Below are positions 1 through 32,000 of a stretch of DNA of 32,000 nucleotides, piece after piece. The translations under genes and the position numbers were made by a program. Source of the DNA: Panacagrimonas sp. (GTDB lineage Bacteria > Pseudomonadota > Gammaproteobacteria > Nevskiales > Nevskiaceae). Numbering within the stretch: the first letter of the stretch is position 1; each line of letters starts with the position of its first letter. The stretch lies in assembly GCA_052389915.1 (NCBI GenBank), contig JBQTHL010000056.1:15481-47480 (forward strand). The letters are read 5' to 3'. The notes beneath the pieces are model-generated. The model saw nothing but the letters and a program-made list of their open reading frames with translations. It was not told the origin of the DNA and searched no databases.

Positions 1-309
1 CATGGTGTCGCCCGGGTGCACGCTGGCGACCATGCGCATCCGGCGACGCCGGAAAAACGTCGAGGGCCCTCCCCAGTCGGTGACAAGGCGATCGATGAAG
101 CCGTGGAAGAAGATCGTGCTGACGTAGATGTCCGGCTGGCCCTGCGCGCGTGCGTACTCGGGATTGTGATGGCCGGGAAAATAATCCCAGGTCGATGCCG
201 CATTCAGGATGATGCGTGCGTACTCGACCGCCAGCTCGATGGGCGGCAACACTTCGCCGGGTTTTACCTCCGACCAGAGTCGCTGCGGGTAGACGTTCGG
301 GCTGCTCAT
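1..309 (-). CDS. MaoC-like/hotdog-fold acyl dehydratase, N-terminal part only (gene runs off the left edge)
   Basis: My translation of the minus strand from ATG at 309-307 gives MSSPNVYPQRLWSEVKPGEVLPPIELAVEYARIILNAASTWDYFPGHHNPEYARAQGQPDIYVSTIFFHGFIDRLV..., open to position 1. The D..HHNPEYA block resembles the hydratase-2 active-site region. The start overlaps the upstream stop as ATGA (306-309). Not in the ORF track because it is truncated by the window. Confidence 0.7.
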   Translation of the reverse strand, partial: MSSPNVYPQRLWSEVKPGEVLPPIELAVEYARIILNAASTWDYFPGHHNPEYARAQGQPDIYVSTIFFHGFIDRLVTDWGGPSTFFRRRRMRMVASVHPGDTM

Positions 310-845
310 GCCGAGGGTGCCTCGTAGCGATACAGCACATTGGTCAGGCGCGCGACCCTCCGGCCCTGTGCGTCGAGCAGGTTCATGCAGGTGGTGACGA
401 AGTGGCCGCGGCCCAGGCGCGTGGTCTTTTCCCGGCCGATGTCGATGATCTCTTCGTACACGCTCAGGTGATCGCCCCAGCGGATCGGCCTGAAAAACTC
501 GCAGTCGGTCTCCACGTTGATGAACGTCTGTCCCGGCAGCGGCACCTCCACCGCCAGCGAGGGCGCTGAAGCCGGCACGCCGCCGGGCTTCCACGGCAGC
601 GACATGATCAGGCTCATCGTCAGGCCGCTCGGCGCCAGCGGAGCACCGAACTGCTCGGTGGCCCATTGCCGGTCCCAGTAAGCCGGGTTGCCATCCTCGG
701 ACAGTGCGGCGAAGGTTTTGCAGCGCGACTCGTCCACCGCCACGTCAGTCAGGCGCGTTGGGCCGCGTCGGCCGATCCACGCGCGCGCCTGCTCGTAGCT
801 GCCCTGCGCCGTCCCGACGTCACTGCGCTGAGGTGCCCGCGTCAT
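306..845 (-). CDS. Hotdog-fold MaoC-N-terminal-like dehydratase partner subunit (degenerate hydratase motif)
   Basis: ORF 306..1037 trimmed to ATG 845 (MTRAPQRSDV...), because the upstream 64 codons overlap SDR gene 854..1648. The motif region ...FAALSEDGNPAYWD... lacks the catalytic His. It is coupled to the downstream MaoC gene by an ATGA overlap, which is the typical two-gene heteromeric hydratase layout. Confidence 0.72.
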   Translation of the reverse strand: MTRAPQRSDVGTAQGSYEQARAWIGRRGPTRLTDVAVDESRCKTFAALSEDGNPAYWDRQWATEQFGAPLAPSGLTMSLIMSLPWKPGGVPASAPSLAVEVPLPGQTFINVETDCEFFRPIRWGDHLSVYEEIIDIGREKTTRLGRGHFVTTCMNLLDAQGRRVARLTNVLYRYEAPSA

Positions 846-853
846 GGCCGGCT

Positions 854-1648
854 TCAGCCGATCATGCTGTAGCCGCCGGACACCGACAGCACCTGACCGG
901 TGACATGCCCGGCCGCGAGCGGCGAGGAGAGGAACACGACTGCGCTCGCGATGTCGCGCGGTCGCCCGACTTTTTTCAGCGGCAGCGAGGCCGCGACTTT
1001 TTCGAGCTGATCGGGCGTGAACAGCGGCTTGGCCCACATGCTGCCACCGCCGACTTCATCCTCCGTTTCCGGAATCGTCACGCCGGGACAGACGCAGTTG
1101 CAGCGGATGCCGTAGCGGCCGTTTTCCTTGGCGATGGTCTTCATGAAGCTGTTGACGGCGGCCTTCATGCCGCCATAAACGGCCTCCTTGGGCTCACCCT
1201 GGCGGCTGGCGTCCGAGCTGATCGAGACGATGCTGCCGACGGCCTGTGCCGGAATCATTTTCTCGAGCGCCGCGCGCGTGCAGTTGAGCACACCATGGAA
1301 ATTGATGCGGATGATCTTTTCCCAGAACTCGGGTGTGGTCTGCATGAAGAACATCAACTGGTCCCAGCCGACGTTATTCACCAGCGCGTCGATGGCGCCG
1401 TAGCGGGTTACGGCCGCCTCCATCAGTGCCTGGGCCTGGTCGAGTTGCGTGACGTCCGTGCGCACCACCTGCACGTCGGCAGCGCCGGCCGTGCGCGCCA
1501 GCTCGGCAACCTTGCCAGCCTGACCCTCATCGATGTCGCCGATGGTGATGCGTGCGCCTTCGGCAGCGAAGCCGAGCACGATGGCGCGACCGATATTGGA
1601 GCCGCCGCCGGTAACGACCACGGATTTGCCGCCCAGTCCTAGGTCCAC
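854..1648 (-). CDS. Short-chain dehydrogenase/reductase (SDR)
   Basis: 264 aa. Has the Rossmann motif VVVTGGGSNIGRAI, NNVG, and catalytic S...YGGMKAAV (Y-x3-K). GTG start at 1648 is preceded by AAGGAGG. Confidence 0.9.
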   Translation of the reverse strand: MDLGLGGKSVVVTGGGSNIGRAIVLGFAAEGARITIGDIDEGQAGKVAELARTAGAADVQVVRTDVTQLDQAQALMEAAVTRYGAIDALVNNVGWDQLMFFMQTTPEFWEKIIRINFHGVLNCTRAALEKMIPAQAVGSIVSISSDASRQGEPKEAVYGGMKAAVNSFMKTIAKENGRYGIRCNCVCPGVTIPETEDEVGGGSMWAKPLFTPDQLEKVAASLPLKKVGRPRDIASAVVFLSSPLAAGHVTGQVLSVSGGYSMIG

Positions 1649-1713
1649 TTTTCAACCTCCTTGAAGTCCCGTTGTCGGGTACGAGTCCGAGCGCCGAAGA
1701 GTATCGCATCAAT

Positions 1714-1727
1714 CTATCGAATGATAG
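1714..1727. promoter_or_regulatory. Perfect 5-4-5 palindrome CTATC-GAAT-GATAG in the SDR/tetR divergent intergenic region; candidate TetR operator
   Basis: Read directly. It lies about 18 nt upstream of an extended -10-like TGGTATAGT (1742-1750) oriented toward tetR. The region 1700-1760 is conspicuously AT-rich compared with its flanks. Confidence 0.35.
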
Positions 1728-1833
1728 TTAGAAAATAAACTTGGTATAGTGTGGTTCGCTCGGAGCCTTGCCCGCACGCTGCGCTGCGTAAATGATTGAT
1801 TCTTCGACCGAAGGCCCACAGGAAGACAACAAC

Positions 1834-2490
1834 ATGGCGTCAACGAGGCAACAAGTAGCGCGCACCAAGCGCCGGGCGCAGACCGAGGCTCCATCCGATT
1901 TGACGCGAAAGTACATTCTCAAGGCCGCTGCCAAGCTGTTTCGTGATCAAGGGTACGTCGCGACGACTTTGCGACAGATCGCAGACGCATCGGGGATTCA
2001 AGCCGGTAGCATCTATTACCACTTCCGTTCCAAAGACGAGATCCTTGCCGAGATTCTGGATGTCGGGATCGACGAGGTGCAAAAGGCGGTAGTAGAGCGA
2101 TTGTCACGGTTGCCTGCGAACGCCAGCGCACGGCAAAAGATCGCAGCGGCGATCGAGGGTCATCTCATGGGGTTGCTGCAGCATGGGGATTTCACGTCGG
2201 CCAGCATTCGCGTCTACGGACAACTCCCGGCTGAGCTGAAGCGATCGAATCAGGCGCGCCGGGCCAGTTATAGCCAGTTTTGGGACGGCCTCCTTGCGGA
2301 GGCAGGGGAACGCGGAGAACTCCGGAAGGGCGTGGACCTCCACATCGCCCGCCTGGTCATCCTGGGCGCCGTGAACTGGACCGTCGAGTGGTATGACGCG
2401 AAACGAGGGTCGGTGGAGGCCGTTGCCAAGGAGATTGCGTTCCTCATTTCCGGTGGGACGTTCGGTGCTCAAGTTGGCAAGAAAGCGTAG
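1834..2490 (+). CDS. TetR/AcrR family transcriptional regulator
   Basis: HTH region KYILKAAAKLFRDQGYVATTLRQIADASGIQAGSIYYHFRSKDEIL. The ORF track starts at ATG 1792. I prefer ATG 1834 (MASTRQQ...) because GGAAG sits 9 nt upstream, but either start is possible. Confidence 0.88.
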   Translation: MASTRQQVARTKRRAQTEAPSDLTRKYILKAAAKLFRDQGYVATTLRQIADASGIQAGSIYYHFRSKDEILAEILDVGIDEVQKAVVERLSRLPANASARQKIAAAIEGHLMGLLQHGDFTSASIRVYGQLPAELKRSNQARRASYSQFWDGLLAEAGERGELRKGVDLHIARLVILGAVNWTVEWYDAKRGSVEAVAKEIAFLISGGTFGAQVGKKA

Positions 2491-2578
2491 TCGCTGTCGA
2501 CGCGGTCTTTTTCAACGCTGGCATTCAAACACAGTGTGGTTTTATTCAACACCCTAACAAAGGTTCAACAGGTTAACG

Positions 2579-3325
2579 ATGAAAGCATTGGTCAGCGTCA
2601 AGCGCGCGGTCGACTACAACGTCCGCATCCAGGTCAAGCCGGACGGCTCGGGCGTGGTCACCGAGGGCGTGAAGCACTCGATGAACCCTTTCGACGAGAT
2701 CGCGATGGAAGAGGCGGTGCGCCTGAAGGAAAAGGGCAAGCTCACCGAGATTGTCGCGATCACGGTTGGCGGCGCGAAGAACGAAGAGACGCTGCGTTCG
2801 GCGCTCGCGTTCGGTGCGGACCGCGCCATCCACATCAAGGAAGAGGGCGAGATCCAGCCGCTGACCGCCGCCAAGGCGCTCGCCGCCGCGTTCAAGGCCG
2901 AGGGCGCGCAGCTGTTCATCGCCGGCAAGCAGGCGATCGATGACGACGCCAACCAGACCGGCCAGATGATCGCCGCGCTGCTGGACCTGCCGCAGGCGAC
3001 GTTCGCATCCAAGGTGGAGCTTGATGGCAACAAGGCCGTCGTGACGCGTGAAGTCGACGCCGGTCTGGAGACGCTGGAAGTCGATCTTCCCGCCGTCATC
3101 ACCGCCGACCTGCGCTTGAACGAGCCGCGCTATCTCAAGCTGCCGGACATCATGAAGGCGAAGAAGAAGCCCATCGACGTCAAGACGCTCGCCGACCTCG
3201 GCGTCTCCGCCGGCGCGGGCCTCAAGACCACCAAGACCTCCGCGCCGCCGAAGCGCTCGAAGGGCATCGTGGTCAAGACCGTCGATGAACTCGTTGCCGC
3301 CCTGAAGTCGAAGGGGCTGGTTTAA
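2579..3325 (+). CDS. etfB: Electron transfer flavoprotein beta subunit
   Basis: 248 aa. [26 protein letters not shown]... and [16 protein letters not shown] are hallmark ETF-beta blocks. It is followed 45 nt later by etfA. Confidence 0.95.
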
Positions 3326-3370
3326 TCCATTCATTTACGGGGTCGTTAGACCCCGCTGGAAAGTAATGAC

Positions 3371-4309
3371 ATGACATCCAAGATTCTCGTCATCGCAGAA
3401 CACGCCGACGGCAAGCTGTCCGCCGCCGTCTCCAAGACCGTTTCCGCTGCATCGAAGATCGGCGGTGAAGTCCACGTCGCGGTGTTTGCCGTCGACGGCG
3501 CCGCCGTCGCAGATCAGGCCGCGCAGATCGCCGGTGTCAGCAAGGTGCTCACGGTCAACAACGCCGCAAACGATCACGCGCTGGCCGCGACGCTGGCGCC
3601 GCAGATCGTGGAACTCGCCAAGGGTTACAGCCACGTGCTGTTCCCGGGCACGACGTTCGGCAAGGACCTTGCGCCGCGCGTGGCCGCCAAGCTCGACGTG
3701 CAGCAGGTCAGCGACATCATGGCCGTGCACAGCGCCACATCGTTCGACCGCCCGATCTATGCCGGCAACGCGATCTGCACCGTCGAAGCCCCGGCCGCGC
3801 CGCTGGTGCTCGGCACCGTGCGTCTGGCCTCGTTCCAGGCCGCCGCGGGTGGCAACAGCGCGCCGGTCGAAGCAGCTGCGGTCTCCGCCACGCTGCCGAC
3901 GCACACGCGCTTTGTGTCGCTGGCCGCACAGAAATCCGAGCGACCGGAACTGCAGTCCGCGAACCGCGTCGTCTCCGGGGGTCGTGCGCTGGCGAGCAGC
4001 GACAACTTCAAGATCATCTACGAGCTCGCCGACAAGCTGAAGGCCGGCGTTGGTGCCTCGCGCGCTGCGGTGGATTCGGGCTATGTGCCGAACGACATGC
4101 AGGTCGGCCAGACCGGGAAGATCATCGCGCCGGAGCTGTACATCGCCATCGGCATCTCTGGCGCGATCCAGCATCTCGCGGGCATCAAGGACGCGCGCAC
4201 CATCGTGGCGATCAACAAGGATGCCGAGGCGCCAATCTTCGAGATCGCGGACTTCGGCATCGTGGGCGATCTGTTCACGCTGGTGCCGGAACTGACCAGC
4301 AAGGTCTGA
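3371..4309 (+). CDS. etfA: Electron transfer flavoprotein alpha subunit
   Basis: 312 aa. The C-terminal FAD-binding block [37 protein letters not shown] is diagnostic of ETF-alpha. Confidence 0.95.
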
Positions 4310-4327
4310 GCAACGCGACGATGTGAA

Positions 4328-4353
4328 ACGAGGGCCGGGAAACCGGCCCTCGT
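4328..4353. terminator. Convergent (bidirectional) terminator hairpin between etfA and the acyl-CoA dehydrogenase gene
   Basis: ACGAGGGCCGG-GAAA-CCGGCCCTCGT: a perfect 11-bp GC-rich stem with a GAAA loop, in the 60-nt gap between two convergent stops. On the minus strand it is followed by TTTCACAT. There is no long U-tract on the plus strand. Confidence 0.5.
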
Positions 4354-4369
4354 CGTCTCAGCGCCGGCG

Positions 4370-5521
4370 TCAGTATCCCAGCTGGCGCGAAGCGAGGTCC
4401 TTCATGATCTCGGTGGCGCCACCGCCGATCGACAGCACCTTGGTCTCGCGGAAGATGCGCTCCACCTTCGAGCCGCGCAGGTAGCCCGCGCCGCCGAAGA
4501 TCTGTACCGCTTCGCCCGCGATCTCTTCCAGCGCGGTGGTCGACAGGTTCTTCAGCAGGCAGATCTCGGACACTGGCATGTGACCCTGCGTGACCTGCCA
4601 GCACAGCAGGTCGAGCTGGGCCTTGATCGCTTCCAGCTTCATCTTCATGTCCACCAGCTTGTGGCGGATCACCTGGCGCGCGATCAGCGGCTGGCCGAAG
4701 GTCTGGCGCTCGCGCGCATAGGCCAGCGCCTCTTCGTAGCAGACCTGGCCGAAGCCCCAGGCCTGCGCCGCGAGCATCAGGCGCTCGTTGTTGAAGTTCT
4801 CCATCACCAGCTTGAAGCCGCGGTTTTCCTCGCCGATCAGGTTGGCGGCCGGCACGCGGCAATCCTCGAAGTAGAGCGTGGCGGTGTCGGAACACCACCA
4901 GCCCATCTTCTGCAGTGGCGTCCGCGTGAAGCCCGGCGTGCCGGCCTCCACCACCAGCAGCGAGACGCCGCCCATTCCCGCACCACCGGTGCGCACCGCC
5001 ACGGTGATGAAGTCGGCGCGCACGCCCGATGTGATGAAGGTCTTGGAACCGTTGACGAGGTAGTGATCGCCGTCACGGCGCGCGGTGGTGCGCAGGTTGG
5101 CCACGTCCGAGCCGCCGCCGGGCTCGGTGATGGCCAGTGCGGCGATCTTGCTGCCGTCCATGACTGGCCGCAGGAAACGCTCCTTCTGCGCCGCCGTGCC
5201 GTGCGCCGCGATCGGCGGGCTGCCGATGCGATGACTGACCAGGCTTGCGATGAGTCCGCCTGATCCGGAGCGCGCCAGCTCTTCGGCCATGATCGACTGG
5301 TAGAACGGATCCTCGTCGCCCGTGCCGCCGTATTCTTCGGGAAATCCGATTCCGAGAACACCGGCCTCGGCGGCCTTGACCTGCAGTTCGCGCGGCAGCT
5401 CGCCGGCCTGTTCCCAGGCCTCGATGTGGGGATCACATTCCTTCTGAACGAAGCGCCGTACCTGGCCGCGGTAGATCTCGTGCTCTTCGGTCAGAAACGG
5501 GTGGGGCGCGGCGGTGGTCAT
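4370..5521 (-). CDS. Acyl-CoA dehydrogenase
   Basis: 383 aa. Contains [26 protein letters not shown] (helix-G Glu as in the LCAD/IVD type) and [34 protein letters not shown] is preceded by AGGAG. Confidence 0.93.
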
Positions 5522-5536
5522 CGTGGACGCTCCTGA

Positions 5537-6679
5537 TCAGGCTGCACGCGGCAGGCGCGTGACACGGTCGAGGTGGCGCTCACGGTTGCCGTAGAGCGTG
5601 CCGAACGTGGTGAGCTGGCGGAACAGGTGGCCCACATCGAGTTCCTCGGTCACGCCGATGCCACCATGCAGCTGCACCGCCTGCTGGGCGACGAACTTGC
5701 TCGCCTTGCACAGGTACGCCTTGGTGGCCGAGGCCGCGCGTCGGCGCTCGTTGGCATCGGCGCTGTCCACGCGCACGCCCGCCATCAACACCATCGAGCG
5801 CGACTGCTCAATCTCCACGAACATGTCAGCCAGGCGGTGCTGTAGCGATTGGAAGCTGCCGATGGGCACGCCGAACTGCTTGCGCACCTTCAGGTAGGCC
5901 GCGGTGCGCTCGAACAGCGCGCCCATCGCGCCGAGCGCCTGCGCGCAGGACGCAACGGTGGCGTGGTCCAGCGCTGCGTCCAGCGCCGCGAAGCCGGCGT
6001 CTGCCTTGCCGATCAGCGCGCTCGCGGGCACTTCGACACCGTCCAGGATCACGTCGGCCGCCGTGCCGCCGCCCATGATCGGATAGCGCTCGAGCTTCAC
6101 GCCGGCAGCGGCGGGGTCGATCTCGAACAGGCTGATGCCAGCGGCTTCGCCCGCCTTTCCGGCGGTGCGCGCGCTCACCAGCAGGCGCTGCGCGTTGGGC
6201 GCGTTGAGTACGCACTGCTTGCGGCCGCTGATCACGTAGCCGGCCTTGGCCGGCTTGGCCTGCGTGGCGCAGACGGCCGGGTCCTGGCGGTCGCCGGCCT
6301 CGCTCCATGCCACGGCAAGCTGCAGGCTGCCGGCGGCCAGCGGTACGAGCAGCCGGGTCGCGGCCGCCTCGTCGCCCGAGAGCACGACGAGGCGCGCCGG
6401 GAGCACCGCGCCGGAGACGAAGGGCTCCAGCACCATGCCGGCACCGAGCGCCTCGGCCACCAGCGCGATGTCGGTTCCGCTGCCGGAAAGGCCGCCCGCC
6501 GATTCGGGAACCGGCAGGGCCAGCCAGCCGAACTCGGCGATCTGCGCCCAGGCGGTGGGGTCGAGATGCCCGTCGAGCTTCAGGGTGGTCTTGTAGCGCT
6601 CGAAGCCATAGCCCTTGAGGGCGAACTTGGTGGCGCTGTCCTTGAGCAACTGCTGCTCGGAGGAAAAGGAAAAGTCCAT
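5537..6679 (-). CDS. Acyl-CoA dehydrogenase-like protein, probable non-catalytic/FAD-less partner subunit
   Basis: 380 aa with an overall ACAD fold signature (...QLHGGIGVTEELDVGHLFR...). The FAD/substrate loop reads AWSEAGDRQD instead of TEPG-GSD. Both possible catalytic-base positions lack Glu (DHATVAS; TLYGNRE). It sits 18 nt downstream of a canonical ACAD gene. Confidence 0.85.
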   Translation of the reverse strand: MDFSFSSEQQLLKDSATKFALKGYGFERYKTTLKLDGHLDPTAWAQIAEFGWLALPVPESAGGLSGSGTDIALVAEALGAGMVLEPFVSGAVLPARLVVLSGDEAAATRLLVPLAAGSLQLAVAWSEAGDRQDPAVCATQAKPAKAGYVISGRKQCVLNAPNAQRLLVSARTAGKAGEAAGISLFEIDPAAAGVKLERYPIMGGGTAADVILDGVEVPASALIGKADAGFAALDAALDHATVASCAQALGAMGALFERTAAYLKVRKQFGVPIGSFQSLQHRLADMFVEIEQSRSMVLMAGVRVDSADANERRRAASATKAYLCKASKFVAQQAVQLHGGIGVTEELDVGHLFRQLTTFGTLYGNRERHLDRVTRLPRAA

Positions 6680-6697
6680 GGTCGTTTACTCGGTTGC

Positions 6698-7852
6698 TTA
6701 CAGGCCAAGCAGCAGCTTGGACAGGACGTTCTTCTGGATCTCGTTGGTGCCGCCGTAGATGCTGCTGGCGCGCAGGAAGTTGTAGCGCGTGGTCGCGCCG
6801 CGGAAGACTGTGTGGCCTTCGCCTTCCTCGCTGAGCCAGGGCAGGGCGGACAGGCCGCCGAGTTCCACCTGGGCCTCGGAGATTGCTTGCTGCAACTCGG
6901 CGCCCTTGATCTTGAGGCCGGAGGATTCCGGTCCCGGCGCCTTGCCACGCGCCAGGCGATCCAGAGTGCGCAGGTTGGTGTACTCCAGCGCCATCAGGTC
7001 CACTTCCAGCTCGGCGAGGCGGCGCGCCACGACCGGGTCATCGGCCAGCGCGGGCTCGCTGCCGATCGCCTCGCGCAGCAGGGCGAGCTGATACTTGCTG
7101 TCGGAGACGCCCGCGATGGCGGTGCGCTCGTGGCCGAGCAGGTACTTGGCGATGGTCCAGCCTTCGCCTTCCTTGCCCACGAGGTTTTCCGCCGGCACCT
7201 TGACATCGGTGAAGAACACCTCGTTCAAGTGGTGATGGCCGTCGATGGTCATGATCGGCCGGATCTCGATGCCGGGCGTCTTCATGTCGACCAGCAGGAA
7301 GGAGATGCCCTGCTGCTTGGGCACCTCGTTGTTGGTGCGGCACAAGCAGAAGATGTAGCTCGCCCAGTGGCCCTGCGTGGTCCAGATCTTCTGGCCATTG
7401 ACCACGTAGTGATCGCCGGAGCGCACCGCCTGCGTCTTGAGGCTGGCCAGGTCCGAGCCCGAACCGGGCTCGGAGTATCCCTGGCACCAGAACACCTCGC
7501 CTCGCGCGATCGGCGGCAGGTTGCGGGCCTTCTGCTCGTCATTGCCGTAGTGCATCAGCACCGGGCCGAGCATGGCTAGGCCGAATGGGCTGCCGACCGG
7601 CGCACCGGCCAGCGCGCGCTCCATGTCGAAGATATAGCGCTGCGTGGCGCTCCAGCCCGGCCCGCCGTACTCCTTGGGCCAGTTGTACGCCAGCCAGCCC
7701 TTGGCGCCGAGCTTGCGCTCCCAGGCGGTCTGCGTCGCGAGGTCGCTGGGCAGGCCGATTTCCGGACCGGCCTTGGGCGGCACGTTAGCACGCAGCCAGT
7801 TGCGGACTTCGGCGCGAAACGCCTCGTCCTCTGGCGAAAAATCCAGATCCAT
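6698..7852 (-). CDS. Acyl-CoA dehydrogenase (probable catalytic subunit of a heteromeric pair)
   Basis: 384 aa. Contains CQGYSEPGSGSDLASLKT, LLGHERTAIAG and SSIYGGTNEIQKNVL. ATG 7852 has GGAG 9 nt upstream. Confidence 0.92.
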   Translation of the reverse strand: MDLDFSPEDEAFRAEVRNWLRANVPPKAGPEIGLPSDLATQTAWERKLGAKGWLAYNWPKEYGGPGWSATQRYIFDMERALAGAPVGSPFGLAMLGPVLMHYGNDEQKARNLPPIARGEVFWCQGYSEPGSGSDLASLKTQAVRSGDHYVVNGQKIWTTQGHWASYIFCLCRTNNEVPKQQGISFLLVDMKTPGIEIRPIMTIDGHHHLNEVFFTDVKVPAENLVGKEGEGWTIAKYLLGHERTAIAGVSDSKYQLALLREAIGSEPALADDPVVARRLAELEVDLMALEYTNLRTLDRLARGKAPGPESSGLKIKGAELQQAISEAQVELGGLSALPWLSEEGEGHTVFRGATTRYNFLRASSIYGGTNEIQKNVLSKLLLGL

Positions 7853-7951
7853 GGTGTTGCTCCAGTATGAAGAAAGGTGAATGAAGGTGCAGCGAATTCG
7901 GGATCGAGGTGTGTTTCGGCCCGGCGCGTTGGGCCGCGCGCGGCAGGCCTC

Positions 7952-8359
7952 TCAGACCAGGAACAGCTGCCGTCCCCACAGGACTATGAGCACCAGCCAG
8001 CCCAGTGCATACGCCTGCAGGCGCCGCACCACCACGTTGCCGAACAGGTGCACGAACGAATGCAGCAAGCGCGCGGCGACGAAGGCCCAGGCCAGCGCCA
8101 CCGTCGGCGTGTCGTGGCCGGAAGAAGGTATCAACGCCGCGCAACTGGCCATGAACAGCAACGGCACCTGGAACTGGTTGTCGTAATGCCGGCCCAGCAC
8201 CACCATCCTCTCCGGCGGCGGCGTGCCAGAGTACGTGGAAAAGTACTCGATGCCGACCTCGCCGCGCTTCACGGCGCGCACGCGCACCACGGCCAGCGCC
8301 AGGAACAGCGCGAATACGTAGAGCACATAGAGGCCGACGGGCCAGGCCAGCGGGCTCAT
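7952..8359 (-). CDS. MAPEG-family small integral membrane protein (tentative family call)
   Basis: 135 aa with about four hydrophobic helices. The blocks RHYDNQFQVPLLF and ARLLHSFVH resemble the MAPEG family as I remember it. Its start overlaps the upstream hydrolase stop as ATGA (8356-8359). Confidence 0.65.
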   Translation of the reverse strand: MSPLAWPVGLYVLYVFALFLALAVVRVRAVKRGEVGIEYFSTYSGTPPPERMVVLGRHYDNQFQVPLLFMASCAALIPSSGHDTPTVALAWAFVAARLLHSFVHLFGNVVVRRLQAYALGWLVLIVLWGRQLFLV

Positions 8360-9255
8360 CGTGCCTCGGAGGTCGCGGGCACGCGCCGGCGCAGGAAGTC
8401 GATGACGGCGTCACTGAACAGGTCGTTGCGGTCGCCCGCCACCATGTGGCCGGCCTCGGCCACGTCGGCGAGTTCCGCGTGCGGGATCAGTTCCTGCATC
8501 GCGCGAGCGCCCTCGGGGCTCACCACGTCGCTGCTGCCGCCGCGCACGAGCAGGGTGGGCACGGTGATCTTGCGCGCGGCGGCCTCGCGGCGCTCCTGCT
8601 GCACCAGGGCTTCGCCGGCTTGGGTGCGGGTGGCGTGATCCAGGAATCTCGGGTCCCAGTGCCAGTACCAGCGGCCAGCGCGCAGGCGCAGGTTCTTGCT
8701 CAGGCCCTTGGTGTCTCGCGGGCGTGGCCGGTGCGGGTTGTAGGCGGCAACGGCGTCGAGTGCGTCGTCCAGGCTGGCGAAGCCCGCGGTGTGGGCGCGC
8801 ATGAAATCCAGCACGCGCGCCACGCCGCTGGGTTCCAGCCGCGCCGCGATATCCACCAGCACCAGCGCCCGCGCGAAGGACGCATCCAGCTCTCCGAGCG
8901 CGACCATGGAGGTCATTCCTCCCATCGATGCACCGATCAGCACCGGCGGCGCGGCCAGCGTTCGCGCAACCGCGCGCAGGTCGGCGATCAGGGCATCGGC
9001 GCTGTAGTCGCCATTGGCGGACCATTCGCTGTCGCCATGCCCGCGCGCGTCATAGGACAGCACGTGATAGCCAGCGGCGGCAAGGCGCACCGCGGTGCCG
9101 GCCCAGGCGTGGCGGGTCTGACCGCCGCCGTGCAACAGGATCACCGGGATGGCGGAAGGATCGCCGGCCTGCTCGGCGGCGAGCCGGTTGCCTTCACGGC
9201 CCAGGAGCTGGACCTGCGTAAGCGAAAAATGGGGTTTCTGGAGATCGACGTTCAC
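8356..9255 (-). CDS. Alpha/beta-fold hydrolase
   Basis: 299 aa. Has the oxyanion region PVILLHGGGQTRHAW, the nucleophile elbow GASMGG and the C-terminal His region EAGHMVAGD. GTG start has no clear SD, so the start is uncertain. Confidence 0.85.
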   Translation of the reverse strand: MNVDLQKPHFSLTQVQLLGREGNRLAAEQAGDPSAIPVILLHGGGQTRHAWAGTAVRLAAAGYHVLSYDARGHGDSEWSANGDYSADALIADLRAVARTLAAPPVLIGASMGGMTSMVALGELDASFARALVLVDIAARLEPSGVARVLDFMRAHTAGFASLDDALDAVAAYNPHRPRPRDTKGLSKNLRLRAGRWYWHWDPRFLDHATRTQAGEALVQQERREAAARKITVPTLLVRGGSSDVVSPEGARAMQELIPHAELADVAEAGHMVAGDRNDLFSDAVIDFLRRRVPATSEAR

Positions 9256-9265
9256 GCGAAAGGGA

Positions 9266-9877
9266 TCATCTGGGGACCGCGGTCCCGCTGTAGAAGTAAC
9301 TCAGGAACCGGGGGCCTTTGACGTAGCCCTGCCAAGCGTTGTCGATGCGGAAGCCCGACTTCTCCACCATTGAATGGATCGACCGGTTCAGATGGCAACC
9401 GCCACCGATGACCTTCCAGTACGGCGTGATGCGATCCTGCCAGCGGCGCACGCCCTCGTCGGTCGCAGCCCCGTGTTCGACGAACAGCAACTGTCCGTCC
9501 GGCTTGAGTGCCCGGCGCATTTCCGCCAGCGCCGCCTCGGGATCGGGAATGGTGCAGAGGCTGAATGTGCAGACCACGGTGTCGAAGCTCTTGTTCTCCA
9601 CCGGGATGCGTTCAGCAGAGAGCGGCACTTCCTTCAGCTCGATCCCCTTTTCCGCGGCACGCCGGGTCGCCTTGGGGTGCAGGCCAGGGTCCACGCCGCA
9701 GACGCAAGCCACGTCAGATCCATGGTAGTGCGGGATGTTGCGGCCGGTGCCCATGCCGATCTCCAGCACCTGGCCTCGCGCTTTGGGGACCAGTCGACGG
9801 CGCTGGTTCTCGAAGGAGGGAAGGCCACATACGAAGTCAACGACGTGCGGCAACACATGGCGTTCGTAGAAATTCAT
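9266..9877 (-). CDS. Class I SAM-dependent methyltransferase
   Basis: 203 aa. Has SAM motif I VLEIGMGTG, an acidic loop ...GVDPG, and post-I/II blocks DTVVCTFSLC and LKPDGQLLFVEHG. Confidence 0.85.
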   Translation of the reverse strand: MNFYERHVLPHVVDFVCGLPSFENQRRRLVPKARGQVLEIGMGTGRNIPHYHGSDVACVCGVDPGLHPKATRRAAEKGIELKEVPLSAERIPVENKSFDTVVCTFSLCTIPDPEAALAEMRRALKPDGQLLFVEHGAATDEGVRRWQDRITPYWKVIGGGCHLNRSIHSMVEKSGFRIDNAWQGYVKGPRFLSYFYSGTAVPR

Positions 9878-9902
9878 TTCGGCATCCGCATTGCAGCGCG
9901 CG

Positions 9903-11060
9903 TCATTCCAGCCCGCGCGCGATCAGTTCCTTCATGATCTCGTTGGTGCCTCCGTAGATCTTCTGTACCCGCGCGTCCTGGTACATGCGGGCGATAGGAT
10001 ACTCGGTCATGTAGCCGAAGCCGCCGAAGAACTGCAGGCACTCGTCCACGATCTCGCACTGCTTTTGTGTGCCCCACCACTTGGCCATCGAGGCGGTCGC
10101 TGCGTCGAGCTTGCCCTCCATCAATTTCTGGATGCAGTGATCGATGAAGACGCGACCGATGGTGATTTCGGTCTGCCGCTCGGCCAGCTTGAAGCGCGTG
10201 TTCTGGAACTCCATGAGCGTCTTGCCGAAAGCCTTGCGCTCGCGCACGTAGGCCAGCGTGTGTTTCATCGCCGCCTCGGCAGCGGCGATCGCGCCGACGC
10301 CGATGATCAGGCGCTCGCGCGGTAACTGGTTCATGAGCTGGTAGAAACCCTGACCCTCGCGGCCACCCAGCAGGTTCTCGGCCGGGAGGCGCAGGTTCTC
10401 GAAGAACAGCTCCGCTGTGTCCTGGCCCTTCTGGCCGATCTTGTGCAACAGCCGACCGCGCTTGAAGCCGGGCAGGGTATTGGGATGCTCGGCGACGATC
10501 AGCGAGATGCCCTTGGCCGCGGCCTCCGGATCGGTCTTGCAGACGATGATCAGCAGCCCGGCGTGATGGCCGTTGGAGATGAACGTCTTGGCGCCGTTGA
10601 CGATGTAATGATCGCCGTCACGCTGGGCGCGCGTGCGCACAGCCTGCAGATCCGAACCGGTACCGGGTTCGGTCATGGCGATCGCACCGACCATTTGTCC
10701 CGATACCAGCTGCGGCAACCAGCGGGCCTTCTGCTCGGCGGTCCCGCAGCCGACGATGTAGTGTGTGACGATCTCGTGCACGCCCTTGGCCCAGGCCGTG
10801 TTACCGGCGTAGGCCTGCTCTTCCAGGATCACGGCCTCGTGCGCGAAGGTGCCGCCCGCGCCGCCATACTCCTCGGCCACGTCCGTGCACAGTAGGCCGG
10901 CCGCGCCGGCCTTGAGCCACAGCGAGCGGTCCACGCACTGCTGCGCGCCCCACTCTTCTTCGTGGGGCGTAATTTCGGTGGCGATGAACCTGCGCACGTT
11001 GTCGCGGAACAGCGACAGCTCCTCGTTCATCCACGGCGACTCGGGCTTGTTCATGGTCAT
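9903..11060 (-). CDS. Acyl-CoA dehydrogenase (LCAD/IVD-like catalytic base position)
   Basis: ORF 9903..11573 trimmed to ATG 11060 (MTMNKPESPWMNEELSLFRDNVRRF...), because the upstream 171 codons overlap SDR gene 11063..11887. Contains AIAMTEPGTGSDLQAV, LPRERLIIG and FGGFGYMTEYPIARMYQDARVQKIYGGTNEIM. Confidence 0.92.
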   Translation of the reverse strand: MTMNKPESPWMNEELSLFRDNVRRFIATEITPHEEEWGAQQCVDRSLWLKAGAAGLLCTDVAEEYGGAGGTFAHEAVILEEQAYAGNTAWAKGVHEIVTHYIVGCGTAEQKARWLPQLVSGQMVGAIAMTEPGTGSDLQAVRTRAQRDGDHYIVNGAKTFISNGHHAGLLIIVCKTDPEAAAKGISLIVAEHPNTLPGFKRGRLLHKIGQKGQDTAELFFENLRLPAENLLGGREGQGFYQLMNQLPRERLIIGVGAIAAAEAAMKHTLAYVRERKAFGKTLMEFQNTRFKLAERQTEITIGRVFIDHCIQKLMEGKLDAATASMAKWWGTQKQCEIVDECLQFFGGFGYMTEYPIARMYQDARVQKIYGGTNEIMKELIARGLE

Positions 11061-11062
11061 GC

Positions 11063-11887
11063 TCACATCGAGAAGCCGCCACCGCAGATCAGCACCTGTC
11101 CGCTGACGTAGTTGGATTCCGGGATGCAGAACAGATACACCGAGCCAGCCGCCTCGACCGGCGTTCCGGCGCGGCCCAGGGGCACGGTGGCTTCCATCGT
11201 CTTGAGCAGATCCGGGTTGACGCCGACCTTGATCTTGCGTCCTTCGACGTCGATGCTCGCGTCGGTACCCGCAGCCGCTTCCGTGAGGCGCGTCTTGATC
11301 AGGCCAAACGCCACGCAGTTGACGTTGACCTTGTAGCGGCCCCATTCCTTGGACATGGCCTTGGTCAGGCCGATGACCGCCGCCTTGCCCGCCGAGTAGT
11401 TGGCCTGGCCCGCATTGCCGCTGGTGCCGGCGATCGAAGAGATGTTCACGACCTTGCGGAACACCTCGCGGCCTTCCATCGCCTCCTTCTTGGTCTGCAC
11501 GCGCAGATATTCCGAGGCAGCTCGCAGGATCTGGAACGGTGCGGTGACATGCACGTCCATGATCGCGTGCCACTGCTCATCGCTCATCTTGTGAATGACG
11601 TTGTCCCAGGTGTAGCCGGCGTTGTTGACGATGATGTCGAGGCCACCGAGCTGTTCGATGGCGGTGTTGACGAAACGTTCGGCGAAACCCTTTTCCGTCA
11701 CGCTGCCGGGGCAGGCGATGGCCTTGCGGCCCAGGGCCTTGATGGCGGCGACGGTTTCTTCCGCGGGCGCCGCGTCGAGGTCGTTGACCACCACGTCCGC
11801 GCCTTCCGAGGCGAGCTTGAGTGCGATTTCACGGCCGATGCCGCGACCTGATCCGGTGACGAGTGCCACCTTGCCTGCGAGTTTCAT
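11063..11887 (-). CDS. SDR, MFE-2-type (D-specific) 3-hydroxyacyl-CoA dehydrogenase-like
   Basis: 274 aa. Contains ALVTGSGRGIGREIA, IVNNAGYTWDNVIHKMSDEQWHAIMDVHVTAPF and NISSIAGTSGNAGQANYSAGKAAVIGLTK. By eye this closely parallels the SDR domain of peroxisomal multifunctional enzyme 2. Confidence 0.88.
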   Translation of the reverse strand: MKLAGKVALVTGSGRGIGREIALKLASEGADVVVNDLDAAPAEETVAAIKALGRKAIACPGSVTEKGFAERFVNTAIEQLGGLDIIVNNAGYTWDNVIHKMSDEQWHAIMDVHVTAPFQILRAASEYLRVQTKKEAMEGREVFRKVVNISSIAGTSGNAGQANYSAGKAAVIGLTKAMSKEWGRYKVNVNCVAFGLIKTRLTEAAAGTDASIDVEGRKIKVGVNPDLLKTMEATVPLGRAGTPVEAAGSVYLFCIPESNYVSGQVLICGGGFSM

Positions 11888-11916
11888 GGAGTCTGATTCC
11901 TGAGGGTTGAATGTGA

Positions 11917-12336
11917 CTACTTCAGCGCGACCAGCGCGTCGCCCGAGAGCTTGACCTCGCCCTTGTCGTCGACGATGCCGATCTCCAGCTTGACCACCGT
12001 CTCGCCGTTGCGCTCGAGCTTTTCCACCACCTTGCCGCCGCAGGTCAGCTTGGCGCCGATGGGCGTGATGGCCGAGAAGCGCACGGCGTAGTGACGGAGC
12101 TGCGTCTGCGGTGCCCAGTTTGTGAGGAAGCGGCCGAGGTAGGCCATCGACAACATGCCGTGGGCAAATACGTCCGGCATGCCGGCGGCCTTGGCGAAGT
12201 CCAGATCGATGTGCACCGGGTTGTGATCGCCCGAGGCGCCGGCGAACAGGGCCAGCGTGGTGCGCGTGATGCGCGGCAGCTTCAGCGTCGGTAGTTCGTC
12301 GCCGACCTTCACTTCATGGAATGCAGGGGCGCTCAT
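11917..12336 (-). CDS. MaoC-domain (R)-specific enoyl-CoA hydratase, catalytic subunit
   Basis: 139 aa. The hydratase-2 motif is intact: FAGASGDHNPVHIDLDFAKAAG. Its start overlaps the upstream stop as ATGA (12333-12336). Confidence 0.88.
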   Translation of the reverse strand: MSAPAFHEVKVGDELPTLKLPRITRTTLALFAGASGDHNPVHIDLDFAKAAGMPDVFAHGMLSMAYLGRFLTNWAPQTQLRHYAVRFSAITPIGAKLTCGGKVVEKLERNGETVVKLEIGIVDDKGEVKLSGDALVALK

Positions 12337-12791
12337 GCCGATTTCTCCTTGGGGTTGCGGGCAACGATCACGCTGCGCGCTTCCATGACCTTGACGCCGT
12401 TCTGGTCGGTGATGACAGAGTCCTTGACGATGAATTCCAGCGCGCCGCCTTTCTTGGAATAGATGTCGGCGATGCGCGACTCCACTTTCAGCACGTCGCC
12501 GGCACAGACCTGCGCGTGATAGGTGAAGCTCTGCTCGCCGTGCAGGATGTTTCCGATGGGCACGCCCAGTTCCTCGAGCAGGGTGAACATGATTCCGGCA
12601 TCCAGGTCCGCGCCCATCAGGAAGGTCGGTGGTACCGGCAGGCTGCGGTAGCCCGCAGCCTGGGCCGCGGCCTCGTCGATGTACTCGGGCCGGGTTTCGC
12701 CGGTGGCCTTGGCGAAGAAGCGCAGGCGCCCCTTCTCCACTTCAAACAGCGTGCTCGGCAACTGCCGGCCGATGTGCTTGGTGTCGATCAT
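12333..12791 (-). CDS. MaoC-N-terminal-like hotdog protein, non-catalytic hydratase partner
   Basis: ORF 12333..13583 trimmed to ATG 12791 (MIDTKHIGRQLPSTLFEVEKGRLRFF...), because the upstream part overlaps the thiolase gene. The motif position reads FAKATGETRPEYID, lacking both Asp and His of the hydratase-2 motif. Confidence 0.8.
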   Translation of the reverse strand: MIDTKHIGRQLPSTLFEVEKGRLRFFAKATGETRPEYIDEAAAQAAGYRSLPVPPTFLMGADLDAGIMFTLLEELGVPIGNILHGEQSFTYHAQVCAGDVLKVESRIADIYSKKGGALEFIVKDSVITDQNGVKVMEARSVIVARNPKEKSA

Positions 12792-12805
12792 GGAAGTGCT
12801 CGCCC

Positions 12806-13984
12806 TCAGACCTGGTACATGGTCACGACGCAGGCGCCGCCGAGGCCCAGGTTGTGCTGCAGCGCCGTGCGCGCACCCTTGACCTGGCGCGCCTCGGCCG
12901 TGCCGCGCAACTGCTGGACCAGCTCGGTGCACTGCGCAAGGCCGGTCGCACCCAGCGGATGACCCTTGGACAGCAGGCCGCCGGAGGGATTGGTGACGAC
13001 CCGACCGCCGTAGGTGTTGTCGCCGTCGTTGACCATCTTCTCGCCGCCACCATCCGGCGCCAGGCGCAGCGCCTCGTAGGTCAGCAGTTCGTTGGTGGCG
13101 AAGCAGTCGTGCAGCTCGACCACGCTGACGTCCTTGGGATCGACGCCGGAGGCGGCGTAGACCTGATCGCCCGCGGCGCGCGCCATGTCGAAGCCGACGA
13201 GCTGCATCATGTTGCGCGCCTCGAAGGTCTCCGGTGTGTCCGTGGTCATGGCCTGCGCGATGATCTTCACCCGCGAATCCAGGCTGTGGGCCTTGGCGAA
13301 TTTCTCGGAGCAGACGATCGCCGCCGCCGCGCCACAGGTGGGCGGACAGGCCATCAGGCGCGTCATCGGTCCGATCAGCACCGGCGAGGCCATGACTTCT
13401 TCCACGGTCACTTCCTTGCGGAACAGCGCCACCGGATTGTTCATGGCATGACGGCTGGCCTTGGCGCGGATCTTCGCGAAGGTTTCGGCCTTGGTGCCGT
13501 ACTTCTCCATGTGCGCCATGCCGGCGCCGCCGAAGTAGCGGATCGCGAGCGGTACATCGGGCTGGCCGACGAGTTCGTCGCAAACGGTGTCGAAGGGCTG
13601 GAAAGGACTCGGCCGGTCATGGAAGTACGAACCCAGCGCGCCCGGTTTCATCTGCTCGAAGCCAAGCGCGATGACGCAATCCGCCGCGCCGCTCTGCACC
13701 GCCTGGCGCGCGAGAAACAGCGCGGTCGATCCCGTCGAACAGTTGTTGTTGACATTGATCACCGGAATGCCGGTCATGCCCACCGGGTACAGCGCGCGCT
13801 GGCCGCAGGTGGAATCGCCGTACACGTAGCCGACATAGGCCTGTTGCACGAGTTTGTAATCGACACCCGCATCGGCCAGCGCGCGCCGGGCCGCTTCGGC
13901 GCCCATGTCGTAATACGGTTCGGAAGTACCGGGCTTGGTGAAGGGCACCATGCCCACGCCGGCGACGACGACGGTCTGACTCAT
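12806..13984 (-). CDS. SCPx/SCP2-type thiolase (lipid-transfer-protein-like 3-ketoacyl-CoA thiolase)
   Basis: 392 aa. Has the nucleophile block VINVNNNCSTGSTALF, ELHDCFATNELLTYEAL and GHPLGATGLAQ, so all thiolase catalytic residues are present. GGAGAG lies 7 nt upstream of the ATG. Confidence 0.9.
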   Translation of the reverse strand: MSQTVVVAGVGMVPFTKPGTSEPYYDMGAEAARRALADAGVDYKLVQQAYVGYVYGDSTCGQRALYPVGMTGIPVINVNNNCSTGSTALFLARQAVQSGAADCVIALGFEQMKPGALGSYFHDRPSPFQPFDTVCDELVGQPDVPLAIRYFGGAGMAHMEKYGTKAETFAKIRAKASRHAMNNPVALFRKEVTVEEVMASPVLIGPMTRLMACPPTCGAAAAIVCSEKFAKAHSLDSRVKIIAQAMTTDTPETFEARNMMQLVGFDMARAAGDQVYAASGVDPKDVSVVELHDCFATNELLTYEALRLAPDGGGEKMVNDGDNTYGGRVVTNPSGGLLSKGHPLGATGLAQCTELVQQLRGTAEARQVKGARTALQHNLGLGGACVVTMYQV

Positions 13985-14033
13985 TGTTGACTCTCCAGAG
14001 GGTTGAGATGGATGAGGATGACGCGAAGAAAGG

Positions 14034-14051
14034 GGGCCTCGATCACGAGGC
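14034..14051 (-). terminator. Possible intrinsic terminator/attenuator after the aldehyde dehydrogenase gene
   Basis: GGCCTCG-ATCA-CGAGGCC is a perfect 7-bp stem. Read on the minus strand it is followed by CCCTTTCTTC. It lies in the 106-nt gap between the ALDH stop (14091) and the thiolase start (13984). Confidence 0.35.
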
Positions 14052-14090
14052 CAAACACGGGAGCTGGGAAGGATCTCAGCACCGTTCTAG

Positions 14091-15548
14091 CTATGCGAAC
14101 CAGCGCAAGGTCATCGCGATGAGGCGCTTCACGCGTTCGGTGTAGGGTGGATAGAACATCCGAACCAGCCCGATGCGGGTATCGGCGACGGCGCGAGCGT
14201 GTGAGAACGTGCGGAAGCCGAACTCGCCATGCGTGCTGCCAAGGCCTGAATGGTTGACGCCACCGAACGGCAGCAGTGGGTGCAGGGCCTGCACGACGGT
14301 GTTGTTGACGCAGGCGCCACCCGAGGAGGTGCGGTCCAGCACGCGGCGGATGCGTGCACGGTCCTTGCCCCAGATGTACAGCGCGAGCGGCTTTTCGCCG
14401 CCGTTGATACTGTCGATGACCTCGTCGAGTTCGCCAAACCGGATCACCGGCAGCAGCGGCCCGAAGATCTCTTCCCGGAGGATGGCGGCGTCGTCCGGCA
14501 CTCGTTCCAGGATCGTTGGTGAGACGTAGCAGTGCTCTTCCCGCACGTCACCACCGACGGCGACGGTTGCGCCACGCTGACGCGCATCGTCCAGCAGTCG
14601 CCGCACGCGGGAGGTGTGGCGGGCGTTGACGATGCGCGCGAGATCGGGCGACAGGAAACGCGCCTCGTCATCCTTGCCGAAGACTTCCGCCAGCCGCTGG
14701 CGCAGCAGGTCCAGGAACTCGTCGGCGACCGAGGCGTGTACAAACAGGTGATCGGGCGCGATGCAGGTCTGCCCGTTGTTCATGAACTTGGACCAGCACA
14801 CGTTGTGCGCGGCCGCCTTGAGGTCGGCGCTGGCGTCGATGATGGTCGGGCTCTTGCCGCCCAACTCCAGGGTGACGCTGGTGAGATGGTGCGAAGCGGC
14901 AGCCATCACCACCTTGCCCAGAGCGGGTGCCCCGGTGAAAAAAATGTGGTCGAAGGGAAGGTCGAGCAGGGTCTTGGCGAGTTCTGCGTCGCCCTGGAAC
15001 AGCGCGACTTCTTCTGCAGGAAACGTCGCGTCGATGATTGTCTGCATCTGCGCCGACAGATGTGGCGTCATCTCTGAAGGTTTTACGATGGCGGTGTTGC
15101 CGGCGGCGAGCGCCAGCACCAGCGGGCAGAAGCTGAGATTCACCGGGTAATTCCACGGCGAAACGATCAGGCAGCGGCCGCGCGGCTGGTATTCGATGCG
15201 TCCCTGAGTGCCGGCCATCAGCGGCGAGAACCCGACGCGAGTCGGCTTCATCCAGCGCTTGAGTCTGCGCATGGCCATGTTCGCTTCGGATACGACGGTG
15301 AAGATTTCCGTCAGGTCCACTTCGACTTCCGGCTTGCGGAAGTCGGCCGCCGCCGCGGCGCGAATGGCGGGTGCTGCCGCCAGAACCGCGTCGCGCAGTC
15401 TGCGGATACGTTCGATCCGCTCCACGGCGGTGGATGTGCGCCAGCGCAGAGCGGTGGGCCGCTGCGCCTCGAAAGTGGCTAACACCCGTTCTGCCAGCGG
15501 GTCCTGGACCGGCGTGCTGGGCACCGGAATCTTCGAGGGAGCGTTCAC
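14091..15548 (-). CDS. NAD(P)-dependent aldehyde dehydrogenase, class-3/coniferyl-aldehyde-DH-like (fatty/aromatic aldehyde type)
   Basis: 485 aa. Contains SPWNYPVNLSF, IVKPSE, the catalytic Glu block LELGGKSP and the catalytic Cys block NNGQTCIAPDHLFVH. GTG start at 15548 has GGAG 8-11 nt upstream. It is divergent from the CuMMO operon. Confidence 0.93.
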   Translation of the reverse strand: MNAPSKIPVPSTPVQDPLAERVLATFEAQRPTALRWRTSTAVERIERIRRLRDAVLAAAPAIRAAAAADFRKPEVEVDLTEIFTVVSEANMAMRRLKRWMKPTRVGFSPLMAGTQGRIEYQPRGRCLIVSPWNYPVNLSFCPLVLALAAGNTAIVKPSEMTPHLSAQMQTIIDATFPAEEVALFQGDAELAKTLLDLPFDHIFFTGAPALGKVVMAAASHHLTSVTLELGGKSPTIIDASADLKAAAHNVCWSKFMNNGQTCIAPDHLFVHASVADEFLDLLRQRLAEVFGKDDEARFLSPDLARIVNARHTSRVRRLLDDARQRGATVAVGGDVREEHCYVSPTILERVPDDAAILREEIFGPLLPVIRFGELDEVIDSINGGEKPLALYIWGKDRARIRRVLDRTSSGGACVNNTVVQALHPLLPFGGVNHSGLGSTHGEFGFRTFSHARAVADTRIGLVRMFYPPYTERVKRLIAMTLRWFA

Positions 15549-15775
15549 GTACGAGTCTCCATGTGAGGAGGAAGCGATTGCGGACCACTAAGGTTCATAT
15601 AAGGCTCATAGGGTTCATTCGCCCACAATAAATCAGTCAAGCGTTTGTTAGATAGTGCGGTAACGACGTTCTGCACATCGGCGCGATCAGGACGACAAAT
15701 AATATAGTGAATGTACGTACTGCGCACTACTAAATAGGCGGGTCCGATCGAAATCCAGGACGATAGCAATGTGCG

Positions 15776-15793
15776 TAGCAGAGCTATCTGCTA
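15776..15793. promoter_or_regulatory. 7-4-7 inverted repeat TAGCAGA-GCTA-TCTGCTA abutting the putative -35 of the CuMMO operon
   Basis: Read directly, with perfect arms. It ends 1 nt before TTGACT (15794-15799). Its left arm overlaps by 2 nt the shared 12-mer GCAATGTGCGTA (15766-15777). Confidence 0.3.
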
Positions 15794-15823
15794 TTGACTT
15801 TTCCATGCAAGCTCAATTATGGT
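15794..15823 (+). promoter_or_regulatory. Putative sigma70-type promoter of xmoCAB (TTGACT - 18 nt - TATGGT)
   Basis: The -35 TTGACT (15794-15799) matches consensus at 5/6. TATGGT (15818-15823) matches at 4/6. The spacer is 18 nt. This would give a 5-prime UTR of about 65-70 nt before ATG 15897. By-eye prediction only. Confidence 0.35.
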
Positions 15824-15896
15824 CTGATCGTCGCCAGCGCCCTAGCTGGTGAAGCGCGCAGAATCGGGTCGCCATCCAGGTCAGGAGGTTTACATC

Positions 15897-16691
15897 ATGA
15901 GTTCCGTCAGCCAAAGCACGACATACCAGTCCCCCACGGCTCCCTGGGCCAAGCTTTTCCTGATTCTGGTCGGAGTTGGAATGCTTTACACCGGCTACCG
16001 GCTGTATCAAAACGCTACCGCCTTCACTGTTGGGCTCGACTACTTTTCGCCGGAATTCCAGAGCACTTGGATGATGCTGCTGTATATCCAGTTGCCGGTG
16101 CTGGTCGCGATGGGCACGGGAATCGTCGGATGGATCTGGCACACGCGTGATCGCCAGTTGGACAAGCTCGCGCCGGTCGAGGAGCTGCGACGCTACTTCG
16201 TGCTGCTCGGGTACATCATGATCTTCGCGATCGTGGCCTATCTGACGGCGTCGCCGTTCACCGAGGCGGATGCGGCCTGGCATCAGGTGACGGTGCGCGA
16301 TACCGATTTCACGCCCACCCACATCACGCTGTTCTACTTCGGCATTCCCATGTTCATCATGAGCGGTGTGGCGGCGTTCGCCTACGCCCGTACACGGCTG
16401 CCACAGTTCGCGAACAAGCTGTCCCTGCCGTTTGCGCTGGTGGTTGCAGGGCCGATCATGATCATGCCCAACCTGGGGCTGAACGAATGGGGTCACACGT
16501 TCTTCTACGCCGAGGAACTGTTCGCCGCGCCGATTCACTGGGGCTTCGTGCTGCTCGGCTGGGCCACGTTTGCGGCCGGCGGACTGGTGGTGCAGATCCT
16601 CACCCGGGTCGTCGAACTGACCAAGGTGATCGGTGAGCCCGCGCCGAGGGTGGAATCGGCGAAGGCGATGGCAGTCACAGCAGCAGCCTGA
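15897..16691 (+). CDS. xmoC: Copper membrane monooxygenase subunit C (PmoC/AmoC family)
   Basis: ORF 15849..16691 trimmed to ATG 15897 (MSSVSQ...), with AGGAGG at 15883-15888. Contains EADAAWHQVTVRDTDFTPTHITLFY (D-x3-H-x12-H) and PNLGLNEWGHTFFYAEELFAAPIHWGF (N-x3-H-x13-H). These have the same spacing as the PmoC CuC and CuD ligand sets of M. capsulatus. Confidence 0.93.
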   Translation: MSSVSQSTTYQSPTAPWAKLFLILVGVGMLYTGYRLYQNATAFTVGLDYFSPEFQSTWMMLLYIQLPVLVAMGTGIVGWIWHTRDRQLDKLAPVEELRRYFVLLGYIMIFAIVAYLTASPFTEADAAWHQVTVRDTDFTPTHITLFYFGIPMFIMSGVAAFAYARTRLPQFANKLSLPFALVVAGPIMIMPNLGLNEWGHTFFYAEELFAAPIHWGFVLLGWATFAAGGLVVQILTRVVELTKVIGEPAPRVESAKAMAVTAAA

Positions 16692-16714
16692 TAACGATCC
16701 TTGGTCTTGCGTCA

Positions 16715-16742
16715 GGCGAGGGCGCCCCTCGGCGCCCTCGCC
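16715..16742 (+). other. Perfect 12-bp GC hairpin 24 nt after the xmoC stop (mRNA stability/processing or attenuation element; no U-tract)
   Basis: GGCGAGGGCGCC-CCTC-GGCGCCCTCGCC read directly. It lies in the 192-nt xmoC-xmoA spacer. Confidence 0.5.
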
Positions 16743-16883
16743 GGAGAGCGACGAGACTAACGCGACGCTTTACGACTTGACCGCTCGCGGGCGGTCAGAA
16801 CATTGCGTGAATAATTAGAAACGCGGAAATCAGGCTGTCCCGCTCGCGGGCTTTCTGCTTGACGCTTTGAGGCGGAGGCCCCC

Positions 16884-17657
16884 ATGAAAGCCGTAGATGA
16901 TCTCGACAGTTCTGCCTCGGGTGCTTACGGGCTCAGCTCGTCAAAAGAGCAGCACAAGGCCTACGTCCAGGCGGACCTGCTGGTCATCCCCCTGATCGTG
17001 CTGCTGTTCATGGGCATCTTCAGTTTTCACTTCGCCCTGCTCGTCGGCGACTGGGATTACTGGGTGGACTGGCGCGACCGCCGCTGGTGGCCGCTGGTGA
17101 CGCCGCTGGCGCTCTCAGTACTGCCGGGAGTGTTCGGGTTTCTGCTGTGGGACAAGCTTCGTTTGCCGCTGGGCGGGACGCTCACGATCCTGTGCCTGAC
17201 CCTCGCGGCCTGGATCAGCCGCTATCTCAATTTTTATCTGTTCGCGGATTTCCCGATGAACTTCGTGTGGCCCTCGACCTACATCGGGCTGGGTCTGATT
17301 CTGGACTGCATGCTGCTGCTCACTCGCAGCTTCTTCTGGACCGGGCTGTTCGGCGGGTTTGCCTTCGGTCTGCTGATCTACCCGCTCAACTGGTCGATGC
17401 TGGCGCCGTTCCAGGTGCCGTTGGAACTCAACGGCACCATGCTTACTGTGGCCGATCTCATGGGCTACGAGTACATCCGCACGGCGATTCCCGAATACGT
17501 CCGCATCATCGAGGAGTCAACGCTCAGAACCTTCGGGTCAGCGGTGACGCCGCTGACGGCAGTGTTCGCCGGATTCCTGAACATCATGAACTACTGGTTC
17601 TGGCTGTGGATCGGCTACCTGGGTGCCAAGGCACTCTGGATCCGGAAGATCGTCTGA
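16884..17657 (+). CDS. xmoA: Copper membrane monooxygenase subunit A (PmoA/AmoA family)
   Basis: 257 aa. GDWDYWVDWRDRRWWPLVTP, NFVWPST and YEYIRTAIPEYVRIIEESTLRTFG align by eye with PmoA blocks ([40 protein letters not shown]). GGAGG lies at 16874-16878. Confidence 0.95.
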   Translation: MKAVDDLDSSASGAYGLSSSKEQHKAYVQADLLVIPLIVLLFMGIFSFHFALLVGDWDYWVDWRDRRWWPLVTPLALSVLPGVFGFLLWDKLRLPLGGTLTILCLTLAAWISRYLNFYLFADFPMNFVWPSTYIGLGLILDCMLLLTRSFFWTGLFGGFAFGLLIYPLNWSMLAPFQVPLELNGTMLTVADLMGYEYIRTAIPEYVRIIEESTLRTFGSAVTPLTAVFAGFLNIMNYWFWLWIGYLGAKALWIRKIV

Positions 17658-17667
17658 GGGCGCGACC

Positions 17668-18906
17668 ATGAAACTCCTACGTGCTTTTCTGCTTCCGCTG
17701 CTCGCACTGTGCGCGGGCTACACCCCGACGTTGCTGGCGCACGGCGAACGCGCGCAGATGCCGCAGTTGCGCATGCGCACGGTTCACTGGATCGACGTGC
17801 AGGCCTCCGCTTCCAAGCTGGCCATCAACGACATCGTCAAGATCAGCGGCAAGTTCATGCCGTCGAAGTACTGGCCGCACCATGTGAACTCGATCGAGGA
17901 AACGGCCTTCCTCAACATCGGCGTGCCCGGCCCTGCGTTTGTGCGTCTGGACTCGCGCGTCAACGGCGTGCCGATGATCCGCTCCACTTCGTTTCGCAAG
18001 GGCGAGACCTACGATTTCGAGATCACGCTCAAGGCGCGCAAGGTGGGTCGTTATCACGTCCACACCGTCATCAATGTCGAAGGCGCCGGCCCCATGATCG
18101 GCCCCGGCATGTGGGTCGAAGTGGCGGGCGACGAAGCGGCCTTCCAGAACACCGCCAAGACCCTGCTTGGCGAAACCATCGATCTGGAAACCTACGGCCT
18201 GGGCAACGTCATGTTCTGGTCCGCGCTGTGGTTTGCGGTGGGCCTGTCCTGGTTCATTTACTGGCTGACCAAGTGCCCCATCGTCGTGCCCCGCTTCAAG
18301 CGCACCGCAGAACTGGGCGTCGAGGCCGATCAGATGATCACCCCGATGGACCGGCGCATCGGCGGCATCTTCCTGGTGCTGACCCTGAGCCTGATCGTCG
18401 GCGGCTATGTCTACGCCCAGGAAAAATGGCCCATCACCACCCCTCTCCAGACCGGCAAGATCGACGTTCCCCCGCTCGATCAGCCGCCGACCCCGATCTC
18501 CATCAAGCTCATCGAAGCCCGGTACCGTATTCCCGGCCGCAGCTTCAGGATGGAATTCGACGTCATCAACAACAGTGATCGCCAGGTGACCATCGGCGAA
18601 TTCGCCGCCGGCAACCTGCGCTTCATCAACGCCAAGGTGCTCGACGTCAAACCCAAGGACGAGCACGACCTGGTGGCTTCCGATGCCCTGCGCGTGGAAG
18701 GTGGGCCGGTTGCTGCGGGAGCCACTCAGCGCGTCGTGATCTACGCCGACGACGCCATGTGGGAAACCGAGCGCATGACCACCATGATTTCCTCGCCCGA
18801 TGCGGTCGTGGCCGGCGTGCTGTTCTTCTTCGAGGAAGGCGGCAAGCGGCACTTGGTGGAATTTGGCGGCCCCATGATTCCCGACTTCGGTATGAGCAAG
18901 AGCTGA
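17668..18906 (+). CDS. xmoB: Copper membrane monooxygenase subunit B (PmoB/AmoB family), secreted precursor
   Basis: ORF 17623..18906 trimmed to ATG 17668. The signal peptide MKLLRAFLLPLLALCAGYTPTLLA is followed by HGERAQMPQLRMRTVHWID. YHVHTVINVEGAGPMIGPG aligns along its length by eye with M. capsulatus PmoB (HGEKSQAAFMRMRTIHWYD; WHVHTMMNVQGGGPIIGPG). It has two central TM helices and a C-terminal cupredoxin-like half. Confidence 0.95.
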   Translation: MKLLRAFLLPLLALCAGYTPTLLAHGERAQMPQLRMRTVHWIDVQASASKLAINDIVKISGKFMPSKYWPHHVNSIEETAFLNIGVPGPAFVRLDSRVNGVPMIRSTSFRKGETYDFEITLKARKVGRYHVHTVINVEGAGPMIGPGMWVEVAGDEAAFQNTAKTLLGETIDLETYGLGNVMFWSALWFAVGLSWFIYWLTKCPIVVPRFKRTAELGVEADQMITPMDRRIGGIFLVLTLSLIVGGYVYAQEKWPITTPLQTGKIDVPPLDQPPTPISIKLIEARYRIPGRSFRMEFDVINNSDRQVTIGEFAAGNLRFINAKVLDVKPKDEHDLVASDALRVEGGPVAAGATQRVVIYADDAMWETERMTTMISSPDAVVAGVLFFFEEGGKRHLVEFGGPMIPDFGMSKS

Positions 18907-19523
18907 TGATGCGTCGTCTCGCCCGCGTCCTGGTGTTCGGGTCCGCCGTGCTCGCAACCGCGCCTGCAGGCGCGCACGGCGGCGTGTCCATGGAAGACGA
19001 CAATTGCATCATGAAGATCGGTGCGATGACCGCGCATTTCACCGGCTACCAGCCGGAAAAGCGCGCGACGCAGGAGTTCTGCGAAGACATCCCGGAACTC
19101 GGGCGCGCCATCATTGTCATTGACTACGTCAGCGCCGCGCTGCGTCAGTATGAAGTCGAGTTCCGCGTGCTCAGAGATACTAAGGATCTAAAGTCGCGGG
19201 GACGCTACGAAGACCTCGGAACGCCGGCGGACATCGCAGCAGCCACCCTGATCCACGTGCCGCCGCAGGTGTATCCGCGAGGCACGCTGACCTTCGATCA
19301 GGGCTTCGATGCGCCGGGCTGGTACATCGGGATGATCACCGCCAAGGATCCAGCCACCGGCACGTTGTTGCACTCGGTGTTCCCGTTCAAGGTCGGCGTG
19401 CACAGCCTGTGGCGCTACGCCCCCGCCTTCATGATCGTTTTCGCGCTCGCAGGACTGGCTTATCGACTCACCGGTCGCAAGACAGCTACAGCTAAAGCTA
19501 AAGCTAAAGCAAAAGCAACATGA
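18906..19523 (+). CDS. PmoD/AmoD-like membrane-anchored periplasmic protein (putative copper protein; family assignment tentative)
   Basis: ORF 18759..19523 trimmed to ATG 18906, which overlaps the xmoB stop (TGATG). The signal peptide MMRRLARVLVFGSAVLATAPAGA is followed by HGGVSMEDDNCIMKIGAM. After that comes a soluble domain of about 150 aa, one C-terminal TM helix (YAPAFMIVFALAGLAYRL) and a basic tail. This architecture and its position directly after subunit B match PmoD. Confidence 0.65.
   Translation: MMRRLARVLVFGSAVLATAPAGAHGGVSMEDDNCIMKIGAMTAHFTGYQPEKRATQEFCEDIPELGRAIIVIDYVSAALRQYEVEFRVLRDTKDLKSRGRYEDLGTPADIAAATLIHVPPQVYPRGTLTFDQGFDAPGWYIGMITAKDPATGTLLHSVFPFKVGVHSLWRYAPAFMIVFALAGLAYRLTGRKTATAKAKAKAKAT
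19485..19520 (+). repeat. Hexanucleotide tandem repeat: GCTACA (GCTAAA)x3 GCAAAA GCAACA
   Basis: Read directly. It encodes the tail ATAKAKAKAKAT of the PmoD-like protein and runs into the copC ATG (19520). Its codon choice is AT-rich and atypical for this high-GC window. Confidence 0.85.
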
Positions 19524-19900
19524 GGACGCAGTCACCCCGCATGGCTTTTTGGCTACTCATCGCATGCTCGCTCGGCGCTTACGGATCTGCTGTGTTCGCG
19601 CATGCAGGGCTGGTCAGTTCGGAACCCGGCCGGCGTGCAGTGCTGGCCGCGGCTCCGAAAGAAATTAGATTGTGTTTCAACGAAAACGTCGAAGCGAAGT
19701 TTTCCAAGGTCAGCTTGTACAACGCCGATGGCACCGAGATTCCGCTCGGTGAGCTGAAGGCCGACCCGCAAAAGCCCGCCTGTCTGACTGCGTCGGTCGA
19801 TTCGCTGCCCGGCGGAAGCTACACGATCAAGTATCGTGTTCTGTCGGTCGATGGCCATGTCGTGGATTACGGCTACGGGTTCAAATTAAGCCTGCCCTGA
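19520..19900 (+). CDS. copC: CopC-domain periplasmic copper-binding protein
   Basis: 126 aa. The signal peptide ends ...SAVFA and is followed by HAGLVSSEPG (N-terminal His, as in the HxxLxxSxP CopC start). The C-terminal YRVLSVDGHVVDYGYGF carries the D/H ligand block. ATGA overlap with the upstream gene. Confidence 0.9.
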   Translation: MRTQSPRMAFWLLIACSLGAYGSAVFAHAGLVSSEPGRRAVLAAAPKEIRLCFNENVEAKFSKVSLYNADGTEIPLGELKADPQKPACLTASVDSLPGGSYTIKYRVLSVDGHVVDYGYGFKLSLP

Positions 19901-19907
19901 GGCCGGG

Positions 19908-21869
19908 GTGATCGAATTCCTGTCCGCGGCCTCTCGACTCATCGCGACGGCCGGCGCAGCGTGGATCATCGGTTCGACCTGCTTCAGCCTATGGTGCGCC
20001 CGGATGGATCCGCAGCGTGCAGCCCTGCGCGCGGCGCTGCCCCTGCTGATCGCCGTCGGTCTGGTGGTTCTGGGCCATGCCGGCCTGATGTGGACCCAGG
20101 CGCTCTCGCTCGCCCCCCTCGGCTCCGGTTCGACCGATTGGGAAAGCCTGATCAACGGCACCCATGTCGGGCGAGTGTGGCGGATACGCGCCAGCGTCGC
20201 CGTCCTGCTGCTGTTGTCGGCGCTCGTGGCGACGACATGGGGGCGGGCGCGATGGGCTTGCGCCTCGATGGCGGCGACGTATCTCGCGCTCGGACCCTGG
20301 GGTGGACACGCAGCCGGCGCGGAATCGGCTTGGCAGGTGATGCTGCCCAATGTCATCCATGTTCTCGCCATCTCGGTCTGGGTCGGCGCCCTGCCGTCCT
20401 GGTTCGTGGCGGTGCGACGTTTTGCTCGCGCCGATCCGTCCGCGCTGCCCACGCCGGTTCTTGCGGCCGCCCTGGAGCGATTCTCTCGGTTGGCGATGGT
20501 GTTGATGATCGTCATCGTCGTCACGGGCGTCTGGCTGGCGGATCTCTACATCGACACGCAGGGGGACCTGCTGGGGACGCGCTACGGCGCGCTGATTCTC
20601 GGAAAGCTCGGCTTGCTGGCACTTGCGCTGCTGTTCGCCAACCGGTTGCGAACACGGTTTCTTCCCATGCTGAGATCGGCCGGCGAGGCGACTGGTCAGC
20701 GTCGCCTTGCCGCCTCGGCCTTGCGTCATTTCTGCCCTGAACTGGCCGCGGCTTCCGGCGTCCTGATCTGTGCAGCCTGGCTGGCGCAGACCACCCCAGC
20801 ACTGCACGAGCCCGCGCCGAAGTGGTGGCTGCCGTTCCGCTGGTCATTAGACGCAACCTGGCCGGATTCGTCGCTGCGGGTGTGGTTTCTGGCAGCCTTC
20901 GCAGCCTTGATCCTCGCGGGAGCCGCGGCAACCGGCTCGCGACGTAAAACGCTGCGCATTCCCTCAATGCTGTTGGCGGTAGCCGCGACCAGCGTGTTGG
21001 CCTGGGCGTTCGCCGTCCCGGCTTATCCGAATACCTATCGGCGCTCCCAGGTGCCGTATCTGACGCTGTCCGTGGCCGGCGGGCGCGCGCTGTTCGCCGA
21101 GCACTGCACGGCCTGCCACGGCGCGGGAGGACTCGGAGACGGACCGTTGGCAGCGAAGCTGCCGAAGCCGCCGGCAAATCTGAGCGAGCCGCACACGGCG
21201 CTGCATACGGCTGGCGACATGCACTGGTGGCTCACACACGGTATTCCCGAAAGCGGAATGCCCGCCCTGGGTGCTGTGCTCTCCGAGGACGACCGCTGGG
21301 ACCTGATCAACTTCATGCGCGCCTTCTCGCAAGGTTTCGAAAGCCGGGTGCTGCGCGCCCGCGTGGTTCCCGGCCTGGCCTGGCTTGGGGCGATCAATTT
21401 CTACATCGAGGGCGTGCCGGGACCGGGGGAACTCAAGGGCTATCGCGATACACACAATGTCTTGCTGACCTTTCTCGGCGGACCACATGCCGAAGCTCGC
21501 GCGCGAACGCTCGCCGCTGCGATGCCTGAGTTCCAGTCGCGCCGCACGCAGATTCTCGCGGTGCCGTTGGGCGATGTTCGCCTGCCTGCCGACTTGCCTT
21601 ATCCCGTGCTGAGCACCGCCGCTGCCGAGCTCTGGTCCGCCTACGAGTTGCTCGCGCGCACGGTCGGCGACCGCGGCCTGCCGGACCGGCTGGGCATGGA
21701 TTGGACGGATGCGGAATTCCTCATCGATCGTTTCGGCTACGTGCGTGCGCGCTGGATTGCGCAGGACGACCCGGAGGGGTGGACCGACCCCGTCAGGCTG
21801 TACCCGGAACTGGATCGGCTCAATGCCGAACCGCGCTTGCGTCCGCCCCCGGACGATCACATTCACTGA
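19908..21869 (+). CDS. copD: CopD-family membrane protein fused to a c-type cytochrome domain and a C-terminal thioredoxin-fold-like domain lacking CxxC
   Basis: 653 aa with a GTG start 7 nt after the copC stop. The N-terminal ~300 aa are polytopic (CopD-like), followed by two more TM helices. The haem motif is FAEHCTACHGAGGLGDGP (Cys400/Cys403/His404, nt 21105-21119), with GIPESGMPA as the likely axial Met. The C-terminal ~170 aa contains NVLLTFLGG...ILAVPLG...AEFLIDRFGYVRARWI, which resembles the peroxiredoxin/TlpA fold but has no Cys pair. Confidence 0.85.
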   Translation: MIEFLSAASRLIATAGAAWIIGSTCFSLWCARMDPQRAALRAALPLLIAVGLVVLGHAGLMWTQALSLAPLGSGSTDWESLINGTHVGRVWRIRASVAVLLLLSALVATTWGRARWACASMAATYLALGPWGGHAAGAESAWQVMLPNVIHVLAISVWVGALPSWFVAVRRFARADPSALPTPVLAAALERFSRLAMVLMIVIVVTGVWLADLYIDTQGDLLGTRYGALILGKLGLLALALLFANRLRTRFLPMLRSAGEATGQRRLAASALRHFCPELAAASGVLICAAWLAQTTPALHEPAPKWWLPFRWSLDATWPDSSLRVWFLAAFAALILAGAAATGSRRKTLRIPSMLLAVAATSVLAWAFAVPAYPNTYRRSQVPYLTLSVAGGRALFAEHCTACHGAGGLGDGPLAAKLPKPPANLSEPHTALHTAGDMHWWLTHGIPESGMPALGAVLSEDDRWDLINFMRAFSQGFESRVLRARVVPGLAWLGAINFYIEGVPGPGELKGYRDTHNVLLTFLGGPHAEARARTLAAAMPEFQSRRTQILAVPLGDVRLPADLPYPVLSTAAAELWSAYELLARTVGDRGLPDRLGMDWTDAEFLIDRFGYVRARWIAQDDPEGWTDPVRLYPELDRLNAEPRLRPPPDDHIH

Positions 21870-21887
21870 AACACTCAGGAGACAACC

Positions 21888-22388
21888 ATGCAACGATCCC
21901 CCGCTCTTTTTATTCTCGCGCTGCTCGCCAGCAGCGTATCGCTTGGCGCGCGGGCAGGCGGCGACGCGGCGCACGATCACCATCAGCATCACCAAGGGCA
22001 CGGACAACACCCGGCCGATGGCGCGGCGGGCAAGGGTGCCACCGAGGTTCCACCGCTGCGCATCCTGTTTCCCGAGTCCGGCGCCAAGGTCGGGACGCAG
22101 CTTGCCGTGGTGTTCGAAACGCCCGGCGAAATGGCACGGCTGACCATGAGCGCGCCGGTGGTGGGTACTCATCTGCATATCGAAACCGACGGTATTTCCC
22201 TGATGCCGAGTGAGAACCAGCTCATCCGGCTCGGTGGAAACCGTTACGTGTTCGTGTTCGACCTGCCGGTCAGCGCGGGCGAGCGCAGCCTGCGGGTGTA
22301 TTGGTCGGATGGCATGCACCGGACCATCGATTCGAGCATGCAGACGGTCAAGGTGATCGTCGAGGGCGCGATCAGTCCTGGAAAGTGA
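21888..22388 (+). CDS. Secreted His-rich protein, DUF4399-like (putative periplasmic metal binding)
   Basis: 166 aa with AGGAG RBS. The signal peptide MQRSPALFILALLASSVSLGARA is followed by the His cluster HDHHQHHQGHGQH (nt 21972-22010). The blocks VGTHLHIETDG and GERSLRVYWSDGMH resemble the DUF4399 GHHHL..D / GEH.L.L...D..H pattern as I remember it. Confidence 0.6.
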   Translation: MQRSPALFILALLASSVSLGARAGGDAAHDHHQHHQGHGQHPADGAAGKGATEVPPLRILFPESGAKVGTQLAVVFETPGEMARLTMSAPVVGTHLHIETDGISLMPSENQLIRLGGNRYVFVFDLPVSAGERSLRVYWSDGMHRTIDSSMQTVKVIVEGAISPGK

Positions 22389-22611
22389 AGTAGGAAGGGA
22401 ACGGCGGCAGGAGAATCCTGTCGCGCGCCTGCGCGTCCGACGCTTCGCAGGTCGACGCTGATCGCTTGCGCACGGCGTCCACCGCCCGAGCGCGTCCACG
22501 AGGCAGGCACCCGCTGGTCGGGGCGCTTCGCCCGCCGGTCCGAACTGGCATCAATCCAATCTATTCCCGGTATGATGTTGTTCTAACAAACATTTGGTAT
22601 GGAGAGTAAGG

Positions 22612-25110
22612 ATGTTTTGGAGTAGGTCTGCATGTCGCTGGTCAATCATTCCTGCGTTGCTGCTCGCAGGGCCGGCCGCGAACGCCGTCGAGTACGACTT
22701 CTCGGCAGGAGGCTTTGATTTTTCGTCAGTGTTGAACAATACCCTCACGCTTGGCGCTGCGTGGAGAATCGAGGGTCGATCAAATGATCTGGTCGGCAAG
22801 TCCAACCTCGATCCCGGGGTTTGTTCCGGTCCCTACCAGTCCTGCCAGGGCCTGCACCGCCTGCAGAACTTTCCCGCCCAACGGCTGGCGTCTGCGCCGG
22901 GTATGGCCTCCATCAACTTCGACGACGGCAATCTCAACTACAACAAGGGCGACATCATCCAGGCGCCGCTCAAGCTCTCGCAAGACCTTACCGTCAGCTT
23001 CGGAGACTACGGCATCTTTGTTCGAGGACTTGGCATTTTCGACCAGGCGAACTACTTCGACTTCCGCAATTTCTACCCCAACCAGATCACCGCCGAGAAC
23101 GTTGGCAGCGTGGGTATTGTCGGCAGCCCGACGTCCAACCGGTACCTGCCGCGGGTGTACGGTCCTGGGGCTCCGGTTCGCAGTGACCGGGCGGAAGACG
23201 AGGCGCAAGAAATCGGGCTCAGATACGACCTGCTCGATGCCAATTTCTACGGGAGTCTGCCTTTTGTCGGCGAACGCGAACTGACCTTTCGGCTCGGCCG
23301 GCAGACAGTGAATTGGGGCCAGAGCACGGTCGCGGTCGTCAACAGCGTCAACCAGGCGCAGCCGGTGAACGCGAACAGCCTTTACCGGCTCGGTTTCGGT
23401 CTGCTGGAGGAGCTCTTCGTCCCGGTGGGCATGGCGCGCTTCAGCACAGAACTGGTGAACGACGTCGGCGTCGAGATCTACTACCAGTACGAATGGGACC
23501 CGGTCGAGATTCCGACGCCTGGCAGCTACATGTCCTTCGTCGACATCGGTACCGACAATCTGCGCGGTACGGTCAACGCGGCGTTCGGTGGCGCGGCGGA
23601 CGACCCCGATCACGTCGGTGCGCCGCTGGACAACCCGCTCACCCTGATCACGCCAACCACCTTGACCCTGGATCGGCGCGGCGACAACGAGGCCCGCGAC
23701 CAGGGCCAGTACGGCATCGGCCTGAAGTATTACGCCGAGGAACTCAATAACGGCACCGAGTTCGCGGCTTACTTCATGAACTACCATTCGAAGCTGCCGT
23801 ACGTGAGTTTCTATTCCACCGATCCCAGTTGCGCCCGTCGCGAGGGCAGTTCCCGGGGCATCGACGCCACGAACACTCTCGAATTCCTGGCCGGGTGTCC
23901 AAACCTACCGGTCACCGCGCCGTCGGCGTCATCGCAACTGGCTCTCGATCTGGTCACTCTGGCGGCACAGAGGCCGGGCGCGCTCGCTGATCTGGGCGCC
24001 GGGACATTGGACCTGGGAGCCATTCTGGGCGGCGTGGGCGGACTATTGCTGCCGCAGCCTGGTCAGCAAATCAGTGACGCCGTGCCGCTGGACACGGCCC
24101 AGATCCAGCTCGAATACCCCGAAGACCTGAAGATGTTCGGGTTCAGCTTCACCACCACCGCTGGCGAGCTGTCCCTGCAGGGCGAGCTGTCCTACCGACC
24201 GAAACTTCCGCTGCAGGTTGCCCTGATCGATCTGGCCTTTGCCTCCTTCGGTCCCACTCTGACCCGCTGCCACGACCGGAACCTGGGTTGCCTGGGCGCC
24301 TCTGCGGGACTCGGGTTCAACGAGGCGGGGAGCTACGTGGTCTACGACGGCAACAACTTCACCGACGCCAGCGGCAACAACCCCTACCCTGATGCAATCA
24401 ATCTGGTCGTGGGCGCGGCGCCGGGTTCGGCGCGTTCCTTTCCCAACTTCATCGTGCCCTACCGCGGCGGTGTGGTAGGCGAGAATCCGCCGAACAGCTA
24501 CATCCGCGGCTGGATTCCTGGAAAGGTGGCGCAGTACAACTTCGGAGCGACGCAGGTGCTCGGCCCGAACGAGAACTGGATTGCTGCGGACCAGGTGATC
24601 CTGCTCTACGAACTGGCGGCAACCCATGTGCTCAACATGCCGGATTTCGACAAGCTGCAGATCGAAGGCCCGCTGACGGCGACCACGCACGCCAGCGCCG
24701 GCGCCGATGGCAGTGGTGCGGATGGATCGCGCCTAGCCTGTTCGACCAATCCCTCGTGCTCGGTGGGTCCGGACGGACTGCGCTTCAACCCTTACCAGGC
24801 ACCGCGTAGTGCATTCGCCGATGCATTTTCCTGGGGCTATCGCATCGTTGGGCGCATCGCCTACGAGTCGGTGTTCCCTTCGATCAGCATCCAGCCGTTG
24901 TTCATCTGGTCACAGGACATCGGTGGCAACTCGCCGGGACCGGCCGGCAATTTCGTGGAAGGCCGCAAGACCCTGAACTTCCTGCTGGAAACGCGCTACG
25001 GGAAGTCCTACTCGTTCACTATCGCCTACAACAGTTTCTTCGGCGGCGGTAAGGACAACCTTTACGAGGATCGCGACAACCTCGGCTTTTATGTCAAGTA
25101 CCAGTTCTGA
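22612..25110 (+). CDS. DUF1302-family outer-membrane beta-barrel protein
   Basis: ORF 22594..25110 trimmed to ATG 22612, with GGAGAG at 22601-22606. The signal peptide ends ...LLLAGPAANA. LTLGAAWRIEGRSNDLVG and INFDDGNLNYNKGDIIQAPLKLSQDL are typical DUF1302 N-terminal blocks. The C-terminus ...LGFYVKYQF ends in an aromatic residue, as OMP signatures do. Confidence 0.8.
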   Translation: MFWSRSACRWSIIPALLLAGPAANAVEYDFSAGGFDFSSVLNNTLTLGAAWRIEGRSNDLVGKSNLDPGVCSGPYQSCQGLHRLQNFPAQRLASAPGMASINFDDGNLNYNKGDIIQAPLKLSQDLTVSFGDYGIFVRGLGIFDQANYFDFRNFYPNQITAENVGSVGIVGSPTSNRYLPRVYGPGAPVRSDRAEDEAQEIGLRYDLLDANFYGSLPFVGERELTFRLGRQTVNWGQSTVAVVNSVNQAQPVNANSLYRLGFGLLEELFVPVGMARFSTELVNDVGVEIYYQYEWDPVEIPTPGSYMSFVDIGTDNLRGTVNAAFGGAADDPDHVGAPLDNPLTLITPTTLTLDRRGDNEARDQGQYGIGLKYYAEELNNGTEFAAYFMNYHSKLPYVSFYSTDPSCARREGSSRGIDATNTLEFLAGCPNLPVTAPSASSQLALDLVTLAAQRPGALADLGAGTLDLGAILGGVGGLLLPQPGQQISDAVPLDTAQIQLEYPEDLKMFGFSFTTTAGELSLQGELSYRPKLPLQVALIDLAFASFGPTLTRCHDRNLGCLGASAGLGFNEAGSYVVYDGNNFTDASGNNPYPDAINLVVGAAPGSARSFPNFIVPYRGGVVGENPPNSYIRGWIPGKVAQYNFGATQVLGPNENWIAADQVILLYELAATHVLNMPDFDKLQIEGPLTATTHASAGADGSGADGSRLACSTNPSCSVGPDGLRFNPYQAPRSAFADAFSWGYRIVGRIAYESVFPSISIQPLFIWSQDIGGNSPGPAGNFVEGRKTLNFLLETRYGKSYSFTIAYNSFFGGGKDNLYEDRDNLGFYVKYQF

Positions 25111-25123
25111 GGTGCGGACGCGG

Positions 25124-25144
25124 GCAGTGGTCAGTTTCCACTGC
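25124..25144 (+). terminator. Weak hairpin after the DUF1302 gene (GCAGTGG-TCAGTTT-CCACTGC)
   Basis: A 7-bp stem 14 nt after the stop. There is no U-tract, so terminator function is uncertain. Confidence 0.25.
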
Positions 25145-25160
25145 GCGGAAGCGCGAGCGA

Positions 25161-25190
25161 TGGAAAGGCAAATCGCAATGTGCGTATACT
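25161..25190 (+). promoter_or_regulatory. Putative promoter of the TonB2-type operon (TGGAAA - 18 nt - TATACT), overlapped by the shared 12-mer and an inverted repeat
   Basis: The hexamers were read by eye (4/6 and 5/6 to consensus). GCAATGTGCGTA (25175-25186) overlaps the spacer and the -10. AATGTGC (25177-25183) and GCACATT (25197-25203) form a 7-bp inverted repeat with a 13-nt spacer. Confidence 0.3.
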
Positions 25191-25309
25191 CACTCTGCAC
25201 ATTTAAAAGAGACTTCGAGCCGGCCTGAGAGGGATCCGTGCATTGAAGTTTCGATCAGTGCGGTGGCTTGCCACCGCGCGTTTGTCGGCGGGGAGGAGTC
25301 CCCTGGAAC

Positions 25310-26092
25310 ATGATCGTATTCCCAAAGTGGAAGGCTGTCGCCGCGCGGATGCTCGGCCTGTCGCTGGCGGTTGCCGTGCCCTGCGCGCCGGCTCAGGACG
25401 CTGCCGGCAAGGCGCTGGACGCGGTGGTCGATGGCAACCGCGCCGCGAGAACGTCCCAGCAGAGGGTCGATAGCCTCGACGATCAGACCAAGTCCATGCT
25501 CGAGCGCTATCGCGCCGCGAGCTGGCAGGCGCAGCAACTCACGGTCTATGCCAAGCAGCTCGGCGAACTGGTGTCCGCGCAGGAGGGCGAACGCAGCTCG
25601 ATCGAGCGTCAGATCACCGAGATGGAGCGCACCGAGCGCGAGCTGCTGCCGCTGATGCTGCGCATGGTCGAGGGGCTGGAGAAATTCATCGCGCTGGACC
25701 TGCCGTTTCTGGCGACCGAGCGCCGCGAGCGGCTGGACACGCTGAAGAAGCTCATGTCCGATCCTGAGGCGAACAACGCCGAGAAGTTCAAGCGCCTTCT
25801 GGAAGCCTGGCAGATCGAATCGGAGTACGGACGTTCGATCGGCACCGAGCGCGCCGAGGTCGAGGGCCGCACCGTCGATGTGCTGCGTCTGGGGCGCACG
25901 GCGCTGTACTACCTGTCGGCCGATGGCAAGCAGGCGGGAACCTGGAACAGCAGCAGCGGCGCCTGGGAGGCACTCCCGCATCAGCACGTCGCTCAGGTGC
26001 GGCATGGCCTGCGCATGGCGCGGGAAACGGCCGCGCCGGATCTGCTGAGGTTGCCTGTCGCTGCCGCCGCTGCGGCCGGAGCCGCGCCATGA
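25310..26092 (+). CDS. DUF3450-family periplasmic coiled-coil protein (TtpB-like TonB2-system component)
   Basis: ORF 25268..26092 trimmed to ATG 25310, with GGGAGGAG at 25291-25298. It has a signal peptide and a long coiled coil. The blocks ELLPLMLRMVEGLEKFIALDLPFL and EKFKRLLEAWQIESEYGRSIG are typical of DUF3450. ATGA overlap with the next gene. Confidence 0.8.
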   Translation: MIVFPKWKAVAARMLGLSLAVAVPCAPAQDAAGKALDAVVDGNRAARTSQQRVDSLDDQTKSMLERYRAASWQAQQLTVYAKQLGELVSAQEGERSSIERQITEMERTERELLPLMLRMVEGLEKFIALDLPFLATERRERLDTLKKLMSDPEANNAEKFKRLLEAWQIESEYGRSIGTERAEVEGRTVDVLRLGRTALYYLSADGKQAGTWNSSSGAWEALPHQHVAQVRHGLRMARETAAPDLLRLPVAAAAAAGAAP

Positions 26093-27477
26093 GGCGTGAC
26101 TGCGCATTCTGGCGCGGGCTCATCGCGGCGGCGTTGATGCTCGGCACCGGCACCGGCGCCTTGCACGCGCAGGCGCCTTCGCCCTCGCAGAAAGGCATGG
26201 ACGAACTGCTCAAGCAGATCCGCCAGGGGACGCAGGAGGCCGCCAAGCTCAACGCAGAACGCGAGCAGCGTTTCCTGCGCAACAAGAACGAGCAGGCCGC
26301 TTTGCTGGCCAAGGCCGAGGCGGATCGCGCTGCCGCCGGCGCGCGGGCCGATCAGGCAAAAGCGCAATTCGCGGCCGGCCAGGCCCAGATCGCCGAACTC
26401 AAGAAGCGCCTGACCGAGCGCCTGGGCGACAGCGGGCAGATGTATGCGGCGATCGCGCAGTCCGCCGGCGAGTTCCGCAGCCAGATCGCCGGCTCGCTGG
26501 TTTCGGCGCAATACCCGGATCGCGCCGAGTTTCTGGATCGCATCGCACAGGCGGGCGAGGTGCCGGGCGTGGCCGACCTGGAGCAGCTCTGGTTCCTGTA
26601 CGCACAAGAGGCCGCCGAGAGCGGGCGGGTGGTGCGCTTTCAGGCCGAGGTGCTCGATGCCTTGGGAGAAAAATCGAAGACCGAGGTGATCCGGGTGGGC
26701 CAGTTCACGGCGCTGACCGAAGAGGGCTATTTGACCCTGCAAGCCGGGACCGCAGCGCTCGCACTGCTGCCGCGCCAGCCCGACGGCAATTCGGGACTCG
26801 TCGAGGATTTCAGCGCGGCGGGCGAGGGCTTGCACACGGTGCTGATCGACCCCTCGCGCGGCGACCTGCTGCGCAAGATCGCCGAGCGGCCCACCACGAT
26901 GGAGCGCATCCATCAGGGTGGCGAGGTGGGCTACGTCATCATCGCCATCGGTGTGATCGGCGCGGTGCTCGCGGCCTACCAGTTCGGGTACCTGCTGCTG
27001 GTGGGTGTGAGGGTGCAGCGGCAGTTGCGGGACGTGGCGCAGCCGCGCGAGGACAATCCGCTGGGTCGCGTGCTCGCCAGCCTGAAGATCGACGCCACGC
27101 AGGATCCGGAAGTGCTGGAGACGCGCCTGTCCGAGGCGGTGCTGCGCGAGACGCCCAAGCTGGAGCGATTCCAGTCGCTGCTGCGCATGATCGTCGCTGC
27201 GGGTCCGCTGCTGGGCCTGCTCGGCACGGTGATCGGCATGATCATCACCTTCCAGGTCATCACCGAGGTCGGTGCGGGCGATCCCAAGCTGATGGCCGGT
27301 GGCATCTCGCAGGCCATGATCGCGACGGTGCTCGGCCTGATCATCGCTATCCCCTTGCTGTTCGTGAACAGCTTCCTGATGACCCGTTCGCGCAGCATCA
27401 CGCAGGTTCTCGACGAGCAGGCCGCCGGGCTGCTGGCGCAGCGCCTGGAAGCGGCAGGCGGGCGCCAGCATGCTTGA
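26089..27477 (+). CDS. Long MotA/TolQ/ExbB-family proton-channel protein with large N-terminal periplasmic coiled-coil domain (TtpC-like)
   Basis: 462 aa. The C-terminal channel block is AAGPLLGLLGTVIGMIITFQ...GGISQAMIATVLGLIIAIPLLF. The N-terminal ~270 aa are extra-membranous and coiled-coil-rich. Confidence 0.85.
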   Translation: MRRDCAFWRGLIAAALMLGTGTGALHAQAPSPSQKGMDELLKQIRQGTQEAAKLNAEREQRFLRNKNEQAALLAKAEADRAAAGARADQAKAQFAAGQAQIAELKKRLTERLGDSGQMYAAIAQSAGEFRSQIAGSLVSAQYPDRAEFLDRIAQAGEVPGVADLEQLWFLYAQEAAESGRVVRFQAEVLDALGEKSKTEVIRVGQFTALTEEGYLTLQAGTAALALLPRQPDGNSGLVEDFSAAGEGLHTVLIDPSRGDLLRKIAERPTTMERIHQGGEVGYVIIAIGVIGAVLAAYQFGYLLLVGVRVQRQLRDVAQPREDNPLGRVLASLKIDATQDPEVLETRLSEAVLRETPKLERFQSLLRMIVAAGPLLGLLGTVIGMIITFQVITEVGAGDPKLMAGGISQAMIATVLGLIIAIPLLFVNSFLMTRSRSITQVLDEQAAGLLAQRLEAAGGRQHA

Positions 27478-28009
27478 GCTGATCGTCCAGTCGTTCACGG
27501 AGCAGTACGACACGCTCGGCGAGTTCCTCGATGCGGGCGGCTGGGTGACGCGCTGGATCCTCGCGGCCTGTGCCGTCCTGCTCACCGTCGTGTTCGAGCG
27601 CCTCTGGTATCTGTGGCGCATCTATCCGCGCGTGCGTGCCGCGACCCTAGCCGGGTGGAACGCGCGCAGCGAGCGCCACTCCTGGGTCGCGCACCGCATC
27701 CGCACGGCGCTGATCAGCCAGTTGCGCATGGGCCTGGAATCCGGCCTGCCCATCATCAAAGTGATGGTGCCGATGGCGCCGCTGCTCGGCCTGCTCGGCA
27801 CCGTGATGGGCATGCTGCAGGTGTTCGACGCGATGGCCTTCAGCAAGGGCGGCGACACGCGCGCGATGGCCGACGGCATCTCGCACGCGATGATCGCGAC
27901 CATGGCCGGGCTGGTGGTGAGCGTGATTGGGCTGTTCTTCAGCAACCTGTTCGCCTCGCGGGTGCGGGTTGAGTCGGAACGGCTGAATGATTTGATTGCG
28001 CCGGGCTGA
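27470..28009 (+). CDS. exbB: MotA/TolQ/ExbB proton-channel protein
   Basis: 179 aa. Contains MAPLLGLLGTVMGMLQVF...DGISHAMIATMAGLVVSVIGLFF. It overlaps the upstream gene by 8 nt. Confidence 0.9.
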   Translation: MLELIVQSFTEQYDTLGEFLDAGGWVTRWILAACAVLLTVVFERLWYLWRIYPRVRAATLAGWNARSERHSWVAHRIRTALISQLRMGLESGLPIIKVMVPMAPLLGLLGTVMGMLQVFDAMAFSKGGDTRAMADGISHAMIATMAGLVVSVIGLFFSNLFASRVRVESERLNDLIAPG

Positions 28010-28016
28010 TGCGCAC

Positions 28017-28421
28017 ATGAAATTCCGCCGCCACAACCCGCCTCCCGAAGACACCGGCATCGACCTCGCGCCGATGCTCGACTTCGTGATGAACCTTCTG
28101 ATCTTCTTCATCATCGCTGCGGCCTTCGTGCAGGAGTCCGGCATCCGCGTGAACAAGCCGGCCGCGAAGACCGCGCAGCAGGAGGACAAGACCAGCATCT
28201 TCGTCGCCATCTCGGCGACCAATGAGATCTGGATCAATCGCGAGCGCGTCGACATCCGCCGCCTGCGCACCGAAATCGAACGCGTGCGCCGCGACAAGCC
28301 CAAGGCCGTGGTCGTGATCCAGGCCGACCAGGACGCGCGTGCGGGGCTGATGGTGGAAGCGATGGATCAGGCGCGGCTGGCCGGCGTGCCGGACGTGTCG
28401 ATCGCGGCGACACCGAAATAG
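28017..28421 (+). CDS. exbD: ExbD/TolR biopolymer transport protein
   Basis: ORF 27996..28421 trimmed to ATG 28017. Contains IDLAPMLDFVMNLLIFFII (TM helix with the conserved Asp), then ...VVIQADQDARAGLMVEAMDQARLAG. Confidence 0.9.
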   Translation: MKFRRHNPPPEDTGIDLAPMLDFVMNLLIFFIIAAAFVQESGIRVNKPAAKTAQQEDKTSIFVAISATNEIWINRERVDIRRLRTEIERVRRDKPKAVVVIQADQDARAGLMVEAMDQARLAGVPDVSIAATPK

Positions 28422-28424
28422 CGC

Positions 28425-29153
28425 ATGAACGCCCTGGCACAGAACCGCGGACCGCGCTGGCTGGTGCTGCCGGTGCTGGGCCTGCTCGCGACGGTGCTGC
28501 TGTTCCTGGTGCTGGGCTGGATCATCCGGGGGGATGAAGGCGAGGGGCTTGGCCCCGAGCGACTGCTCGACCCGGTGGACATCGTGCGCAACGAACCGCC
28601 GCCGGTGGAGCCGCCGAATCCGCTGGAAGCCCTGGACAACTCGCCGCCGCCGCCGCCCGCCGCCCCGCCGCCGATGGGCCGCCCCGATCTGCCGGCGCTG
28701 GACGTGCCGAGCCTGGCCCTGGACCCCAGCGCGATCGGCAACATCGTGGTGCCGGTGGCGCTGGGCGAGACCGGGCGTGCGCTGGGCAAGGTCGGCAGCT
28801 TTGGCGGCTTCGGCAGTGGACGCGGGGGGGCGGGCACGGGCAGCGGGCTGGGCGGCACCGGCAAGGGCGGCTGGAAGGGCAAGCCGCTGGTGCCGCTCTC
28901 GACCGCGCGGCCGCAGATGCCGGACTGGGCCTGCAAACAGAAGCTCAGTGGCTGGGTGGAAGCAATTTTCACCGTGATGCCGAACGGCCGGGTGCAGGAC
29001 GTGAAGATCGTCGAGGCCGATCCGCGCGGCGTGTTCGAGGCCGCGGCGGTGGAGAGCATTTCGCAATGGATTTACGAGCCCACCGGCAAGGCCGCCGAGG
29101 TCAAGCAGCGCGTGCCGATGAATCATGAAGACTGTGCGTACAACTGGCGCTAG
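28425..29153 (+). CDS. tonB: TonB-family energy transducer
   Basis: 242 aa. It has an N-terminal anchor helix, a Pro-rich spacer (EPPPVEPPNP...SPPPPPAAPPP) and a Gly-rich segment. The C-terminal TonB domain reads SGWVEAIFTVMPNGRVQDVKIVEADPRGVFEAAAVESISQWIYEP. Confidence 0.88.
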   Translation: MNALAQNRGPRWLVLPVLGLLATVLLFLVLGWIIRGDEGEGLGPERLLDPVDIVRNEPPPVEPPNPLEALDNSPPPPPAAPPPMGRPDLPALDVPSLALDPSAIGNIVVPVALGETGRALGKVGSFGGFGSGRGGAGTGSGLGGTGKGGWKGKPLVPLSTARPQMPDWACKQKLSGWVEAIFTVMPNGRVQDVKIVEADPRGVFEAAAVESISQWIYEPTGKAAEVKQRVPMNHEDCAYNWR

Positions 29154-31788
29154 ACCGGACGCGCATGCGCGCGCCGTTCCAATTCGGCGGGTTCAATCCG
29201 ACGTGGAGTCGCGAGAGCGACGACGGCGCGGCTTGAACCACCGGCTTGCGCCCGGACTGTTCCTCCTTTTCGCCAGTGGTGCCCACGCCGATCAGTACCG
29301 CAGCGAGGTCCACGAGATTGCGCCGCCTCCGGTCCAGACCCAGGCGGTGGATCTCGCCGCGCTGCTCAAGTCCACCACCGATCCCTACGAGCGCGCGTTG
29401 CTGCTGCGCGAACTGGGCGGAGCCGCGGCAGGGCGCAAGGATTACAAGGAGGCCCAGCGCCTGCTGCAAGAGGCGCTCGCACTCAAGTCGCTCTCCGGTC
29501 CTGCGGCGGAGATGATGAAGAAGGATCTGGCGGCGCTGGCCCTGGCCACGGGCAATATCAAGGACCAGATTCCCCTGCTGGAATCCATCGTCAAGTCCGG
29601 CAATGCCAGCCCCGAAGTCCTGGTCGCGCTGGGCGCCGCCTACGTGCAGAACAAGCGCTTCAGGGACGCCATTCCGCTGCTCAAGCAGGGCATCGCGGCG
29701 TCGACCCGACCCGACGTGAGCTGGCGCATGACCCTGATCGCCGCCCTGATTGGCGCCGGCCAGTACGCCGAGGCGGCCAGGCCGCTCGAACAGGTGCTGC
29801 GCGAAGACCCGGCGCAGCGCGAGTCCTGGCTGCAACTTGCGGCCCTGTACCTCAAGACCGGCAACAAGGAGCGCGCGCAGGCGGCCATGGAAATTGCCAG
29901 CCGCCTGGGTTATCTCAACGATGCCGCAGACCGGCTGCGGCTGGTTACGCTCACCGGGCAGATCGGCGCGCCGTTCGAGGCGGCCTCCCTGTTGCAGGGC
30001 TGGATGGGCGCCGGGCAGGTGCCGAAGAACCTGGACAACCAGAAGCTGCTCGCCGCGCTATGGGTGCGCGCGCGCGAAAGCCGGCTGGCGCTGGCGGTTC
30101 TGAACGAACTGGCCGCAGCGCGCCCGAGCCGCGAGCTGTACGAACAGATGGCGCAGCTCCATCTGGAGCGCCAGGATTACGAGCGCGCGGCGCAGGCCAT
30201 GTCGCAGGCGATCCAGCTCGGCGGCAAGTCCGGCGTGGTGCTGATGAGCCTCGGGCTTGCGCGCTACCAGTTGGCCGACGTGGATGGTGCGATAGAGGCT
30301 TTCCGCGAGGCCACCGCGTTCGCCCCGCAGAAAAAGATCGCGCAGGACTGGCTCAAATACCTCCAGTCCGGACAGGCGCGCGAACAGGCGCTGGCCGCGG
30401 CCGTCACCGCCGTGCGCTCGGACTCCGACGAGATCGCGCTCAGCTCGCGGCTGCTCGGTGGCGGCGTGGTGTTGGCCTCCGGAGCGGAGAGCGGCCGCGC
30501 CATCGGCGGCCGCGCGCGCGCCACCGGCGAACTGACGCCCGTCGGCGCCGAGCGTGACGGCAACGCCGAAGGCACCATCCCGCCCTGGACCGGCGGGCTC
30601 ACGCCCTCCCAGTGGCCCGCCGGCTTCAAGAAGGGCGGGCGGCTGGTGGATCCCTATCCCAACGACCGACCGTTGTTCACCATCACGGCGGCCAATGCGG
30701 ACTCGTATCGAGGGATGCTGTCCAAGGGCCACCAGGCCCTGCTGGCGGCCCATCCGGGCTATCGCATGCCGGTGTACACCAGCCGGCGCGGGGTGGCGTA
30801 TCCACAGGCGGTCTACGATGCGAGCCAGGCCAACATCGGCCGCGCCAAGCTGCTGGGTTCCGACGCGCTCGAAGGAGCGAAGCTGGGGTTTCCCTTCCCC
30901 AAGCCGGAAACCGGCGTGGAGGCCATGTGGAACCACCGCGTGCGCTACCGCGGCAATACCGTGGCCCTGCAGAGCCGGCAGGTCGTGCTCAATGCCGGGG
31001 GCAAGGAGACCCAGAGCGCGCGCGTCAATGAAAGCGCGTATTTCCGCTACGGCAACACCGCCGACCCGGTGGACATCAACACGCAGAACATCCTGCTGTA
31101 TTACTTGCTGCGCTTTACTGGCGTGGGGCTGTCGCGCTTCGTCGCGCTGGCGCACGAGACCGCCAATTCGGAGAAGGACGCGCGCGCGATCTGGGTGGCG
31201 CCGCCGGGTTCGCCCAAGCTGTTCCGCATTCCGCCGGTGGGTTACGACCAGCCCTTCCCGGGCACCGAGGCGATGTACTTCGTCGACATGATCGACATGT
31301 ACAACGGCCCCTTCGACCGCTACGTGTGGAAGCTGGTGGGCAAGCGCGAGCTCTACCTGCCGTACAACGGCTACCGGCTGTCCGATGGCAGCCAGAAATA
31401 TGCGCAGCAGCTCACGCCGCATTTCTTCAACCCGGCTAATACGCGCTATGAATTGCACCGGGTGTGGGTGATCGAGGCCAGCGAGCGCGGCGGCAAGAGC
31501 CACAGCTTCGGCCTGCGCGTGTTCTACATCGACGAGGACAGTTGGAACGTGGTGCTGGTCGAGAATGAGGACCGCCAGGGCAGGCTGTGGCGCTTCCAGG
31601 AAGGGCACCTGCTGCCGCTGTACGACGCGCTCGCCGCCAACAGCTTCCCGGTCATCACCTACGACCTGAAGGACGGACGCTATTACGCCAACCGCCTGCT
31701 GTCCGAGGAGCCTCCGCCGCAGTACGACCTCCGCATGGACGTGGGTGACTTCCTGCCGGCGACCGTCGCCACAAAGTACCTGCGCTGA
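29125..31788 (+). CDS. Fusion protein: N-terminal TPR-repeat domain (TtpD-like) + C-terminal DUF1329 (LolA-like outer-membrane lipoprotein-sorting-like) domain
   Basis: One continuous 887-codon ORF. The start is uncertain. ATG 29125 overlaps tonB by 29 nt. In-frame GTG 29203 or TTG 29233 would place the signal-peptide-like NHRLAPGLFLLFASGAHA at the N-terminus. TPR-like helical repeats span about 29380-30400. The DUF1329 hallmarks are LTPVGAERDGNAEGTIPPWTGGL (from about 30529), PLFTITAANADSY and GFPFPKPETGVEAMWNHRVRYRG. Confidence 0.8.
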   Translation: MKTVRTTGARPDAHARAVPIRRVQSDVESRERRRRGLNHRLAPGLFLLFASGAHADQYRSEVHEIAPPPVQTQAVDLAALLKSTTDPYERALLLRELGGAAAGRKDYKEAQRLLQEALALKSLSGPAAEMMKKDLAALALATGNIKDQIPLLESIVKSGNASPEVLVALGAAYVQNKRFRDAIPLLKQGIAASTRPDVSWRMTLIAALIGAGQYAEAARPLEQVLREDPAQRESWLQLAALYLKTGNKERAQAAMEIASRLGYLNDAADRLRLVTLTGQIGAPFEAASLLQGWMGAGQVPKNLDNQKLLAALWVRARESRLALAVLNELAAARPSRELYEQMAQLHLERQDYERAAQAMSQAIQLGGKSGVVLMSLGLARYQLADVDGAIEAFREATAFAPQKKIAQDWLKYLQSGQAREQALAAAVTAVRSDSDEIALSSRLLGGGVVLASGAESGRAIGGRARATGELTPVGAERDGNAEGTIPPWTGGLTPSQWPAGFKKGGRLVDPYPNDRPLFTITAANADSYRGMLSKGHQALLAAHPGYRMPVYTSRRGVAYPQAVYDASQANIGRAKLLGSDALEGAKLGFPFPKPETGVEAMWNHRVRYRGNTVALQSRQVVLNAGGKETQSARVNESAYFRYGNTADPVDINTQNILLYYLLRFTGVGLSRFVALAHETANSEKDARAIWVAPPGSPKLFRIPPVGYDQPFPGTEAMYFVDMIDMYNGPFDRYVWKLVGKRELYLPYNGYRLSDGSQKYAQQLTPHFFNPANTRYELHRVWVIEASERGGKSHSFGLRVFYIDEDSWNVVLVENEDRQGRLWRFQEGHLLPLYDALAANSFPVITYDLKDGRYYANRLLSEEPPPQYDLRMDVGDFLPATVATKYLR

Positions 31789-31819
31789 CGGCTGGCTGCC
31801 GGTTTCGGCGAGATCAAGA

Positions 31820-32000
31820 TCAATCGAGCGGGGCTTCCCCGACAGACGCGCATTCGAGCTTCAGGCGGGATTCGATGTCATCCGCCAGCAGCCGCTCAAC
31901 GATGCCGCCGACCAGGGGAATGCCGCAGGTCAGTGTCCAGTCGGACACCATGATCGTCCCTTCCGGGGACGCTTCCAGGCGCGCTCTGGATACGGCCTTG
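31820..32000 (-). CDS. C-terminal end of an unidentified protein (possibly SRPBCC/DUF2505-like; very tentative), gene continues beyond the right edge
   Basis: My translation of the minus strand is open from 32000 to TGA at 31822-31820: ...KAVSRARLEASPEGTIMVSDWTLTCGIPLVGGIVERLLADDIESRLKLECASVGEAPLD*. It is convergent with the TPR-DUF1329 gene. Not in the ORF track because there is no start in the window. Confidence 0.4.
   Translation of the reverse strand, partial: KAVSRARLEASPEGTIMVSDWTLTCGIPLVGGIVERLLADDIESRLKLECASVGEAPLD

Follow-up and report, generated by a model that had tools for sequence, protein, structure and literature searches.

Gene content of the locus

The window, the 32-kb stretch of DNA that we analysed, lies on contig C56 of a 5.46-Mb genome (G000, which also comprises contigs C77 and C80). 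It carries a copper-monooxygenase cluster, xmoCAB followed by a PmoD-like gene, copC, copD-cytochrome c and hyp166 (15897-22388, plus strand), which is kept as a block in relatives. An aldehyde dehydrogenase gene (14091-15548, minus strand) is divergent from xmoC. Further along the plus strand are a gene for a DUF1302 outer-membrane barrel (22594-25110) and a TonB2-type operon encoding DUF3450, ExbB-like, ExbB, ExbD, TonB and TPR-DUF1329 proteins (25310-31788). This operon is a paralog of the main TonB2 operon of the same genome, which is found on contig C77.

A first-pass annotation of this DNA had drawn attention to a 12-mer, GCAATGTGCGTA, shared by the regions upstream of xmoC and of the DUF3450 gene. 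A direct string check places it at 15766-15777 and 25175-25186, in both cases on the plus strand. The one-mismatch copy of its core is likewise found at 15710-15719, as AATGTACGTA, and the string CTGCACAT, which had been taken for the partner half-site, is present at 15671-15678 and 25195-25202.

The shared 12-mer and its chance level

There are three copies of the 12-mer genome-wide, the third (C80:46236) in coding-like DNA, and six occurrences of AATGTRCGTA, the form in which the motif had been proposed. The two intergenic regions have no word longer than these 12 bases in common, and the flanks are unrelated. The genome-wide scan that had been suggested as a check thus gives no sign of a dispersed (REP/MITE-like) repeat, and this candidate was dropped.

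Using an intergenic set derived from a crude home-made gene call, we find a common word of at least 12 bases between the xmoC upstream region and 17 of 1899 other intergenic regions, and between the DUF3450 upstream region and 12 of 1899. The earlier chance estimate of below 0.01 matches these figures as a per-pair value, but it leaves aside that every intergenic pair in the window is implicitly compared: in 64% of the genome's 32-kb windows, some intergenic pair has a common word of at least 12 bases (same crude gene call). Because of this, the 12-mer alone is not significant; its sharing is no more than chance expectation. The significance of the shared site comes from independent evidence, beyond 12-mer sharing.

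A conserved dyad upstream of xmoC

We aligned 19 orthologous xmoC promoters from eight genera and two families, without gaps and anchored on the -35 box. Conservation is limited to the -10 box and to one palindromic block, spanning -27 to +5 relative to the -35 box; upstream of this block there is no conservation across the 19 promoters. The block contains a 21-bp dyad with the consensus GTGCGTAGT-N3-ACTACGCAC, frequently flanked by AAT and ATT, in which the GTGC and GCAC cores are spaced by 13 bp and whose 3' end lies 2 bp upstream of the -35 box. GCAATGTGCGTA is the A/T flank plus one half-site of this dyad. The motif AATGTRCGTA has to be replaced accordingly: the real motif is the dyad GTGCGTAG-N5-CTACGCAC with A/T flanks. 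Among the compared promoters the dyad is most degenerate in G030, and the variant AATTGTAC is present in loci L072 and L073. Promoter spacers are 17-18 bp in the orthologs compared, which rules out that the xmoC-proximal region is an over-long spacer of the MerR type.

In the window, the dyad proximal to xmoC (O1, 15771-15791) reads GTGCGTAG-cagag-CTATCTGC. The first 12-mer copy comprises its A/T-rich flank (GCAAT) and seven of the eight bases of its left half-site; the right half, CTATCTGC, is weak. Two base pairs separate O1 from the downstream -35 box of a predicted sigma-70 promoter of xmoC (TTGACT-N18-TATGGT, 15794-15823, plus strand), and the centre of O1 is at approximately -48/-49 from the predicted start site. 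Orthologs conserve both elements of this promoter, the -35 (CTATTGAC) and the -10 (TAnnnT). A palindrome internal to O1, TAGCAGA..TCTGCTA, was set aside as specific to this genome and unconserved in orthologs.

A distal dyad (O2, 15707-15727), GTGCGCAG-tacgt-ACATTCAC on the minus strand, lies 64 bp from O1 centre-to-centre, its register being uncertain. It contains AATGTACGTA, so the one-mismatch copy marks a real third dyad, in a register that differs from that of the 12-mer. The whole xmoCAB-hyp166 cluster is downstream of O1 and O2, and the divergent aldehyde dehydrogenase gene may share the O2 control region. Half-site pairing around CTGCACAT at 15671-15678 (plus strand) revealed no detectable dyad; it was ruled out as a partner half-site and is probably irrelevant to the operator. 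The same region holds a conserved block, TCAGTCAAGCGTTTGTTAGA (15634-15653), which is identical in four genomes, unique in G000 and not itself a dyad site.

The dyad upstream of the DUF3450/TonB2 operon

The second 12-mer copy is the flank and one half-site of a third dyad in the window, O3 (25180-25200), GTGCGTAT-actca-CTCTGCAC, which matches best in the minus orientation. O3 has AAT/ATT flanks on both sides, and both half-sites and the 13-bp GTGC-to-GCAC spacing fit. Here the proposed pairing of CTGCACAT stands: the string at 25195, in contrast to that at 15671, supplies the second half-site of O3.

O3 begins 70 nt after the end of the DUF1302 gene. The DUF1302-DUF3450 spacer contains a single sigma-70-like match, TGGAAA-N18-TATACT (25161-25190, plus strand); its -10 falls within O3, an arrangement that would suit repression. 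A weak -35-like hexamer, TTAAAA (25203-25208, plus strand), follows exactly 2 bp downstream of O3, the same layout as at xmoC; it could constitute an alternative, activating arrangement.

The first-pass annotation had suggested footprinting of both promoters, and on the xmoC side the conservation of the dyad in 19 orthologous promoters bears it out. O3, however, is beyond footprinting because the DUF1302-DUF3450 junction is confined, among the relatives compared, to this species and one 98.9%-identical MAG. No dyad was found in any of the approximately 34 TonB2 loci of relatives (153 kb); their main TonB2 operons are preceded by a different signal.

Genome-wide distribution of the dyad

We built a weight matrix from 18 xmoC promoters of other genomes, excluding all G000 sequence, and scanned it over the 5.46-Mb genome (10.9 million positions). 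O3 ranks first, O2 third and O1 fifth. With a uniform background O3 is still the best match, at 24.6 bits versus 20.5 for the next. Extended by the flanks, O3 scores 28.4 bits compared to a reversed-genome maximum of 21.4, and lies approximately 3.9 sd above the maxima of 20 column-shuffled matrices (20.7 +/- 2.0, highest 24.6). The score of the core 21-nt matrix was rejected as proof of O3: its 22.7 bits do not exceed what chance can produce (up to 24.1 in the reversed genome). Significance is confined to the score with flanks, the location and the clustering.

The best matches are strongly clustered. Seven of the 13 best intergenic matches fall within four intergenic regions of a 28-kb stretch (C56:31-59 kb) with hydrocarbon-related genes; the motif is rare and concentrated in intergenic DNA before related genes, the distribution that a regulon would leave. 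Further top matches, at least four dyads located 22-27 kb downstream on the same contig, precede two operons, OmpA-like/wax-ester-synthase/PQQ-alcohol-dehydrogenase and DUF1329-DUF1302-BNR-MerR-MerR-P450. Upstream of the former is a near-twin of O3, GTGCGCAT-ccaca-CTCTGCAC. For the two dyads in front of DUF1329-DUF1302, neither of which was in the training set, G002 carries orthologous copies; as for the 19 xmoC promoters, conservation is at a fixed position, the behaviour of an operator. O3, the site at C56:53991 and one G002 site have in common a dyad subclass, GTGCAGAG-TGnnn-ATnCGCAC. The 5-nt gap between half-sites is not enriched genome-wide (48 matches versus 48-68 at other gaps); therefore the regulon is small and most weak matches are noise. 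The sites themselves exist, with a conserved dyad at xmoC, and they are top-ranked and clustered in one region.

A candidate regulator

As had been noted before, there is no regulator gene in the window except tetR (1792-2490). Its neighbours are ETF and acyl-CoA dehydrogenase genes, there is no dyad nearby, and we discarded it as the regulator. A better candidate is encoded 16.6 kb beyond the right end of the window: MerR-a (C56:64044-64823), an uncharacterised MerR-family protein of 259 aa. Dyads precede the very operon in which merR is encoded, the usual pattern of autoregulation.

MerR-a has a MerR/GlnR-type winged helix (PF13411, E 1.9e-18), and its modelled N-terminal domain matches the structures of CadR, CueR, NmlR and GlnR and superposes on the GlnR-DNA and CadR-DNA complexes. 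The C-terminal half, predicted by the model to be all-helical, matches no NCBIfam or Pfam family and no fold in the PDB, and all matches of MerR-a to curated families are below the family cut-offs. The G000 protein is cysteine-free, and its orthologs share no conserved cysteine column.

MerR-a is linked to xmoC and co-occurs with the dyad. In 8 of 19 dyad-type promoter loci an ortholog is encoded upstream of xmoC, no more than 1.5 kb away, and none adjoins the dyad-less xmoC types in the loci compared. An ortholog is present in 15 of 17 genomes with dyad-type xmoC versus 9 of approximately 170 other genomes; these nine carry it without a dyad-type xmoC. G030, with its degenerate dyad, has no ortholog at E <= 1e-45, and in G081 (genome 94% complete) there is a good dyad and no ortholog was found.

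Contig C56 encodes three paralogs: MerR-a, the adjacent MerR-b and a third at C56:83273-84052. Many genomes without dyad-type xmoC encode proteins of the MerR-b type (37-42% identity), and next to xmoC only the MerR-a orthology group is represented. MerR homologs also occur in strains of Solimonas, Nevskia, Hydrocarboniphaga and Sinimarinibacterium. No other regulator family is recurrent beside xmoC in the loci examined. We found no description of this regulator or motif in the literature. Judging from gene linkage and co-occurrence, MerR-a is most likely the regulator of the dyad sites.

A putative local hydrocarbon regulon

We consider it likely that the 12-mer is part of a 21-bp operator, and that one dimeric factor, most probably MerR-a, serves xmoC, the TonB2 operon and the nearby operons as a local hydrocarbon regulon. 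The first-pass annotation had proposed a common regulator-binding site and a single regulon; the conserved xmoC dyad, the top ranks in an independent matrix scan and the dyads flanking neighbouring operons all argue for it. Very probably, the copper-monooxygenase cluster, the TonB-type envelope operon and their neighbours are switched by one MerR-type regulator. It would act on O1, O2, O3 and at least four dyads 22-27 kb downstream, bringing together the genes for copper monooxygenase, envelope uptake and energising, and alcohol oxidation.

Protein binding at the dyads, the sign of regulation and the effector are inferred. At xmoC, a dimer bound to the dyad, centred near -48/-49, could contact RNA polymerase and activate transcription, by analogy with TnrA, which acts from similar positions; alternatively, looping between O1 and O2 could mediate repression. 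At O3 the dyad would either cover the -10 of the only sigma-70-like promoter, resulting in repression, or abut the weak TTAAAA and support activation. As effector, a hydrocarbon is probable, or else an alcohol, aldehyde or acyl compound derived from it.

Should only the xmoC dyads be functional, O3 would be a chance look-alike and the TonB2 operon would not be co-regulated with the monooxygenase. Whole-window chance suffices for the shared 12-mer, the core-matrix score does not rise above the null range, an orthologous junction for footprinting is lacking, the TonB2 loci of relatives are devoid of the dyad, and no convincing promoter follows O3 in an xmoC-like layout. We nevertheless regard this as unlikely: O3 is the top match of 10.9 million positions for a matrix that contains no G000 sequence, and it falls in a 200-nt spacer of the same gene island, for which the prior is approximately 4e-5 genome-wide and 4e-4 among intergenic DNA. 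Its half-sites, 13-bp spacing and AAT/ATT flanks all agree, its flank-extended score exceeds the shuffled-matrix maxima by approximately 3.9 sd, and a near-twin precedes the OmpA-like/alcohol-dehydrogenase operon. Slightly less improbable is that the dyads are real and define one regulon but the binder is MerR-b, the third paralog or an unrelated regulator. All three paralogs are encoded on the same contig, the subclass formed by O3, C56:53991 and the G002 site could mean a second specificity, the G081 dyad occurs with no detected MerR-a ortholog, and the operator position is atypical for MerR proteins. Set against this are the exclusive presence of the MerR-a orthology group beside xmoC, the abundance of MerR-b-type proteins where dyad-type xmoC is absent, and the failure of any different regulator family to recur at xmoC in the examined loci.

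Action of the palindromes as RNA hairpins that terminate, attenuate or stabilise transcripts is very improbable. An 8-bp stem is possible at O3, and the O1 region is flagged as terminator-like, a stem followed by TTGACTTTT. However, the O3 hairpin is weak and no better than shuffles (-7 kcal/mol, z -1.3), the one at O1 stems from the local palindrome specific to G000, and there is no Rfam match. The dyad is upstream of the conserved -35/-10 and so probably untranscribed, and what is conserved is sequence at fixed positions, not base pairing. An origin of the shared word from a dispersed repeat or mobile element has nothing in its favour beyond the repetition itself; three copies in 5.46 Mb, a common word of only 12 bases and unrelated flanks make the chance of it negligible. 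The local regulon under a MerR-type factor thus remains our preferred reading.

A more far-reaching version is possible, although we hold it only tentatively: MerR-a may be the founder of a MerR subfamily that is new, works without metals and has a helical effector domain of novel type. It would sense a hydrocarbon or its first oxidation products and, from dyads just upstream of the -35 box, coordinate a non-methane CuMMO, a dedicated TonB2 energiser with DUF1302/DUF1329 outer-membrane proteins, and PQQ alcohol dehydrogenase. If so, this would be the first regulator-operator pair for a CuMMO outside the methane and ammonia oxidisers, and would provide genetic evidence for a TonB system recruited to hydrocarbon uptake.

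Very little is known about how the copper membrane monooxygenases of hydrocarbon degraders are controlled: the regulators named in a 2022 review are all guesses from gene position, and its authors describe the regulation of SDIMO and CuMMO systems as neglected (PMC8784404). What we add is a concrete operator sequence, three sites in the window and at least four nearby, and a named candidate regulator. If the proposed regulon is real, it joins the monooxygenase with DUF1302/DUF1329 uptake proteins, the TonB2 energiser, alcohol/aldehyde oxidation and wax-ester synthesis, gives a functional context to several domains of unknown function and offers a part for hydrocarbon biosensors.

Comparison with known regulators

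MerR-a shares with canonical MerR, CueR, CadR and SoxR the N-terminal winged HTH (PF13411), and the dimer on a dyad of approximately 20 bp that is characteristic of them is also what we propose for MerR-a. Canonical MerR operators lie within a 19-20-bp -35/-10 spacer, and activation proceeds by DNA distortion. The layout at xmoC is different, with 17-18-bp spacers and a dyad that precedes the -35 box, and so is that at O3, where the -10 of a promoter with an 18-bp spacer is inside the dyad. The metal/redox cysteine cluster of the canonical proteins has no counterpart in the cysteine-free MerR-a.

Regulators assigned by position, as MerR-a is, have been listed at other hydrocarbon monooxygenase clusters: the MerR-like Xaut_4864, without metal cysteine, beside the alkene monooxygenase of Xanthobacter Py2, and an AcoR-type gene beside hmoCAB of Mycolicibacterium chubuense NBB4 (PMC8784404). 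These systems involve different enzymes and clades with no operator defined, and are likened to MerR-a by description only.

TnrA and GlnR of Bacillus and Paenibacillus have the MerR-type winged helix (modelled N-terminal domain of MerR-a versus 7tea_C: TMt 0.81, rmsd 1.4 A) and bind interrupted inverted repeats resembling the dyad described here. At TnrA-activated promoters the box is centred at approximately -49 to -51, like the xmoC dyad. Whether one and the same protein acts as activator or repressor is set by where its site lies (PMC4475385; PMC9948412). Their operator is a 17-bp TGTNAN7TNACA box (PMC4475385), in contrast to the 21-bp GTGCGTAG-N5-CTACGCAC. TnrA and GlnR are small and controlled by glutamine synthetase, whereas MerR-a has 259 aa and a large C-terminal half that is helical in the model; they also belong to a different phylum and a different physiology.

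Similar in size and architecture are MlrA and BluR of Escherichia coli (MerR-like, 243 aa, with a C-terminal domain of their own); the likeness is one of overall build, and the family profile search gave no family-level sequence match. Their targets are curli and biofilm genes, unlike those of the sites described here. MlrA and BluR do not sense metals, and MerR-a is without metal-binding cysteines. MlrA works as an activator bound upstream of the promoter; the BluR site overlaps the -35 box and brings about repression. The half-sites of MlrA/BluR are A/T-flanked TGTAC/TGCAC, AAAGTTGTACA(12N)TGCACAATTTT (PMC3509220). They resemble both the AATGTGC...GCACATT of our dyad and the AATTGTAC variant, with a GTRC core spacing of 14 bp in the MlrA site versus 13 bp here.

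Conserved dyad in xmoC promoters

The first-pass annotation had proposed a regulator site common to the promoter regions of xmoC and of the DUF3450/TonB2 operon, and the strings on which it relied are all present: the 12-mer GCAATGTGCGTA at 15766-15777 and 25175-25186, AATGTACGTA at 15710-15719 and CTGCACAT at 15671-15678 and 25195-25202. The gene context that it gave also matches the annotation. An aldehyde dehydrogenase gene (14091-15548, minus strand) is divergent from xmoC (15897), which is followed by xmoA, xmoB, a PmoD-like gene, copC, copD-cytochrome c and a small gene; a DUF1302 barrel gene (22594-25110) and a 200-nt spacer precede the genes for DUF3450, ExbB-like, ExbB, ExbD, TonB and TPR-DUF1329 (25310-31788). 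The window spans C56:15481-47480 of the source assembly (5.46 Mb, 64% G+C), which holds three copies of the 12-mer, the third in coding-like DNA, and six of its 10-mer core, and these counts rule out a dispersed repeat. Within a set of 1901 intergenic regions from a crude gene call, the region upstream of xmoC has a word of at least 12 bases in common with 0.9% of the others, and that upstream of DUF3450 with 0.6%. These rates agree with the earlier estimate of a chance below 0.01 per pair, but all intergenic pairs of the window had implicitly been compared, and 64% of 32-kb windows of this genome contain at least one intergenic pair sharing a word of 12 or more bases. The shared 12-mer is by itself not beyond chance, and the case must therefore rest on other evidence.

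We searched for xmoC orthologs in the relatives and across the whole order (187 genomes). This xmoC type is found in about 17 genomes, with 19 promoter regions including tandem copies. Aligned gap-free and anchored on the near-invariant CTATTGAC (-35 box), the 19 promoters share a -10 box, TAnnnT, 17-18 bp 3' of the -35 and, directly 5' of the -35, a palindromic consensus block, GTGCGTAGT-N3-ACTACGCAC. The palindrome is preceded by an A/T-rich, GCAAWT-like flank, ends 2 bp 5' of TTGAC and is centred about 13 bp 5' of the -35, that is, at about -48/-49 from the predicted transcript start. Information content falls to background 5' of position -30 relative to the -35 box, so the element is a discrete one. 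Clear dyads are seen in loci L072 (GTACGTAG-tacgt-CTACGCAC), L074 (GTGCGTAG-tgaaa-CTATTCAC), L075 (ATGCGTAC-taaag-ATACGCAC) and L002 (GTGCGCAG-cgaaa-CTACGTGC). The window copy is the proximal predicted operator O1 (15771-15791, GTGCGTAG-cagag-CTATCTGC), next to a predicted xmoC promoter at 15794-15823 (TTGACT-N18-TATGGT); judged by the alignment, the 12-mer at xmoC is the flank plus the left half-site of O1.

A separate block at 15634-15653, TCAGTCAAGCGTTTGTTAGA, is found unchanged upstream of xmoC in the source genome and in the relatives G002, G030 and G008, and near-identical in G084. It is single-copy in the source genome and contains no dyad site; its minus strand contains CGCTTGACTGA, which resembles a -35 box and points towards the divergent genes for aldehyde dehydrogenase or thiolase, and it may be a second promoter or another regulator's operator. 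Besides the window copy, the source genome has two further xmoC paralogs, three in all: one is 69% identical and lacks the dyad promoter, the other is 49% identical (coordinates listed: C74:6089-6808 and C56:91577-92299). The distant paralog group (45-49% identity; L014-L018, in the source genome C56:~91250-91280) has a divergent gene upstream and a different conserved -35-box element, TTGACAAnnnTATC(A/G)A, a palindrome that could be the operator of another regulator.

Genome-wide search for the dyad

A weight matrix built from 18 promoters, all from other genomes, was run over all 10.9 million positions of the source genome. The top-ranking match genome-wide is O3, upstream of the DUF3450/TonB2 operon (25180-25200; minus strand GTGCAGAG-tgagt-ATACGCAC, plus strand GTGCGTAT-actca-CTCTGCAC); the distal xmoC dyad, O2 (15707-15727), which includes AATGTACGTA in a register different from that of the 12-mer, ranks third, and O1 fifth. 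O3 remains first against a uniform background that removes the A/T advantage (24.6 bits versus 20.5 for the next match). The score of its 21-nt core, 22.7 bits, is not above chance maxima (24.1 for the reversed genome; 20.9 +/- 2.1 for column-shuffled matrices), but with the conserved 6-nt flank it reaches 28.4 bits, versus 21.4 for the reversed genome and 20.7 +/- 2.0 (highest 24.6) for shuffled matrices. Irrespective of the score, the chance of the genome's top match falling in this 200-nt spacer is about 4e-5, or about 4e-4 within the 451 kb of intergenic DNA only. O3 has both half-sites, the 13-bp GTGC-GCAC spacing and AAT/ATT flanks on either side. As for the CTGCACAT copies, the one at 25195 is the right arm of O3, and that at 15671 lies in no dyad.

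Phylogenetic footprinting, put forward as a check on both upstream regions, shows the xmoC dyad conserved in 19 promoters. On the DUF3450 side, none of the relatives' TonB2 loci has a dyad. The window TonB2 operon is paralogous (76% identity) to the main operon, which lies on contig C77. Apart from this species, only a 98.9%-identical MAG has the junction of the window operon with DUF1302, and its spacer is identical, so O3 cannot be footprinted.

The relatives' main TonB2 operons have a conserved signal of their own, TGGATTTTA[AG]CG...GGGCAAGATG, 60-90 nt 5' of the start codon (L026-L031 and, in the source genome, C77:~6860-6940), and a copy of TGGATTTTAGC lies directly 5' of a DUF1329 gene in the source genome (L077:11213-11225). 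In the window spacer, a GC-rich hairpin at 25258-25279 (GUGCGGUGGC..GCCACCGCGC; -21 kcal/mol, z -2.2), 30 nt 5' of the DUF3450 start codon and followed by GUUUGU, could be a leader or attenuator structure.

A candidate MerR-family regulator

The only regulator gene in the window is indeed the tetR noted before (1792-2490), which adjoins ETF and acyl-CoA dehydrogenase genes. Eight of the 19 promoter loci, all from relatives, have a MerR-family gene (about 254 aa) no more than 1.5 kb upstream of xmoC. This gene is divergent from xmoC in G004, G121 and G136, co-oriented with it in G055, G159, G047, G106 and G110, and never adjoins the xmoC types without the dyad. The source-genome ortholog, MerR-a (C56:64044-64823), shares 62% identity with the G004 protein and is encoded 16.6 kb past the window end; a 39%-identical paralog, MerR-b, follows directly, and a third is at C56:83273-84052. 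MerR-a orthologs (at least 43% identity) are present in 15 of the 17 genomes whose xmoC is of the dyad type, usually on the same contig, and in only nine of about 170 other genomes of the order. None was found in G005, G007 and G010, which have a dyad-less xmoC type, nor, at E <= 1e-45, in G030, which has the most degenerate of the xmoC dyads (GGGCGCGT..ATGCACGC). Because relatives are not independent samples, this co-occurrence is a pattern and not a statistic.

MerR-a matches MerR helix-turn-helix models and no curated equivalog, and contains no cysteines. In its structural model (mean pLDDT 78) the winged helix superposes on the GlnR-DNA and CadR-DNA complexes, and the all-helical C-terminal half has no fold match in the PDB. 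Homologs in Algiphilus, Sinimarinibacterium, Nevskia, Solimonas, Hydrocarboniphaga and Fontimonas are all named just 'MerR family transcriptional regulator'.

The predicted regulon

Seven of the 13 best intergenic matches fall in four intergenic regions of C56:31-59 kb: O1-O3 and sites at C56:53889, C56:53991, C56:58369 and C56:58714. We annotated the 20 kb past the window end (locus L077). Its first genes, on the minus strand, encode a wax-ester synthase and an OmpA-like protein as well as a PQQ alcohol dehydrogenase with cytochrome c. The intergenic region that follows has a pair of dyads, and one member of the pair, GTGCGCAT-ccaca-CTCTGCAC, is a near-twin of O3. A toxin-antitoxin pair, a minus-strand RND/MMPL transporter and an intergenic region with two more dyads follow, and then plus-strand DUF1329, DUF1302 and BNR/YCF48-like genes, the two MerR genes and a P450. 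Orthologous copies of both DUF1329-upstream dyads are present in G002, outside the training set, and are a second, independent footprint. As a set, the targets look like an island for hydrocarbon oxidation that includes the monooxygenase, the oxidation of alcohols and aldehydes, lipid storage, and envelope uptake together with its energiser.

This island runs on past the window through L077:1278-19417, 1.3-19.4 kb beyond its right end; the toxin-antitoxin pair there is ParD/ParE-like, and the DUF1329-DUF1302-BNR set is the second of its kind. A dyad subclass, GTGCAGAG-TGnnn-AT(A/G)(A/C)C(G/C)CAC, comprises O3 (25180-25200), C56:53991 ahead of the OmpA-like gene and a site in G002 (L019:5051-5077); it might be due to common descent or to a second specificity (MerR-b?).

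The proposal that monooxygenase and TonB2 system belong to one regulon is thus supported, and sharpened to a predicted dyad operator, present at seven or more sites, and a candidate regulator of the MerR family. It is a transcription-factor regulon of an ordinary kind, new and testable, for an enzyme class about whose regulation little is known. Our literature search found no paper describing this regulator or operator, and the CuMMO regulators listed in a review of hydrocarbon sensing are only those guessed from gene position (PMC8784404).

Proposed mechanism and comparison with known MerR-family systems

Given the observed sites, their conservation and clustering and the gene linkage, we infer that a MerR-a dimer binds the dyads. 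The centres of O1 and O2 are separated by 64 bp, about six helical turns, a distance at which looping between them would be possible. At xmoC we lean slightly towards effector-dependent activation. O3 allows two readings: the only sigma-70-like match there, TGGAAA-N18-TATACT (25161-25190), has its -10 inside the dyad, which would mean repression, and the dyad followed after 2 bp by TTAAAA (25203-25208), a weak -35, repeats the arrangement seen at xmoC and would imply activation. An RNA-hairpin reading is weak.

In the canonical MerR layout the operator lies within a 19-20-bp spacer. The xmoC dyad, centred near -48/-49, is unlike this in lying outside the spacer, and its layout resembles that of MerR-family proteins that act from outside it. 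TnrA boxes at activated promoters are at -49 to -51. MlrA is an activator that acts from upstream and BluR a repressor whose site overlaps the -35 box, and the MlrA site, AAAGTTGTACA(12N)TGCACAATTTT, loosely resembles the half-sites described here (PMC3509220). TnrA and GlnR use inverted repeats as sites for activation as well as for repression (PMC4475385; PMC9948412).

Follow-up and report, generated by a model that had tools for sequence, protein, structure and literature searches.

Gene organization of the xmoCAB locus

The window, a 32-kb stretch of DNA (32,000 nucleotides) from a Panacagrimonas sp. assembly, belongs to an uncultured gammaproteobacterium of the Nevskiaceae (Nevskiales) with ~64% GC, in keeping with the original prediction of a high-GC proteobacterium. 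It carries a seven-gene operon on the plus strand, xmoC-xmoA-xmoB-pmoD-copC-copD::cytc-orf166, which ends at position 22388:

15794-15823, plus strand: promoter-like TTGACT-N18-TATGGT upstream of xmoC (consensus scan)
15897-16691, plus strand: xmoC, CuMMO subunit C, 264 aa (Pfam AmoC, E 4.1e-83)
16884-17657, plus strand: xmoA, CuMMO subunit A, 257 aa (Pfam AMO, E 4.4e-79)
17668-18906, plus strand: xmoB, CuMMO subunit B, 412 aa (Pfam Monooxygenase_B, E 1.8e-121)
18906-19523, plus strand: pmoD-like gene, 205 aa (match to PmoD, PDB 6CPD, E 4.6e-14)
19520-19900, plus strand: copC, periplasmic copper-binding protein, 126 aa (Pfam CopC, E 3.5e-21)
19908-21869, plus strand: copD-cytochrome c fusion, 653 aa (Pfam CopD, E 6.8e-17; Cytochrom_C, E 1.3e-12)
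21888-22388, plus strand: orf166 (no Pfam match)

Three consecutive plus-strand genes in C-A-B order had been predicted, and the ORFs were found in place, each matching its Pfam family over nearly the whole profile and far above chance. The CuMMO is complete, as had been claimed for an xmoCAB operon, but the unit runs four genes past 18906. From xmoA to orf166 the genes are tightly coupled, with gaps of at most 18 nt or overlapping stop and start codons; the xmoB stop overlaps the pmoD-like start (TGATG), and the pmoD-like gene and copC overlap by 4 nt. All seven ORFs are intact and have ribosome-binding sites, among them AGGAGG upstream of xmoC and GAGGG 5' of the xmoB start (ATG, 17668). The element at 15794-15823 probably acts as the promoter of xmoC: of 11 aligned relatives, 10 keep GCTATTGAC(T/A) together with a TA-rich -10-like hexamer at equal spacing. 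The full seven-gene order was present at ~17 loci and on independent metagenome contigs.

Copper ligands and subunit alignments

Motifs and codon positions of XmoC, XmoA and XmoB were verified by script. XmoC contains EADAAWHQVTVRDTDFTPTH (residues 123-142), with the CuC ligands D125, H129 and H142 (codons at nt 16269, 16281 and 16320), and NEWGHTFFYAEELFAAPIH (residues 196-214), with the CuD ligands N196, H200 and H214. Both blocks, D-x3-H-x12-H and N-x3-H-x13-H, aligned with PmoC chains in the PDB (E 5e-71), and their ligands were invariant in 44 of 44 relatives. In XmoB, a signal peptide is followed by HGE with the N-terminal His H25 (codon 17740), and H130 and H132 of YHVHT (codons 18055 and 18061) complete the CuB ligands; H25, H130 and H132 were invariant in all 39 relatives compared. 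XmoB matched PDB PmoB with an E value of 6.5e-108, with HGE, MRTxHW and HVHT aligned. Methylococcus capsulatus PmoB has HGE, MRTIHW and HVHT at these sites, the second reading MRTVHW in XmoB, and its His72 position (GKFHVF) reads GKFMPS. XmoA matched PDB PmoA and AmoA chains with E values of 1e-52 to 1e-63.

The script check agreed with the XmoC spacings and codons of the original prediction, with its HGE, YHVHT and MRTVHW in XmoB, and with the two XmoA strings that it quoted. Its equation of these spacings with the M. capsulatus PmoC and PmoB sites was likewise supported, as alignment to solved pMMO chains places the residues on ligand positions; the same alignment shows the His48 equivalent kept (MRTVHW) and Met at the His72 position. 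Judged from sequence, XmoCAB is a membrane-bound copper monooxygenase of the pMMO/AMO superfamily, full-length and with no ligand missing at CuB, CuC or CuD, and the invariance of these ligands across 39-44 relatives (50-99% identity) points to purifying selection on a working enzyme.

That selection bears on whether the operon, gained by horizontal transfer, might be cryptic or in decay and have no current role. Such a cluster would fit the GC content of the operon (0.59-0.63, below the 0.64-0.70 of its flanks), the lack of a regulator beside it in the window, and the near-identical operons in Aquabacterium, a betaproteobacterium, which indicate that transfer does happen. Set against seven intact ORFs with ribosome-binding sites, invariant ligands, a promoter block shared with most aligned relatives and a gene order retained across 45-99% identity, the absence of a role is hardly credible.

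Downstream accessory genes

All four genes past xmoB code for proteins of copper-handling families that are periplasmic or membrane-bound: PmoD, CopC, a fusion of CopD with a c-type cytochrome, and a new protein rich in His and Met. In the pmoD-like product, a signal peptide is followed by a cupredoxin-like periplasmic domain, which contains two Cys, and by a membrane helix at the C-terminus. It matched no Pfam or NCBIfam model and has no Cx7MxH CuA motif; both invariant Cys aligned with 6CPD PmoD. At 36 of 44 loci, xmoB is followed by a PmoD homolog, and the family has a conserved mature N-terminus, HGGVS..DD.C....AHFTGY..EFCEDIP. CopC scored under the cut-off of NCBIfam copper_CopC. The copD::cytc fusion is also present in relatives, and its C-terminal domain of ~180 aa gave a weak hint of AhpC-TSA (thioredoxin fold, E 0.045).

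The orf166 product combines a signal peptide and a His-rich linker (HDHHQHHQGHGQH) with a beta-sandwich domain in which an HxH, a Met and a His are invariant; H95, H97, M106, D125, W139, D141 and H144 are among the residues that do not vary. It had no Pfam match even at E 5 and only 67 homologs, all unnamed, among 5.8 billion proteins. The core of its AF2 model (pLDDT >90) has a generic Ig/FnIII sandwich fold. Wherever the full context was inspected (L048, L050, L052 and L053), the same operon has orf166 as its seventh gene. We regard it as a candidate copper-handling accessory protein of an undescribed family.

Genomic neighborhood

The operon is flanked by the following genes:

1792-2490, plus strand: TetR regulator (Pfam TetR_N, TetR_C_24)
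2579-3325 and 3371-4309, plus strand: ETF beta and ETF alpha (NCBIfam ETF models, all under cut-offs)
4370-13984, minus strand: beta-oxidation block, whole (Pfam and NCBIfam)
4370-5521, minus strand: further ACAD
6698-7852 and 5537-6679, minus strand: PimC/PimD-like ACAD pair
8356-9255, minus strand: alpha/beta-hydrolase
9266-9877, minus strand: methyltransferase
9903-11051, minus strand: ACAD
11063-11887, minus strand: SDR
12333-12800 and 11917-12336, minus strand: two MaoC/hotdog hydratase subunits
12806-13984, minus strand: SCPx-type thiolase
14091-15548, minus strand: aldehyde dehydrogenase, divergent from xmoC (Pfam Aldedh, E 1.5e-93)
22594-31788, plus strand: outer-membrane/TonB-type uptake block, whole (Pfam)
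22594-25110, plus strand: DUF1302
25268-26092, plus strand: DUF3450
26089-27477 and 27470-28009, plus strand: ExbB/MotA, two genes
28425-29153, plus strand: TonB
29125-31788, plus strand: TPR-DUF1329

Pfam and NCBIfam annotation agreed with the aldehyde dehydrogenase, ETF (alpha and beta), four ACADs and thiolase that had been listed near the operon. The 32 kb had also been described as free of methanol/formaldehyde and hydroxylamine genes; the annotated window ORFs included no C1- or N-oxidation family, and the window yielded no PQQ dehydrogenase, no recognized alkanol-type alcohol dehydrogenase and no acyl-CoA synthetase. The best NCBIfam match of the aldehyde dehydrogenase was benzaldehyde dehydrogenase MdlD, under cut-off, and an aldehyde dehydrogenase occupies the same position in L002, L005, L006 and L021. 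The uptake block also lies 3' of the operon in L052 and L053, through DUF3450, two ExbB genes and ExbD, and in L052 additionally with TonB and TPR-DUF1329; in L006, only DUF1302 and two ExbB genes of the block were matched.

Across the clade, an acyl-CoA synthetase (AMP-binding) lies beside the operon at 15 loci, SDRs at 18, a PQQ-cytochrome c ADH at 7 and an ALDH at 7. Other recurrent neighbors were AraC or MerR regulators, GMC oxidoreductase, enoyl-CoA hydratase and DUF1302/DUF1329/MMPL uptake genes, with a faint FadL/Toluene_X match. These neighbors fit hydrocarbon-to-fatty-acid metabolism and so agree with the original prediction, which had argued from the beta-oxidation context to a hydrocarbon monooxygenase. 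The block itself, however, is syntenic with xmoCAB only in about five or six nearest relatives (L001, L002, L005, L006 and L021), and its link to the monooxygenase is therefore one that we infer; synteny confined to close relatives could be simple neighborhood inheritance.

The neighborhood also bears on a natural substrate other than an alkane, either a small oxygenate (acetone or another ketone) or an alkene (ethylene). CuMMOs are promiscuous, and a pMMO homolog (PMO3 homolog, verrucomicrobial methanotrophs) was shown to oxidize acetone (PMC8630023); they are also present in ethylene-assimilating Haliea, where ethylene has been proposed as substrate (cited in PMC6215863), and no alkanol dehydrogenase lies beside the operon in the window. 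Yet the PQQ-cytochrome c ADH, GMC oxidoreductase, ALDH and acyl-CoA synthetase of relatives fit a terminal alcohol-aldehyde-acid route, and no epoxide or CoM-pathway gene was present in any examined locus, which makes such a substrate rather unlikely.

Phylogenetic placement

XmoA is 42-45% identical to PmoA, AmoA, PxmA and HmoA (M. capsulatus PmoA, 42%; an AmoA of solved structure, 44%). Its nearest homologs are from Nevskiales (72-94% identity), the order of the closest operons (Nevskia, Panacagrimonas, Solimonas sp. SE-A11 and P. perspica DSM 26377). Among 1.84 billion proteins clustered at 50%, P0087 (56%, Porticoccaceae-like) was the sole near-full-length representative above 43% full-length identity; P0033, from Polaromonas and Hydrogenophaga, is 65-69% identical to XmoA. 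The original prediction had looked to a phylogeny as a check. In a neighbor-joining tree of 215 columns, built without Haliea EmoA, Nocardioides BmoA or the very sequences that Rochman et al. described, PmoA, AmoA, PxmA, HmoA and 15 other family representatives formed one clade (bootstrap 98). XmoA fell neither in it nor within the canonical groups of PmoA and AmoA, but in a separate Nevskiales/Burkholderiales/Pseudomonadales/Porticoccaceae assemblage. By sequence, the enzyme belongs to an assemblage distinct from the methane-, ammonia- and actinobacterial alkane-oxidizing CuMMOs.

With all pMMO metal ligands kept, PmoD encoded and pMMO subunits as the best PDB matches, the enzyme might still be a methane monooxygenase of an unrecognized methanotroph lineage. 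The tree position, the low identity to PmoA and the lack of methanol/formaldehyde genes within 32 kb all speak against this, and the related betaproteobacterial xmoCABD carriers studied by Rochman and co-workers in 2020 reportedly did not assimilate methane; we consider methane oxidation very improbable.

Profile scores raise the question of ammonia. None of the NCBIfam equivalog cut-offs for AmoA, AmoC or the TIGR pMMO/AMO A, B and C models was reached; XmoB exceeded that for AmoB_BACT (512.7 vs 336), the sole model passed, and XmoA and XmoC scored near the AmoA_BACT and AmoC_BACT cut-offs. Cultured carriers have been described as ordinary heterotrophs, which counts against an ammonia monooxygenase, or an enzyme for ammonia co-oxidation, in such hosts. 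The pmoD-copC-copD tail mirrors the amoCAB(ED)-copCD of ammonia oxidizers (PMC6189053), and many relatives derive from sand-filter and groundwater MAGs, both of which favor ammonia. Considering that XmoA falls outside the clade holding AmoA, that the window and annotated loci contained no hydroxylamine-oxidation gene and that the neighbors are carbon-catabolic, we judge an ammonia substrate quite improbable.

Existing genome annotations for Panacagrimonas, Solimonas, Nevskia and Sinimarinibacterium include homologs, and the S. aquatica operon, in the literature since 2018, has been named as a CuMMO of unknown function (PMC6215863, PMC8630023). The operon clade was thus known from genomes before, and the window copy adds a member.

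Proposed function

The enzyme is best read as a putative hydrocarbon oxidase for neither methane nor ammonia, and we think it probable that the window operon is a non-methane hydrocarbon oxidase system whose accessory genes serve copper and whose product goes to beta-oxidation. XmoCAB would reside in the inner membrane, as for CuMMOs, and with O2 and two electrons would convert a hydrocarbon other than methane to an alcohol, the likeliest substrate being a short- to medium-chain or branched/cyclic alkane. The accessory genes would obtain, reduce and hand copper to XmoCAB. A dehydrogenase encoded elsewhere in the genome may oxidize the alcohol, and the divergently transcribed aldehyde dehydrogenase the aldehyde; the acid would become a CoA ester and be broken down by the adjoining beta-oxidation block. 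In relatives, a PQQ-cytochrome c ADH, GMC oxidoreductase or SDRs adjoin the operon.

Work by Rochman and co-workers in 2020 reportedly linked the xmoCABD of Polaromonas and Rhodoferax to ethane/propane, not methane, by stable-isotope probing and transcription, evidence that concerns those organisms and not the Nevskiales branch. Blooms on methylcycloalkanes have been described for Porticoccaceae that belong to the assemblage (bioRxiv 10.1101/2022.11.07.515388). Our literature search found no biochemically demonstrated substrate for any assemblage member. Counting against a hydrocarbon oxidase are the resemblance of the pmoD-copCD arrangement to ammonia oxidizers and alpha-methanotrophs (PMC6189053), the passing of AmoB_BACT by XmoB, the narrow synteny of the beta-oxidation block, and a window with no alkanol-type alcohol dehydrogenase, acyl-CoA synthetase or adjacent regulator.

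Comparison with known systems

The betaproteobacterial xmoCABD described by Rochman et al. in 2020 reportedly has its D gene after B, as in the window, and heterotroph hosts that are neither methanotrophs nor nitrifiers. Its carriers (Polaromonas, Rhodoferax) are of another host class than the window; the Polaromonas/Hydrogenophaga XmoA groups in the assemblage of the window enzyme.

M. capsulatus Bath pMMO and AOB AMO (solved structures) have the same three-subunit architecture and all CuB/CuC/CuD positions, and alpha-methanotroph and AOB operons likewise carry accessory genes for PmoD and CopCD (PMC6189053). The window differs in its 42-44% identical A subunit of a separate clade, in having no C1 or nitrogen genes nearby, in Met at the His72 position of the M. 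capsulatus bis-His site, and in a PmoD homolog without the CuA motif. Actinobacterial HMO/BMO (Mycolicibacterium chubuense NBB4 hmoCAB, Rhodococcus sp. ZPP) share the C-A-B order and act on hydrocarbons, not methane or ammonia, as proposed for the window enzyme; the AMP-binding gene downstream of hmoCAB also lies nearby in many relatives of the window operon. Their A subunits are 42-43% identical to the window XmoA and fall in another clade, and the clusters, unlike that of the window, have neither PmoD (PMC6189053) nor the copCD tail.

Porticoccaceae hydrocarbon monooxygenases (XmoA 53-56% identical to that of the window) share the pmoD-like gene after xmoB, whereas an AraC regulator, multicopper oxidase and MMPL/BNR genes replace copC-copD::cytc-orf166. 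This clade was reported apart from all proteobacterial pmoA and amoA, and its link to methylcycloalkanes rests on enrichment metagenomics (bioRxiv 10.1101/2022.11.07.515388). Among Nevskiales CuMMOs (Solimonas aquatica DSM 25927, Panacagrimonas perspica DSM 26377, Solimonas sp. SE-A11), the window copy stands out as coming from an uncultured MAG, with the ALDH and beta-oxidation block common only to the nearest MAGs and without the MerR regulator and PQQ-ADH that adjoin the operon in several relatives; it shares with them like subunits and the order xmoCAB-pmoD-copC-copD::cytc-orf166.

The xmo operon encodes conserved copper ligands

The original prediction described a complete xmoCAB operon in the window, made up of three consecutive plus-strand genes in C-A-B order. 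The ORF listing and the Pfam assignments bore out this order and the presence of three copper membrane monooxygenase (CuMMO) genes, but the operon proved to be longer, with four more plus-strand genes 3' of xmoB that overlap or are separated by gaps of at most 18 nt:

15897-16691, plus strand: xmoC (Pfam AmoC PF04896, E 4.1e-83)
16884-17657, plus strand: xmoA (Pfam AMO PF02461, E 4.4e-79)
17668-18906, plus strand: xmoB (Pfam Monooxygenase_B PF04744, E 1.8e-121)
18906-19523, plus strand: pmoD-like gene, 205 aa, with signal peptide and C-terminal hydrophobic helix
19520-19900, plus strand: copC (Pfam CopC)
19908-21869, plus strand: copD::cytc (Pfam CopD and a cytochrome c domain)
21888-22388, plus strand: orf166, with signal peptide, His-rich linker and beta-sandwich domain

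The Pfam matches of XmoC, XmoA and XmoB span essentially the full profile length, and the three products matched the pMMO and AMO chains in the PDB with E values of 1e-52 to 1e-108. All motifs and codon coordinates read earlier from the DNA were reproduced by a script check, the sole coordinate correction being the xmoB start, the ATG at 17668. The D-x3-H-x12-H block of XmoC (D125/H129/H142, codons at nt 16269, 16281 and 16320) and its N-x3-H-x13-H block (N196/H200/H214) aligned to the CuC (Asp, His, His) and CuD (Asn, His, His) ligands of PmoC, respectively; the spacing was kept and the ligands were invariant in 44 relatives, in line with the claim that both sites are intact. XmoB starts with a signal peptide and continues with HGE (His codon 17740), and it also contains YHVHT and MRTVHW. 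Its H25 (in HGE) and H130/H132 (in HVH) aligned with His33, His137 and His139 of Methylococcus capsulatus PmoB and were invariant in 39 relatives, so that the CuB site (N-terminal His plus HxH) is likewise intact as proposed, and the same alignment agreed with an equivalent of His48 and a Met at the His72 position. Since motifs, coordinates and ligand alignments all check out, the initial observation is confirmed; judged from its sequence, the operon codes for a CuMMO that is intact and conserved at its metal sites, along with a conserved group of accessory genes of copper-handling type, the enzyme activity itself being predicted.

XmoA falls outside the PmoA and AmoA clades

The identity of XmoA to A subunits from across the family was computed over 215 aligned core columns.

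Table. Identity of XmoA to other CuMMO A subunits (215 aligned core columns).
Polaromonas/Hydrogenophaga protein P0033: 69% (65-69% across the searches)
Porticoccaceae sequences: 53-56%
Methylomagnum PxmA: 45%
Solved AmoA (9pxf): 44%
Rhodococcus ZPP: 43%
M. capsulatus PmoA: 42%
Mycolicibacterium NBB4 HmoA: 42%
Methylacidiphilum PmoA: 38%

A HMMER scan of 1.84 billion 50%-identity cluster representatives returned a sole near-full-length match above 43% full-length identity, the Porticoccaceae-like protein P0087 (56%). Two distant cluster representatives are much longer proteins: the CuMMO A-subunit domain occupies residues 685-894 of P0126 (985 aa) and residues 277-493 of P0128 (514 aa), and both are possible subunit fusions or gene-calling artefacts.

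The phylogeny suggested for checking the prediction was built for the A subunit by neighbor joining (own NumPy implementation, Kimura distances, 200 bootstraps). All characterised CuMMOs (PmoA, AmoA, PxmA, HmoA) and the other family representatives formed one clade with a bootstrap value of 98, apart from an assemblage of Nevskiales, Burkholderiales, Pseudomonadales and Porticoccaceae sequences, in a tree that is distance-based, was built without Haliea EmoA and Nocardioides BmoA, and supports non-membership in PmoA/AmoA, not fine placement. By this tree, the A subunit clusters with the assemblage and not with the characterised CuMMOs.

Profile scores were compared with the equivalog cut-offs. 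XmoA reached 250.3 against TIGR03080 (cut-off 318) and 270.8 against AmoA_BACT (cut-off 290), XmoC reached 305.3 against AmoC_BACT (cut-off 319), and all three TIGR models for pMMO/AMO subunits (A, B and C) were likewise missed. The sole NCBIfam equivalog passed was AmoB_BACT, for which XmoB scored 512.7 (cut-off 336). Because XmoB passes this cut-off although the enzyme lies outside the AmoA/PmoA clades, automatic annotation will call it an ammonia monooxygenase subunit. The current label of these genes is 'methane/ammonia monooxygenase', and such labels can inflate the counts of methanotrophs and nitrifiers in metagenome surveys. Ammonia oxidation, the function to which the AmoB_BACT score would point, seems very unlikely; neither hydroxylamine oxidoreductase nor its partner cytochromes turned up in the window or among the annotated parts of related loci.

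The operon is carried by cultured heterotrophs

In a scan of one genome per species, XmoA was 91-94% identical to its counterparts in Nevskia, Panacagrimonas and Polycyclovorans MAGs, to which the flanking housekeeping-type genes showed 83-98% identity. XmoA identity was 91% for Solimonas sp. SE-A11, 83% for Panacagrimonas perspica DSM 26377 and 81% for the betaproteobacterium Aquabacterium sp. CECT 9606, and protein searches gave 79% for Sinimarinibacterium sp. CAU 1509 and 72% for Solimonas aquatica. These identities assign the host to the Nevskiaceae within the Gammaproteobacteria. The same seven-gene operon was found in cultured strains, namely P. perspica DSM 26377, S. aquatica DSM 25927, Solimonas sp. 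SE-A11, Sinimarinibacterium sp. CAU 1509 and Aquabacterium sp. CECT 9606. The clade is widespread in Gammaproteobacteria and Betaproteobacteria, with members from marine samples and soil as well as from groundwater and sand filters. That the operon is a cryptic cluster is extremely improbable.

A second xmoC-xmoA pair, cut by the contig end, was present at 2134-4524 of contig CBDDRR010000373.1 (L044), which belongs to the same MAG (s12_90) as the 100%-matching contig CBDDRR010000275.1 (L011). Its XmoA and XmoC are 79% and 75% identical to those of the window, respectively, with a divergent AraC-family regulator upstream, and either the organism has a paralogous operon or binning produced an artefact. 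Aquabacterium sp. CECT 9606 (L042) and a 'Sphingobium' MAG, an alphaproteobacterial bin with a 2.2-kb contig (L040), also carry operons with 81-89% identity to the Nevskiales type, which suggests recent horizontal transfer or, for the short L040 contig, mis-binning. The GC content of the window is 0.59-0.63 in the operon region versus 0.64-0.70 in the flanks.

Accessory genes downstream of xmoB

The pmoD translation combines an N-terminal signal sequence with a C-terminal hydrophobic stretch, APAFMIVFALAGLAY. It gave no Pfam match (E up to 5) and no NCBIfam match; against the solved PmoD of Methylocystis sp. Rockwell (6CPD) it matched with an E value of 4.6e-14 over residues 33-162, with both invariant Cys aligned. 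A homolog lies directly 3' of xmoB in 36 of the 44 loci (xmoCABD arrangement). The CuA-forming subclass of PmoD is defined by a Cx7MxH(n)C motif (Fisher et al, 2018; PMC6189053), and the protein belongs to the PmoD family as delimited in that study (PMC6189053) while lacking the subclass motif. The spacing is C-x6-M-x2-H here, and most relatives have L or Y at the Met position; among them, HGGVS at the mature N-terminus is kept, as are both Cys and the His. The published CuA site was rejected for this protein, its Met ligand position being unconserved. The deviant spacing and the replacement of Met in relatives place the operon's PmoD, as far as motifs can tell, in a subclass of the family different from the CuA-forming one.

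Beyond its CopD and cytochrome c domains, the copD::cytc product extends at the C-terminus for a further ~180 aa, for which only a weak thioredoxin-fold match was obtained (AhpC-TSA, E 0.045; Pfam E up to 5). The CopD-cytochrome c fusion is conserved across Nevskiales-type operons, and the Porticoccaceae-type loci examined contain a multicopper oxidase and no match to the fusion.

For the orf166 product, 67 homologs were found among 5.8 billion proteins; none of them has a name or a Pfam domain, and orf166 itself gave no Pfam match even at E up to 5. Residues invariant in the alignment (A1) include an HxH pair, M106 and H144. At the places inspected with full context (L048, L050, L052 and L053), it was gene 7 of the same operon. 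The core of the AlphaFold model was confident; a Foldseek search with the model retrieved generic Ig/FnIII sandwiches only, and the fold therefore assigns no function. From these matches, orf166 appears to represent an orphan periplasmic family restricted to the xmo operon.

Regulatory DNA

A promoter-like TTGACT-N18-TATGGT is located at 15794-15823, 5' of xmoC, and a GCTATTGAC(T/A) block with a -10-like hexamer at the same spacing is kept in 10 of 11 relatives. Abutting the -35 hexamer of this site, at 15775-15794, is an imperfect inverted repeat, TAGCAGAGCTATCTGCTA, a candidate operator. The similar pattern G.AG....CTA....CTATTGAC is found again in relatives, and in several of them a MerR-family regulator lies beside xmoC. 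In the intergenic region between the aldehyde dehydrogenase (ALDH) gene and xmoC, the 21-nt ATCAGTCAAGCGTTTGTTAGA at 15634-15654 is identical in five relatives, with the block found in L001, L002, L005 and L021 and the surrounding DNA otherwise diverged. Its reverse complement contains TTGACT, and it is possibly an ALDH promoter or operator. A terminator scan of the window returned four sites, no excess over shuffled controls, and none of them lies between the end of orf166 (22388) and the start of the DUF1302 gene (22594). Rfam and tRNA scans of the window found nothing.

Genomic neighbourhood

Annotation recovered the inventory of the original prediction, with an aldehyde dehydrogenase, ETF, four ACADs and a thiolase in the window. 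The aldehyde dehydrogenase gene is divergent from xmoC on the minus strand, and the genes for both ETF subunits (alpha and beta) and for a TetR regulator lie on the upstream side of xmoC. The following blocks were also delimited, the second directly 3' of the operon:

4370-13984, minus strand: beta-oxidation block with SCPx-type 'lipid-transfer' thiolase, two MaoC/hotdog hydratase subunits, SDR and four ACADs (one pair PimC/PimD-like)
22594-31788, plus strand: uptake-type block DUF1302-DUF3450-ExbB-ExbB-TonB-TPR-DUF1329

A heteromeric ACAD, a heteromeric hydratase and an SCPx thiolase are together typical of the degradation of bulky or branched acyl-CoAs; a methyltransferase and an alpha/beta-hydrolase embedded in the block have no clear role. 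The ALDH gene and the beta-oxidation block are syntenic with xmoCAB only in L001, L002, L005, L006 and L021, and the block was rejected as conserved operon context, being common to the nearest relatives only. The uptake-type block is complete in L052, matches up to ExbD in L053 and is reduced to DUF1302 and two ExbB genes in L006. It may be an uptake system tied to the operon's substrate or to copper.

Clade-wide neighbours were obtained by clustering all ORFs of the 44 loci.

Table. Recurrent neighbours of xmo operons (44 loci).
SDRs: 18 loci
AMP-binding acyl-CoA synthetase: 15 loci
AraC regulator divergent from xmoC: 15 loci
Multicopper oxidase: 8 loci
PQQ-cytochrome c alcohol dehydrogenase: 7 Nevskiales loci
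MerR regulator: 7 loci
MMPL and BNR genes: recurrent clade-wide

The window was also searched for homologs of several of these neighbours: no acyl-CoA synthetase, AraC, MerR, multicopper oxidase, PQQ-alcohol dehydrogenase, MMPL or BNR gene was recovered. Further contigs contained a GMC oxidoreductase, a faint FadL/Toluene_X match, an SDR with an enoyl-CoA hydratase, and a DUF1302-DUF3450-ExbB-ExbD-TonB-type block. As originally stated, no gene for methanol, formaldehyde or hydroxylamine metabolism was recognisable within the 32-kb window; methane oxidation, the other half of the genes' present label, is highly improbable.

Proposed function

We consider it likely that XmoCAB oxidises hydrocarbons, and not methane or ammonia, with the chain length and shape of the substrate left wide. 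Rochman and co-workers reportedly linked xmoCABD of Polaromonas and Rhodoferax to ethane and propane, not methane, in 2020, which argues for a non-methane hydrocarbon. So do the recurrent catabolic neighbours, the AMP-binding gene that actinobacterial hmoCAB clusters have in parallel, and the finding that Porticoccaceae carriers become enriched on methylcycloalkanes (bioRxiv 10.1101/2022.11.07.515388). An oxygenate or an alkene as the substrate is unlikely. With a non-methane hydrocarbon as substrate, XmoCAB in the inner membrane would carry out the hydroxylation, with copper acquired, reduced and inserted by PmoD, CopC, CopD-cytochrome c and orf166. The alcohol would be converted to the aldehyde by a dehydrogenase encoded elsewhere in the genome, the aldehyde would be oxidised by the divergent ALDH, and the resulting acid would enter beta-oxidation as its CoA ester.

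A more specific reading, which we regard as rather unlikely, is that the four downstream genes form a dedicated copper-supply, possibly electron-supply, module for the CuMMO of this clade and, as a second strand, that the hydrocarbons oxidised may be bulky ones, branched or cyclic, which feed the neighbouring beta-oxidation block. The module may comprise the PmoD variant (N-terminal His, no CuA methionine), CopC, the CopD-cytochrome c-thioredoxin-like fusion and the His/Met protein orf166, and the block fed may be the SCPx-thiolase, the MaoC pair and the PimCD-like ACADs. A direct transfer of electrons or Cu(I) from the fused cytochrome c or orf166 to XmoCAB, if it takes place, would be relevant to the question of how CuMMOs obtain their metal and their electrons in vivo.

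Comparison with known CuMMO systems

CuMMOs drive methane and ammonia oxidation, and their substrate range beyond these two guilds is poorly mapped. The CuMMOs of S. aquatica, Polaromonas and Rhodoferax have been described as of unknown function (Khadka et al, 2018, PMC6215863; Awala et al, 2021, PMC8630023), pMMO/AMO-type operons in Nevskiales were reported in a 2026 groundwater MAG survey (PMC13603553), and published trees include 'unknown' particulate hydrocarbon monooxygenase clades (PMC12510462). Homologs of the operon genes are already annotated by NCBI. A gas-seep SIP study and a sand-filter preprint make no statement on the assemblage, and no substrate demonstration for it was found in the literature consulted. 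Given the prior literature and the NCBI annotation, the enzyme is an added member of a known, uncharacterised kind of CuMMO and will not surprise the specialist; the operon is one more well-preserved case within a widespread clade. Four features appear to be undescribed in the literature consulted, namely the layout of seven genes, a PmoD subclass that lacks the CuA Met, the fusion of CopD to cytochrome c, and the orf166 family.

Genetics is hard in obligate methanotrophs and nitrifiers. As the same operon is present in cultured, easily grown heterotrophs, its substrate range, its copper dependence and the roles of PmoD, CopD-cytochrome c and orf166 are testable by genetics, and the proposed supply module is open to testing in hosts that, unlike methanotrophs and nitrifiers, grow on ordinary media independently of the enzyme.

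Follow-up and report, generated by a model that had tools for sequence, protein, structure and literature searches.

In alphaproteobacterial methanotrophs such as Methylosinus trichosporium OB3b and Methylocystis sp. Rockwell, the genes of the copper membrane monooxygenase (CuMMO) belong to an extended operon, pmoCAB-pmoD-copC-copD-pCuAC (PMC6189053). PmoD proteins adopt a cupredoxin fold, and those of one class form a centre of the CuA electron-transfer type (PMC6189053). CopC and CopD also take part in copper import by the E. coli AZY system (yobA-yebZ-yebY; PMC8689200) and in copper uptake by the B. subtilis Ycn system (ycnKJI), in both cases with a third small partner. A Solimonas-type CuMMO has been listed as of unknown function (PMC6215863).

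The window analysed here, a stretch of 32,000 nt from Panacagrimonas sp., carries a CuMMO operon whose host is a Nevskiales-type gammaproteobacterium and whose gene set extends the PmoD-CopC-CopD arrangement known from methane and ammonia oxidisers by one uncharacterised extra protein, the product of the last gene (gene 7). Its first six genes stand in the same order as in the methanotrophs: the PmoD gene directly follows that of the B subunit, CopC and CopD come next, and a seventh gene for a small periplasmic protein closes the set. That seventh gene encodes PCuAC in the methanotrophs and a DUF4399-related Ig-like protein here. The methanotroph PmoD is of the CuA-forming Cx7MxHxnC type, whereas the present one is of the Cx9HxnC type, and the host here is a non-methanotroph whose CuMMO is probably for hydrocarbon. 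An earlier sequence-only reading had cited the methanotroph operons correctly and had described this locus as an analogous but differently composed copper module, with a DUF4399-like His-rich protein in place of PCuAC, a CopD carrying redox domains, and dedication to the monooxygenase.

Gene order, junctions and the hairpin after xmoC

Seven co-directional genes, each with conserved homologues, were read from the sequence at 15897-22388. They are listed with three neighbouring or internal elements.

15794..15823, + strand: candidate sigma-70-type promoter, TTGACT-18-TATGGT (a weak candidate from a consensus match only; 1 found, 1.6 expected)
15897..16691, + strand: xmoC, CuMMO subunit C, 264 aa (Pfam AmoC, 4e-83; AGGAGG before the ATG at 15897)
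16715..16742, + strand: G+C-rich perfect 12-bp stem-loop (-29.9 kcal/mol), 24 nt past the xmoC stop in the 192-nt xmoC-xmoA spacer
16884..17657, + strand: xmoA, CuMMO subunit A, 257 aa (Pfam AMO, 4e-79)
17668..18906, + strand: xmoB, CuMMO subunit B, 412 aa (Pfam Monooxygenase_B, 2e-121)
18906..19523, + strand: PmoD/AmoD-family gene, 205 aa (phmmer against PDB 6CPD, E 4.6e-14 over residues 33-162)
19520..19900, + strand: copC, periplasmic Cu(II)-binding protein, 126 aa (Pfam CopC, 3.5e-21, 76.4 bits against a cut-off of 23.3)
19908..21869, + strand: copD fusion, 653 aa (Pfam CopD, 7e-17; Cytochrom_C, 1e-12)
21888..22388, + strand: gene 7, 166 aa (family alignment; AF2 core pLDDT > 90)
22389..22593, + strand: 205-nt spacer after gene 7, with G+C-rich stems and then an A+T-richer stretch before a DUF1302 gene

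The xmoA/xmoB junction is tight (10 nt; xmoB ATG at 17668). The xmoB TGA (18904-18906) and the ATG of the D-like gene (18906) overlap by 1 nt in TGATG (18904-18908), and the stop of the D-like gene shares ATGA (19520-19523) with the copC start, a 4-nt overlap. A gap of 7 nt separates the copC stop (19900) from the GTG start of copD (19908), and one of 18 nt, with an AGGAG inside, lies between the copD stop (21869) and the ATG of gene 7 (21888). The four junctions after xmoB are therefore as the sequence-only reading had given them, and none contains a terminator-like or promoter-like site (the scan found 4 terminator-like sites, all elsewhere, against 4.8 expected). In the 31 loci that share this gene order, the gaps had medians of 165 nt (C-A), 10 nt (A-B), -1 nt (B-D), -4 nt (D-copC), 7 nt (copC-copD) and 25 nt (copD-gene 7), the B/D and D/copC overlaps being kept, and this conservation indicates that the arrangement is more than chance. 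Given the overlapping or very short junctions after xmoA and the conserved order, the seven genes are likely, as judged from sequence, to be co-transcribed, from a promoter ahead of xmoC as far as gene 7. The candidate promoter sits in a 348-nt spacer upstream of xmoC that is lower in G+C, and an imperfect inverted repeat (15763-15806) overlaps it.

It had also been claimed that no hairpin occurs before 22388. This holds for the junctions after xmoB and fails for the xmoC-xmoA spacer with its 12-bp G+C stem; that spacer as a whole folds with z = -3.8. The stem-loop has no Rfam match. A stem-loop occurs at the same place after the C-subunit gene in most related loci, including those of betaproteobacterial ammonia oxidisers (beta-AOB), with position kept and sequence unrelated. 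It is a candidate partial terminator or mRNA-stabilising element, and it may attenuate or segment the message. Such a strong hairpin at a conserved position argues against stoichiometric expression. The stoichiometric co-expression of enzyme and metallochaperones that had been proposed does not follow from tight junctions, and it is further undercut by the Bradyrhizobium and S. aquatica versions of the locus, in which spacers of 120-230 nt separate blocks of genes. The spacer that follows gene 7 (22389-22593) contains no canonical terminator, and its fold is not significant (z -1.25).

The monooxygenase and its four accessory proteins

The first three genes have the C-A-B order of a CuMMO, and all three products score far above the Pfam gathering scores (AmoC, AMO and Monooxygenase_B, 1e-79 to 1e-121), which confirms their earlier naming as xmoCAB. 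XmoC matches PmoC chains in the PDB at 5e-71, with DTDFTPTH and NEWGHTF...PIHWGF conserved, and XmoB matches pMMO PmoB at 6e-108, with the CuB histidines aligned. XmoB carries a signal peptide, an HVH motif and, at its predicted mature N-terminus, a His (LLA/HGERAQ). The N-terminal His and HxH of the B subunit, and the Asp/His/His and Asn/His/His of the C subunit, align with the ligands of solved pMMO chains. The NCBIfam AmoA and AmoC equivalog scores are under their cut-offs, and a protein identical to XmoA is present in the MAG GCA_965233095.1. The operon lies between beta-oxidation and aldehyde dehydrogenase genes on one side and an outer-membrane DUF1302/DUF1329-TonB cluster on the other, which makes a hydrocarbon the probable substrate of XmoCAB; taken alone, the flanking beta-oxidation genes only suggest this.

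Metal-ligand-type residues, which are candidate ligands, are conserved in all four accessory proteins. The D-like protein has a signal peptide and a cupredoxin-like domain in the periplasm, followed by a C-terminal TM helix and a tail of Ala-Lys repeats; the signal peptide and helix were read from the sequence, from the hydrophobic N-terminus and the C-terminal hydrophobic helix. No Pfam or NCBIfam model matches it. Its size, the invariant C34 and C59, its hydrophobic ends and its similarity to characterised PmoD nevertheless place it in the PmoD/AmoD family, and the match to 6CPD (E 4.6e-14) upholds the earlier label of PmoD-like. In an alignment of 23 homologues, H24 (at the predicted mature N-terminus, HGGVS), C34, H44 and C59 are invariant and yield the pattern Cx9HxnC, so that by sequence the protein falls in the class of that name, whose tested member binds Cu and forms no CuA site. 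The CuA-forming subclass (Cx7MxHxnC; Cys41, Met49 and His51 of Met49242_1452) was ruled out because the motif shared by the family is C-x9-H; in the D-like protein the Met is displaced by one position (Cx6Mx2H), and homologues do not keep it.

Gene 5 encodes, as predicted from its sequence, a Cu(II)-type CopC. The Pfam match bears out the earlier identification. The protein has a predicted mature N-terminal His (VFA/HAGL) and a D-G-H motif (SVDGH), contains no Met-rich Cu(I) site, and aligns in its His and DxH positions with PDB 6NFQ (7e-16) and 5ICU (8e-14). Its NCBIfam equivalog score is under the cut-off (75.8 against 95).

In the product of gene 6, an 8-TM CopD core and two more TM helices are fused to a mono-haem cytochrome c on the periplasmic side and to a thioredoxin-like domain without cysteines. 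The CopD membrane domain is recognised by Pfam (62.2 bits against 32.1) and has an 8-helix core in the AF2 model (pLDDT 85); the NCBIfam equivalog score for CopD is under its cut-off (101 against 195), as would fit a fusion form that has diverged. Pfam also recognises the cytochrome c (Cytochrom_C, 49.3 bits against 21.3). Its predicted haem-attachment motif C400xxCH404 (C400, C403 and H404) and predicted distal ligand M451 do not vary across 31 sequences, PHTALHTxGDM is likewise invariant, and CxxCH is found in 90/90 CopD-fusion loci. With Foldseek, the C-terminal domain matches ResA, TlpA and Bcp at target-normalised TM-scores of 0.6-0.73, and it resembles Prx in fold as well. Thioredoxin-type redox activity was rejected for this domain, which has no cysteine in the window protein and most homologues; the likeness is one of fold only. 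The fusion ends in PPPDDHIH-COOH, and the C-terminal HxH is kept in 85/89 complete loci. On present views in the field, copper may pass through CopD either for import or for delivery, and the haem domain could serve electron transfer instead of copper reduction.

The product of gene 7 joins a signal peptide and a tract that is disordered and His-rich (HDHHQHHQGHGQH) to a beta-sandwich of the Ig/FnIII-like type. The length of the His-rich tail varies among relatives, while H95-x-H97, M106, D141 and H144 are invariant in the family alignment. Compared with the PDB, the model gives generic Ig-like matches only. The window protein has no Pfam hit even at E 10 and does not reach the DUF4399 gathering score. 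DUF4399 does appear below threshold in 8/32 members of the gene 7 family in a consistent register (best 20.5 bits against a cut-off of 28), the family profile matches a genuine 6x DUF4399 protein at 5e-31 in hmmsearch, and hhalign pairs the family with DUF4399 (PF14347) at 92% probability and E 5e-7, aligning the HxH and D-G-x-H motifs and the beta-sandwich register. On these profile comparisons gene 7 is a remote DUF4399 relative, and "DUF4399-like" is justified in the sense of remote homology only. PCuAC (DUF461) was considered as an identity and rejected, neither gene 7 nor its 32 aligned relatives having such a Pfam or NCBIfam match. The literature searched describes no function for DUF4399, and the term turns up there only in passing.

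Distribution of the gene set

The seven-gene order recurs in 24/80 genome loci, the 80 being the best genome loci with the CopD fusion. Its hosts are gamma-, beta- and alphaproteobacteria (Nevskiales genera, Aquabacterium, Bradyrhizobium and gammaproteobacterial MAGs), and protein identities fall as low as 35-50%. Wherever xmoB is present in the loci compared, a PmoD-like gene directly follows it. The copC, copD and gene 7 genes remain mutually adjacent even where the block shifts relative to xmoCAB: in other loci it lies upstream of xmoCAB or divergent from it, or gene 7 precedes copC, and in two Bradyrhizobium loci (L008 and L031) no CuMMO is found within 8-9 kb of the three genes. The Panacagrimonas loci lack gene 7, and some Nitrosomonas loci have copC-copD alone. 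Since the three genes are found reordered, apart from a nearby CuMMO or without gene 7, they are a portable cassette that is not strictly CuMMO-dedicated.

The amo clusters of beta-AOB (amoCAB-amoE-amoD-copC-copD) and of comammox Nitrospira ((amoE/D)x3-copC-copD) contain the same three-part CopD fusion with its C-terminal HxH. In Nitrosomonas, Nitrosospira and comammox Nitrospira, it is this fusion that serves as the CopD of the amo cluster, and the nitrifier proteins align over window CopD residues 78-653 or 1-653 at 33-38% identity. Also shared are the position of copC immediately upstream of copD, the PmoD-family genes between the B-subunit gene and copC, and the stem-loop after the C-subunit gene. 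Unlike this locus, the nitrifier clusters have two or three PmoD paralogues rather than one, and gene 7 in none of 38 loci. The AZY and Ycn systems likewise pair CopC with CopD, as two genes or as a fusion, and encode beside copD a third, small partner that works outside the cytoplasm; the third partners come from unrelated families (DUF2511 YebY, DUF1775 YcnI), no cytochrome c or thioredoxin-like extension is described for CopD in the accounts consulted, and neither CuMMO nor PmoD is part of the system.

In the sequence-only reading, dedication to the monooxygenase was too strong a claim in view of the Bradyrhizobium loci without a nearby CuMMO, the permuted and divergent loci and the Panacagrimonas loci that lack gene 7, and the CopD fusion, found also in beta-AOB and comammox amo clusters, does not set this locus apart.

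A proposed copper supply line and its alternatives

We consider it fairly probable that this is an extended CuMMO operon in which the four downstream genes form a periplasm-facing copper supply line. CopC would capture Cu(II) at its His1/Asp/His site and hand it to CopD, the presumed inner-membrane transporter, whose fused haem c domain could give the electron that turns Cu(II) into Cu(I) at the face of the membrane. The C-terminal HxH tail of the cysteine-less thioredoxin-like domain may serve for docking or hand-off. Gene 7 would be a soluble copper shuttle or buffer, in the role of the PCuAC, YcnI or YebY of other CopCD systems, and the membrane-anchored PmoD-family protein would work next to the CuMMO, as its partner in copper loading or in stabilisation. 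The sequences themselves show what the genes encode, how their domains are arranged, which candidate ligand residues are conserved, how the genes join and that their synteny is kept. From these we infer that the genes are co-transcribed, that the D-like protein and the product of gene 7 bind copper, that the haem domain reduces Cu(II) and that the copper reaches the CuMMO.

Electron delivery is a different, and in our judgement unlikely, purpose for the same proteins: the membrane-anchored CopD cytochrome c and the cupredoxin-like PmoD-family protein would mainly supply the CuMMO with reducing equivalents drawn from the respiratory chain, with copper transport secondary. In Nevskiales as in Nitrosomonas and comammox Nitrospira, the CuMMO-linked CopD always has a haem c domain fused to it, the PmoD fold and the CuA centre of one PmoD class fit such a function, and a review notes that PmoD has been proposed as an electron-transfer partner (PMC13058606). 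However, the D-like protein is of the Cx9H class, whose tested representative makes no such centre, the same fusion accompanies CopC and gene 7 in loci L008 and L031, which have no CuMMO nearby, and the conserved CopD core and CopC copper ligands point to copper handling.

The portability of the copC-copD-gene 7 block raises another possibility, to which we likewise assign a low probability: that a general copper homeostasis or uptake cassette adjoins xmoCAB, serves all cuproenzymes (oxidases and others) and is expressed as several transcription units, not one operon. The spacers between blocks in Bradyrhizobium and S. aquatica are in keeping with this, as is the common occurrence of CopC/CopD outside CuMMO organisms (PMC6189053). 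Against it, the xmoB/D and D/copC overlaps, here and in most Nevskiales loci, leave no room for a promoter, nearly all of the best 80 CopD-fusion loci with enough flank have CuMMO or PmoD-family genes nearby, and no CopA/CopB-type resistance genes were found among the proteins scanned.

Least credible of all is copper detoxification, in which the His-rich protein and CopC would sequester excess copper and so shield the CuMMO and the periplasm: the variable His-rich tail and the first description of CopC/CopD in resistance operons (PMC8689200) would suit it, but the scanned ORFs (part of those in the window) include no multicopper oxidase, CopB or efflux gene, CopC and CopD alone cause copper hypersensitivity, i.e. 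import (PMC8689200), and the gene set tracks a copper-requiring enzyme.

Beyond the supply line that we favour, there is a slim chance that the CopD fusion with its HxH end and the PmoD-family protein, joined in hydrocarbon-type clusters by the DUF4399-like His-rich protein, make up a redox-driven metallation or electron-feeding machine specific to bacterial CuMMOs and common to nitrifiers, comammox Nitrospira and hydrocarbon oxidisers. If this were true, the machine could be the missing accessory component behind the loss of activity of purified pMMO and AMO.

Gene layout, junctions and genomic surroundings

The + strand between 15897 and 22388 carries seven ORFs, all in the same direction: xmoC, xmoA and xmoB, gene 4 (a PmoD-family gene), copC, a copD fusion and gene 7, which encodes a His-rich protein. 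The junction coordinates of the sequence-only reading were correct when read from the sequence.

Junctions of the seven genes and flanking genes
xmoC/xmoA, 16691/16884, +: 192-nt gap
xmoA/xmoB, 17657/17668, +: 10-nt gap
xmoB/gene 4, stop 18904-18906, ATG at 18906, +: 1-nt overlap (TGATG)
gene 4/copC, 19520-19523, +: 4-nt overlap (ATGA)
copC/copD, 19900/GTG at 19908, +: 7-nt gap
copD/gene 7, 21869/ATG at 21888, +: 18-nt gap with AGGAG
Upstream, opposite strand: aldehyde dehydrogenase, thiolase, MaoC-type hydratases, SDR, four acyl-CoA dehydrogenases, TetR regulator
Downstream, 22594-31788: DUF1302, DUF3450, two ExbB-like genes, ExbD, TonB, TPR-DUF1329 fusion

The Pfam matches identify xmoCAB as a copper membrane monooxygenase (CuMMO; AmoC, E 4e-83; AMO, E 4e-79; Monooxygenase_B, E 2e-121), and copper ligands are conserved in the alignment to solved pMMO and AMO subunits. 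By exact-sequence look-up, an identical xmoA protein occurs in the MAG GCA_965233095.1, where the gene order is unchanged; in a genome scan covering the best 80 of 195 relatives, the next-closest loci belong to Nevskia, Panacagrimonas, Polycyclovorans and Solimonas, which points to a Nevskiales-type gammaproteobacterium as the probable origin of the window. The function of the Solimonas-type CuMMO is unknown in the literature (PMC6215863, PMC8630023). The flanking gene context suggests hydrocarbon oxidation with products entering beta-oxidation. The downstream cluster could serve outer-membrane uptake of a hydrophobic substrate or of copper; it also lies 3' of gene 7 in a 99%-identical MAG (L001) and in the related loci L006/L007 and L019, and is absent from that position in other lineages. 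In Solimonas sp. SE-A11 (L002/L003, 2874-3632) a divergent MerR-family regulator lies just 5' of xmoC, where the window has the aldehyde dehydrogenase, and the cluster is flanked by transposase genes. This difference suggests that the xmo cluster has moved between contexts. One MAG locus (L018, 3001-4790) has a tandem xmoC pair followed by xmoAB and the accessory genes.

The operon had been described as free of hairpins and promoter-like AT islands up to 22388. This holds for the junctions downstream of xmoB, where a consensus scan returned no promoter-like or terminator-like site, but not for the xmoC-xmoA spacer, which contains a perfect 12-bp G+C stem (16715-16742, -29.9 kcal/mol) and as a whole folds better than 200 of 200 shuffles (z = -3.8). 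Most related loci, those of beta-AOB included, carry a strong stem-loop 5-60 nt 3' of the C-subunit stop codon, and the element spans hydrocarbon-type and ammonia-oxidiser CuMMO clusters; its position is conserved and its sequence is unrelated between loci. We located it at the site equivalent to 16715-16742 in the related loci L003, L004, L006, L010, L012, L015, L016, L023, L054, L069, L072, L077 and L087; in L010 a T-run follows directly, resembling an intrinsic terminator. The stem-loop likely acts in partial termination or mRNA stabilisation, either of which would leave xmoC and the genes behind it at different expression levels. Stoichiometric co-expression, which the sequence-only reading had proposed, is thus disfavoured by the stem-loop and by the variable spacers; tight junctions would not imply stoichiometry in any case.

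Other searches for regulatory or coding elements gave little. Stems are present 3' of gene 7, with folding that is non-significant for a terminator (z -1.25); no Rfam family matched within 15400-22700; and the xmoC-xmoA spacer holds no convincing ORF resembling the 23-residue pMMO-associated helix. An imperfect 20-nt inverted repeat (15763-15806), a possible operator, overlaps the -35 hexamer of the sole promoter-like site 5' of xmoC.

The accessory proteins

Gene 4 has no Pfam or NCBIfam family match, and an exact-sequence look-up of its protein found nothing. The protein nevertheless aligns with the PmoD crystal-structure sequence 6CPD from Methylocystis sp. Rockwell (E 4.6e-14) and has the features by which PmoD is defined, namely 150-250 aa, a signal peptide, two cysteines and a C-terminal TM helix (PMC6189053). 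In an alignment of 23 homologues C34, H44 and C59 never vary, the N-terminus is hydrophobic and a hydrophobic helix lies at the C-terminus. The spacing of cysteine and histidine gives a C-x9-H motif: in the window protein the Met needed for the CuA set Cx7MxH sits one residue out of place, and this displaced Met is not conserved among the aligned relatives. Fisher et al. reported that Cx9HxnC PmoDs often adjoin copC, and that the sole one tested binds copper without a CuA site. The tetrapeptide H24-G-G-V (codons 18975-18986), invariant in the 23 homologues, sits where the signal peptide is predicted to be cut off, so that the mature protein would begin with a histidine, as would XmoB and CopC of the same operon, and this residue is a possible amino-terminal copper site.

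Gene 5 encodes a CopC (Pfam, 3.5e-21) whose N-terminal His and D-G-H Cu(II)-site residues align to those of structurally solved CopCs, the M. trichosporium OB3b protein among them. Gene 6 is a fusion in which Pfam recognises two parts, CopD (7e-17) and cytochrome c (1e-12). Its AF2 model (pLDDT 85) comprises the eight CopD-core helices, two extra TM helices, the cytochrome domain and finally an alpha/beta domain, which Foldseek placed with ResA, TlpA-like thioredoxins and peroxiredoxins (target-normalised TM-score 0.6-0.73). A thiol-disulfide or Sco-like active centre is ruled out in this last domain, which is cysteine-free. C400xxCH404, M451, PHTALHTxGDM and the terminal H651-x-H653 are invariant in a 31-sequence alignment. 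Of the 89 complete homologues at L001-L090, 85 terminate in PPPx[DE]H[VIL]H-COOH, and the other four have M-x-H in place of H-x-H. This C-terminus, encoded at 21846-21869 in the window, is a candidate copper-binding tail conserved in lineages as far apart as Nevskiales and the nitrifiers Nitrosomonas and comammox Nitrospira; we found no description of it in the accessible literature.

The His-rich product of gene 7 has a signal-peptide-like N-terminus, a His-rich tract that is disordered in the AF2 model and an Ig/FnIII-like beta-sandwich core (pLDDT above 90). All 32 aligned homologues retain H95-x-H97, M106, D141 and H144. The label 'DUF4399-like' stands as remote homology: 8 of the 32 relatives have a sub-threshold DUF4399 match in a shared register, a search with the family profile recovers a bona fide DUF4399 protein of six domains (5e-31), and hhalign against DUF4399 aligns the HxH and DGxH motifs at 92% probability. 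The window protein itself lies below the Pfam threshold and has no Pfam or NCBIfam match. A sequence search against solved structures returned noise, largely His-tag matches, and Foldseek against the PDB returned generic Ig/FnIII folds with no copper chaperone among them. Gene 7 has no PCuAC match, so it is not a PCuAC substitute by homology. The gene 7 family is small, its 163 representatives (E <= 1e-3) coming from a pool of 1.84 billion. In the accessible parts of the literature no function is described for DUF4399, a term that occurs there in passing, outside title and abstract.

The window and L001 differ in length solely by two in-frame 6-nt indels that look like slippage. One (19482-19487) lies in the (GCTAAA)n Ala-Lys tail of gene 4. 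At the other (21987/21988) the window lacks one CATCAC unit of the gene 7 His repeat, (CATCAC)n, the length of which thus varies between very close relatives.

Recurrence of the cluster in related genomes

We scanned genomes with the CopD-fusion alignment, surveyed the best 80 of 195 relatives and compared all seven window proteins with each locus by tblastn. The order seen 3' of xmoB in the window recurs, alongside rearranged loci, loci with no nearby CuMMO and loci that lack gene 7.

Gene arrangements in the best 80 of 195 relatives
Canonical seven-gene order: 24/80; Nevskiales genera, Aquabacterium, several Bradyrhizobium species, gammaproteobacterial MAGs
copD-gene 7 only, contig ends early: 2/80; compatible with canonical order
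copC-copD-gene7-xmoCAB-D: 4/80; L024, L027, L028, L034
Two blocks, divergent: 4/80; L032, L035, L039, L045
Gene 7 5' of copC: 3/80; Methylibium, Rhodoferax, Acidovorax
copC-copD-gene7, no CuMMO within 8-9 kb: 1/80; L031 (plus L008 from protein look-up)
No gene 7, Panacagrimonas-type: 4/80 (plus L009)
Nitrifiers, no gene 7: 38/80; beta-AOB amoCAB-E-D-copC-copD, comammox Nitrospira three D paralogues-copC-copD

From xmoC through gene 7, the median gaps of 31 canonical loci are 165, 10, -1, -4, 7 and 25 nt, whereas the Bradyrhizobium and S. aquatica versions have gaps of 120-230 nt 3' of xmoB or of the D gene. By these junction statistics the cluster divides into xmoCAB, the D gene and copC-copD-(gene 7), three modules that in the window lineage are fused into a single tightly packed unit. 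The copC-copD(cytochrome c)-gene 7 trio stands free in Bradyrhizobium diazoefficiens/manausense (L008, 7633-10489, and L031), next to a molybdenum hydroxylase cluster and the genes of a PQQ-dependent dehydrogenase and its cytochrome c.

In the surveyed loci every CopD match extends over the cytochrome and thioredoxin-like parts, and all have CxxCH. The redox domains of CopD had been taken to distinguish this locus; the survey contradicts this, since the same fusion is the ordinary CuMMO-linked CopD of nitrifiers too. In the accessible literature we found no discussion of a haem-bearing three-domain CuMMO-linked CopD. A 2026 AMO review nowhere mentions CopC or CopD, and a 2026 nitrifier copper paper handles CopCD as plain uptake proteins. 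This family-wide architecture is the more interesting by-product of the survey and may already be familiar to specialists. Gene identities, architecture, conserved residues and synteny are direct observations.

Role of the accessory genes

The best-supported reading, and probably the right one, is that these genes form a copper supply line expressed together with the CuMMO; copper binding, reduction and delivery are steps that we infer. CopC would take Cu(II) and act together with CopD, whose fused haem domain appears placed where it could turn Cu(II) into Cu(I) at the face of the membrane; docking or copper hand-over might fall to the thioredoxin-like domain, which lacks cysteines, and to the terminal HxH. 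Gene 7 could be a soluble His/Met copper carrier or buffer, comparable in role, with unrelated ancestry, to PCuAC of the methanotroph operon, E. coli YebY (PMC8689200) and B. subtilis YcnI. The membrane-anchored PmoD-family protein would be the partner nearest the CuMMO. That the accessory proteins instead deliver electrons to the CuMMO is unlikely, and we consider it just as doubtful that they form a general copper cassette which is a mere neighbour of the enzyme. Copper detoxification is very improbable.

The locus is of a known kind, the CuMMO operon extended by pmoD/amoD and copCD. It differs from the methanotroph pmo operon in its seventh gene, which is DUF4399-related and His-rich where the methanotroph's is PCuAC. 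It is further set apart by a PmoD-family protein assigned by its motif to the Cx9H class, by a heterotrophic host with a CuMMO of unknown substrate, and by the fusion of every junction downstream of xmoA. In the accessible literature no discussion was found of the gene 7 family as a companion to CuMMO-linked CopD in non-nitrifiers. Purification costs pMMO the greater part of its activity, and AMO has never been obtained pure in active form (PMC6189053).

The PmoD-CopC-CopD set reaches beyond methanotrophs and nitrifiers: in many heterotrophic proteobacteria it accompanies CuMMOs whose substrate is unknown. The two points that the survey adds are the haem-containing three-domain CopD with its terminal HxH and the DUF4399-like companion in non-nitrifier lineages. 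Hosts of these clusters include culturable heterotrophs (Solimonas, Aquabacterium, Bradyrhizobium, Panacagrimonas), which should be genetically easier than nitrifiers; the role of the accessory proteins would therefore be more directly testable in them.

Follow-up and report, generated by a model that had tools for sequence, protein, structure and literature searches.

Genes at the locus

The window (the whole stretch of 32,000 nucleotides that was analyzed) contains a CuMMO operon with the gene order xmoCAB–pmoD-like–copC–copD*–ORF166 on the forward strand. Genes for the three monooxygenase subunits were identified by Pfam matches: xmoC for subunit C (positions 15,849–16,691; AmoC, E = 4.9e-83), xmoA for subunit A (16,884–17,657; AMO, E = 4.4e-79), and xmoB for subunit B (17,665–18,906; Monooxygenase_B, E = 1.8e-121). 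The encoded CuMMO is probably a hydrocarbon monooxygenase. The next gene (18,906–19,523) encodes a PmoD-like protein of 205 aa, for which no Pfam or NCBIfam matches were found. A phmmer search against the PDB matched its residues 33–162 to PmoD (6cpd, E = 4.6e-14), and the protein has a periplasmic domain between its signal peptide and a C-terminal transmembrane (TM) helix.

The copC gene (19,520–19,900; Pfam CopC, E = 3.5e-21) encodes a periplasmic Cu(II)-binding protein with 36% identity to YobA of Escherichia coli. Its product keeps the DGH motif and, behind the signal peptide, the N-terminal His, and the mature protein has no Met; by these motifs, it is classified as a CopC of the Cu(II)-only type. 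At the end of the operon lies ORF166 (21,888–22,388, forward strand), recognized as a conserved partner by homology and synteny. Its product carries a signal peptide, its linker (HDHHQHHQGHGQH) is rich in His, and HLH, MP, W, and H are invariant in its Ig-like domain; the protein is 49% identical to the product of the gene located behind the fusion in Bradyrhizobium. The ORF166 family is weakly similar to DUF4399 (7 of 17 members), and a PDB profile search with ORF166 gave no match. No copA/copB or cus resistance genes were found in the operon.

The extended pmo/amo operon, CAB–pmoD–copC–copD, is an established copper-linked layout in methanotrophs and ammonia oxidizers (PMC6189053). The same layout was found in the window, with the CAB genes, a PmoD homolog, copC, and copD on one strand, and most of the related loci are organized likewise.

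The copD position is occupied by a single ORF of 653 codons (19,908–21,869, forward strand) with a GTG start 7 nt past the copC stop. The nearest homologs of its product are equal in length and have a matching N-terminus. Domain searches, alignment, and the AF2 model describe the product as a CopD::cytochrome c::Cys-less thioredoxin-fold protein. It was confirmed that this ORF is genuine and that the three-part pattern is not due to chance; all the parts named in the original prediction, i.e., the CopD core with two extra TM helices, the heme c, and the thioredoxin fold, were recovered.

Domains of the fusion protein

The CopD core comprises TM1–TM8 (aa 1–297; 19,908–20,798, forward strand). 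The NCBIfam copper_CopD model matches aa 5–297 with 101 bits, which is under the equivalog cut-off of 195, and Pfam CopD (PF05425) matches aa 187–292 with E = 6.8e-17 and 62.2 bits, above the cut-off of 32.1. Like proteins of the CopD/YebZ type, the fusion has an 8-TM core with two periplasm-proximal His residues, His134 (20,307–20,309) and His151 (20,358–20,360), both invariant in 47 aligned sequences. These residues align with His135 and His154 of YebZ, which are required for copper uptake, as mutants in them lower or abolish it (PMC11923076). The CopD core is of a demonstrated importer type (PMC11923076).

Two extra helices, TM9 and TM10 (aa ~320–372; 20,865–21,023, forward strand), follow the core and would return the chain to the periplasm. 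Ten TM helices were found by both hydropathy and the AF2 model, with the extra ones placed at ~323–341 and ~354–372 and the corresponding AF2 helices at 321–343 and 347–367. Loops rich in Lys and Arg were found at residues 168–194, 245–274, and 342–353, and the positive-inside rule gives an N-out protein with 10 TM helices and the C-terminal domains outside. The heme and thioredoxin-fold domains are thereby predicted to lie in the periplasm, in agreement with the earlier proposal of a periplasmic heme.

The class I cytochrome c domain (aa 375–477; 21,030–21,338, forward strand) was identified by Pfam Cytochrom_C (aa 390–471, E = 1.3e-12), by PDB matches to cytochrome c552, and by Foldseek. The heme motif CTACH (aa 400–404) is located at 21,105–21,119; these coordinates had previously been given for CTACHG, which would end at 21,122, a trivial slip. 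The axial Met451, part of a GMPA sequence, is encoded at 21,258–21,260. C400, C403, H404, and M451 are invariant in 47 homologs, as is the motif PHTALHT, which contains His429 and His433. The CxxCH motif together with the distal Met assigns the domain to the mono-heme class I c-type, and heme attachment itself is predicted. The best solved match is cytochrome c552 (PDB 9vr0/7o9u, E = 1.5e-15), to which the domain was superimposed by Foldseek with a TM-score of 0.73, an rmsd of 1.8 Å, and 42% identity.

CytC552 of Thioalkalivibrio paradoxus likewise has a single heme with His/Met ligation; unlike the fusion, it is soluble and stand-alone and has disordered His-rich termini. Its His83, which is hydrogen-bonded to the heme 7-propionate, aligns with the invariant His429 of the fusion (PMC9456337), and this hydrogen bond may be the sole role of His429. 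CytC552 is the electron acceptor of thiocyanate dehydrogenase, a tri-copper enzyme, and receives its electrons from Cu(I) (PMC9456337). The closest solved cytochrome therefore takes electrons in the direction opposite to Cu(II) reduction.

The C-terminal domain (aa 478–640; 21,339–21,827, forward strand) has a thioredoxin fold of the peroxiredoxin/TlpA type, as found by profile searches and by Foldseek with the AF2 model. In the window protein, the Pfam AhpC-TSA match (PF00578) is weak (E = 0.041, 14.3 bits, under the cut-off of 26); among family members, 25 of 33 match this model, the best with E = 9.5e-8. A family profile searched against the PDB matched AhpE (1e-4) and ResA (1e-3). The AF2 model has a pLDDT of 88.8, and Foldseek matched it to Prx/Bcp, ResA/TlpA-like, and GPx structures with E ~2e-6 and a probability of 1.0; the Prx-class matches included Bcp4, Prx1, and AhpC-like proteins. 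TM-scores for this domain ranged from 0.55 to 0.74, with 0.72–0.74 for ResA. The β-hairpin motif FLIDRxGYxR, typical of the class formed by Prx (AhpC/TSA, Bcp, and AhpE), ResA/TlpA/CcmG, and GPx, is shared by the fusion domain.

Unlike these proteins, the fusion domain has neither a peroxidatic Cys nor a CxxC, and its active-site loop is shortened: a shorter, variable loop stands in place of the PxxxTxxC region of Prx with its peroxidatic Cys. No Cys was found past residue 403 of the fusion, and neither CxxC nor CxxxC was found in any of 340 C-terminal regions. The C-terminal fold noted earlier is real, and its thiol chemistry has been lost. Cys-free domains are found in the window protein and nearly all other clades; in one Beijerinckiaceae clade, the Prx active-site position is occupied by a Cys, and a second Cys is present. 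The Sco1/SenC signature, CxxxC with a distal His, was absent from the window domain; Pfam SCO1-SenC matches only 1 of 33 members (E = 0.002), and Sco proteins are missing from the top 50 Foldseek matches. In both the profile and Foldseek searches, the domain is nearer to Prx/ResA than to Sco1. Sco-like or TlpA-like chemistry was ruled out for this domain because of the missing CxxxC and CxxC motifs.

A further difference from Prx, ResA, and GPx is a poly-Pro tail ending in HxH (PPPDDHIH; 21,843–21,866, forward strand), with His651 and His653 at the very end of the protein. All 47 aligned sequences share the terminal HxH, which was also found in all 120 close homologs and in 124 of 141 representatives; one relative has a Met/His-rich extension where the HxH tail stands. 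Over 466 clusters at 50% identity, no occurrence of the C-terminal domain was seen outside the CopD fusion. Several apparently secreted, stand-alone forms of ~205 aa, with the domain starting from residue 28, were rejected: these sequences begin at the axial-Met motif (MPGF or MPAF) and are fragments of the fusion.

Relatives and known systems

Related loci were analyzed in 80 cases, all of them the best matches to the query. The most constant neighbor of the fusion is copC, which adjoins it in 75 of these loci, while a PmoD-like homolog was found in 64 and ORF166 in 52. Genes xmoCAB lie within 10 kb of the fusion in 39 of the 42 loci having at least 8 kb on each side, and the strength of this linkage is biased toward the clade of the query. 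The CuMMO-linked loci belong to Nevskiales, Bradyrhizobium, Polaromonas, Rhodoferax, Methylibium, Nitrospira, and others, and one distant representative is likewise located in a CuMMO operon.

Additionally, two Bradyrhizobium genomes, Cycloclasticus, and two distant relatives from metagenomes have the module copC–fusion, with or without ORF166, away from any CuMMO. In the annotated one of the two Bradyrhizobium loci, a gene for a PQQ dehydrogenase adjoins the module. Some relatives of the fusion, more distant ones among them, are accompanied by copC alone. Since the module occurs without a CuMMO, its basic job cannot require the monooxygenase. The original prediction held that wide occurrence in genomes lacking any CuMMO would argue for generic copper homeostasis only; the picture obtained is mixed, with linkage to xmoCAB in the large majority of well-flanked loci, yet not exclusively. 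Identification of the Bradyrhizobium copy as PcuE of the pcuABCDE operon was set aside: this locus is copC–fusion–ORF151 and has no PCuAC-type gene.

The architecture itself had already been published. About 4% of proteobacterial CopDs, including that of Methylosinus trichosporium OB3b, carry cytochrome and Sco1/thioredoxin-like domains (2025 paper, PMC11923076), and the JGI automatic annotation names all three parts, so that the fusion was not the new observation it had been taken for. The window protein belongs to this three-domain CopD subfamily, which it resembles in architecture, in its copC neighbor, and in its extended pmo-type operon. By Pfam, CopD and Cytochrome_CBB3/Cytochrom_C both match. 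Relatives in Methylocapsa, a methanotroph, and in Nitrospira share the layout, the latter with amoCAB-like genes alongside. The host differs, being here an uncultured Nevskiales-like gammaproteobacterium, and so, probably, does the CuMMO, the predicted hydrocarbon monooxygenase. The window gene is thus one more member of the subfamily, and its value lies in the comparative results and not in discovery of the fusion. These results cover the linkage to CuMMO operons, the lack of Cys in most of the family, the invariant HxH, and the conserved PmoD-like and ORF166 partners. Throughout the subfamily, the function of the fusion is a prediction.

Three known systems can be compared with the fusion. 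YebZ of E. coli, which forms with YobA the copper importer of the AZY operon, has a CopD core 25% identical to the 8-TM core of the fusion and shares both essential His residues. It has no extra TM helices, heme domain, or thioredoxin fold, and in place of ORF166 it has YebY (DUF2511) as its third partner. YcnJ of Bacillus subtilis, a CopC–CopD–YtkA fusion, resembles the window protein in having an importer core with an extracytoplasmic C-terminal domain, which in YcnJ helps to deliver copper to a membrane cuproenzyme (PMC13344008). YcnJ has CopC appended at its N-terminus and YtkA at its C-terminus, whereas the fusion has a separate CopC and carries cytochrome c and the thioredoxin fold at its C-terminus; the client enzymes are heme-copper oxidases for YcnJ and would be the CuMMO for the fusion. 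The third system is CcoG of cbb3 oxidase assembly, a membrane protein that uses Fe-S clusters on the cytoplasmic side and turns Cu(II) into Cu(I) for the assembly of cuproenzymes. CcoG is not homologous to the fusion and provides a precedent for a membrane cupric reductase.

Predicted role in copper supply

The copper handling alongside CopC that had been proposed for this locus is consistent with the adjacency of copC, the Cu(II)-only type of this CopC, and the conserved His residues of the YebZ type. With moderate confidence, the fusion is interpreted as a CopC-fed protein of redox-coupled copper acquisition and delivery, recruited to supply the CuMMO and not acting as the reductant of the monooxygenase. 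According to this model, the fusion would receive Cu(II) from CopC on its periplasmic side, where the tethered heme, fed by the periplasmic cytochrome c pool, would switch the copper bound there to another oxidation state. Reduction to Cu(I) is favored in the model and would free the copper from the tight Cu(II) site of CopC. The thioredoxin-fold domain and the rigid poly-Pro HxH tail would serve as an element for copper hand-off or docking, not as a thiol enzyme. Copper would then move onward through CopD or to PmoD/ORF166 and finally metallate the monooxygenase. The module as a whole would be a general copper-supply device that has been repeatedly recruited into CuMMO operons.

Electron flow between heme and copper in either direction, reducing Cu(II) or oxidizing Cu(I), would be compatible with the sequence. 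On general chemical grounds, a typical class I heme of high potential is ill suited to reduce Cu(II) that is bound tightly by CopC, except where a strong acceptor of Cu(I) draws the reaction forward. An alternative is that the heme acts as a cuprous oxidase, converting Cu(I) to Cu(II) and thereby loading CopC, PmoD, or the CuMMO, or detoxifying Cu(I). We consider this rather unlikely. Heme c proteins of high potential are not known to act as dedicated cuprous oxidases, and the operon lacks copper resistance genes of the copA/copB or cus types. The Cu(II)-only site of the window CopC is in line with such an oxidase, as is CytC552 of T. paradoxus, the nearest cytochrome of solved structure, which takes electrons from a Cu(I) center (PMC9456337); the CopD core, however, is of the importer type (PMC11923076).

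It is unlikely that the tethered cytochrome c is the electron donor of the CuMMO or a part of the donor chain, with CopD mainly an anchor or docking platform. Synteny with xmoCAB is tight across phyla (the 39 of 42 loci above), the heme is membrane-tethered and predicted to be periplasmic, and the reductant of pMMO-type enzymes is still debated, with "providing reducing equivalents" among the roles considered for accessory proteins encoded in the operon (PMC6189053). A mere anchor, however, would not need the copper-uptake His residues, which are invariant in the CopD core, and the most constant neighbor is CopC (75 of 80 loci). Moreover, gammaproteobacterial pmo/amo operons have no copCD (PMC6189053), and the fusion is therefore not a universal CuMMO component. 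The relay of electrons to the monooxygenase, the more speculative role originally suggested for the heme, is weakened because the same copC–fusion–ORF166 module was found away from any CuMMO.

It is very improbable that the thioredoxin-fold domain is still a heme-fed redox enzyme (a peroxidase, a thiol-disulfide reductase, or a Sco-type Cys-ligated chaperone): the fold, the weak profile matches to AhpC/TSA, ResA/TlpA, and GPx, and the two Cys of the Beijerinckiaceae clade speak for it, but the absence of Cys past residue 403 refutes it for the window protein, the domain is Cys-free in nearly all other clades, the 340 C-terminal regions contain no CxxC or CxxxC, and the PxxxTxxC region is a shorter, variable loop.

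Within the preferred reading of redox-coupled copper supply, a more specific role can be put forward tentatively. The Cys-less domain and the poly-Pro HxH tail might form a periplasmic, histidine-based module for copper hand-off of a kind not recognized before, which, together with the heme, would make the fusion a redox-gated CopD dedicated to CuMMO metallation, possibly via PmoD/ORF166. If so, the fusion would supply the copper-loading machinery that has been missing for pMMO/AMO-type enzymes. [quoted passage not shown]

Domain architecture of the fusion protein

The gene for the fusion (19908-21869, + strand) has a GTG start 7 nt after the copC stop and encodes 653 residues; the N-terminus MIE(F/L)LSA and the length are common to the window protein and its closest database homologues. 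The CopD domain was found at aa 187-292 (Pfam, E=6.8e-17), and the NCBIfam CopD model spans aa 5-297. Upstream of the gene, strong matches to AmoC, AMO, and Monooxygenase_B (Pfam) were found; therefore, the fusion gene lies inside a copper monooxygenase (CuMMO) operon. The originally predicted ORF, with a CopD part and a haem motif within such an operon, is real.

In the alignment of 47 full-length homologues (39-93% identity), His134 and His151 of the CopD core are invariant, as is His300 in the periplasmic loop following TM8. In a pairwise alignment, His134 and His151 pair with His135 and His154 of Escherichia coli YebZ, replacement of which lowers or abolishes copper uptake (PMC11923076). 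Ten TM helices were found by hydropathy, and the AlphaFold2 model of the fusion built on the alignment (pLDDT 88, pTM 0.77) has the same helices. Because the K/R-rich loops 168-194, 245-274, and 342-353 are all on one side of the membrane, the N-terminus is predicted to be outside and residues 373-653, beyond TM10, to be periplasmic.

The CTACH motif at nt 21105-21119 was confirmed as aa 400-404, within a Cytochrom_C/Cytochrome_CBB3 match at aa 390-471 (Pfam, E~1e-12). The haem residues Cys400, Cys403, His404, and Met451 are invariant in the 47 homologues, together with His429 and His433 of the PHTALHT motif. The best solved match of this domain is Thioalkalivibrio paradoxus cytochrome c552 (E=1.5e-15 by sequence; TM 0.73, rmsd 1.8 Å, and 42% identity by Foldseek), a solvent-exposed mono-haem protein that takes up electrons from the tri-copper thiocyanate dehydrogenase (PMC9456337). 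This match shows that the haem domain belongs to a kind trading electrons with copper centres. The electron path proposed for c552 includes His83, which is hydrogen-bonded to propionate-7 of the haem (PMC9456337). In the HMMER alignment, the counterpart of this residue is His429, which therefore need not be a copper ligand.

The C-terminal region had been guessed to be a thioredoxin fold of the AhpC/TlpA type lacking a cysteine pair, and both parts of this guess were correct. The AhpC-TSA score of the window's own domain is sub-threshold (E=0.041), but the family as a whole gives far stronger evidence: 25 of 33 members match AhpC-TSA (best 9.5e-8). In PDB, the family profile matched Mycobacterium tuberculosis AhpE (1e-4) and Bacillus subtilis ResA (1e-3). 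Residues 478-653, modelled separately by AlphaFold2 (pLDDT 88.8), matched Bcp/Prx, ResA/TlpA-like, and GPx structures in Foldseek (E~2e-6, probability 1.0, TM up to 0.72). No cysteine is present beyond residue 403 of the window protein, the PxxxTxxC/CxxC region is replaced by a shortened, variable loop in the family profile comparison, and neither CxxC nor CxxxC was found in 340 C-terminal regions. Judged from sequence, the thiol chemistry of this domain is gone. The exception to the Cys-less rule is a Beijerinckiaceae (Methylocella/Methylocapsa-like) clade with a tail ending in HSQH instead of HxH and two cysteines in the domain, the first of which occupies the Prx active-site position (..LFSC..), whereas the other belongs to ..APGxxC(D/E)P... 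This clade comprises P0139, P0177, P0197, P0218, P0229, and about 100 other sequences; the fusion of Methylocapsa acidiphila lacks the two cysteines.

The invariant Arg, Tyr, and Trp residues of the domain sit within ..EFLIDRFGYxRARW.., and the fusion ends with the tail ..PPPDDHxH, in which His651 and His653 are invariant (n=47 for both). The terminal HxH is kept in 120/120 close homologues and 124/141 representatives. In P0302, a distant relative of 544 aa, the HxH is replaced by a Met/His-rich extension past the usual C-terminus (..YVHEPIGGDMDMSNMNHDMSDMKM), which fits the idea of the tail as a copper-binding site. An exhaustive profile search with the domain over 1.84 billion representatives gave 466 clusters at E≤1e-3, of which 291 reach E≤1e-10. 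In the 150 best matches listed, the domain is always C-terminal, and full-length proteins have 600-750 aa. Matches of ~205 aa, considered as a stand-alone domain, were rejected as fragments, their sequences beginning at the axial-Met motif.

Operon partners and distribution of the family

The order of genes in the operon is that of the "extended pmo/amo operon" xmoCAB–pmoD–copC–copD, known from alphaproteobacterial methanotrophs and betaproteobacterial ammonia oxidisers (PMC6189053). The gene between xmoB and copC (18906-19523, + strand) encodes a PmoD homologue of 205 aa (PDB 6cpd, E=4.6e-14) with no match in Pfam or NCBIfam. The published Cx7MxH copper motif is C-x6-M-x2-H in this protein (NCIMKIGAMTAHF), with the Cys and His retained and the Met displaced by one. 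The window CopC is 36% identical to YobA, the E. coli CopC; it retains the N-terminal His and the DGH motif and lacks methionine in its mature part, which identifies it as a Cu(II)-only type.

The gene following the fusion (ORF166, 21888-22388, + strand) encodes a 166-aa protein comprising a signal peptide, a linker that varies in length and is rich in His or in His and Met, and an Ig-like domain in which HLH, MP, W, and H are invariant. ORF166 itself has no Pfam match; 7 of 17 family members weakly match DUF4399. It shares 49% identity with the gene after the fusion in Bradyrhizobium and occupies the same place, after copD, as the pCuAC gene of the Methylosinus trichosporium OB3b extended pmo operon (PMC6189053). 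ORF166 is probably a periplasmic copper-binding protein. Its His-rich tract is length-variable, since a two-histidine indel (HHQHHQ vs HHQHHHHQ) separates the near-identical contigs of the window and locus L004 (12131-12484).

Fatty-acid/aldehyde catabolism genes flank the operon (4370-15548, - strand; 22594-31788, + strand), including four for acyl-CoA dehydrogenases, one each for a thiolase and an α/β hydrolase, and one for an aldehyde dehydrogenase, which diverges from xmoC. Genes for DUF1302, DUF3450, ExbB-type, and TPR–DUF1329 proteins lie downstream. These surroundings suggest that the CuMMO oxidises hydrocarbons rather than methane or ammonia.

Contig CBDDRR010000275.1 (uncultured bacterium s12_90; locus L004) matches the window at 99-100% identity, and among named relatives a Nevskia MAG is the closest (74%). 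When one genome per GTDB species was scanned, 138 relatives were obtained, and the operon proteins of the window were searched by tblastn against the best 80 of these loci. Among these best 80 of 138, xmoCAB was found within 10 kb in 55 (39 of the 42 having ≥8 kb on both sides), CopC adjacent to the fusion in 75, and, within 10 kb, PmoD-like genes in 64 and ORF166-like genes in 52. As these loci rank highest by match to the query, the CuMMO linkage is valid for this part of the family. Among the hosts are Nevskiales, several Bradyrhizobium species, Xanthobacteraceae, Polaromonas, Rhodoferax, Methylibium, Solimonas, and Nitrospira. Hosts with PmoD-like homologues include species that are neither methanotrophs nor nitrifiers; CuMMO genomes without PmoD were described as those of species oxidising neither methane nor ammonia (PMC6189053). 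Complete xmoCAB–pmoD-like–copC–fusion–ORF166 operons were found in Bradyrhizobium uaiense, forestalis, cajani, niftali, frederickii, and sp. Ai1a-2 (loci L017, L018, L021, L022, L025, and L028), with subunits 41-48% identical to those of the window. In the Methylocapsa acidiphila locus, a lone pmoC and a pmoD-like gene are near the fusion.

The module was also found away from CuMMO genes. At locus L001 (9633-12489), in the Bradyrhizobium genome carrying the B. diazoefficiens protein, copC–fusion–ORF151 adjoins genes for a PQQ-dependent dehydrogenase and a cytochrome c, with a molybdenum hydroxylase cluster downstream. The same separation was found in Bradyrhizobium manausense, Cycloclasticus, and two distant metagenomic representatives; in one further distant representative, the fusion is within an amoCAB-type operon.

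Proposed copper handling by the fusion

In total, the fusion combines an importer core with intact essential histidines and predicted-periplasmic haem c and thioredoxin-fold domains, with a Cu(II)-only CopC as its constant partner. Cu(II) would be brought by CopC, and the tethered haem, fed from the periplasmic cytochrome pool, would alter the oxidation state of copper at the periplasmic face. The favoured direction would be reduction, freeing copper from the tight Cu(II) site of CopC. The Cys-less domain, together with the poly-Pro/HxH tail that it carries, may be a copper hand-off or docking element, and copper may move onward via CopD, or to PmoD/ORF166, with a metallated monooxygenase as the end point. 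Reduction of CopC-bound Cu(II) by a high-potential haem is thermodynamically doubtful, which counts against haem-driven reduction, as does the Cu(I)-to-haem direction of the closest solved cytochrome, c552.

Copper handling, one of the roles originally proposed for the fusion, is thus plausible. The other, in which the tethered cytochrome c would be the electron donor to the CuMMO, is unlikely: the module exists without CuMMO, the steadiest partner of the fusion is CopC, and copCD is absent from gammaproteobacterial pmo/amo operons (PMC6189053).

The fusion architecture is already on record, both in the analysis of about 50,000 proteobacterial CopD sequences (PMC11923076), some 4% of which, M. 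trichosporium OB3b CopD among them, have a cytochrome and a Sco1/thioredoxin-like domain, and in JGI automatic names of relatives, which cover the three parts, and no published functional test of three-domain CopDs was found in the literature. The window fusion is a further member of this known, uncharacterised CopD subfamily and is ordinary for its family. The fusion family is nevertheless a good candidate handle on copper supply to CuMMOs.

Follow-up and report, generated by a model that had tools for sequence, protein, structure and literature searches.

TtpD is essential for the function of the TonB2 system of Vibrio, and we know of no mechanism described for it. DUF1302 and DUF1329 proteins form an outer-membrane module that is widespread and tied to hydrophobic-substrate metabolism. 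The TonB2 clusters of V. vulnificus and V. anguillarum encode, in order, TtpB2-TtpC2-ExbB2-ExbD2-TonB2-TtpD2 (PMC6957404). A module of DUF1302, DUF1329, BNR and RND(MMPL) genes was described as Sama_1588-1591 in Shewanella and as PP_0765/PP_0766 with PP_2018/PP_2019 in P. putida (bioRxiv 072470, 2020.07.04.188060), and a complex of DUF1302 and DUF1329 from P. aeruginosa was predicted by AlphaFold-Multimer with an ipTM of 0.84 (PMC13499233). AupA and AupB were considered as relatives of DUF1302 and DUF1329 and rejected, AupA being FadL-like (PMC5989066). Here we compare these systems with a locus from a Panacagrimonas MAG (Nevskiales), analysed as a window of 32,000 nt, by which we mean the whole stretch of DNA.

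On the + strand a DUF1302 gene is followed by genes for a DUF3450 protein (TtpB), a long ExbB-like TtpC, ExbB, ExbD, TonB and a TPR::DUF1329 protein, and Pfam supports every one of these calls (Table 1), which confirms the gene order of the first-pass annotation from the start of DUF1302 to the end of the fusion gene. The six genes that follow DUF1302 have the architecture of Vibrio TonB2 (PMC6957404), as had also been proposed. The TtpC-like protein is 79% identical to its homologue from Panacagrimonas perspica, gene calls of ExbD homologues range from 134 to 137 aa, and TonB has a TM segment at its N-terminus, spacers rich in Pro and in Gly, and the TonB_C domain. An NCBIfam scan gave only the TonB C-terminal domain model above cut-off, and no family names for DUF1302, DUF3450, orf166 or orf203.

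Table 1. Features of the locus, numbered from the first nucleotide of the window.
Feature	Position	Strand	Size and evidence
CuMMO island	15849-22388	+	Pfam; gene block preceding DUF1302
12-mer, xmoC copy	15766-15777	+	
xmoC	15849-16691	+	Pfam
xmoA	16884-17657	+	Pfam
xmoB	17623-18906	+	Pfam
orf203	18912-19523	+	no Pfam match
copC	19520-19900	+	Pfam
copD-cytochrome c	19908-21869	+	Pfam
orf166, His-rich, secreted/periplasmic	21888-22388	+	166 aa; no Pfam match
DUF1302 outer-membrane barrel	22612-25110	+	832 aa; NCBI MGQ0700227.1; ORF open from 22594; PF06980, E 1.6e-151
DUF1302-ttpB spacer	25111-25309	+	199 nt; promoter scan and sequence
Promoter-like site	25161-25190		promoter scan
12-mer, ttpB copy	25175-25186		
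Conserved element	25178-25201		
Shine-Dalgarno	25291-25298		
ttpB-like, DUF3450 periplasmic coiled-coil protein	25310-26092	+	PF11932, E 2.3e-77; ORF open from 25268
TtpC-like long ExbB paralogue	26089-27477	+	462 aa; MotA_ExbB domain C-terminal, aa 333-442
ExbB	27470-28009	+	179 aa; MotA_ExbB PF01618, E 2e-25
ExbD	28017-28421	+	134 aa from ATG 28017; ORF open from TTG 27996; PF02472, E 1.7e-27
TonB	28425-29153	+	242 aa; TonB_C aa 163-232, PF03544, E 1.5e-11
TtpD::DUF1329 fusion	29233-31788	+	NCBI MGQ0700233.1, 851 aa; ORF open from ATG 29125 (887 aa)
TPR solenoid	~29353-30411		
Disordered linker	~30397-30525		
LolA-like DUF1329	~30535-31785		

The junctions from ttpB through tonB are tight: ttpB and ttpC overlap by 4 nt and ttpC and exbB by 8 nt, exbB and exbD are separated by 7 nt given the ExbD start at ATG 28017, and exbD and tonB by 3 nt. 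The fusion gene overlaps tonB, by 29 nt, only if it starts at ATG 29125; the consensus of homologues and the NCBI gene model (851 aa) favour TTG 29233 or GTG 29203, which leave a gap of 49-79 nt. The tight coupling that was claimed earlier for the last six genes stands up to tonB and, with the likely start, is looser at the fusion gene. Since the ORF 3' of the fusion gene lies on the minus strand and is convergent, the fusion gene is the end of the operon. Two independent Logan assemblies (L083, L084) contain the junction from DUF1302 to ttpB at 100% identity, which rules out misassembly as its source.

The DUF1302 gene closes a copper-monooxygenase (CuMMO) island, xmoCAB-orf203-copC-copD-orf166-DUF1302, and the island block likewise stands 5' of DUF1302 in L088, L102/L103 and L104. 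Neither orf166 nor orf203 has a Pfam domain even at E-values up to 5. The barrel of the window, a 100% match to P0121, has orthologues of 72-78% identity in alkB-MMPL-DUF1329-DUF1302-BNR operons (L085-L087, L089), which bears out the earlier note's link between the family and hydrocarbon or lipid loci. The window itself holds no MMPL or BNR gene detectable by tblastn with the L086 MMPL and BNR queries, and no standalone DUF1329 gene. An orphan DUF1302 gene was also seen at L091.

In the AF2 model of the barrel (pLDDT 84, pTM 0.85) the signal peptide is followed directly by barrel strands, from residue 26, with no plug domain; at approximately 830 aa the protein has additional large loops and, at residues 422-478, an inserted helical segment. 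Foldseek ranks OccAB1, AlgE and DcaP highest, with TM-scores of only about 0.5 for the Occ-type channels and AlgE, while TBDT structures are matched only at a TM-score of about 0.25. Pfam finds neither PF07715 nor PF00593 in the protein, and its N-terminus is not lineage-specific. The first-pass annotation had inferred a barrel driven by TonB; the model and the structural matches argue against this, as there is no plug and the N-terminus has no free stretch on which a TonB box could sit. It had also stated that the window lacks a plug-type receptor gene, and Pfam indeed detects no Plug or TonB_dep_Rec domain in any of the large ORFs of the window. The weight that was placed on this absence is lost, however, because a TBDT gene is found in none of the four TonB2 loci of relatives for which full gene tables exist, which makes its absence from the window uninformative.

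The TPR::DUF1329 protein is a TtpD that continues, beyond a disordered tether, into a LolA-like DUF1329 domain at its C-terminus. Its signal peptide ends ...ASGAHA|DQYRSE, and Pfam assigns about aa 90-430 of the 887-aa ORF to TPR repeats and aa 519-870 to DUF1329 (E 2.6e-100), the latter complete since it covers profile positions 1-353 of 368. The AF2 model (pLDDT 81) has a linker of about 45 residues with values below 50, and Foldseek matches the fused domain to LolA3 (9tp6, TMt 0.83) and also to the DUF1329 structure 4z48. Homologues of the TPR half were collected with a full phmmer search, as a word-indexed search had yielded nothing but pieces of fusion-family proteins. Over 100 clusters of TPR proteins of 395-430 aa match query residues ~25-365, the TPR half aligning end to end with these unfused TtpD proteins, and one unfused TPR protein, P0269, is encoded last in a DUF3450-TtpC-ExbB-ExbD-TonB cluster; the assignment as TtpD rests on such unfused TtpD-type proteins. 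In the literature searched we found no description of a TtpD-DUF1329 fusion. The same MAG probably contains a second fusion copy, P0006 (MGQ0700838.1), besides MGQ0700233.1 of the window.

At least 165 full-length homologues of the fusion were identified, in Panacagrimonas, Hydrocarboniphaga, Solimonas, Nevskia and Fontimonas, and the fusion also occurs in Algiphilus and Spectribacter. The fusion closes the TonB2 operon in both Nevskiales and Salinisphaerales and probably predates their split. Eight fusion loci from beyond the CuMMO sublineage (L001-L006, L098, L099) were compared, and all have the full TonB2 set and no DUF1302 within 10 kb. A rhodanese gene is present on the upstream side in each of the four such loci with gene tables, and directly precedes ttpB in two of them (L002, L099). 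Standalone DUF1329 genes, whose products have ~450 aa, behave otherwise: in ~68 of the 76 loci surveyed DUF1302 is immediately upstream, as the earlier note held to be normal, and in 75 of the 76 no TonB-system genes were detected. Orphan standalone DUF1329 genes with no nearby DUF1302 were observed in Hydrocarboniphaga and Algiphilus.

Adjacency of DUF1302 and TonB2 is restricted to four related lineages, namely the window, L088, L102/L103 and L104, whose DUF1302 proteins are 85-90% identical to that of the window (~10-15% protein divergence). By tblastx, which is noisy in high-GC DNA and was used only for these comparisons, L088 is collinear with positions 12677-28368 of the window whereas L002 and L003 match only in the TonB2 genes. 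On the upstream side the window shows no synteny with other loci of Panacagrimonas.

The spacer between DUF1302 and ttpB contains a promoter-like site (TGGAAA-18-TATACT) and, before ttpB, the Shine-Dalgarno GGGAGGAG. A conserved element, ATGTGCGTATACTCACTCTGCACA, is kept in the four lineages, the remaining spacer having diverged, and in relatives outside these lineages the sequence upstream of ttpB is different. The 12-mer GCAATGTGCGTA lies about 20 nt 5' of a TTGACT -35-like hexamer of xmoC and is repeated 5' of ttpB; a common substring of 12 nt between the two upstream regions was reached in 2 of 500 shuffles. The sequence AATGTGCGTA is conserved 5' of xmoC in L088, and over all lineages the shared motif reduces to a 7-nt core. 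A candidate regulator site, (A/G)TGTGCGTA, is present in both upstream regions. No Fur box was found in the window or in relatives, the best matches agreeing at 10-11 of 19 positions and that of the window at 10 of 19, in line with the earlier remark that none is apparent in the spacer. Beyond the DUF1302 stop, L088 has a strong hairpin (-41.8 kcal/mol, z -7.2). A rho-independent terminator after the DUF1302 gene of the window was rejected, as there is only a weak hairpin (z -1.1) and no T-tract terminator, and a sigma-54 site in the spacer (TGG...GC) was discarded on manual checking because its spacing is GG-N11-GC and not N10.

The first-pass annotation took the locus for a DUF1302/DUF1329 pair that was split by insertion of a TonB2 cluster. 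Since the fusion occurs order-wide without a nearby DUF1302, the apparent split pair is better read as two separate modules: its DUF1329 is an old domain of TtpD, and it shares only ~40% identity with the standalone DUF1329 proteins that partner the orthologous barrels. We thus regard the locus, with a probability of roughly 60%, as a general TonB2 energiser beside a passive hydrophobic-substrate channel of a monooxygenase pathway, two modules with separate histories. The genes ttpB-ttpC-exbB-exbD-tonB-ttpD would be the Nevskiales form of Vibrio-type TonB2, read from their own promoter in the 199-nt spacer, and would most likely turn proton-motive force into outer-membrane work for plug-type TBDTs encoded elsewhere, with the fused DUF1329 possibly acting as an outer-membrane-proximal anchor or a hydrophobic-ligand module. 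The DUF1302 protein would most likely be the passive channel by which a hydrophobic compound, consumed or produced in the monooxygenase pathway, crosses the outer membrane, and may use a DUF1329 partner supplied in trans. The adjacency itself would have arisen in one Panacagrimonas sublineage, where the island landed directly 5' of ttpB and replaced the ancestral promoter region.

Four observations speak against two modules: the adjacency, kept in four lineages, could reflect selection; the 12-mer is common to the upstream regions of xmoC and ttpB; given the probable second fusion in the MAG, the copy in the window could be a dedicated paralogue; and, as no partner of DUF1329 other than a DUF1302 barrel is known or predicted, the order-wide fusion itself favours contact of TonB2 with DUF1302 and hints that TonB2 and DUF1302-type barrels are physically linked. 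The TonB2 motor could then be coupled through the DUF1329 of TtpD to plug-less DUF1302 barrels, the neighbour included, and power the uptake, or the handling at the cell surface, of a hydrophobic substrate for the CuMMO with no classical TBDT. Completeness of the fused domain throughout the order, its LolA-like fold, the predicted binding of DUF1329 to DUF1302 (PMC13499233) together with their usual adjacency, a barrel gene deprived of its standalone partner, the retained gene order, the motif common with the xmoC promoter region and the chance that this cluster is a second, island-linked copy all agree with such coupling. We nevertheless judge it rather unlikely, as the barrel has no plug, N-terminal extension or lineage-specific N-terminus, the eight other fusion operons have no DUF1302 nearby, canonical DUF1302/DUF1329 modules go with MMPL/RND pumps and not with TonB systems (our survey; bioRxiv 072470), and between DUF1302 and ttpB lies a spacer that has a promoter-like element of its own and, in some lineages, hairpins. 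A bolder form, which we consider doubtful, is that throughout Nevskiales and Salinisphaerales TonB2 tethered through TtpD-DUF1329 to plug-less DUF1302 constitutes a pmf-driven, receptor-free hydrophobic translocon, and that the CuMMO-bearing Panacagrimonas sublineage has a possibly duplicated copy, co-controlled with xmoCAB and with a dedicated barrel.

It is improbable that the gene order is pure coincidence, a breakpoint having fallen 5' of ttpB and the DUF1329 of TtpD having a role unrelated to DUF1302, such as binding of lipid or lipoprotein acyl chains. The non-syntenic upstream flank, the LolA-type acyl-chain carriers that are the nearest structural relatives of the domain and the orphan DUF1329 genes of Hydrocarboniphaga and Algiphilus would all fit; the arrangement has however survived ~10-15% protein divergence, and the proposal overlaps with that of two modules, differing only in that it denies contact with DUF1302 any role. 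Copper supply, in which the TonB2 operon, under control of the CuMMO island and beside CopC, CopD and the His-rich periplasmic orf166, energises uptake of copper or a copper chelator by a TBDT encoded elsewhere, is highly improbable: the position of the cluster after copC, copD-cytochrome c and the gene for that secreted 166-aa protein, the replaced ttpB promoter region, the motif common with xmoC, the lack of a Fur box and the existence of TonB-dependent copper receptors (mentioned in bioRxiv 072470) are outweighed by the absence of TBDT and chalkophore genes from the window, by retention of the operon in relatives that have no CuMMO beside it, among them Solimonas aquatica, for which a CuMMO is reported elsewhere in the genome (PMC6215863), and by a shared motif that across all lineages is only a 7-nt core.

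The order-wide TtpD::DUF1329 protein suggests one hypothesis for both of its halves, TtpD as an outer-membrane-proximal adaptor and DUF1329 as the part that docks or binds lipid. Should the link to DUF1302 barrels be real, TonB-type energisation would reach beyond plug-type receptors, which would bear on how hydrocarbon degraders take up insoluble substrates across the outer membrane; failing such a link, what remains is an ordinary TonB2 operon that has a CuMMO island as its neighbour.

Set against the described systems, the six-gene order and domains are those of Vibrio TonB2, with DUF3450 first, a TtpC of ~460 aa and a terminal TPR protein with signal peptide (Vibrio TtpD has ~425 aa). Vibrio TonB2 is iron/Fur-regulated and serves siderophore uptake via TBDTs, whereas the window has no Fur box and no evident linkage to iron or siderophores; in its sublineage, moreover, the operon stands beside a CuMMO island. 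As in the four-gene modules, which are linked to hydrophobic substrates, the DUF1302 protein is a full-length family member, and its orthologues sit inside such modules next to alkB; the window differs from them in lacking MMPL, BNR and a standalone DUF1329, the sole nearby DUF1329 being that distant relative within TtpD. An outer-membrane beta-barrel encoded beside a TonB system recalls FepA/FhuA-type TBDTs, but the Plug, the 22-strand barrel and the N-terminal extension with a TonB box are all missing. The best structural matches are instead the 18-stranded Occ/OprD channels and AlgE, as reported for the family (PMC13499233), from which the window's barrel differs by its size, large loops and helical insert and by the modest TM-scores. 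The fold of the fused domain is that of LolA/LolB carriers (P. gingivalis LolA3 9tp6, V. parahaemolyticus 3bk5 and D. piger DUF1329 4z48; TMt 0.73-0.83). These are free carriers, whereas here a TtpD of the Vibrio type is extended by a linker of ~45 residues and a LolA-like DUF1329 of ~420 residues, so that the domain is tethered to the TPR scaffold of a TonB2 complex.

Genes in the window were called from six-frame ORFs and Pfam scans, which confirmed the plus-strand order given in the first-pass annotation and are collected in the table. Homologues of AmoC, AmoA and AmoB, the 203-aa ORF, CopC, the CopD-cytochrome c fusion and the secreted 166-aa protein (orf166) lie 5' of DUF1302 on the same strand. 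Farther 5', the minus strand carries a hydrolase and a methyltransferase besides the genes of the tabulated block, and a TetR regulator is found on the plus strand close to the window start. The fusion gene is taken as the end of the operon, since a convergent ORF follows it. The DUF1302 protein matches MGQ0700227.1 of a Panacagrimonas sp. MAG (Nevskiaceae, Nevskiales) at 100% identity, and the fusion is MGQ0700233.1, six genes further on the same 108-kb contig. The DUF1302-ttpB junction is not chimeric, as AmoB to the start of DUF3450 recurs at 100% identity in two independent Logan assemblies (L083, L084).

Features of the window with coordinates, strand and defining evidence
Feature	Position	Strand	Remarks
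Dense gene block, divergent from xmoC	4370-15548	minus	four acyl-CoA dehydrogenases, SCP-x-type thiolase, MaoC hydratase, aldehyde dehydrogenase
12-mer GCAATGTGCGTA, first copy	15766-15777		about 20 nt 5' of xmoC -35-like hexamer
203-aa ORF	18912-19523	plus	directly 3' of xmoB, 4-nt overlap with copC start; no family match
CopD with C-terminal cytochrome c domain	19908-21869	plus	653 aa
orf166, secreted, 166 aa	21888-22388	plus	His-rich stretch DAAHDHHQHHQGHGQH; no Pfam or NCBIfam match
DUF1302	22594/22612-25110	plus	Pfam E 1.6e-151
12-mer GCAATGTGCGTA, second copy	25175-25186		in ttpB element
DUF3450 (ttpB)	25310-26092	plus	likeliest start ATG 25310, Shine-Dalgarno GGGAGGAG ahead of start
462-aa protein, MotA_ExbB domain at C-terminus (ttpC)	26089-27477	plus	Pfam
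ExbB	27470-28009	plus	Pfam
ExbD	28017-28421	plus	Pfam
TonB	28425-29153	plus	Pfam
TPR repeats, then complete DUF1329 domain (fusion)	ORF end 31788	plus	Pfam profile positions 1-353 of 368
Convergent ORF	31825-32000	minus	runs past window end

The Vibrio TonB2 operon encodes TtpB (DUF3450, 255 aa), TtpC, ExbB, ExbD, TonB2 and TtpD (TPR, 425 aa) (PMC6957404). A phmmer search with the TPR half of the fusion against 1.84 billion representatives gave about 13 clusters of fusions, 840-885 aa long, and over 100 clusters of TPR proteins of 395-430 aa that align across nearly the whole query. One short match, P0269 (424 aa), closes a DUF3450-TtpC-ExbB-ExbD-TonB cluster. This identifies the N-terminal half of the fusion as TtpD, and by gene order and these matches to unfused TtpD-type proteins the cluster of six genes is a system of the TonB2 type, as had been proposed.

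The AF2 model of DUF1302 (46 sequences, pLDDT 84, pTM 0.85) has barrel strands from residue 26, immediately past the signal peptide, a helical insert at 422-478 and no plug. It agrees with the published description of 18 strands (PMC13499233). Foldseek ranked OccAB1, AlgE, DcaP and general porins highest (TMt about 0.5), whereas TonB-dependent receptors (TBDTs) reached a TM of only about 0.25. By its predicted fold, the barrel does not belong to the TonB-dependent receptors; the N-terminal segment suggested for modelling with the TonB C-terminal domain, a possible TonB box, is its first strand and is not lineage-specific.

Seventy-six standalone-DUF1329 loci from many phyla were surveyed by tblastn with the window's own proteins. 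DUF1302 and DUF1329 are usual neighbours, as first stated: 70 of the 76 have DUF1302 within 10 kb, about 68 of them immediately upstream. The suggested search of such neighbourhoods for TonB2 genes returned ExbB-like genes in only one of the 76, a count in which highly divergent TonB genes may have been missed. At 72-78% identity, orthologues of the window barrel (L085, L086, L087, L089) sit next to AraC in operons of the order AlkB-rubredoxin - MMPL - DUF1329 - DUF1302 - BNR - fatty-acid-desaturase-like, and a 75% orthologue in Solimonas flava adjoins a standalone DUF1329. The DUF1302/DUF1329/BNR/MMPL module has been recognised in fitness data for Shewanella and Pseudomonas (bioRxiv 072470; bioRxiv 2020.07.04.188060). 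Compared with that module, the window DUF1302 is without MMPL, BNR and standalone DUF1329, none of which occurs in the window, and identity between the fused DUF1329 domain and the standalone partner of the barrel orthologues is only about 40%. Orphan DUF1302 genes exist elsewhere, for instance beside fadA/fadB (L091). In L086 (4449-14481) the operon, with an AraC regulator encoded divergently, comprises an AlkB-rubredoxin fusion, MMPL, DUF1329, DUF1302, BNR and a second desaturase-like gene; this gene order ties the four-gene module directly to the hydroxylation of alkanes in Nevskiales-like genomes.

At least 165 full-length fusion homologues (about 845-890 aa) were found in Panacagrimonas, Hydrocarboniphaga, Solimonas, Nevskia and Fontimonas, and more in Algiphilus (Algiphilaceae) and Spectribacter (Salinisphaerales). 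The fusion is the last gene of a complete TonB2 operon in eight loci (Nevskia ramosa, an ENA MAG, P. perspica DSM 26377, a Panacagrimonas MAG, Algiphilus, Spectribacter, Solimonas aquatica, Hydrocarboniphaga effusa), none with DUF1302 within 10 kb of it. The claim of the first-pass annotation that an inserted TonB2 cluster had split a DUF1302/DUF1329 pair is thus not supported; by this distribution the fusion is old and independent of DUF1302. No Plug or TonB-dependent-receptor barrel domain occurs in any window ORF, as first noted, and this is uninformative, since the four relatives' TonB2 loci with gene tables (ENA MAG, H. effusa, N. ramosa, S. aquatica) likewise hold no TBDT. All four have an opposite-strand rhodanese gene on the upstream side of the operon; in H. 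effusa and the ENA MAG this gene is the immediate neighbour of ttpB, and in the others it is one or two genes off. S. aquatica has been reported with a CuMMO of unknown function (PMC6215863); its CuMMO gene does not adjoin its TonB2 operon. No paper connecting DUF1329 with TonB2 or TtpD was found in the literature searched.

Some flanks vary. In N. ramosa (L001 8748-9995) tonB and the fusion are separated by a Na+/H+ exchanger gene, the operon being otherwise conserved. Orphan standalone DUF1329 genes lie about 2-3 kb 3' of the fusion in H. effusa (L099 15373-16725, after an ABC1 kinase gene) and Algiphilus (L005 14786-16036), and neither has a DUF1302 close by. The gene order fusion-ABC1-(DUF1329)-DUF2505 of H. 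effusa recurs in N. ramosa without DUF1329.

In the fusion model (AF2, 41 sequences, pLDDT 81), residues 51-403 form a TPR solenoid of about 21 helices, 399-441 a disordered linker (pLDDT <50) and 445-861 a well-defined alpha/beta domain. The nearest solved structures to the latter are P. gingivalis LolA3 (TMt 0.83), the V. parahaemolyticus lipoprotein-sorting-like domain 3bk5 and the D. piger DUF1329 protein 4z48. The homologues share a consensus N-terminus in which an invariant DQYRSE-type motif comes after a signal peptide, and this places the protein in the periplasm.

The order CopD-(orf166)-DUF1302-DUF3450-TtpC-ExbB-ExbD(-TonB) was found in three more places: L088 (DUF1302 90% and AmoA 95% identical; collinear with window 12677-28368), L102/L103 (DUF1302 85%) and L104 (86%, without orf166). 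One 83-kb NCBI contig probably has both genes as well. From this recurrence the juxtaposition is typical of a single sublineage with CuMMO. Where DUF1302 identity drops under about 80%, the barrel again sits in alkB-type operons, and where fusion identity is under about 76%, no barrel lies beside the TonB2 operon. This conserved adjacency, and the domain logic of the fusion, the DUF1302 barrel being the sole known or predicted DUF1329 partner, favour a direct coupling in which putative TonB-energised transport would pass through a receptor-less barrel. The barrel architecture and the distribution of the fusion both argue against such transport, and we consider the direct coupling unlikely.

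Spacers of 223 nt and 199 nt flank DUF1302. The downstream one holds TGGAAA-18-TATACT, the only sigma-70-like match of the 10-kb region, within an element GTGC(G/A)TATACTC(A/G)CT..GCAC kept in all four lineages while the remaining spacer diverged. Relatives without the island have another conserved sequence upstream of ttpB, TGGATTTTAGCG...GGGCAAGATGC, which indicates that the ancestral promoter region was replaced. A scan of the window spacer and the relatives' ttpB upstream regions found no Fur-box-like sequence, bearing out the earlier claim. In L088 a perfect GC-rich hairpin of about 17 bp (12499-12543, -41.8 kcal/mol, z -7.2) immediately 3' of the DUF1302 stop could be a terminator or REP-like element; L102 has a similar inverted repeat, judged by eye, and the window hairpin is weak. 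The 12-mer found 5' of both xmoC and ttpB is conserved in L088 (3101 and 12555), where AATGTGCGTA is also conserved 5' of xmoC. A common substring as long as 12 nt arose in 2 of 500 shuffles, and the core common to all lineages is only about 7 nt. The sharing is a weak sign of co-regulation, and the 12-mer may be a site of one common regulator.

A second fusion, P0006 (MGQ0700838.1, on a 96.8-kb contig), is 72% identical to that of the window and groups in an NJ tree with the core Panacagrimonas clade, apart from the window/P0001 clade. Its accession, about 600 numbers off those of the window proteins, suggests that it probably belongs to the same MAG. The window operon may thus be a paralogous second copy tied to the island; alternatively, the bin may be a mixture. 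The convergent ORF resembles DUF2505 genes 3' of the fusion in H. effusa and N. ramosa (33-50% identity across 32-45 aa; their copies on the other strand), which hints that the window copy retains part of the ancestral downstream flank.

Within the island, orf166 has the same place, 3' of copD and 5' of DUF1302, in L088 and L102/L103 and is absent in L104; it is probably a periplasmic copper-binding accessory. The position of the 203-aa ORF suggests a PmoD/AmoD-like accessory protein. The CopD-cytochrome c fusion is kept in all related islands (L083, L088, L102, L104). The thiolase and aldehyde dehydrogenase part of the minus-strand block (12677 onward) is collinear in L088, and this collinearity suggests a complete hydrocarbon-to-acyl-CoA pathway locus.

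We favour, with a probability of roughly 0.6, two independent modules: the TonB2 operon would be a general energiser with TtpD::DUF1329 as adaptor, and the DUF1302 barrel a passive channel of the CuMMO island. The locus, of moderate interest, is best classed with the TonB2 systems as a variant absent from the literature searched; it shares the six-gene order of the Vibrio operon and differs in that its TtpD carries an extra DUF1329 domain.

What the first reader, a model, noticed from the sequence alone, without database searches (positions are those of the whole stretch)
29125..31788. TtpD-like TPR protein fused in frame to DUF1329, with a relic signal-peptide-like segment in the linker
SEEN: one uninterrupted ORF joins about 340 aa of TPR-like repeats to a full DUF1329 domain. 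The linker (about nt 30412-30528) reads VRSDSDEIALSSRLLGGGVVLASGAESGRAIGGRARATGE. It contains a hydrophobic stretch (LLGGGVVLASGA) followed immediately by LTPVGAERDGNAEGTIPPWTGG. In stand-alone DUF1329 proteins that block lies just after the signal peptide. An in-frame GTG sits at 30412. INFERENCE: there are two readings. Two neighbouring genes (ttpD and DUF1329) may have fused by loss of a stop, turning the old signal peptide into a linker. Alternatively, internal initiation still yields a separate secreted DUF1329 protein. Either way the fusion physically ties the TonB2 accessory TPR protein to the DUF1302 partner.
Basis: partly seen in the sequence, partly recalled or inferred. Interest (0 to 1): 0.6.

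Follow-up and report, generated by a model that had tools for sequence, protein, structure and literature searches.

The report
TonB2 TPR subunit fused to DUF1329
This gene really does join the TPR accessory subunit (TtpD) of a Vibrio-type TonB2 membrane motor to a LolA-like DUF1329 domain in one exported protein, but the join is ancient and fixed across the whole order Nevskiales, and the "relic signal peptide" in its linker fits by position yet cannot be proven.

Summary
ORF 29125-31788 is uninterrupted: a TtpD-type TPR solenoid, a roughly 38-residue disordered linker and a full DUF1329 (LolA-like) domain.

It is not a local stop-codon loss or an assembly artefact. About 110 of 151 sampled genomes of the order carry both halves in one frame, at 38-88% identity. 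So do 80 named loci, including type strains of Panacagrimonas, Hydrocarboniphaga, Solimonas and Nevskia. The gene is almost always the last gene of a TtpB-TtpC-ExbB-ExbD-TonB operon.

Relic signal peptide:
- Position fits. The linker motif lies where the hydrophobic core of a signal peptide lies in stand-alone DUF1329 proteins.
- Hydrophobicity does not fit. The family mean is 1.24, against 2.55 for real signal peptides, and this window's 1.96 is an outlier.
- No unfused adjacent gene pair was found.

Internal initiation is unsupported: there is no Shine-Dalgarno sequence and no conserved start codon.

The tie to DUF1302 is local. Both copies in this genome sit next to a DUF1302 gene, but only 5 of 80 loci elsewhere do.

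A TonB-box-like look of the linker motif gave mixed test results and stays a lead.

The scan noted the same fusion earlier on other DNA (e1-2465981). I found no paper describing it.

The parts
22594..25110 (+). DUF1302 outer-membrane barrel gene directly upstream of the motor operon (context; this adjacency is not conserved in most relatives)
   Evidence: Pfam PF06980 E 1.6e-151. DUF1302 lies within 9 kb of the fusion in only 5 of 80 named loci and in 0 of 5 complete genomes.
25268..26092 (+). TtpB-like DUF3450 protein
   Evidence: Pfam PF11932 E 2.3e-77. Conserved upstream of the fusion.
26089..27477 (+). TtpC-like long MotA/TolQ/ExbB protein
   Evidence: Pfam PF01618. Conserved.
27470..28009 (+). 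ExbB
   Evidence: Pfam PF01618 and NCBIfam exbB/tolQ matches below cut-off.
27996..28421 (+). ExbD
   Evidence: Pfam PF02472 E 1.7e-27.
28425..29153 (+). TonB (C-terminal domain at residues 163-232)
   Evidence: Pfam PF03544 E 1.5e-11; NCBIfam tonB_Cterm above cut-off.
29125..31788 (+). TtpD::DUF1329 fusion gene as the longest ORF. The likely real start is GTG 29203 or TTG 29233.
29203..29289 (+). N-terminal Sec-type signal peptide: Arg-rich n-region, hydrophobic core, A-H-A, then mature D-Q-Y-R-S-E
   Evidence: Read from the sequence. All homologues have a hydrophobic N-terminus ending A-x-A before Q-Y-x-S. The mean 10-residue Kyte-Doolittle value of the N-terminal cores is 2.55.
29353..30417 (+). 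TtpD-type TPR solenoid, residues 77-431 (about 22 helices)
   Evidence: Pfam TPR families. AlphaFold2 pLDDT is mostly above 85. It is 27-35% identical over about 340 residues to TPR proteins that follow exbD-tonB in other Gammaproteobacteria.
30418..30531 (+). Disordered interdomain linker, residues 432-469
   Evidence: AlphaFold2 pLDDT below 50 for 429-441 and 445-467. Column conservation is 0.42, against 0.68 for the TPR half and 0.75 for the DUF1329 half. Length is 41-58 residues in 121 homologues, measured over the slightly wider stretch between residues 425 and 471.
30433..30483 (+).
   Evidence: Column counts: L 110/121, S 90, R 95, L 99, G 105, V/I 101. Its position matches signal-peptide cores of stand-alone DUF1329 proteins. 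It is absent in distant fused members.
30532..31785 (+). DUF1329 domain (LolA-like fold) beginning with L-T-P-V-G-A-E
   Evidence: Pfam PF07044 E 2.6e-100. Foldseek matches: LolA3 9tp6 (TM 0.81), 3bk5, and the DUF1329 structure 4z48.

Best explanation
The gene encodes one exported periplasmic protein. It has an N-terminal Sec signal peptide, a TtpD-family TPR solenoid, a flexible linker of 40-60 residues and a LolA-like DUF1329 domain. It is the last gene of a TonB2-type operon (TtpB-TtpC-ExbB-ExbD-TonB-TtpD).

The fusion arose once or very few times, before the radiation of the Nevskiales, and has been kept since. It takes the place of stand-alone TtpD in one class of TonB2 motors. Other TonB2 motors in the same genome keep a plain TtpD.

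Inferred function: the linker tethers a LolA-like module to the proton-driven TonB2 motor. Such a module binds hydrophobic cargo or an outer-membrane barrel. This would couple the motor to traffic of hydrophobic compounds across the envelope rather than, or in addition to, classical TonB-dependent receptors. In this genome the likely outer-membrane partner is the DUF1302 barrel encoded directly upstream.

The linker may descend from the signal peptide of a once separate DUF1329 gene, but it no longer has signal-peptide properties. There is no sign that a separate DUF1329 protein is made.

Shown: the architecture, its conservation, the operon position, the folds, and the lack of a conserved internal start. 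Inferred: the tethering function, the hydrophobic cargo and the DUF1302 partnership.
For: - The frame is uninterrupted and both domains are present.
- 311 full-length homologues were found.
- About 110 of 151 genomes of the order have a single-frame match over both halves with no stop, at 38-88% identity.
- The fusion also occurs in a family outside the order, with the same operon upstream.
- 80 named loci carry it, including cultured type strains.
- The library of representatives at 50% identity holds 14 fused clusters, plus more distant TPR::DUF1329 proteins at 29-30% identity.
- The operon TtpB-TtpC-ExbB-ExbD-TonB-fusion is present in about 70 of 80 loci.
- The AlphaFold2 model has two confident domains and a disordered linker, with pTM 0.54, so there is no fixed orientation between the domains.
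- The DUF1329 half has a LolA-like fold.
- The N-terminal signal peptide is conserved.
- This genome has four TonB2-type clusters. Two have plain TtpD, one of them beside a TonB-dependent receptor. Two have the fusion, and both follow a DUF1302 gene.
- Literature: DUF1302 and DUF1329 are co-fit with BNR and RND genes on Tween 20 (10.1101/072470; 10.1101/2020.07.04.188060). A DUF1302-DUF1329 complex was predicted with ipTM 0.84 (PMC13499233). TtpD2 is essential for TonB2-dependent transport in Vibrio vulnificus (PMC6957404).
Against: - No experiment shows the size of the protein in cells.
- Cleavage in the linker after export cannot be excluded.
- DUF1302 is near the fusion in only 5 of 80 loci and in 0 of 5 complete genomes, so the DUF1302 partnership may be particular to this genome or act in trans.
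- The function of DUF1329 itself is unknown.
- No complex could be modelled with the tools at hand.
Confidence: 0.8

Rival explanations
1. The linker motif is a TonB-box-like strand. The C-terminal domain of the operon's own TonB would grip the linker by strand pairing and pull on the DUF1329 domain. That would make the fusion protein the direct mechanical client of the motor, like the TonB box that lies between the N-terminal extension and the plug of some TonB-dependent receptors.
For: The motif is the only conserved stretch in a disordered linker. An unseeded motif search on this genome's 34 TonB-dependent receptors recovers their TonB box, often preceded by S-R-L-(L/V). A profile-profile alignment places the linker consensus V-x-V-x-A on the TonB-box core I-V-V-T-A. 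Its score of 7.9 is above all 200 column-shuffled controls, whose maximum is 7.8.
Against: A position matrix built from the same TonB boxes scores the linkers near background. The family mean is -0.6 and this window -0.1. Real boxes score 16.5, and about 17-20% of random 46-residue windows score as high as the linkers. The HHalign probability is only 2.5%. The motif is absent in distant fused members. The comparison was made after the resemblance had been seen.
Confidence: 0.12
2. Internal initiation in the linker (GTG 30412 or nearby) still yields a separate secreted DUF1329 protein that uses the hydrophobic stretch as its signal peptide.
For: In-frame GTG codons exist at 30412, 30466 and 30469. 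This window's stretch reaches a Kyte-Doolittle value of 1.96 over 10 residues and is followed by A-S-G-A. One database gene call (P0123) starts inside a homologous linker.
Against: No Shine-Dalgarno sequence lies upstream of 30412. The n-region from 30412 would carry no net positive charge. Residue 430 is R, A or K in most relatives. The conserved V/I codon before the motif is ATC here and a mix of GTG, GTC, GTT and GCC elsewhere. Linker hydrophobicity in the family is 1.24 +/- 0.37, against 2.55 for real signal peptides.
Confidence: 0.04
3. The protein is made as one chain but is cut in the linker after export, so the two halves act as separate periplasmic proteins. The fusion would then serve only co-export and fixed stoichiometry.
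For: The linker is long, disordered and of low complexity. It holds one conserved motif that could be a protease site.
Against: There is no direct evidence. If only co-expression mattered, operon adjacency would suffice, and fission would be expected to occur often. Yet the fusion is kept in about 110 of 151 genomes.
Confidence: 0.1
4. The fusion is an assembly or sequencing artefact, or a recent stop-codon loss private to this genome.
For: None beyond the signal-peptide-like look of this window's linker.
Against: The same single frame is found in more than 100 independent genomes, including finished chromosomes and isolates. A second copy, 71% identical, is present in this genome.
Confidence: 0.01

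Closest known systems
Vibrio TonB2/TonB3 six-protein systems (TtpB-TtpC-ExbB-ExbD-TonB-TtpD; PMC6957404)
   Same: The gene order and Pfam content are the same: DUF3450, long MotA/ExbB, ExbB, ExbD, TonB, then a TPR protein as the last gene. The TPR half is homologous to TPR proteins at that position across Gammaproteobacteria.
   Different: TtpD in Vibrio is a stand-alone protein of about 425 residues. Here it carries a linker and a DUF1329 domain of about 420 residues. It also has a family-specific mature N-terminus, Q-Y-x-S, that stand-alone TtpD relatives lack. Vibrio TonB2 serves siderophore receptors; no such receptor lies in this window.
Stand-alone DUF1329 proteins paired with DUF1302 barrels (e.g. 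Pseudomonas putida PP_0765/PP_0766, Shewanella Sama_1588/1589; 10.1101/072470, 10.1101/2020.07.04.188060, PMC13499233)
   Same: The Pfam domain matches at full length. The conserved start T-P-x-G-A-E...G-x-I-P-x-W is the same. The fold is LolA-like. In this window a DUF1302 gene is in the same operon-like block.
   Different: Stand-alone members have their own Sec or Tat signal peptide and usually lie directly after DUF1302. The fused clade lies after tonB and mostly has no DUF1302 nearby. Its nearest stand-alone relatives (P0137, P0140) are not next to TonB genes.
TonB-dependent receptors with an N-terminal extension (FecA/FpvA type), named from general knowledge
   Same: The layout is similar: N-terminal domain, then a flexible linker carrying a short conserved strand-like motif, then a C-terminal module associated with an outer-membrane barrel.
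   Different: There is no plug and no 22-strand barrel. The motif does not score as a TonB box with this genome's own matrix. This is an analogy only.

Membership tests
TtpD (TPR accessory protein of TonB2-type systems) | TPR-repeat protein of about 400 residues | tested here: met
   Several Pfam TPR families match over residues 90-430. The AlphaFold2 model shows a helical solenoid at 77-431.
TtpD (TPR accessory protein of TonB2-type systems) | Encoded directly after tonB in a ttpB-ttpC-exbB-exbD-tonB cluster | tested here: met
   Gene order in the window. The same order is present in about 70 of 80 related loci.
TtpD (TPR accessory protein of TonB2-type systems) | Sequence homology to TPR proteins at the same operon position in other taxa | tested here: met
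   84 of 400 class genomes match at E <= 1e-8. 28 of 29 fetched hits follow exbD-tonB.
TtpD (TPR accessory protein of TonB2-type systems) | Direct similarity to the characterised Vibrio vulnificus TtpD2 | not tested
   No Vibrio TtpD2 sequence was in hand, and I did not type one from memory.
TtpD (TPR accessory protein of TonB2-type systems) | Required for TonB2-dependent transport | not testable with these tools
   This needs genetics, as done in PMC6957404.
DUF1329 (PF07044, LolA-like clan) | Match to PF07044 above the gathering score over the whole model | tested here: met
   336.7 bits against a cut-off of 23.1, covering model positions 1-353 of 368.
DUF1329 (PF07044, LolA-like clan) | LolA-like open beta-barrel fold | tested here: met
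   Foldseek matches: 9tp6 LolA3 (TM 0.81), 3bk5 (0.73), 4z48, a DUF1329 structure (0.71).
DUF1329 (PF07044, LolA-like clan) | Own N-terminal signal peptide directly before the domain | tested here: not met
   The domain is internal and export must use the signal peptide of the TPR half. Stand-alone paralogues have Sec or Tat signal peptides.
DUF1329 (PF07044, LolA-like clan) | Gene adjacent to a DUF1302 barrel gene | tested here: inconclusive
   Met in this window and in the second copy on contig C77. Found in only 5 of 80 related loci and 0 of 5 complete genomes.
Sec signal peptide (claimed relic in the linker) | Hydrophobic core comparable to real signal peptides | tested here: not met
   The best 10-residue Kyte-Doolittle value is 1.96 here and 1.24 +/- 0.37 in the family. 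N-terminal signal peptides of the same proteins score 2.55 +/- 0.34. Only 2 of 121 linkers reach 2.0.
Sec signal peptide (claimed relic in the linker) | Position relative to the start of the DUF1329 domain as in stand-alone proteins | tested here: met
   The motif ends a median of 18 residues (15-26) before 'TP'. The signal-peptide cores of 85 stand-alone proteins end a median of 16 residues (8-23) before it.
Sec signal peptide (claimed relic in the linker) | Start codon with ribosome-binding site and a positively charged n-region | tested here: not met
   There is no Shine-Dalgarno sequence before GTG 30412. The start codon is not conserved. The n-region has no net positive charge (read).
TonB box | Match to the TonB-box pattern of the genome's own TonB-dependent receptors | tested here: inconclusive
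   The position matrix gives -0.1 for this window and a family mean of -0.6, against 16.5 for real boxes, with p about 0.2. The profile-profile alignment lands on the box core and beats 200 of 200 column shuffles, but with a probability of 2.5%.

The most novel reading that the evidence does not exclude
The conserved strand-like motif in the disordered linker is a handle for the operon's own TonB. The TtpD::DUF1329 protein together with a plug-less DUF1302 barrel would then form a split, TonB2-energised outer-membrane transporter for hydrophobic substrates. In it a LolA-like cap, not a plug domain, is what TonB pulls.
Probability: 0.1. Interest if true: 0.8.

Novelty: new variant of a known kind. 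Interest (0 to 1): 0.42.

Why it matters
TtpD, DUF1329 and DUF1302 are all widespread envelope proteins with no known mechanism. A fusion kept across a whole order is a natural "Rosetta stone". It indicates that the TPR subunit of a TonB2-type motor and a LolA-like DUF1329 module act together in the periplasm. That yields a concrete, testable hypothesis: some TonB2 motors energise traffic of hydrophobic compounds such as hydrocarbons, lipids and esters, and not only uptake through classical TonB-dependent receptors. The carriers are hydrocarbon-degrading genera (Hydrocarboniphaga, Polycyclovorans, Algiphilus, Solimonas) with cultured, sequenced strains, so the experiments are feasible.

The specific claim of this finding, a relic signal peptide or an internal start, is of minor interest. 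It is only weakly supported.

Tried and rejected
1. Search for an unfused ttpD-DUF1329 gene pair as the ancestral state. 400 class genomes were searched with the TPR half. The 26 stand-alone hits whose flanks were fetched have no DUF1329 within about 1.5 kb downstream. The closest stand-alone DUF1329 proteins (P0137 at 54% identity, P0140 at 50%) are not near TonB genes. An apparent unfused hit in G014 was a contig-end truncation.
2. TonB-box matrix test. The result was not significant. No TonB box was found in the two DUF1302 proteins, in other operon proteins or in the Tat-type DUF1329 paralogues.
3. Conserved DUF1302 adjacency: rejected. An earlier tblastn-only check was unreliable, because it also missed the divergent DUF1302 on contig C77.
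4. Docking of the linker on either domain: the AlphaFold2 model gives no confident contact.
5. The profile search of solved structures found only TPR proteins. DUF1329 was reached only by fold comparison.
6. The small ORF overlapping the 3' end (31745 onwards) is not similar to the small gene that follows the fusion in Panacagrimonas, and it has no Pfam match.
7. The look-up of P0116 found no record.
9. Literature searches for the fusion found no description: DUF1329 with DUF1302, DUF1329 with TonB, TtpD, DUF3450, and Nevskiales genera with TonB.
Full report
**1. Observation**

The + strand frame from 29125 to 31788 is open for 887 codons. Pfam finds several TPR families over about residues 90-430. 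It finds DUF1329 (PF07044) at 519-870 with E 2.6e-100.

The genes upstream on the same strand are, in order:
- DUF1302 (22594-25110)
- DUF3450, TtpB-like (25268-26092)
- a long MotA/ExbB protein, TtpC-like (26089-27477)
- ExbB (27470-28009)
- ExbD (27996-28421)
- TonB (28425-29153)

This is the gene order of the Vibrio TonB2 system, in which TtpB2 and TtpD2 are essential (PMC6957404).

ATG 29125 overlaps tonB by 29 nt. Homologues have only 20-30 residues before a conserved mature N-terminus (D/Q/E)-Q-Y-(R/K)-S-E that follows A-x-A. The real start is therefore probably GTG 29203 or TTG 29233. Any of the three starts gives the same Sec-type signal peptide, so the whole protein is exported.

**2. 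The fusion is real, old and fixed**

- A full-length search found 311 homologues. The best 120 all carry TPR plus DUF1329 and are 55-88% identical. Named sources include Panacagrimonas, Solimonas, Hydrocarboniphaga, Nevskia, Stenotrophobium, Fontimonas and Sinimarinibacterium.
- In 151 sampled genomes of the same order, 128 have a match. About 110 have one match that spans both halves in one frame with no stop, down to 38-42% identity, across most of the order's eight sampled families.
- Genomes G304 and G470, from a family outside the order, also have the fusion behind the same five motor genes.
- A scan of one genome per species returned 80 named loci, all fused. They include Panacagrimonas perspica DSM 26377, Hydrocarboniphaga effusa AP103, Solimonas flava DSM 18980, Nevskia soli DSM 19509, Fontimonas thermophila DSM 23609, Polycyclovorans and finished Algiphilus chromosomes.
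- A library of 1.84 billion representatives at 50% identity holds 14 full-length fused clusters. It also holds more distant TPR::DUF1329 proteins at 29-30% identity with the same mature N-terminus.
- This genome has a second copy on contig C77, 71% identical.

An assembly indel or a private stop-codon loss is therefore excluded without reads.

**3. Identity of the two halves**

The TPR half alone matches 84 of 400 sampled genomes of the class. Of 29 fetched hits, 28 lie directly after exbD-tonB homologues on the same strand, and the other is at a contig end. So it is a TtpD-position protein by both homology and context.

Stand-alone relatives end 8-35 residues after a conserved W-x-x-Y motif, which corresponds to about residue 431 here.

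The AlphaFold2 model was built on 74 sequences, with mean pLDDT 83.9. It shows a helical solenoid at 77-431, a segment below pLDDT 50 at 429-467, and a beta-rich domain from about 468. Its pTM of 0.54 means the two domains have no fixed mutual orientation.

Foldseek matches the C-terminal domain to LolA3 of Porphyromonas gingivalis (9tp6, TM 0.81), 3bk5 and the DUF1329 crystal structure 4z48.

**4. The linker**

In 121 homologues the linker is 41-58 residues long. It contains one conserved motif, (V/I)-x-L-S-x-R-L-L-G-x-x-V-x-(V/L)-x-A. A variable stretch rich in Ala, Ser, Gly and Pro follows, and then L-T-P-V-G-A-E. Column conservation is 0.52 for the motif and 0.31 for the rest of the linker. 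The TPR and DUF1329 halves reach 0.68 and 0.75.

Evidence for a relic signal peptide:
- In 85 stand-alone DUF1329 proteins, the most hydrophobic 10-mer of the signal peptide ends a median of 16 residues (8-23) before 'TP'.
- In the fused proteins the motif ends a median of 18 residues (15-26) before 'TP'.
- The length accounting also works: TtpD tail, plus a short intergenic stretch, plus about 20 residues of signal peptide, plus a short mature N-terminus.

Evidence against:
- The best 10-residue Kyte-Doolittle value is 1.24 +/- 0.37 in the family. The N-terminal signal peptides of the same proteins score 2.55 +/- 0.34.
- Only 2 of 121 linkers reach 2.0, and this window's 1.96 is an extreme.
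- Distant fused members have unrelated, often acidic linkers.
- No unfused neighbouring pair was found.

In a tree of DUF1329 domains, the fused proteins and nine stand-alone proteins form one clade with 100/99 support. Monophyly of the fused proteins is not rejected (p-AU 0.18). The nearest stand-alone proteins carry a signal peptide only 2-8 residues before 'TP'. The direction of change, signal peptide to linker or linker to signal peptide by fission, cannot be decided.

The relic reading is plausible but unproven.

**5. Internal initiation**

GTG 30412 has no Shine-Dalgarno sequence. Most relatives have R, A or K at that column. The conserved V/I codon just before the motif is ATC here. In 12 relatives it is GTG six times, GTC twice, GTT twice and GCC once. 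A product starting at 30412 would have an n-region with no net positive charge. This reading has no support.

**6. A lead: is the motif a TonB box?**

An unseeded motif search on this genome's 34 TonB-dependent receptors recovers their TonB box, L-(E/D)-(E/T)-I-(V/T)-V-T-(A/G). It is often preceded by S-R-L-(L/V), which looks like the linker's S-x-R-L-L...V-x-V-x-A.

Tests gave mixed results:
- A matrix from those boxes scores the linkers at a mean of -0.6, and this window at -0.1. Real boxes score 16.5. About 17-20% of random or shuffled 46-residue windows reach the linker scores.
- A profile-profile alignment does place the linker consensus on the box core. It beats all 200 column shuffles, but only narrowly (7.9 against a maximum of 7.8), and the probability is 2.5%.
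- No box was found in the DUF1302 proteins or other operon members.

I keep this as a low-probability lead. The comparison was made after the resemblance had been seen.

**7. Context and likely function**

The operon TtpB-TtpC-ExbB-ExbD-TonB-fusion is present in about 70 of 80 loci. The remainder are mostly cut short by contig ends.

DUF1302 is within 9 kb in only 5 of 80 loci, and it is not near the fusion in any of five genomes searched whole, three of them single-contig. In Panacagrimonas and Hydrocarboniphaga, an MMPL/RND gene with a LolA-like gene lies about 4 kb upstream instead.

This genome has four TonB2-type clusters:
- Two have plain TtpD (C8 and C103). The C103 cluster lies next to a TonB-dependent receptor.
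- Two have the fusion. Both follow a DUF1302 gene, and on C77 the block is BNR-DUF1302-DUF1329.

The neighbours here include a copper monooxygenase operon upstream (earlier notes, not retested). Downstream lie a PQQ alcohol dehydrogenase with a cytochrome c domain, a wax-ester synthase and an OmpA protein.

Published work links DUF1302 and DUF1329 with BNR and RND genes by co-fitness, for example on Tween 20 (10.1101/072470; 10.1101/2020.07.04.188060). It also predicts a DUF1302-DUF1329 complex (PMC13499233).

My best reading is that the fusion tethers a LolA-like module to a TonB2 motor and so couples the motor to envelope traffic of hydrophobic compounds. The tethering is inferred from the architecture. 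The cargo and the DUF1302 partnership are inferences from context.

**8. Novelty and verdict**

Public records label these proteins "DUF1329 domain-containing" or "TPR repeat protein". I found no paper that describes the fusion. The scan noted the same fusion before on other DNA (e1-2465981) with a similar verdict, which my own tests reproduce.

The architecture is a new variant of a known kind of system. The particular point of this finding, a relic signal peptide or an internal start, is weakly supported and of limited interest.

Noticed in passing
window 29290-29310 (residues 56-62): The mature N-terminus (D/Q/E)-Q-Y-(R/K)-S-E directly after the signal peptidase site is invariant at Q57, Y58 and S60 in 74 fused homologues. 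It persists in TPR::DUF1329 proteins at 29-30% identity. It lies in a region the model predicts as disordered, and stand-alone TtpD relatives lack it. It may be a second short docking motif specific to the fused family.
   Followed up: partly
G000 contig C77:1-14760 (locus L062): The second copy of the cluster has the gene order BNR/YCF48-like, divergent DUF1302, Tat-signal DUF1329, TtpB, TtpC, ExbB, ExbD, a glycosyltransferase-4 gene inserted between exbD and tonB, TonB, then the fusion.
   Followed up: partly
G000 contigs C8:46570-52058 and C103:22477-31755: The same genome has two further TonB2-type clusters with plain, unfused TtpD. The C103 cluster lies just downstream of a TonB-dependent receptor gene. 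This is a within-genome contrast to the two fused clusters that follow DUF1302 genes.
   Followed up: partly
loci L060 and L061 (Panacagrimonas, Hydrocarboniphaga): An MMPL/RND gene with sterol-sensing and cNMP-binding domains lies a few kb upstream of the motor operon in about 14 of 80 loci (preceded by a small LolA-like gene where that was seen: L060 and one further locus), followed by greA and a rhodanese gene.
   Followed up: no
G000 contig C56:48758-53764 (locus L063:2259-7265), downstream of the window: On the minus strand lie a PQQ alcohol dehydrogenase with a C-terminal cytochrome c domain, a wax-ester synthase (WS/DGAT) and an OmpA-family protein. This fits a hydrocarbon and lipid metabolism neighbourhood.
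   Followed up: no
proteins P0272, P0264, P0371, P0267 (other metagenomes): DUF1329 also occurs with other N-terminal extensions of 240-800 residues. One includes a PKD-like domain and the others have no Pfam match. TtpD is therefore not its only fusion partner.
   Followed up: no
window 30058-31608, minus strand: A 516-codon antisense ORF overlaps the DUF1329 half, along with several other long ORFs on other frames. These are typical of GC-rich DNA and are not genes.
   Followed up: no
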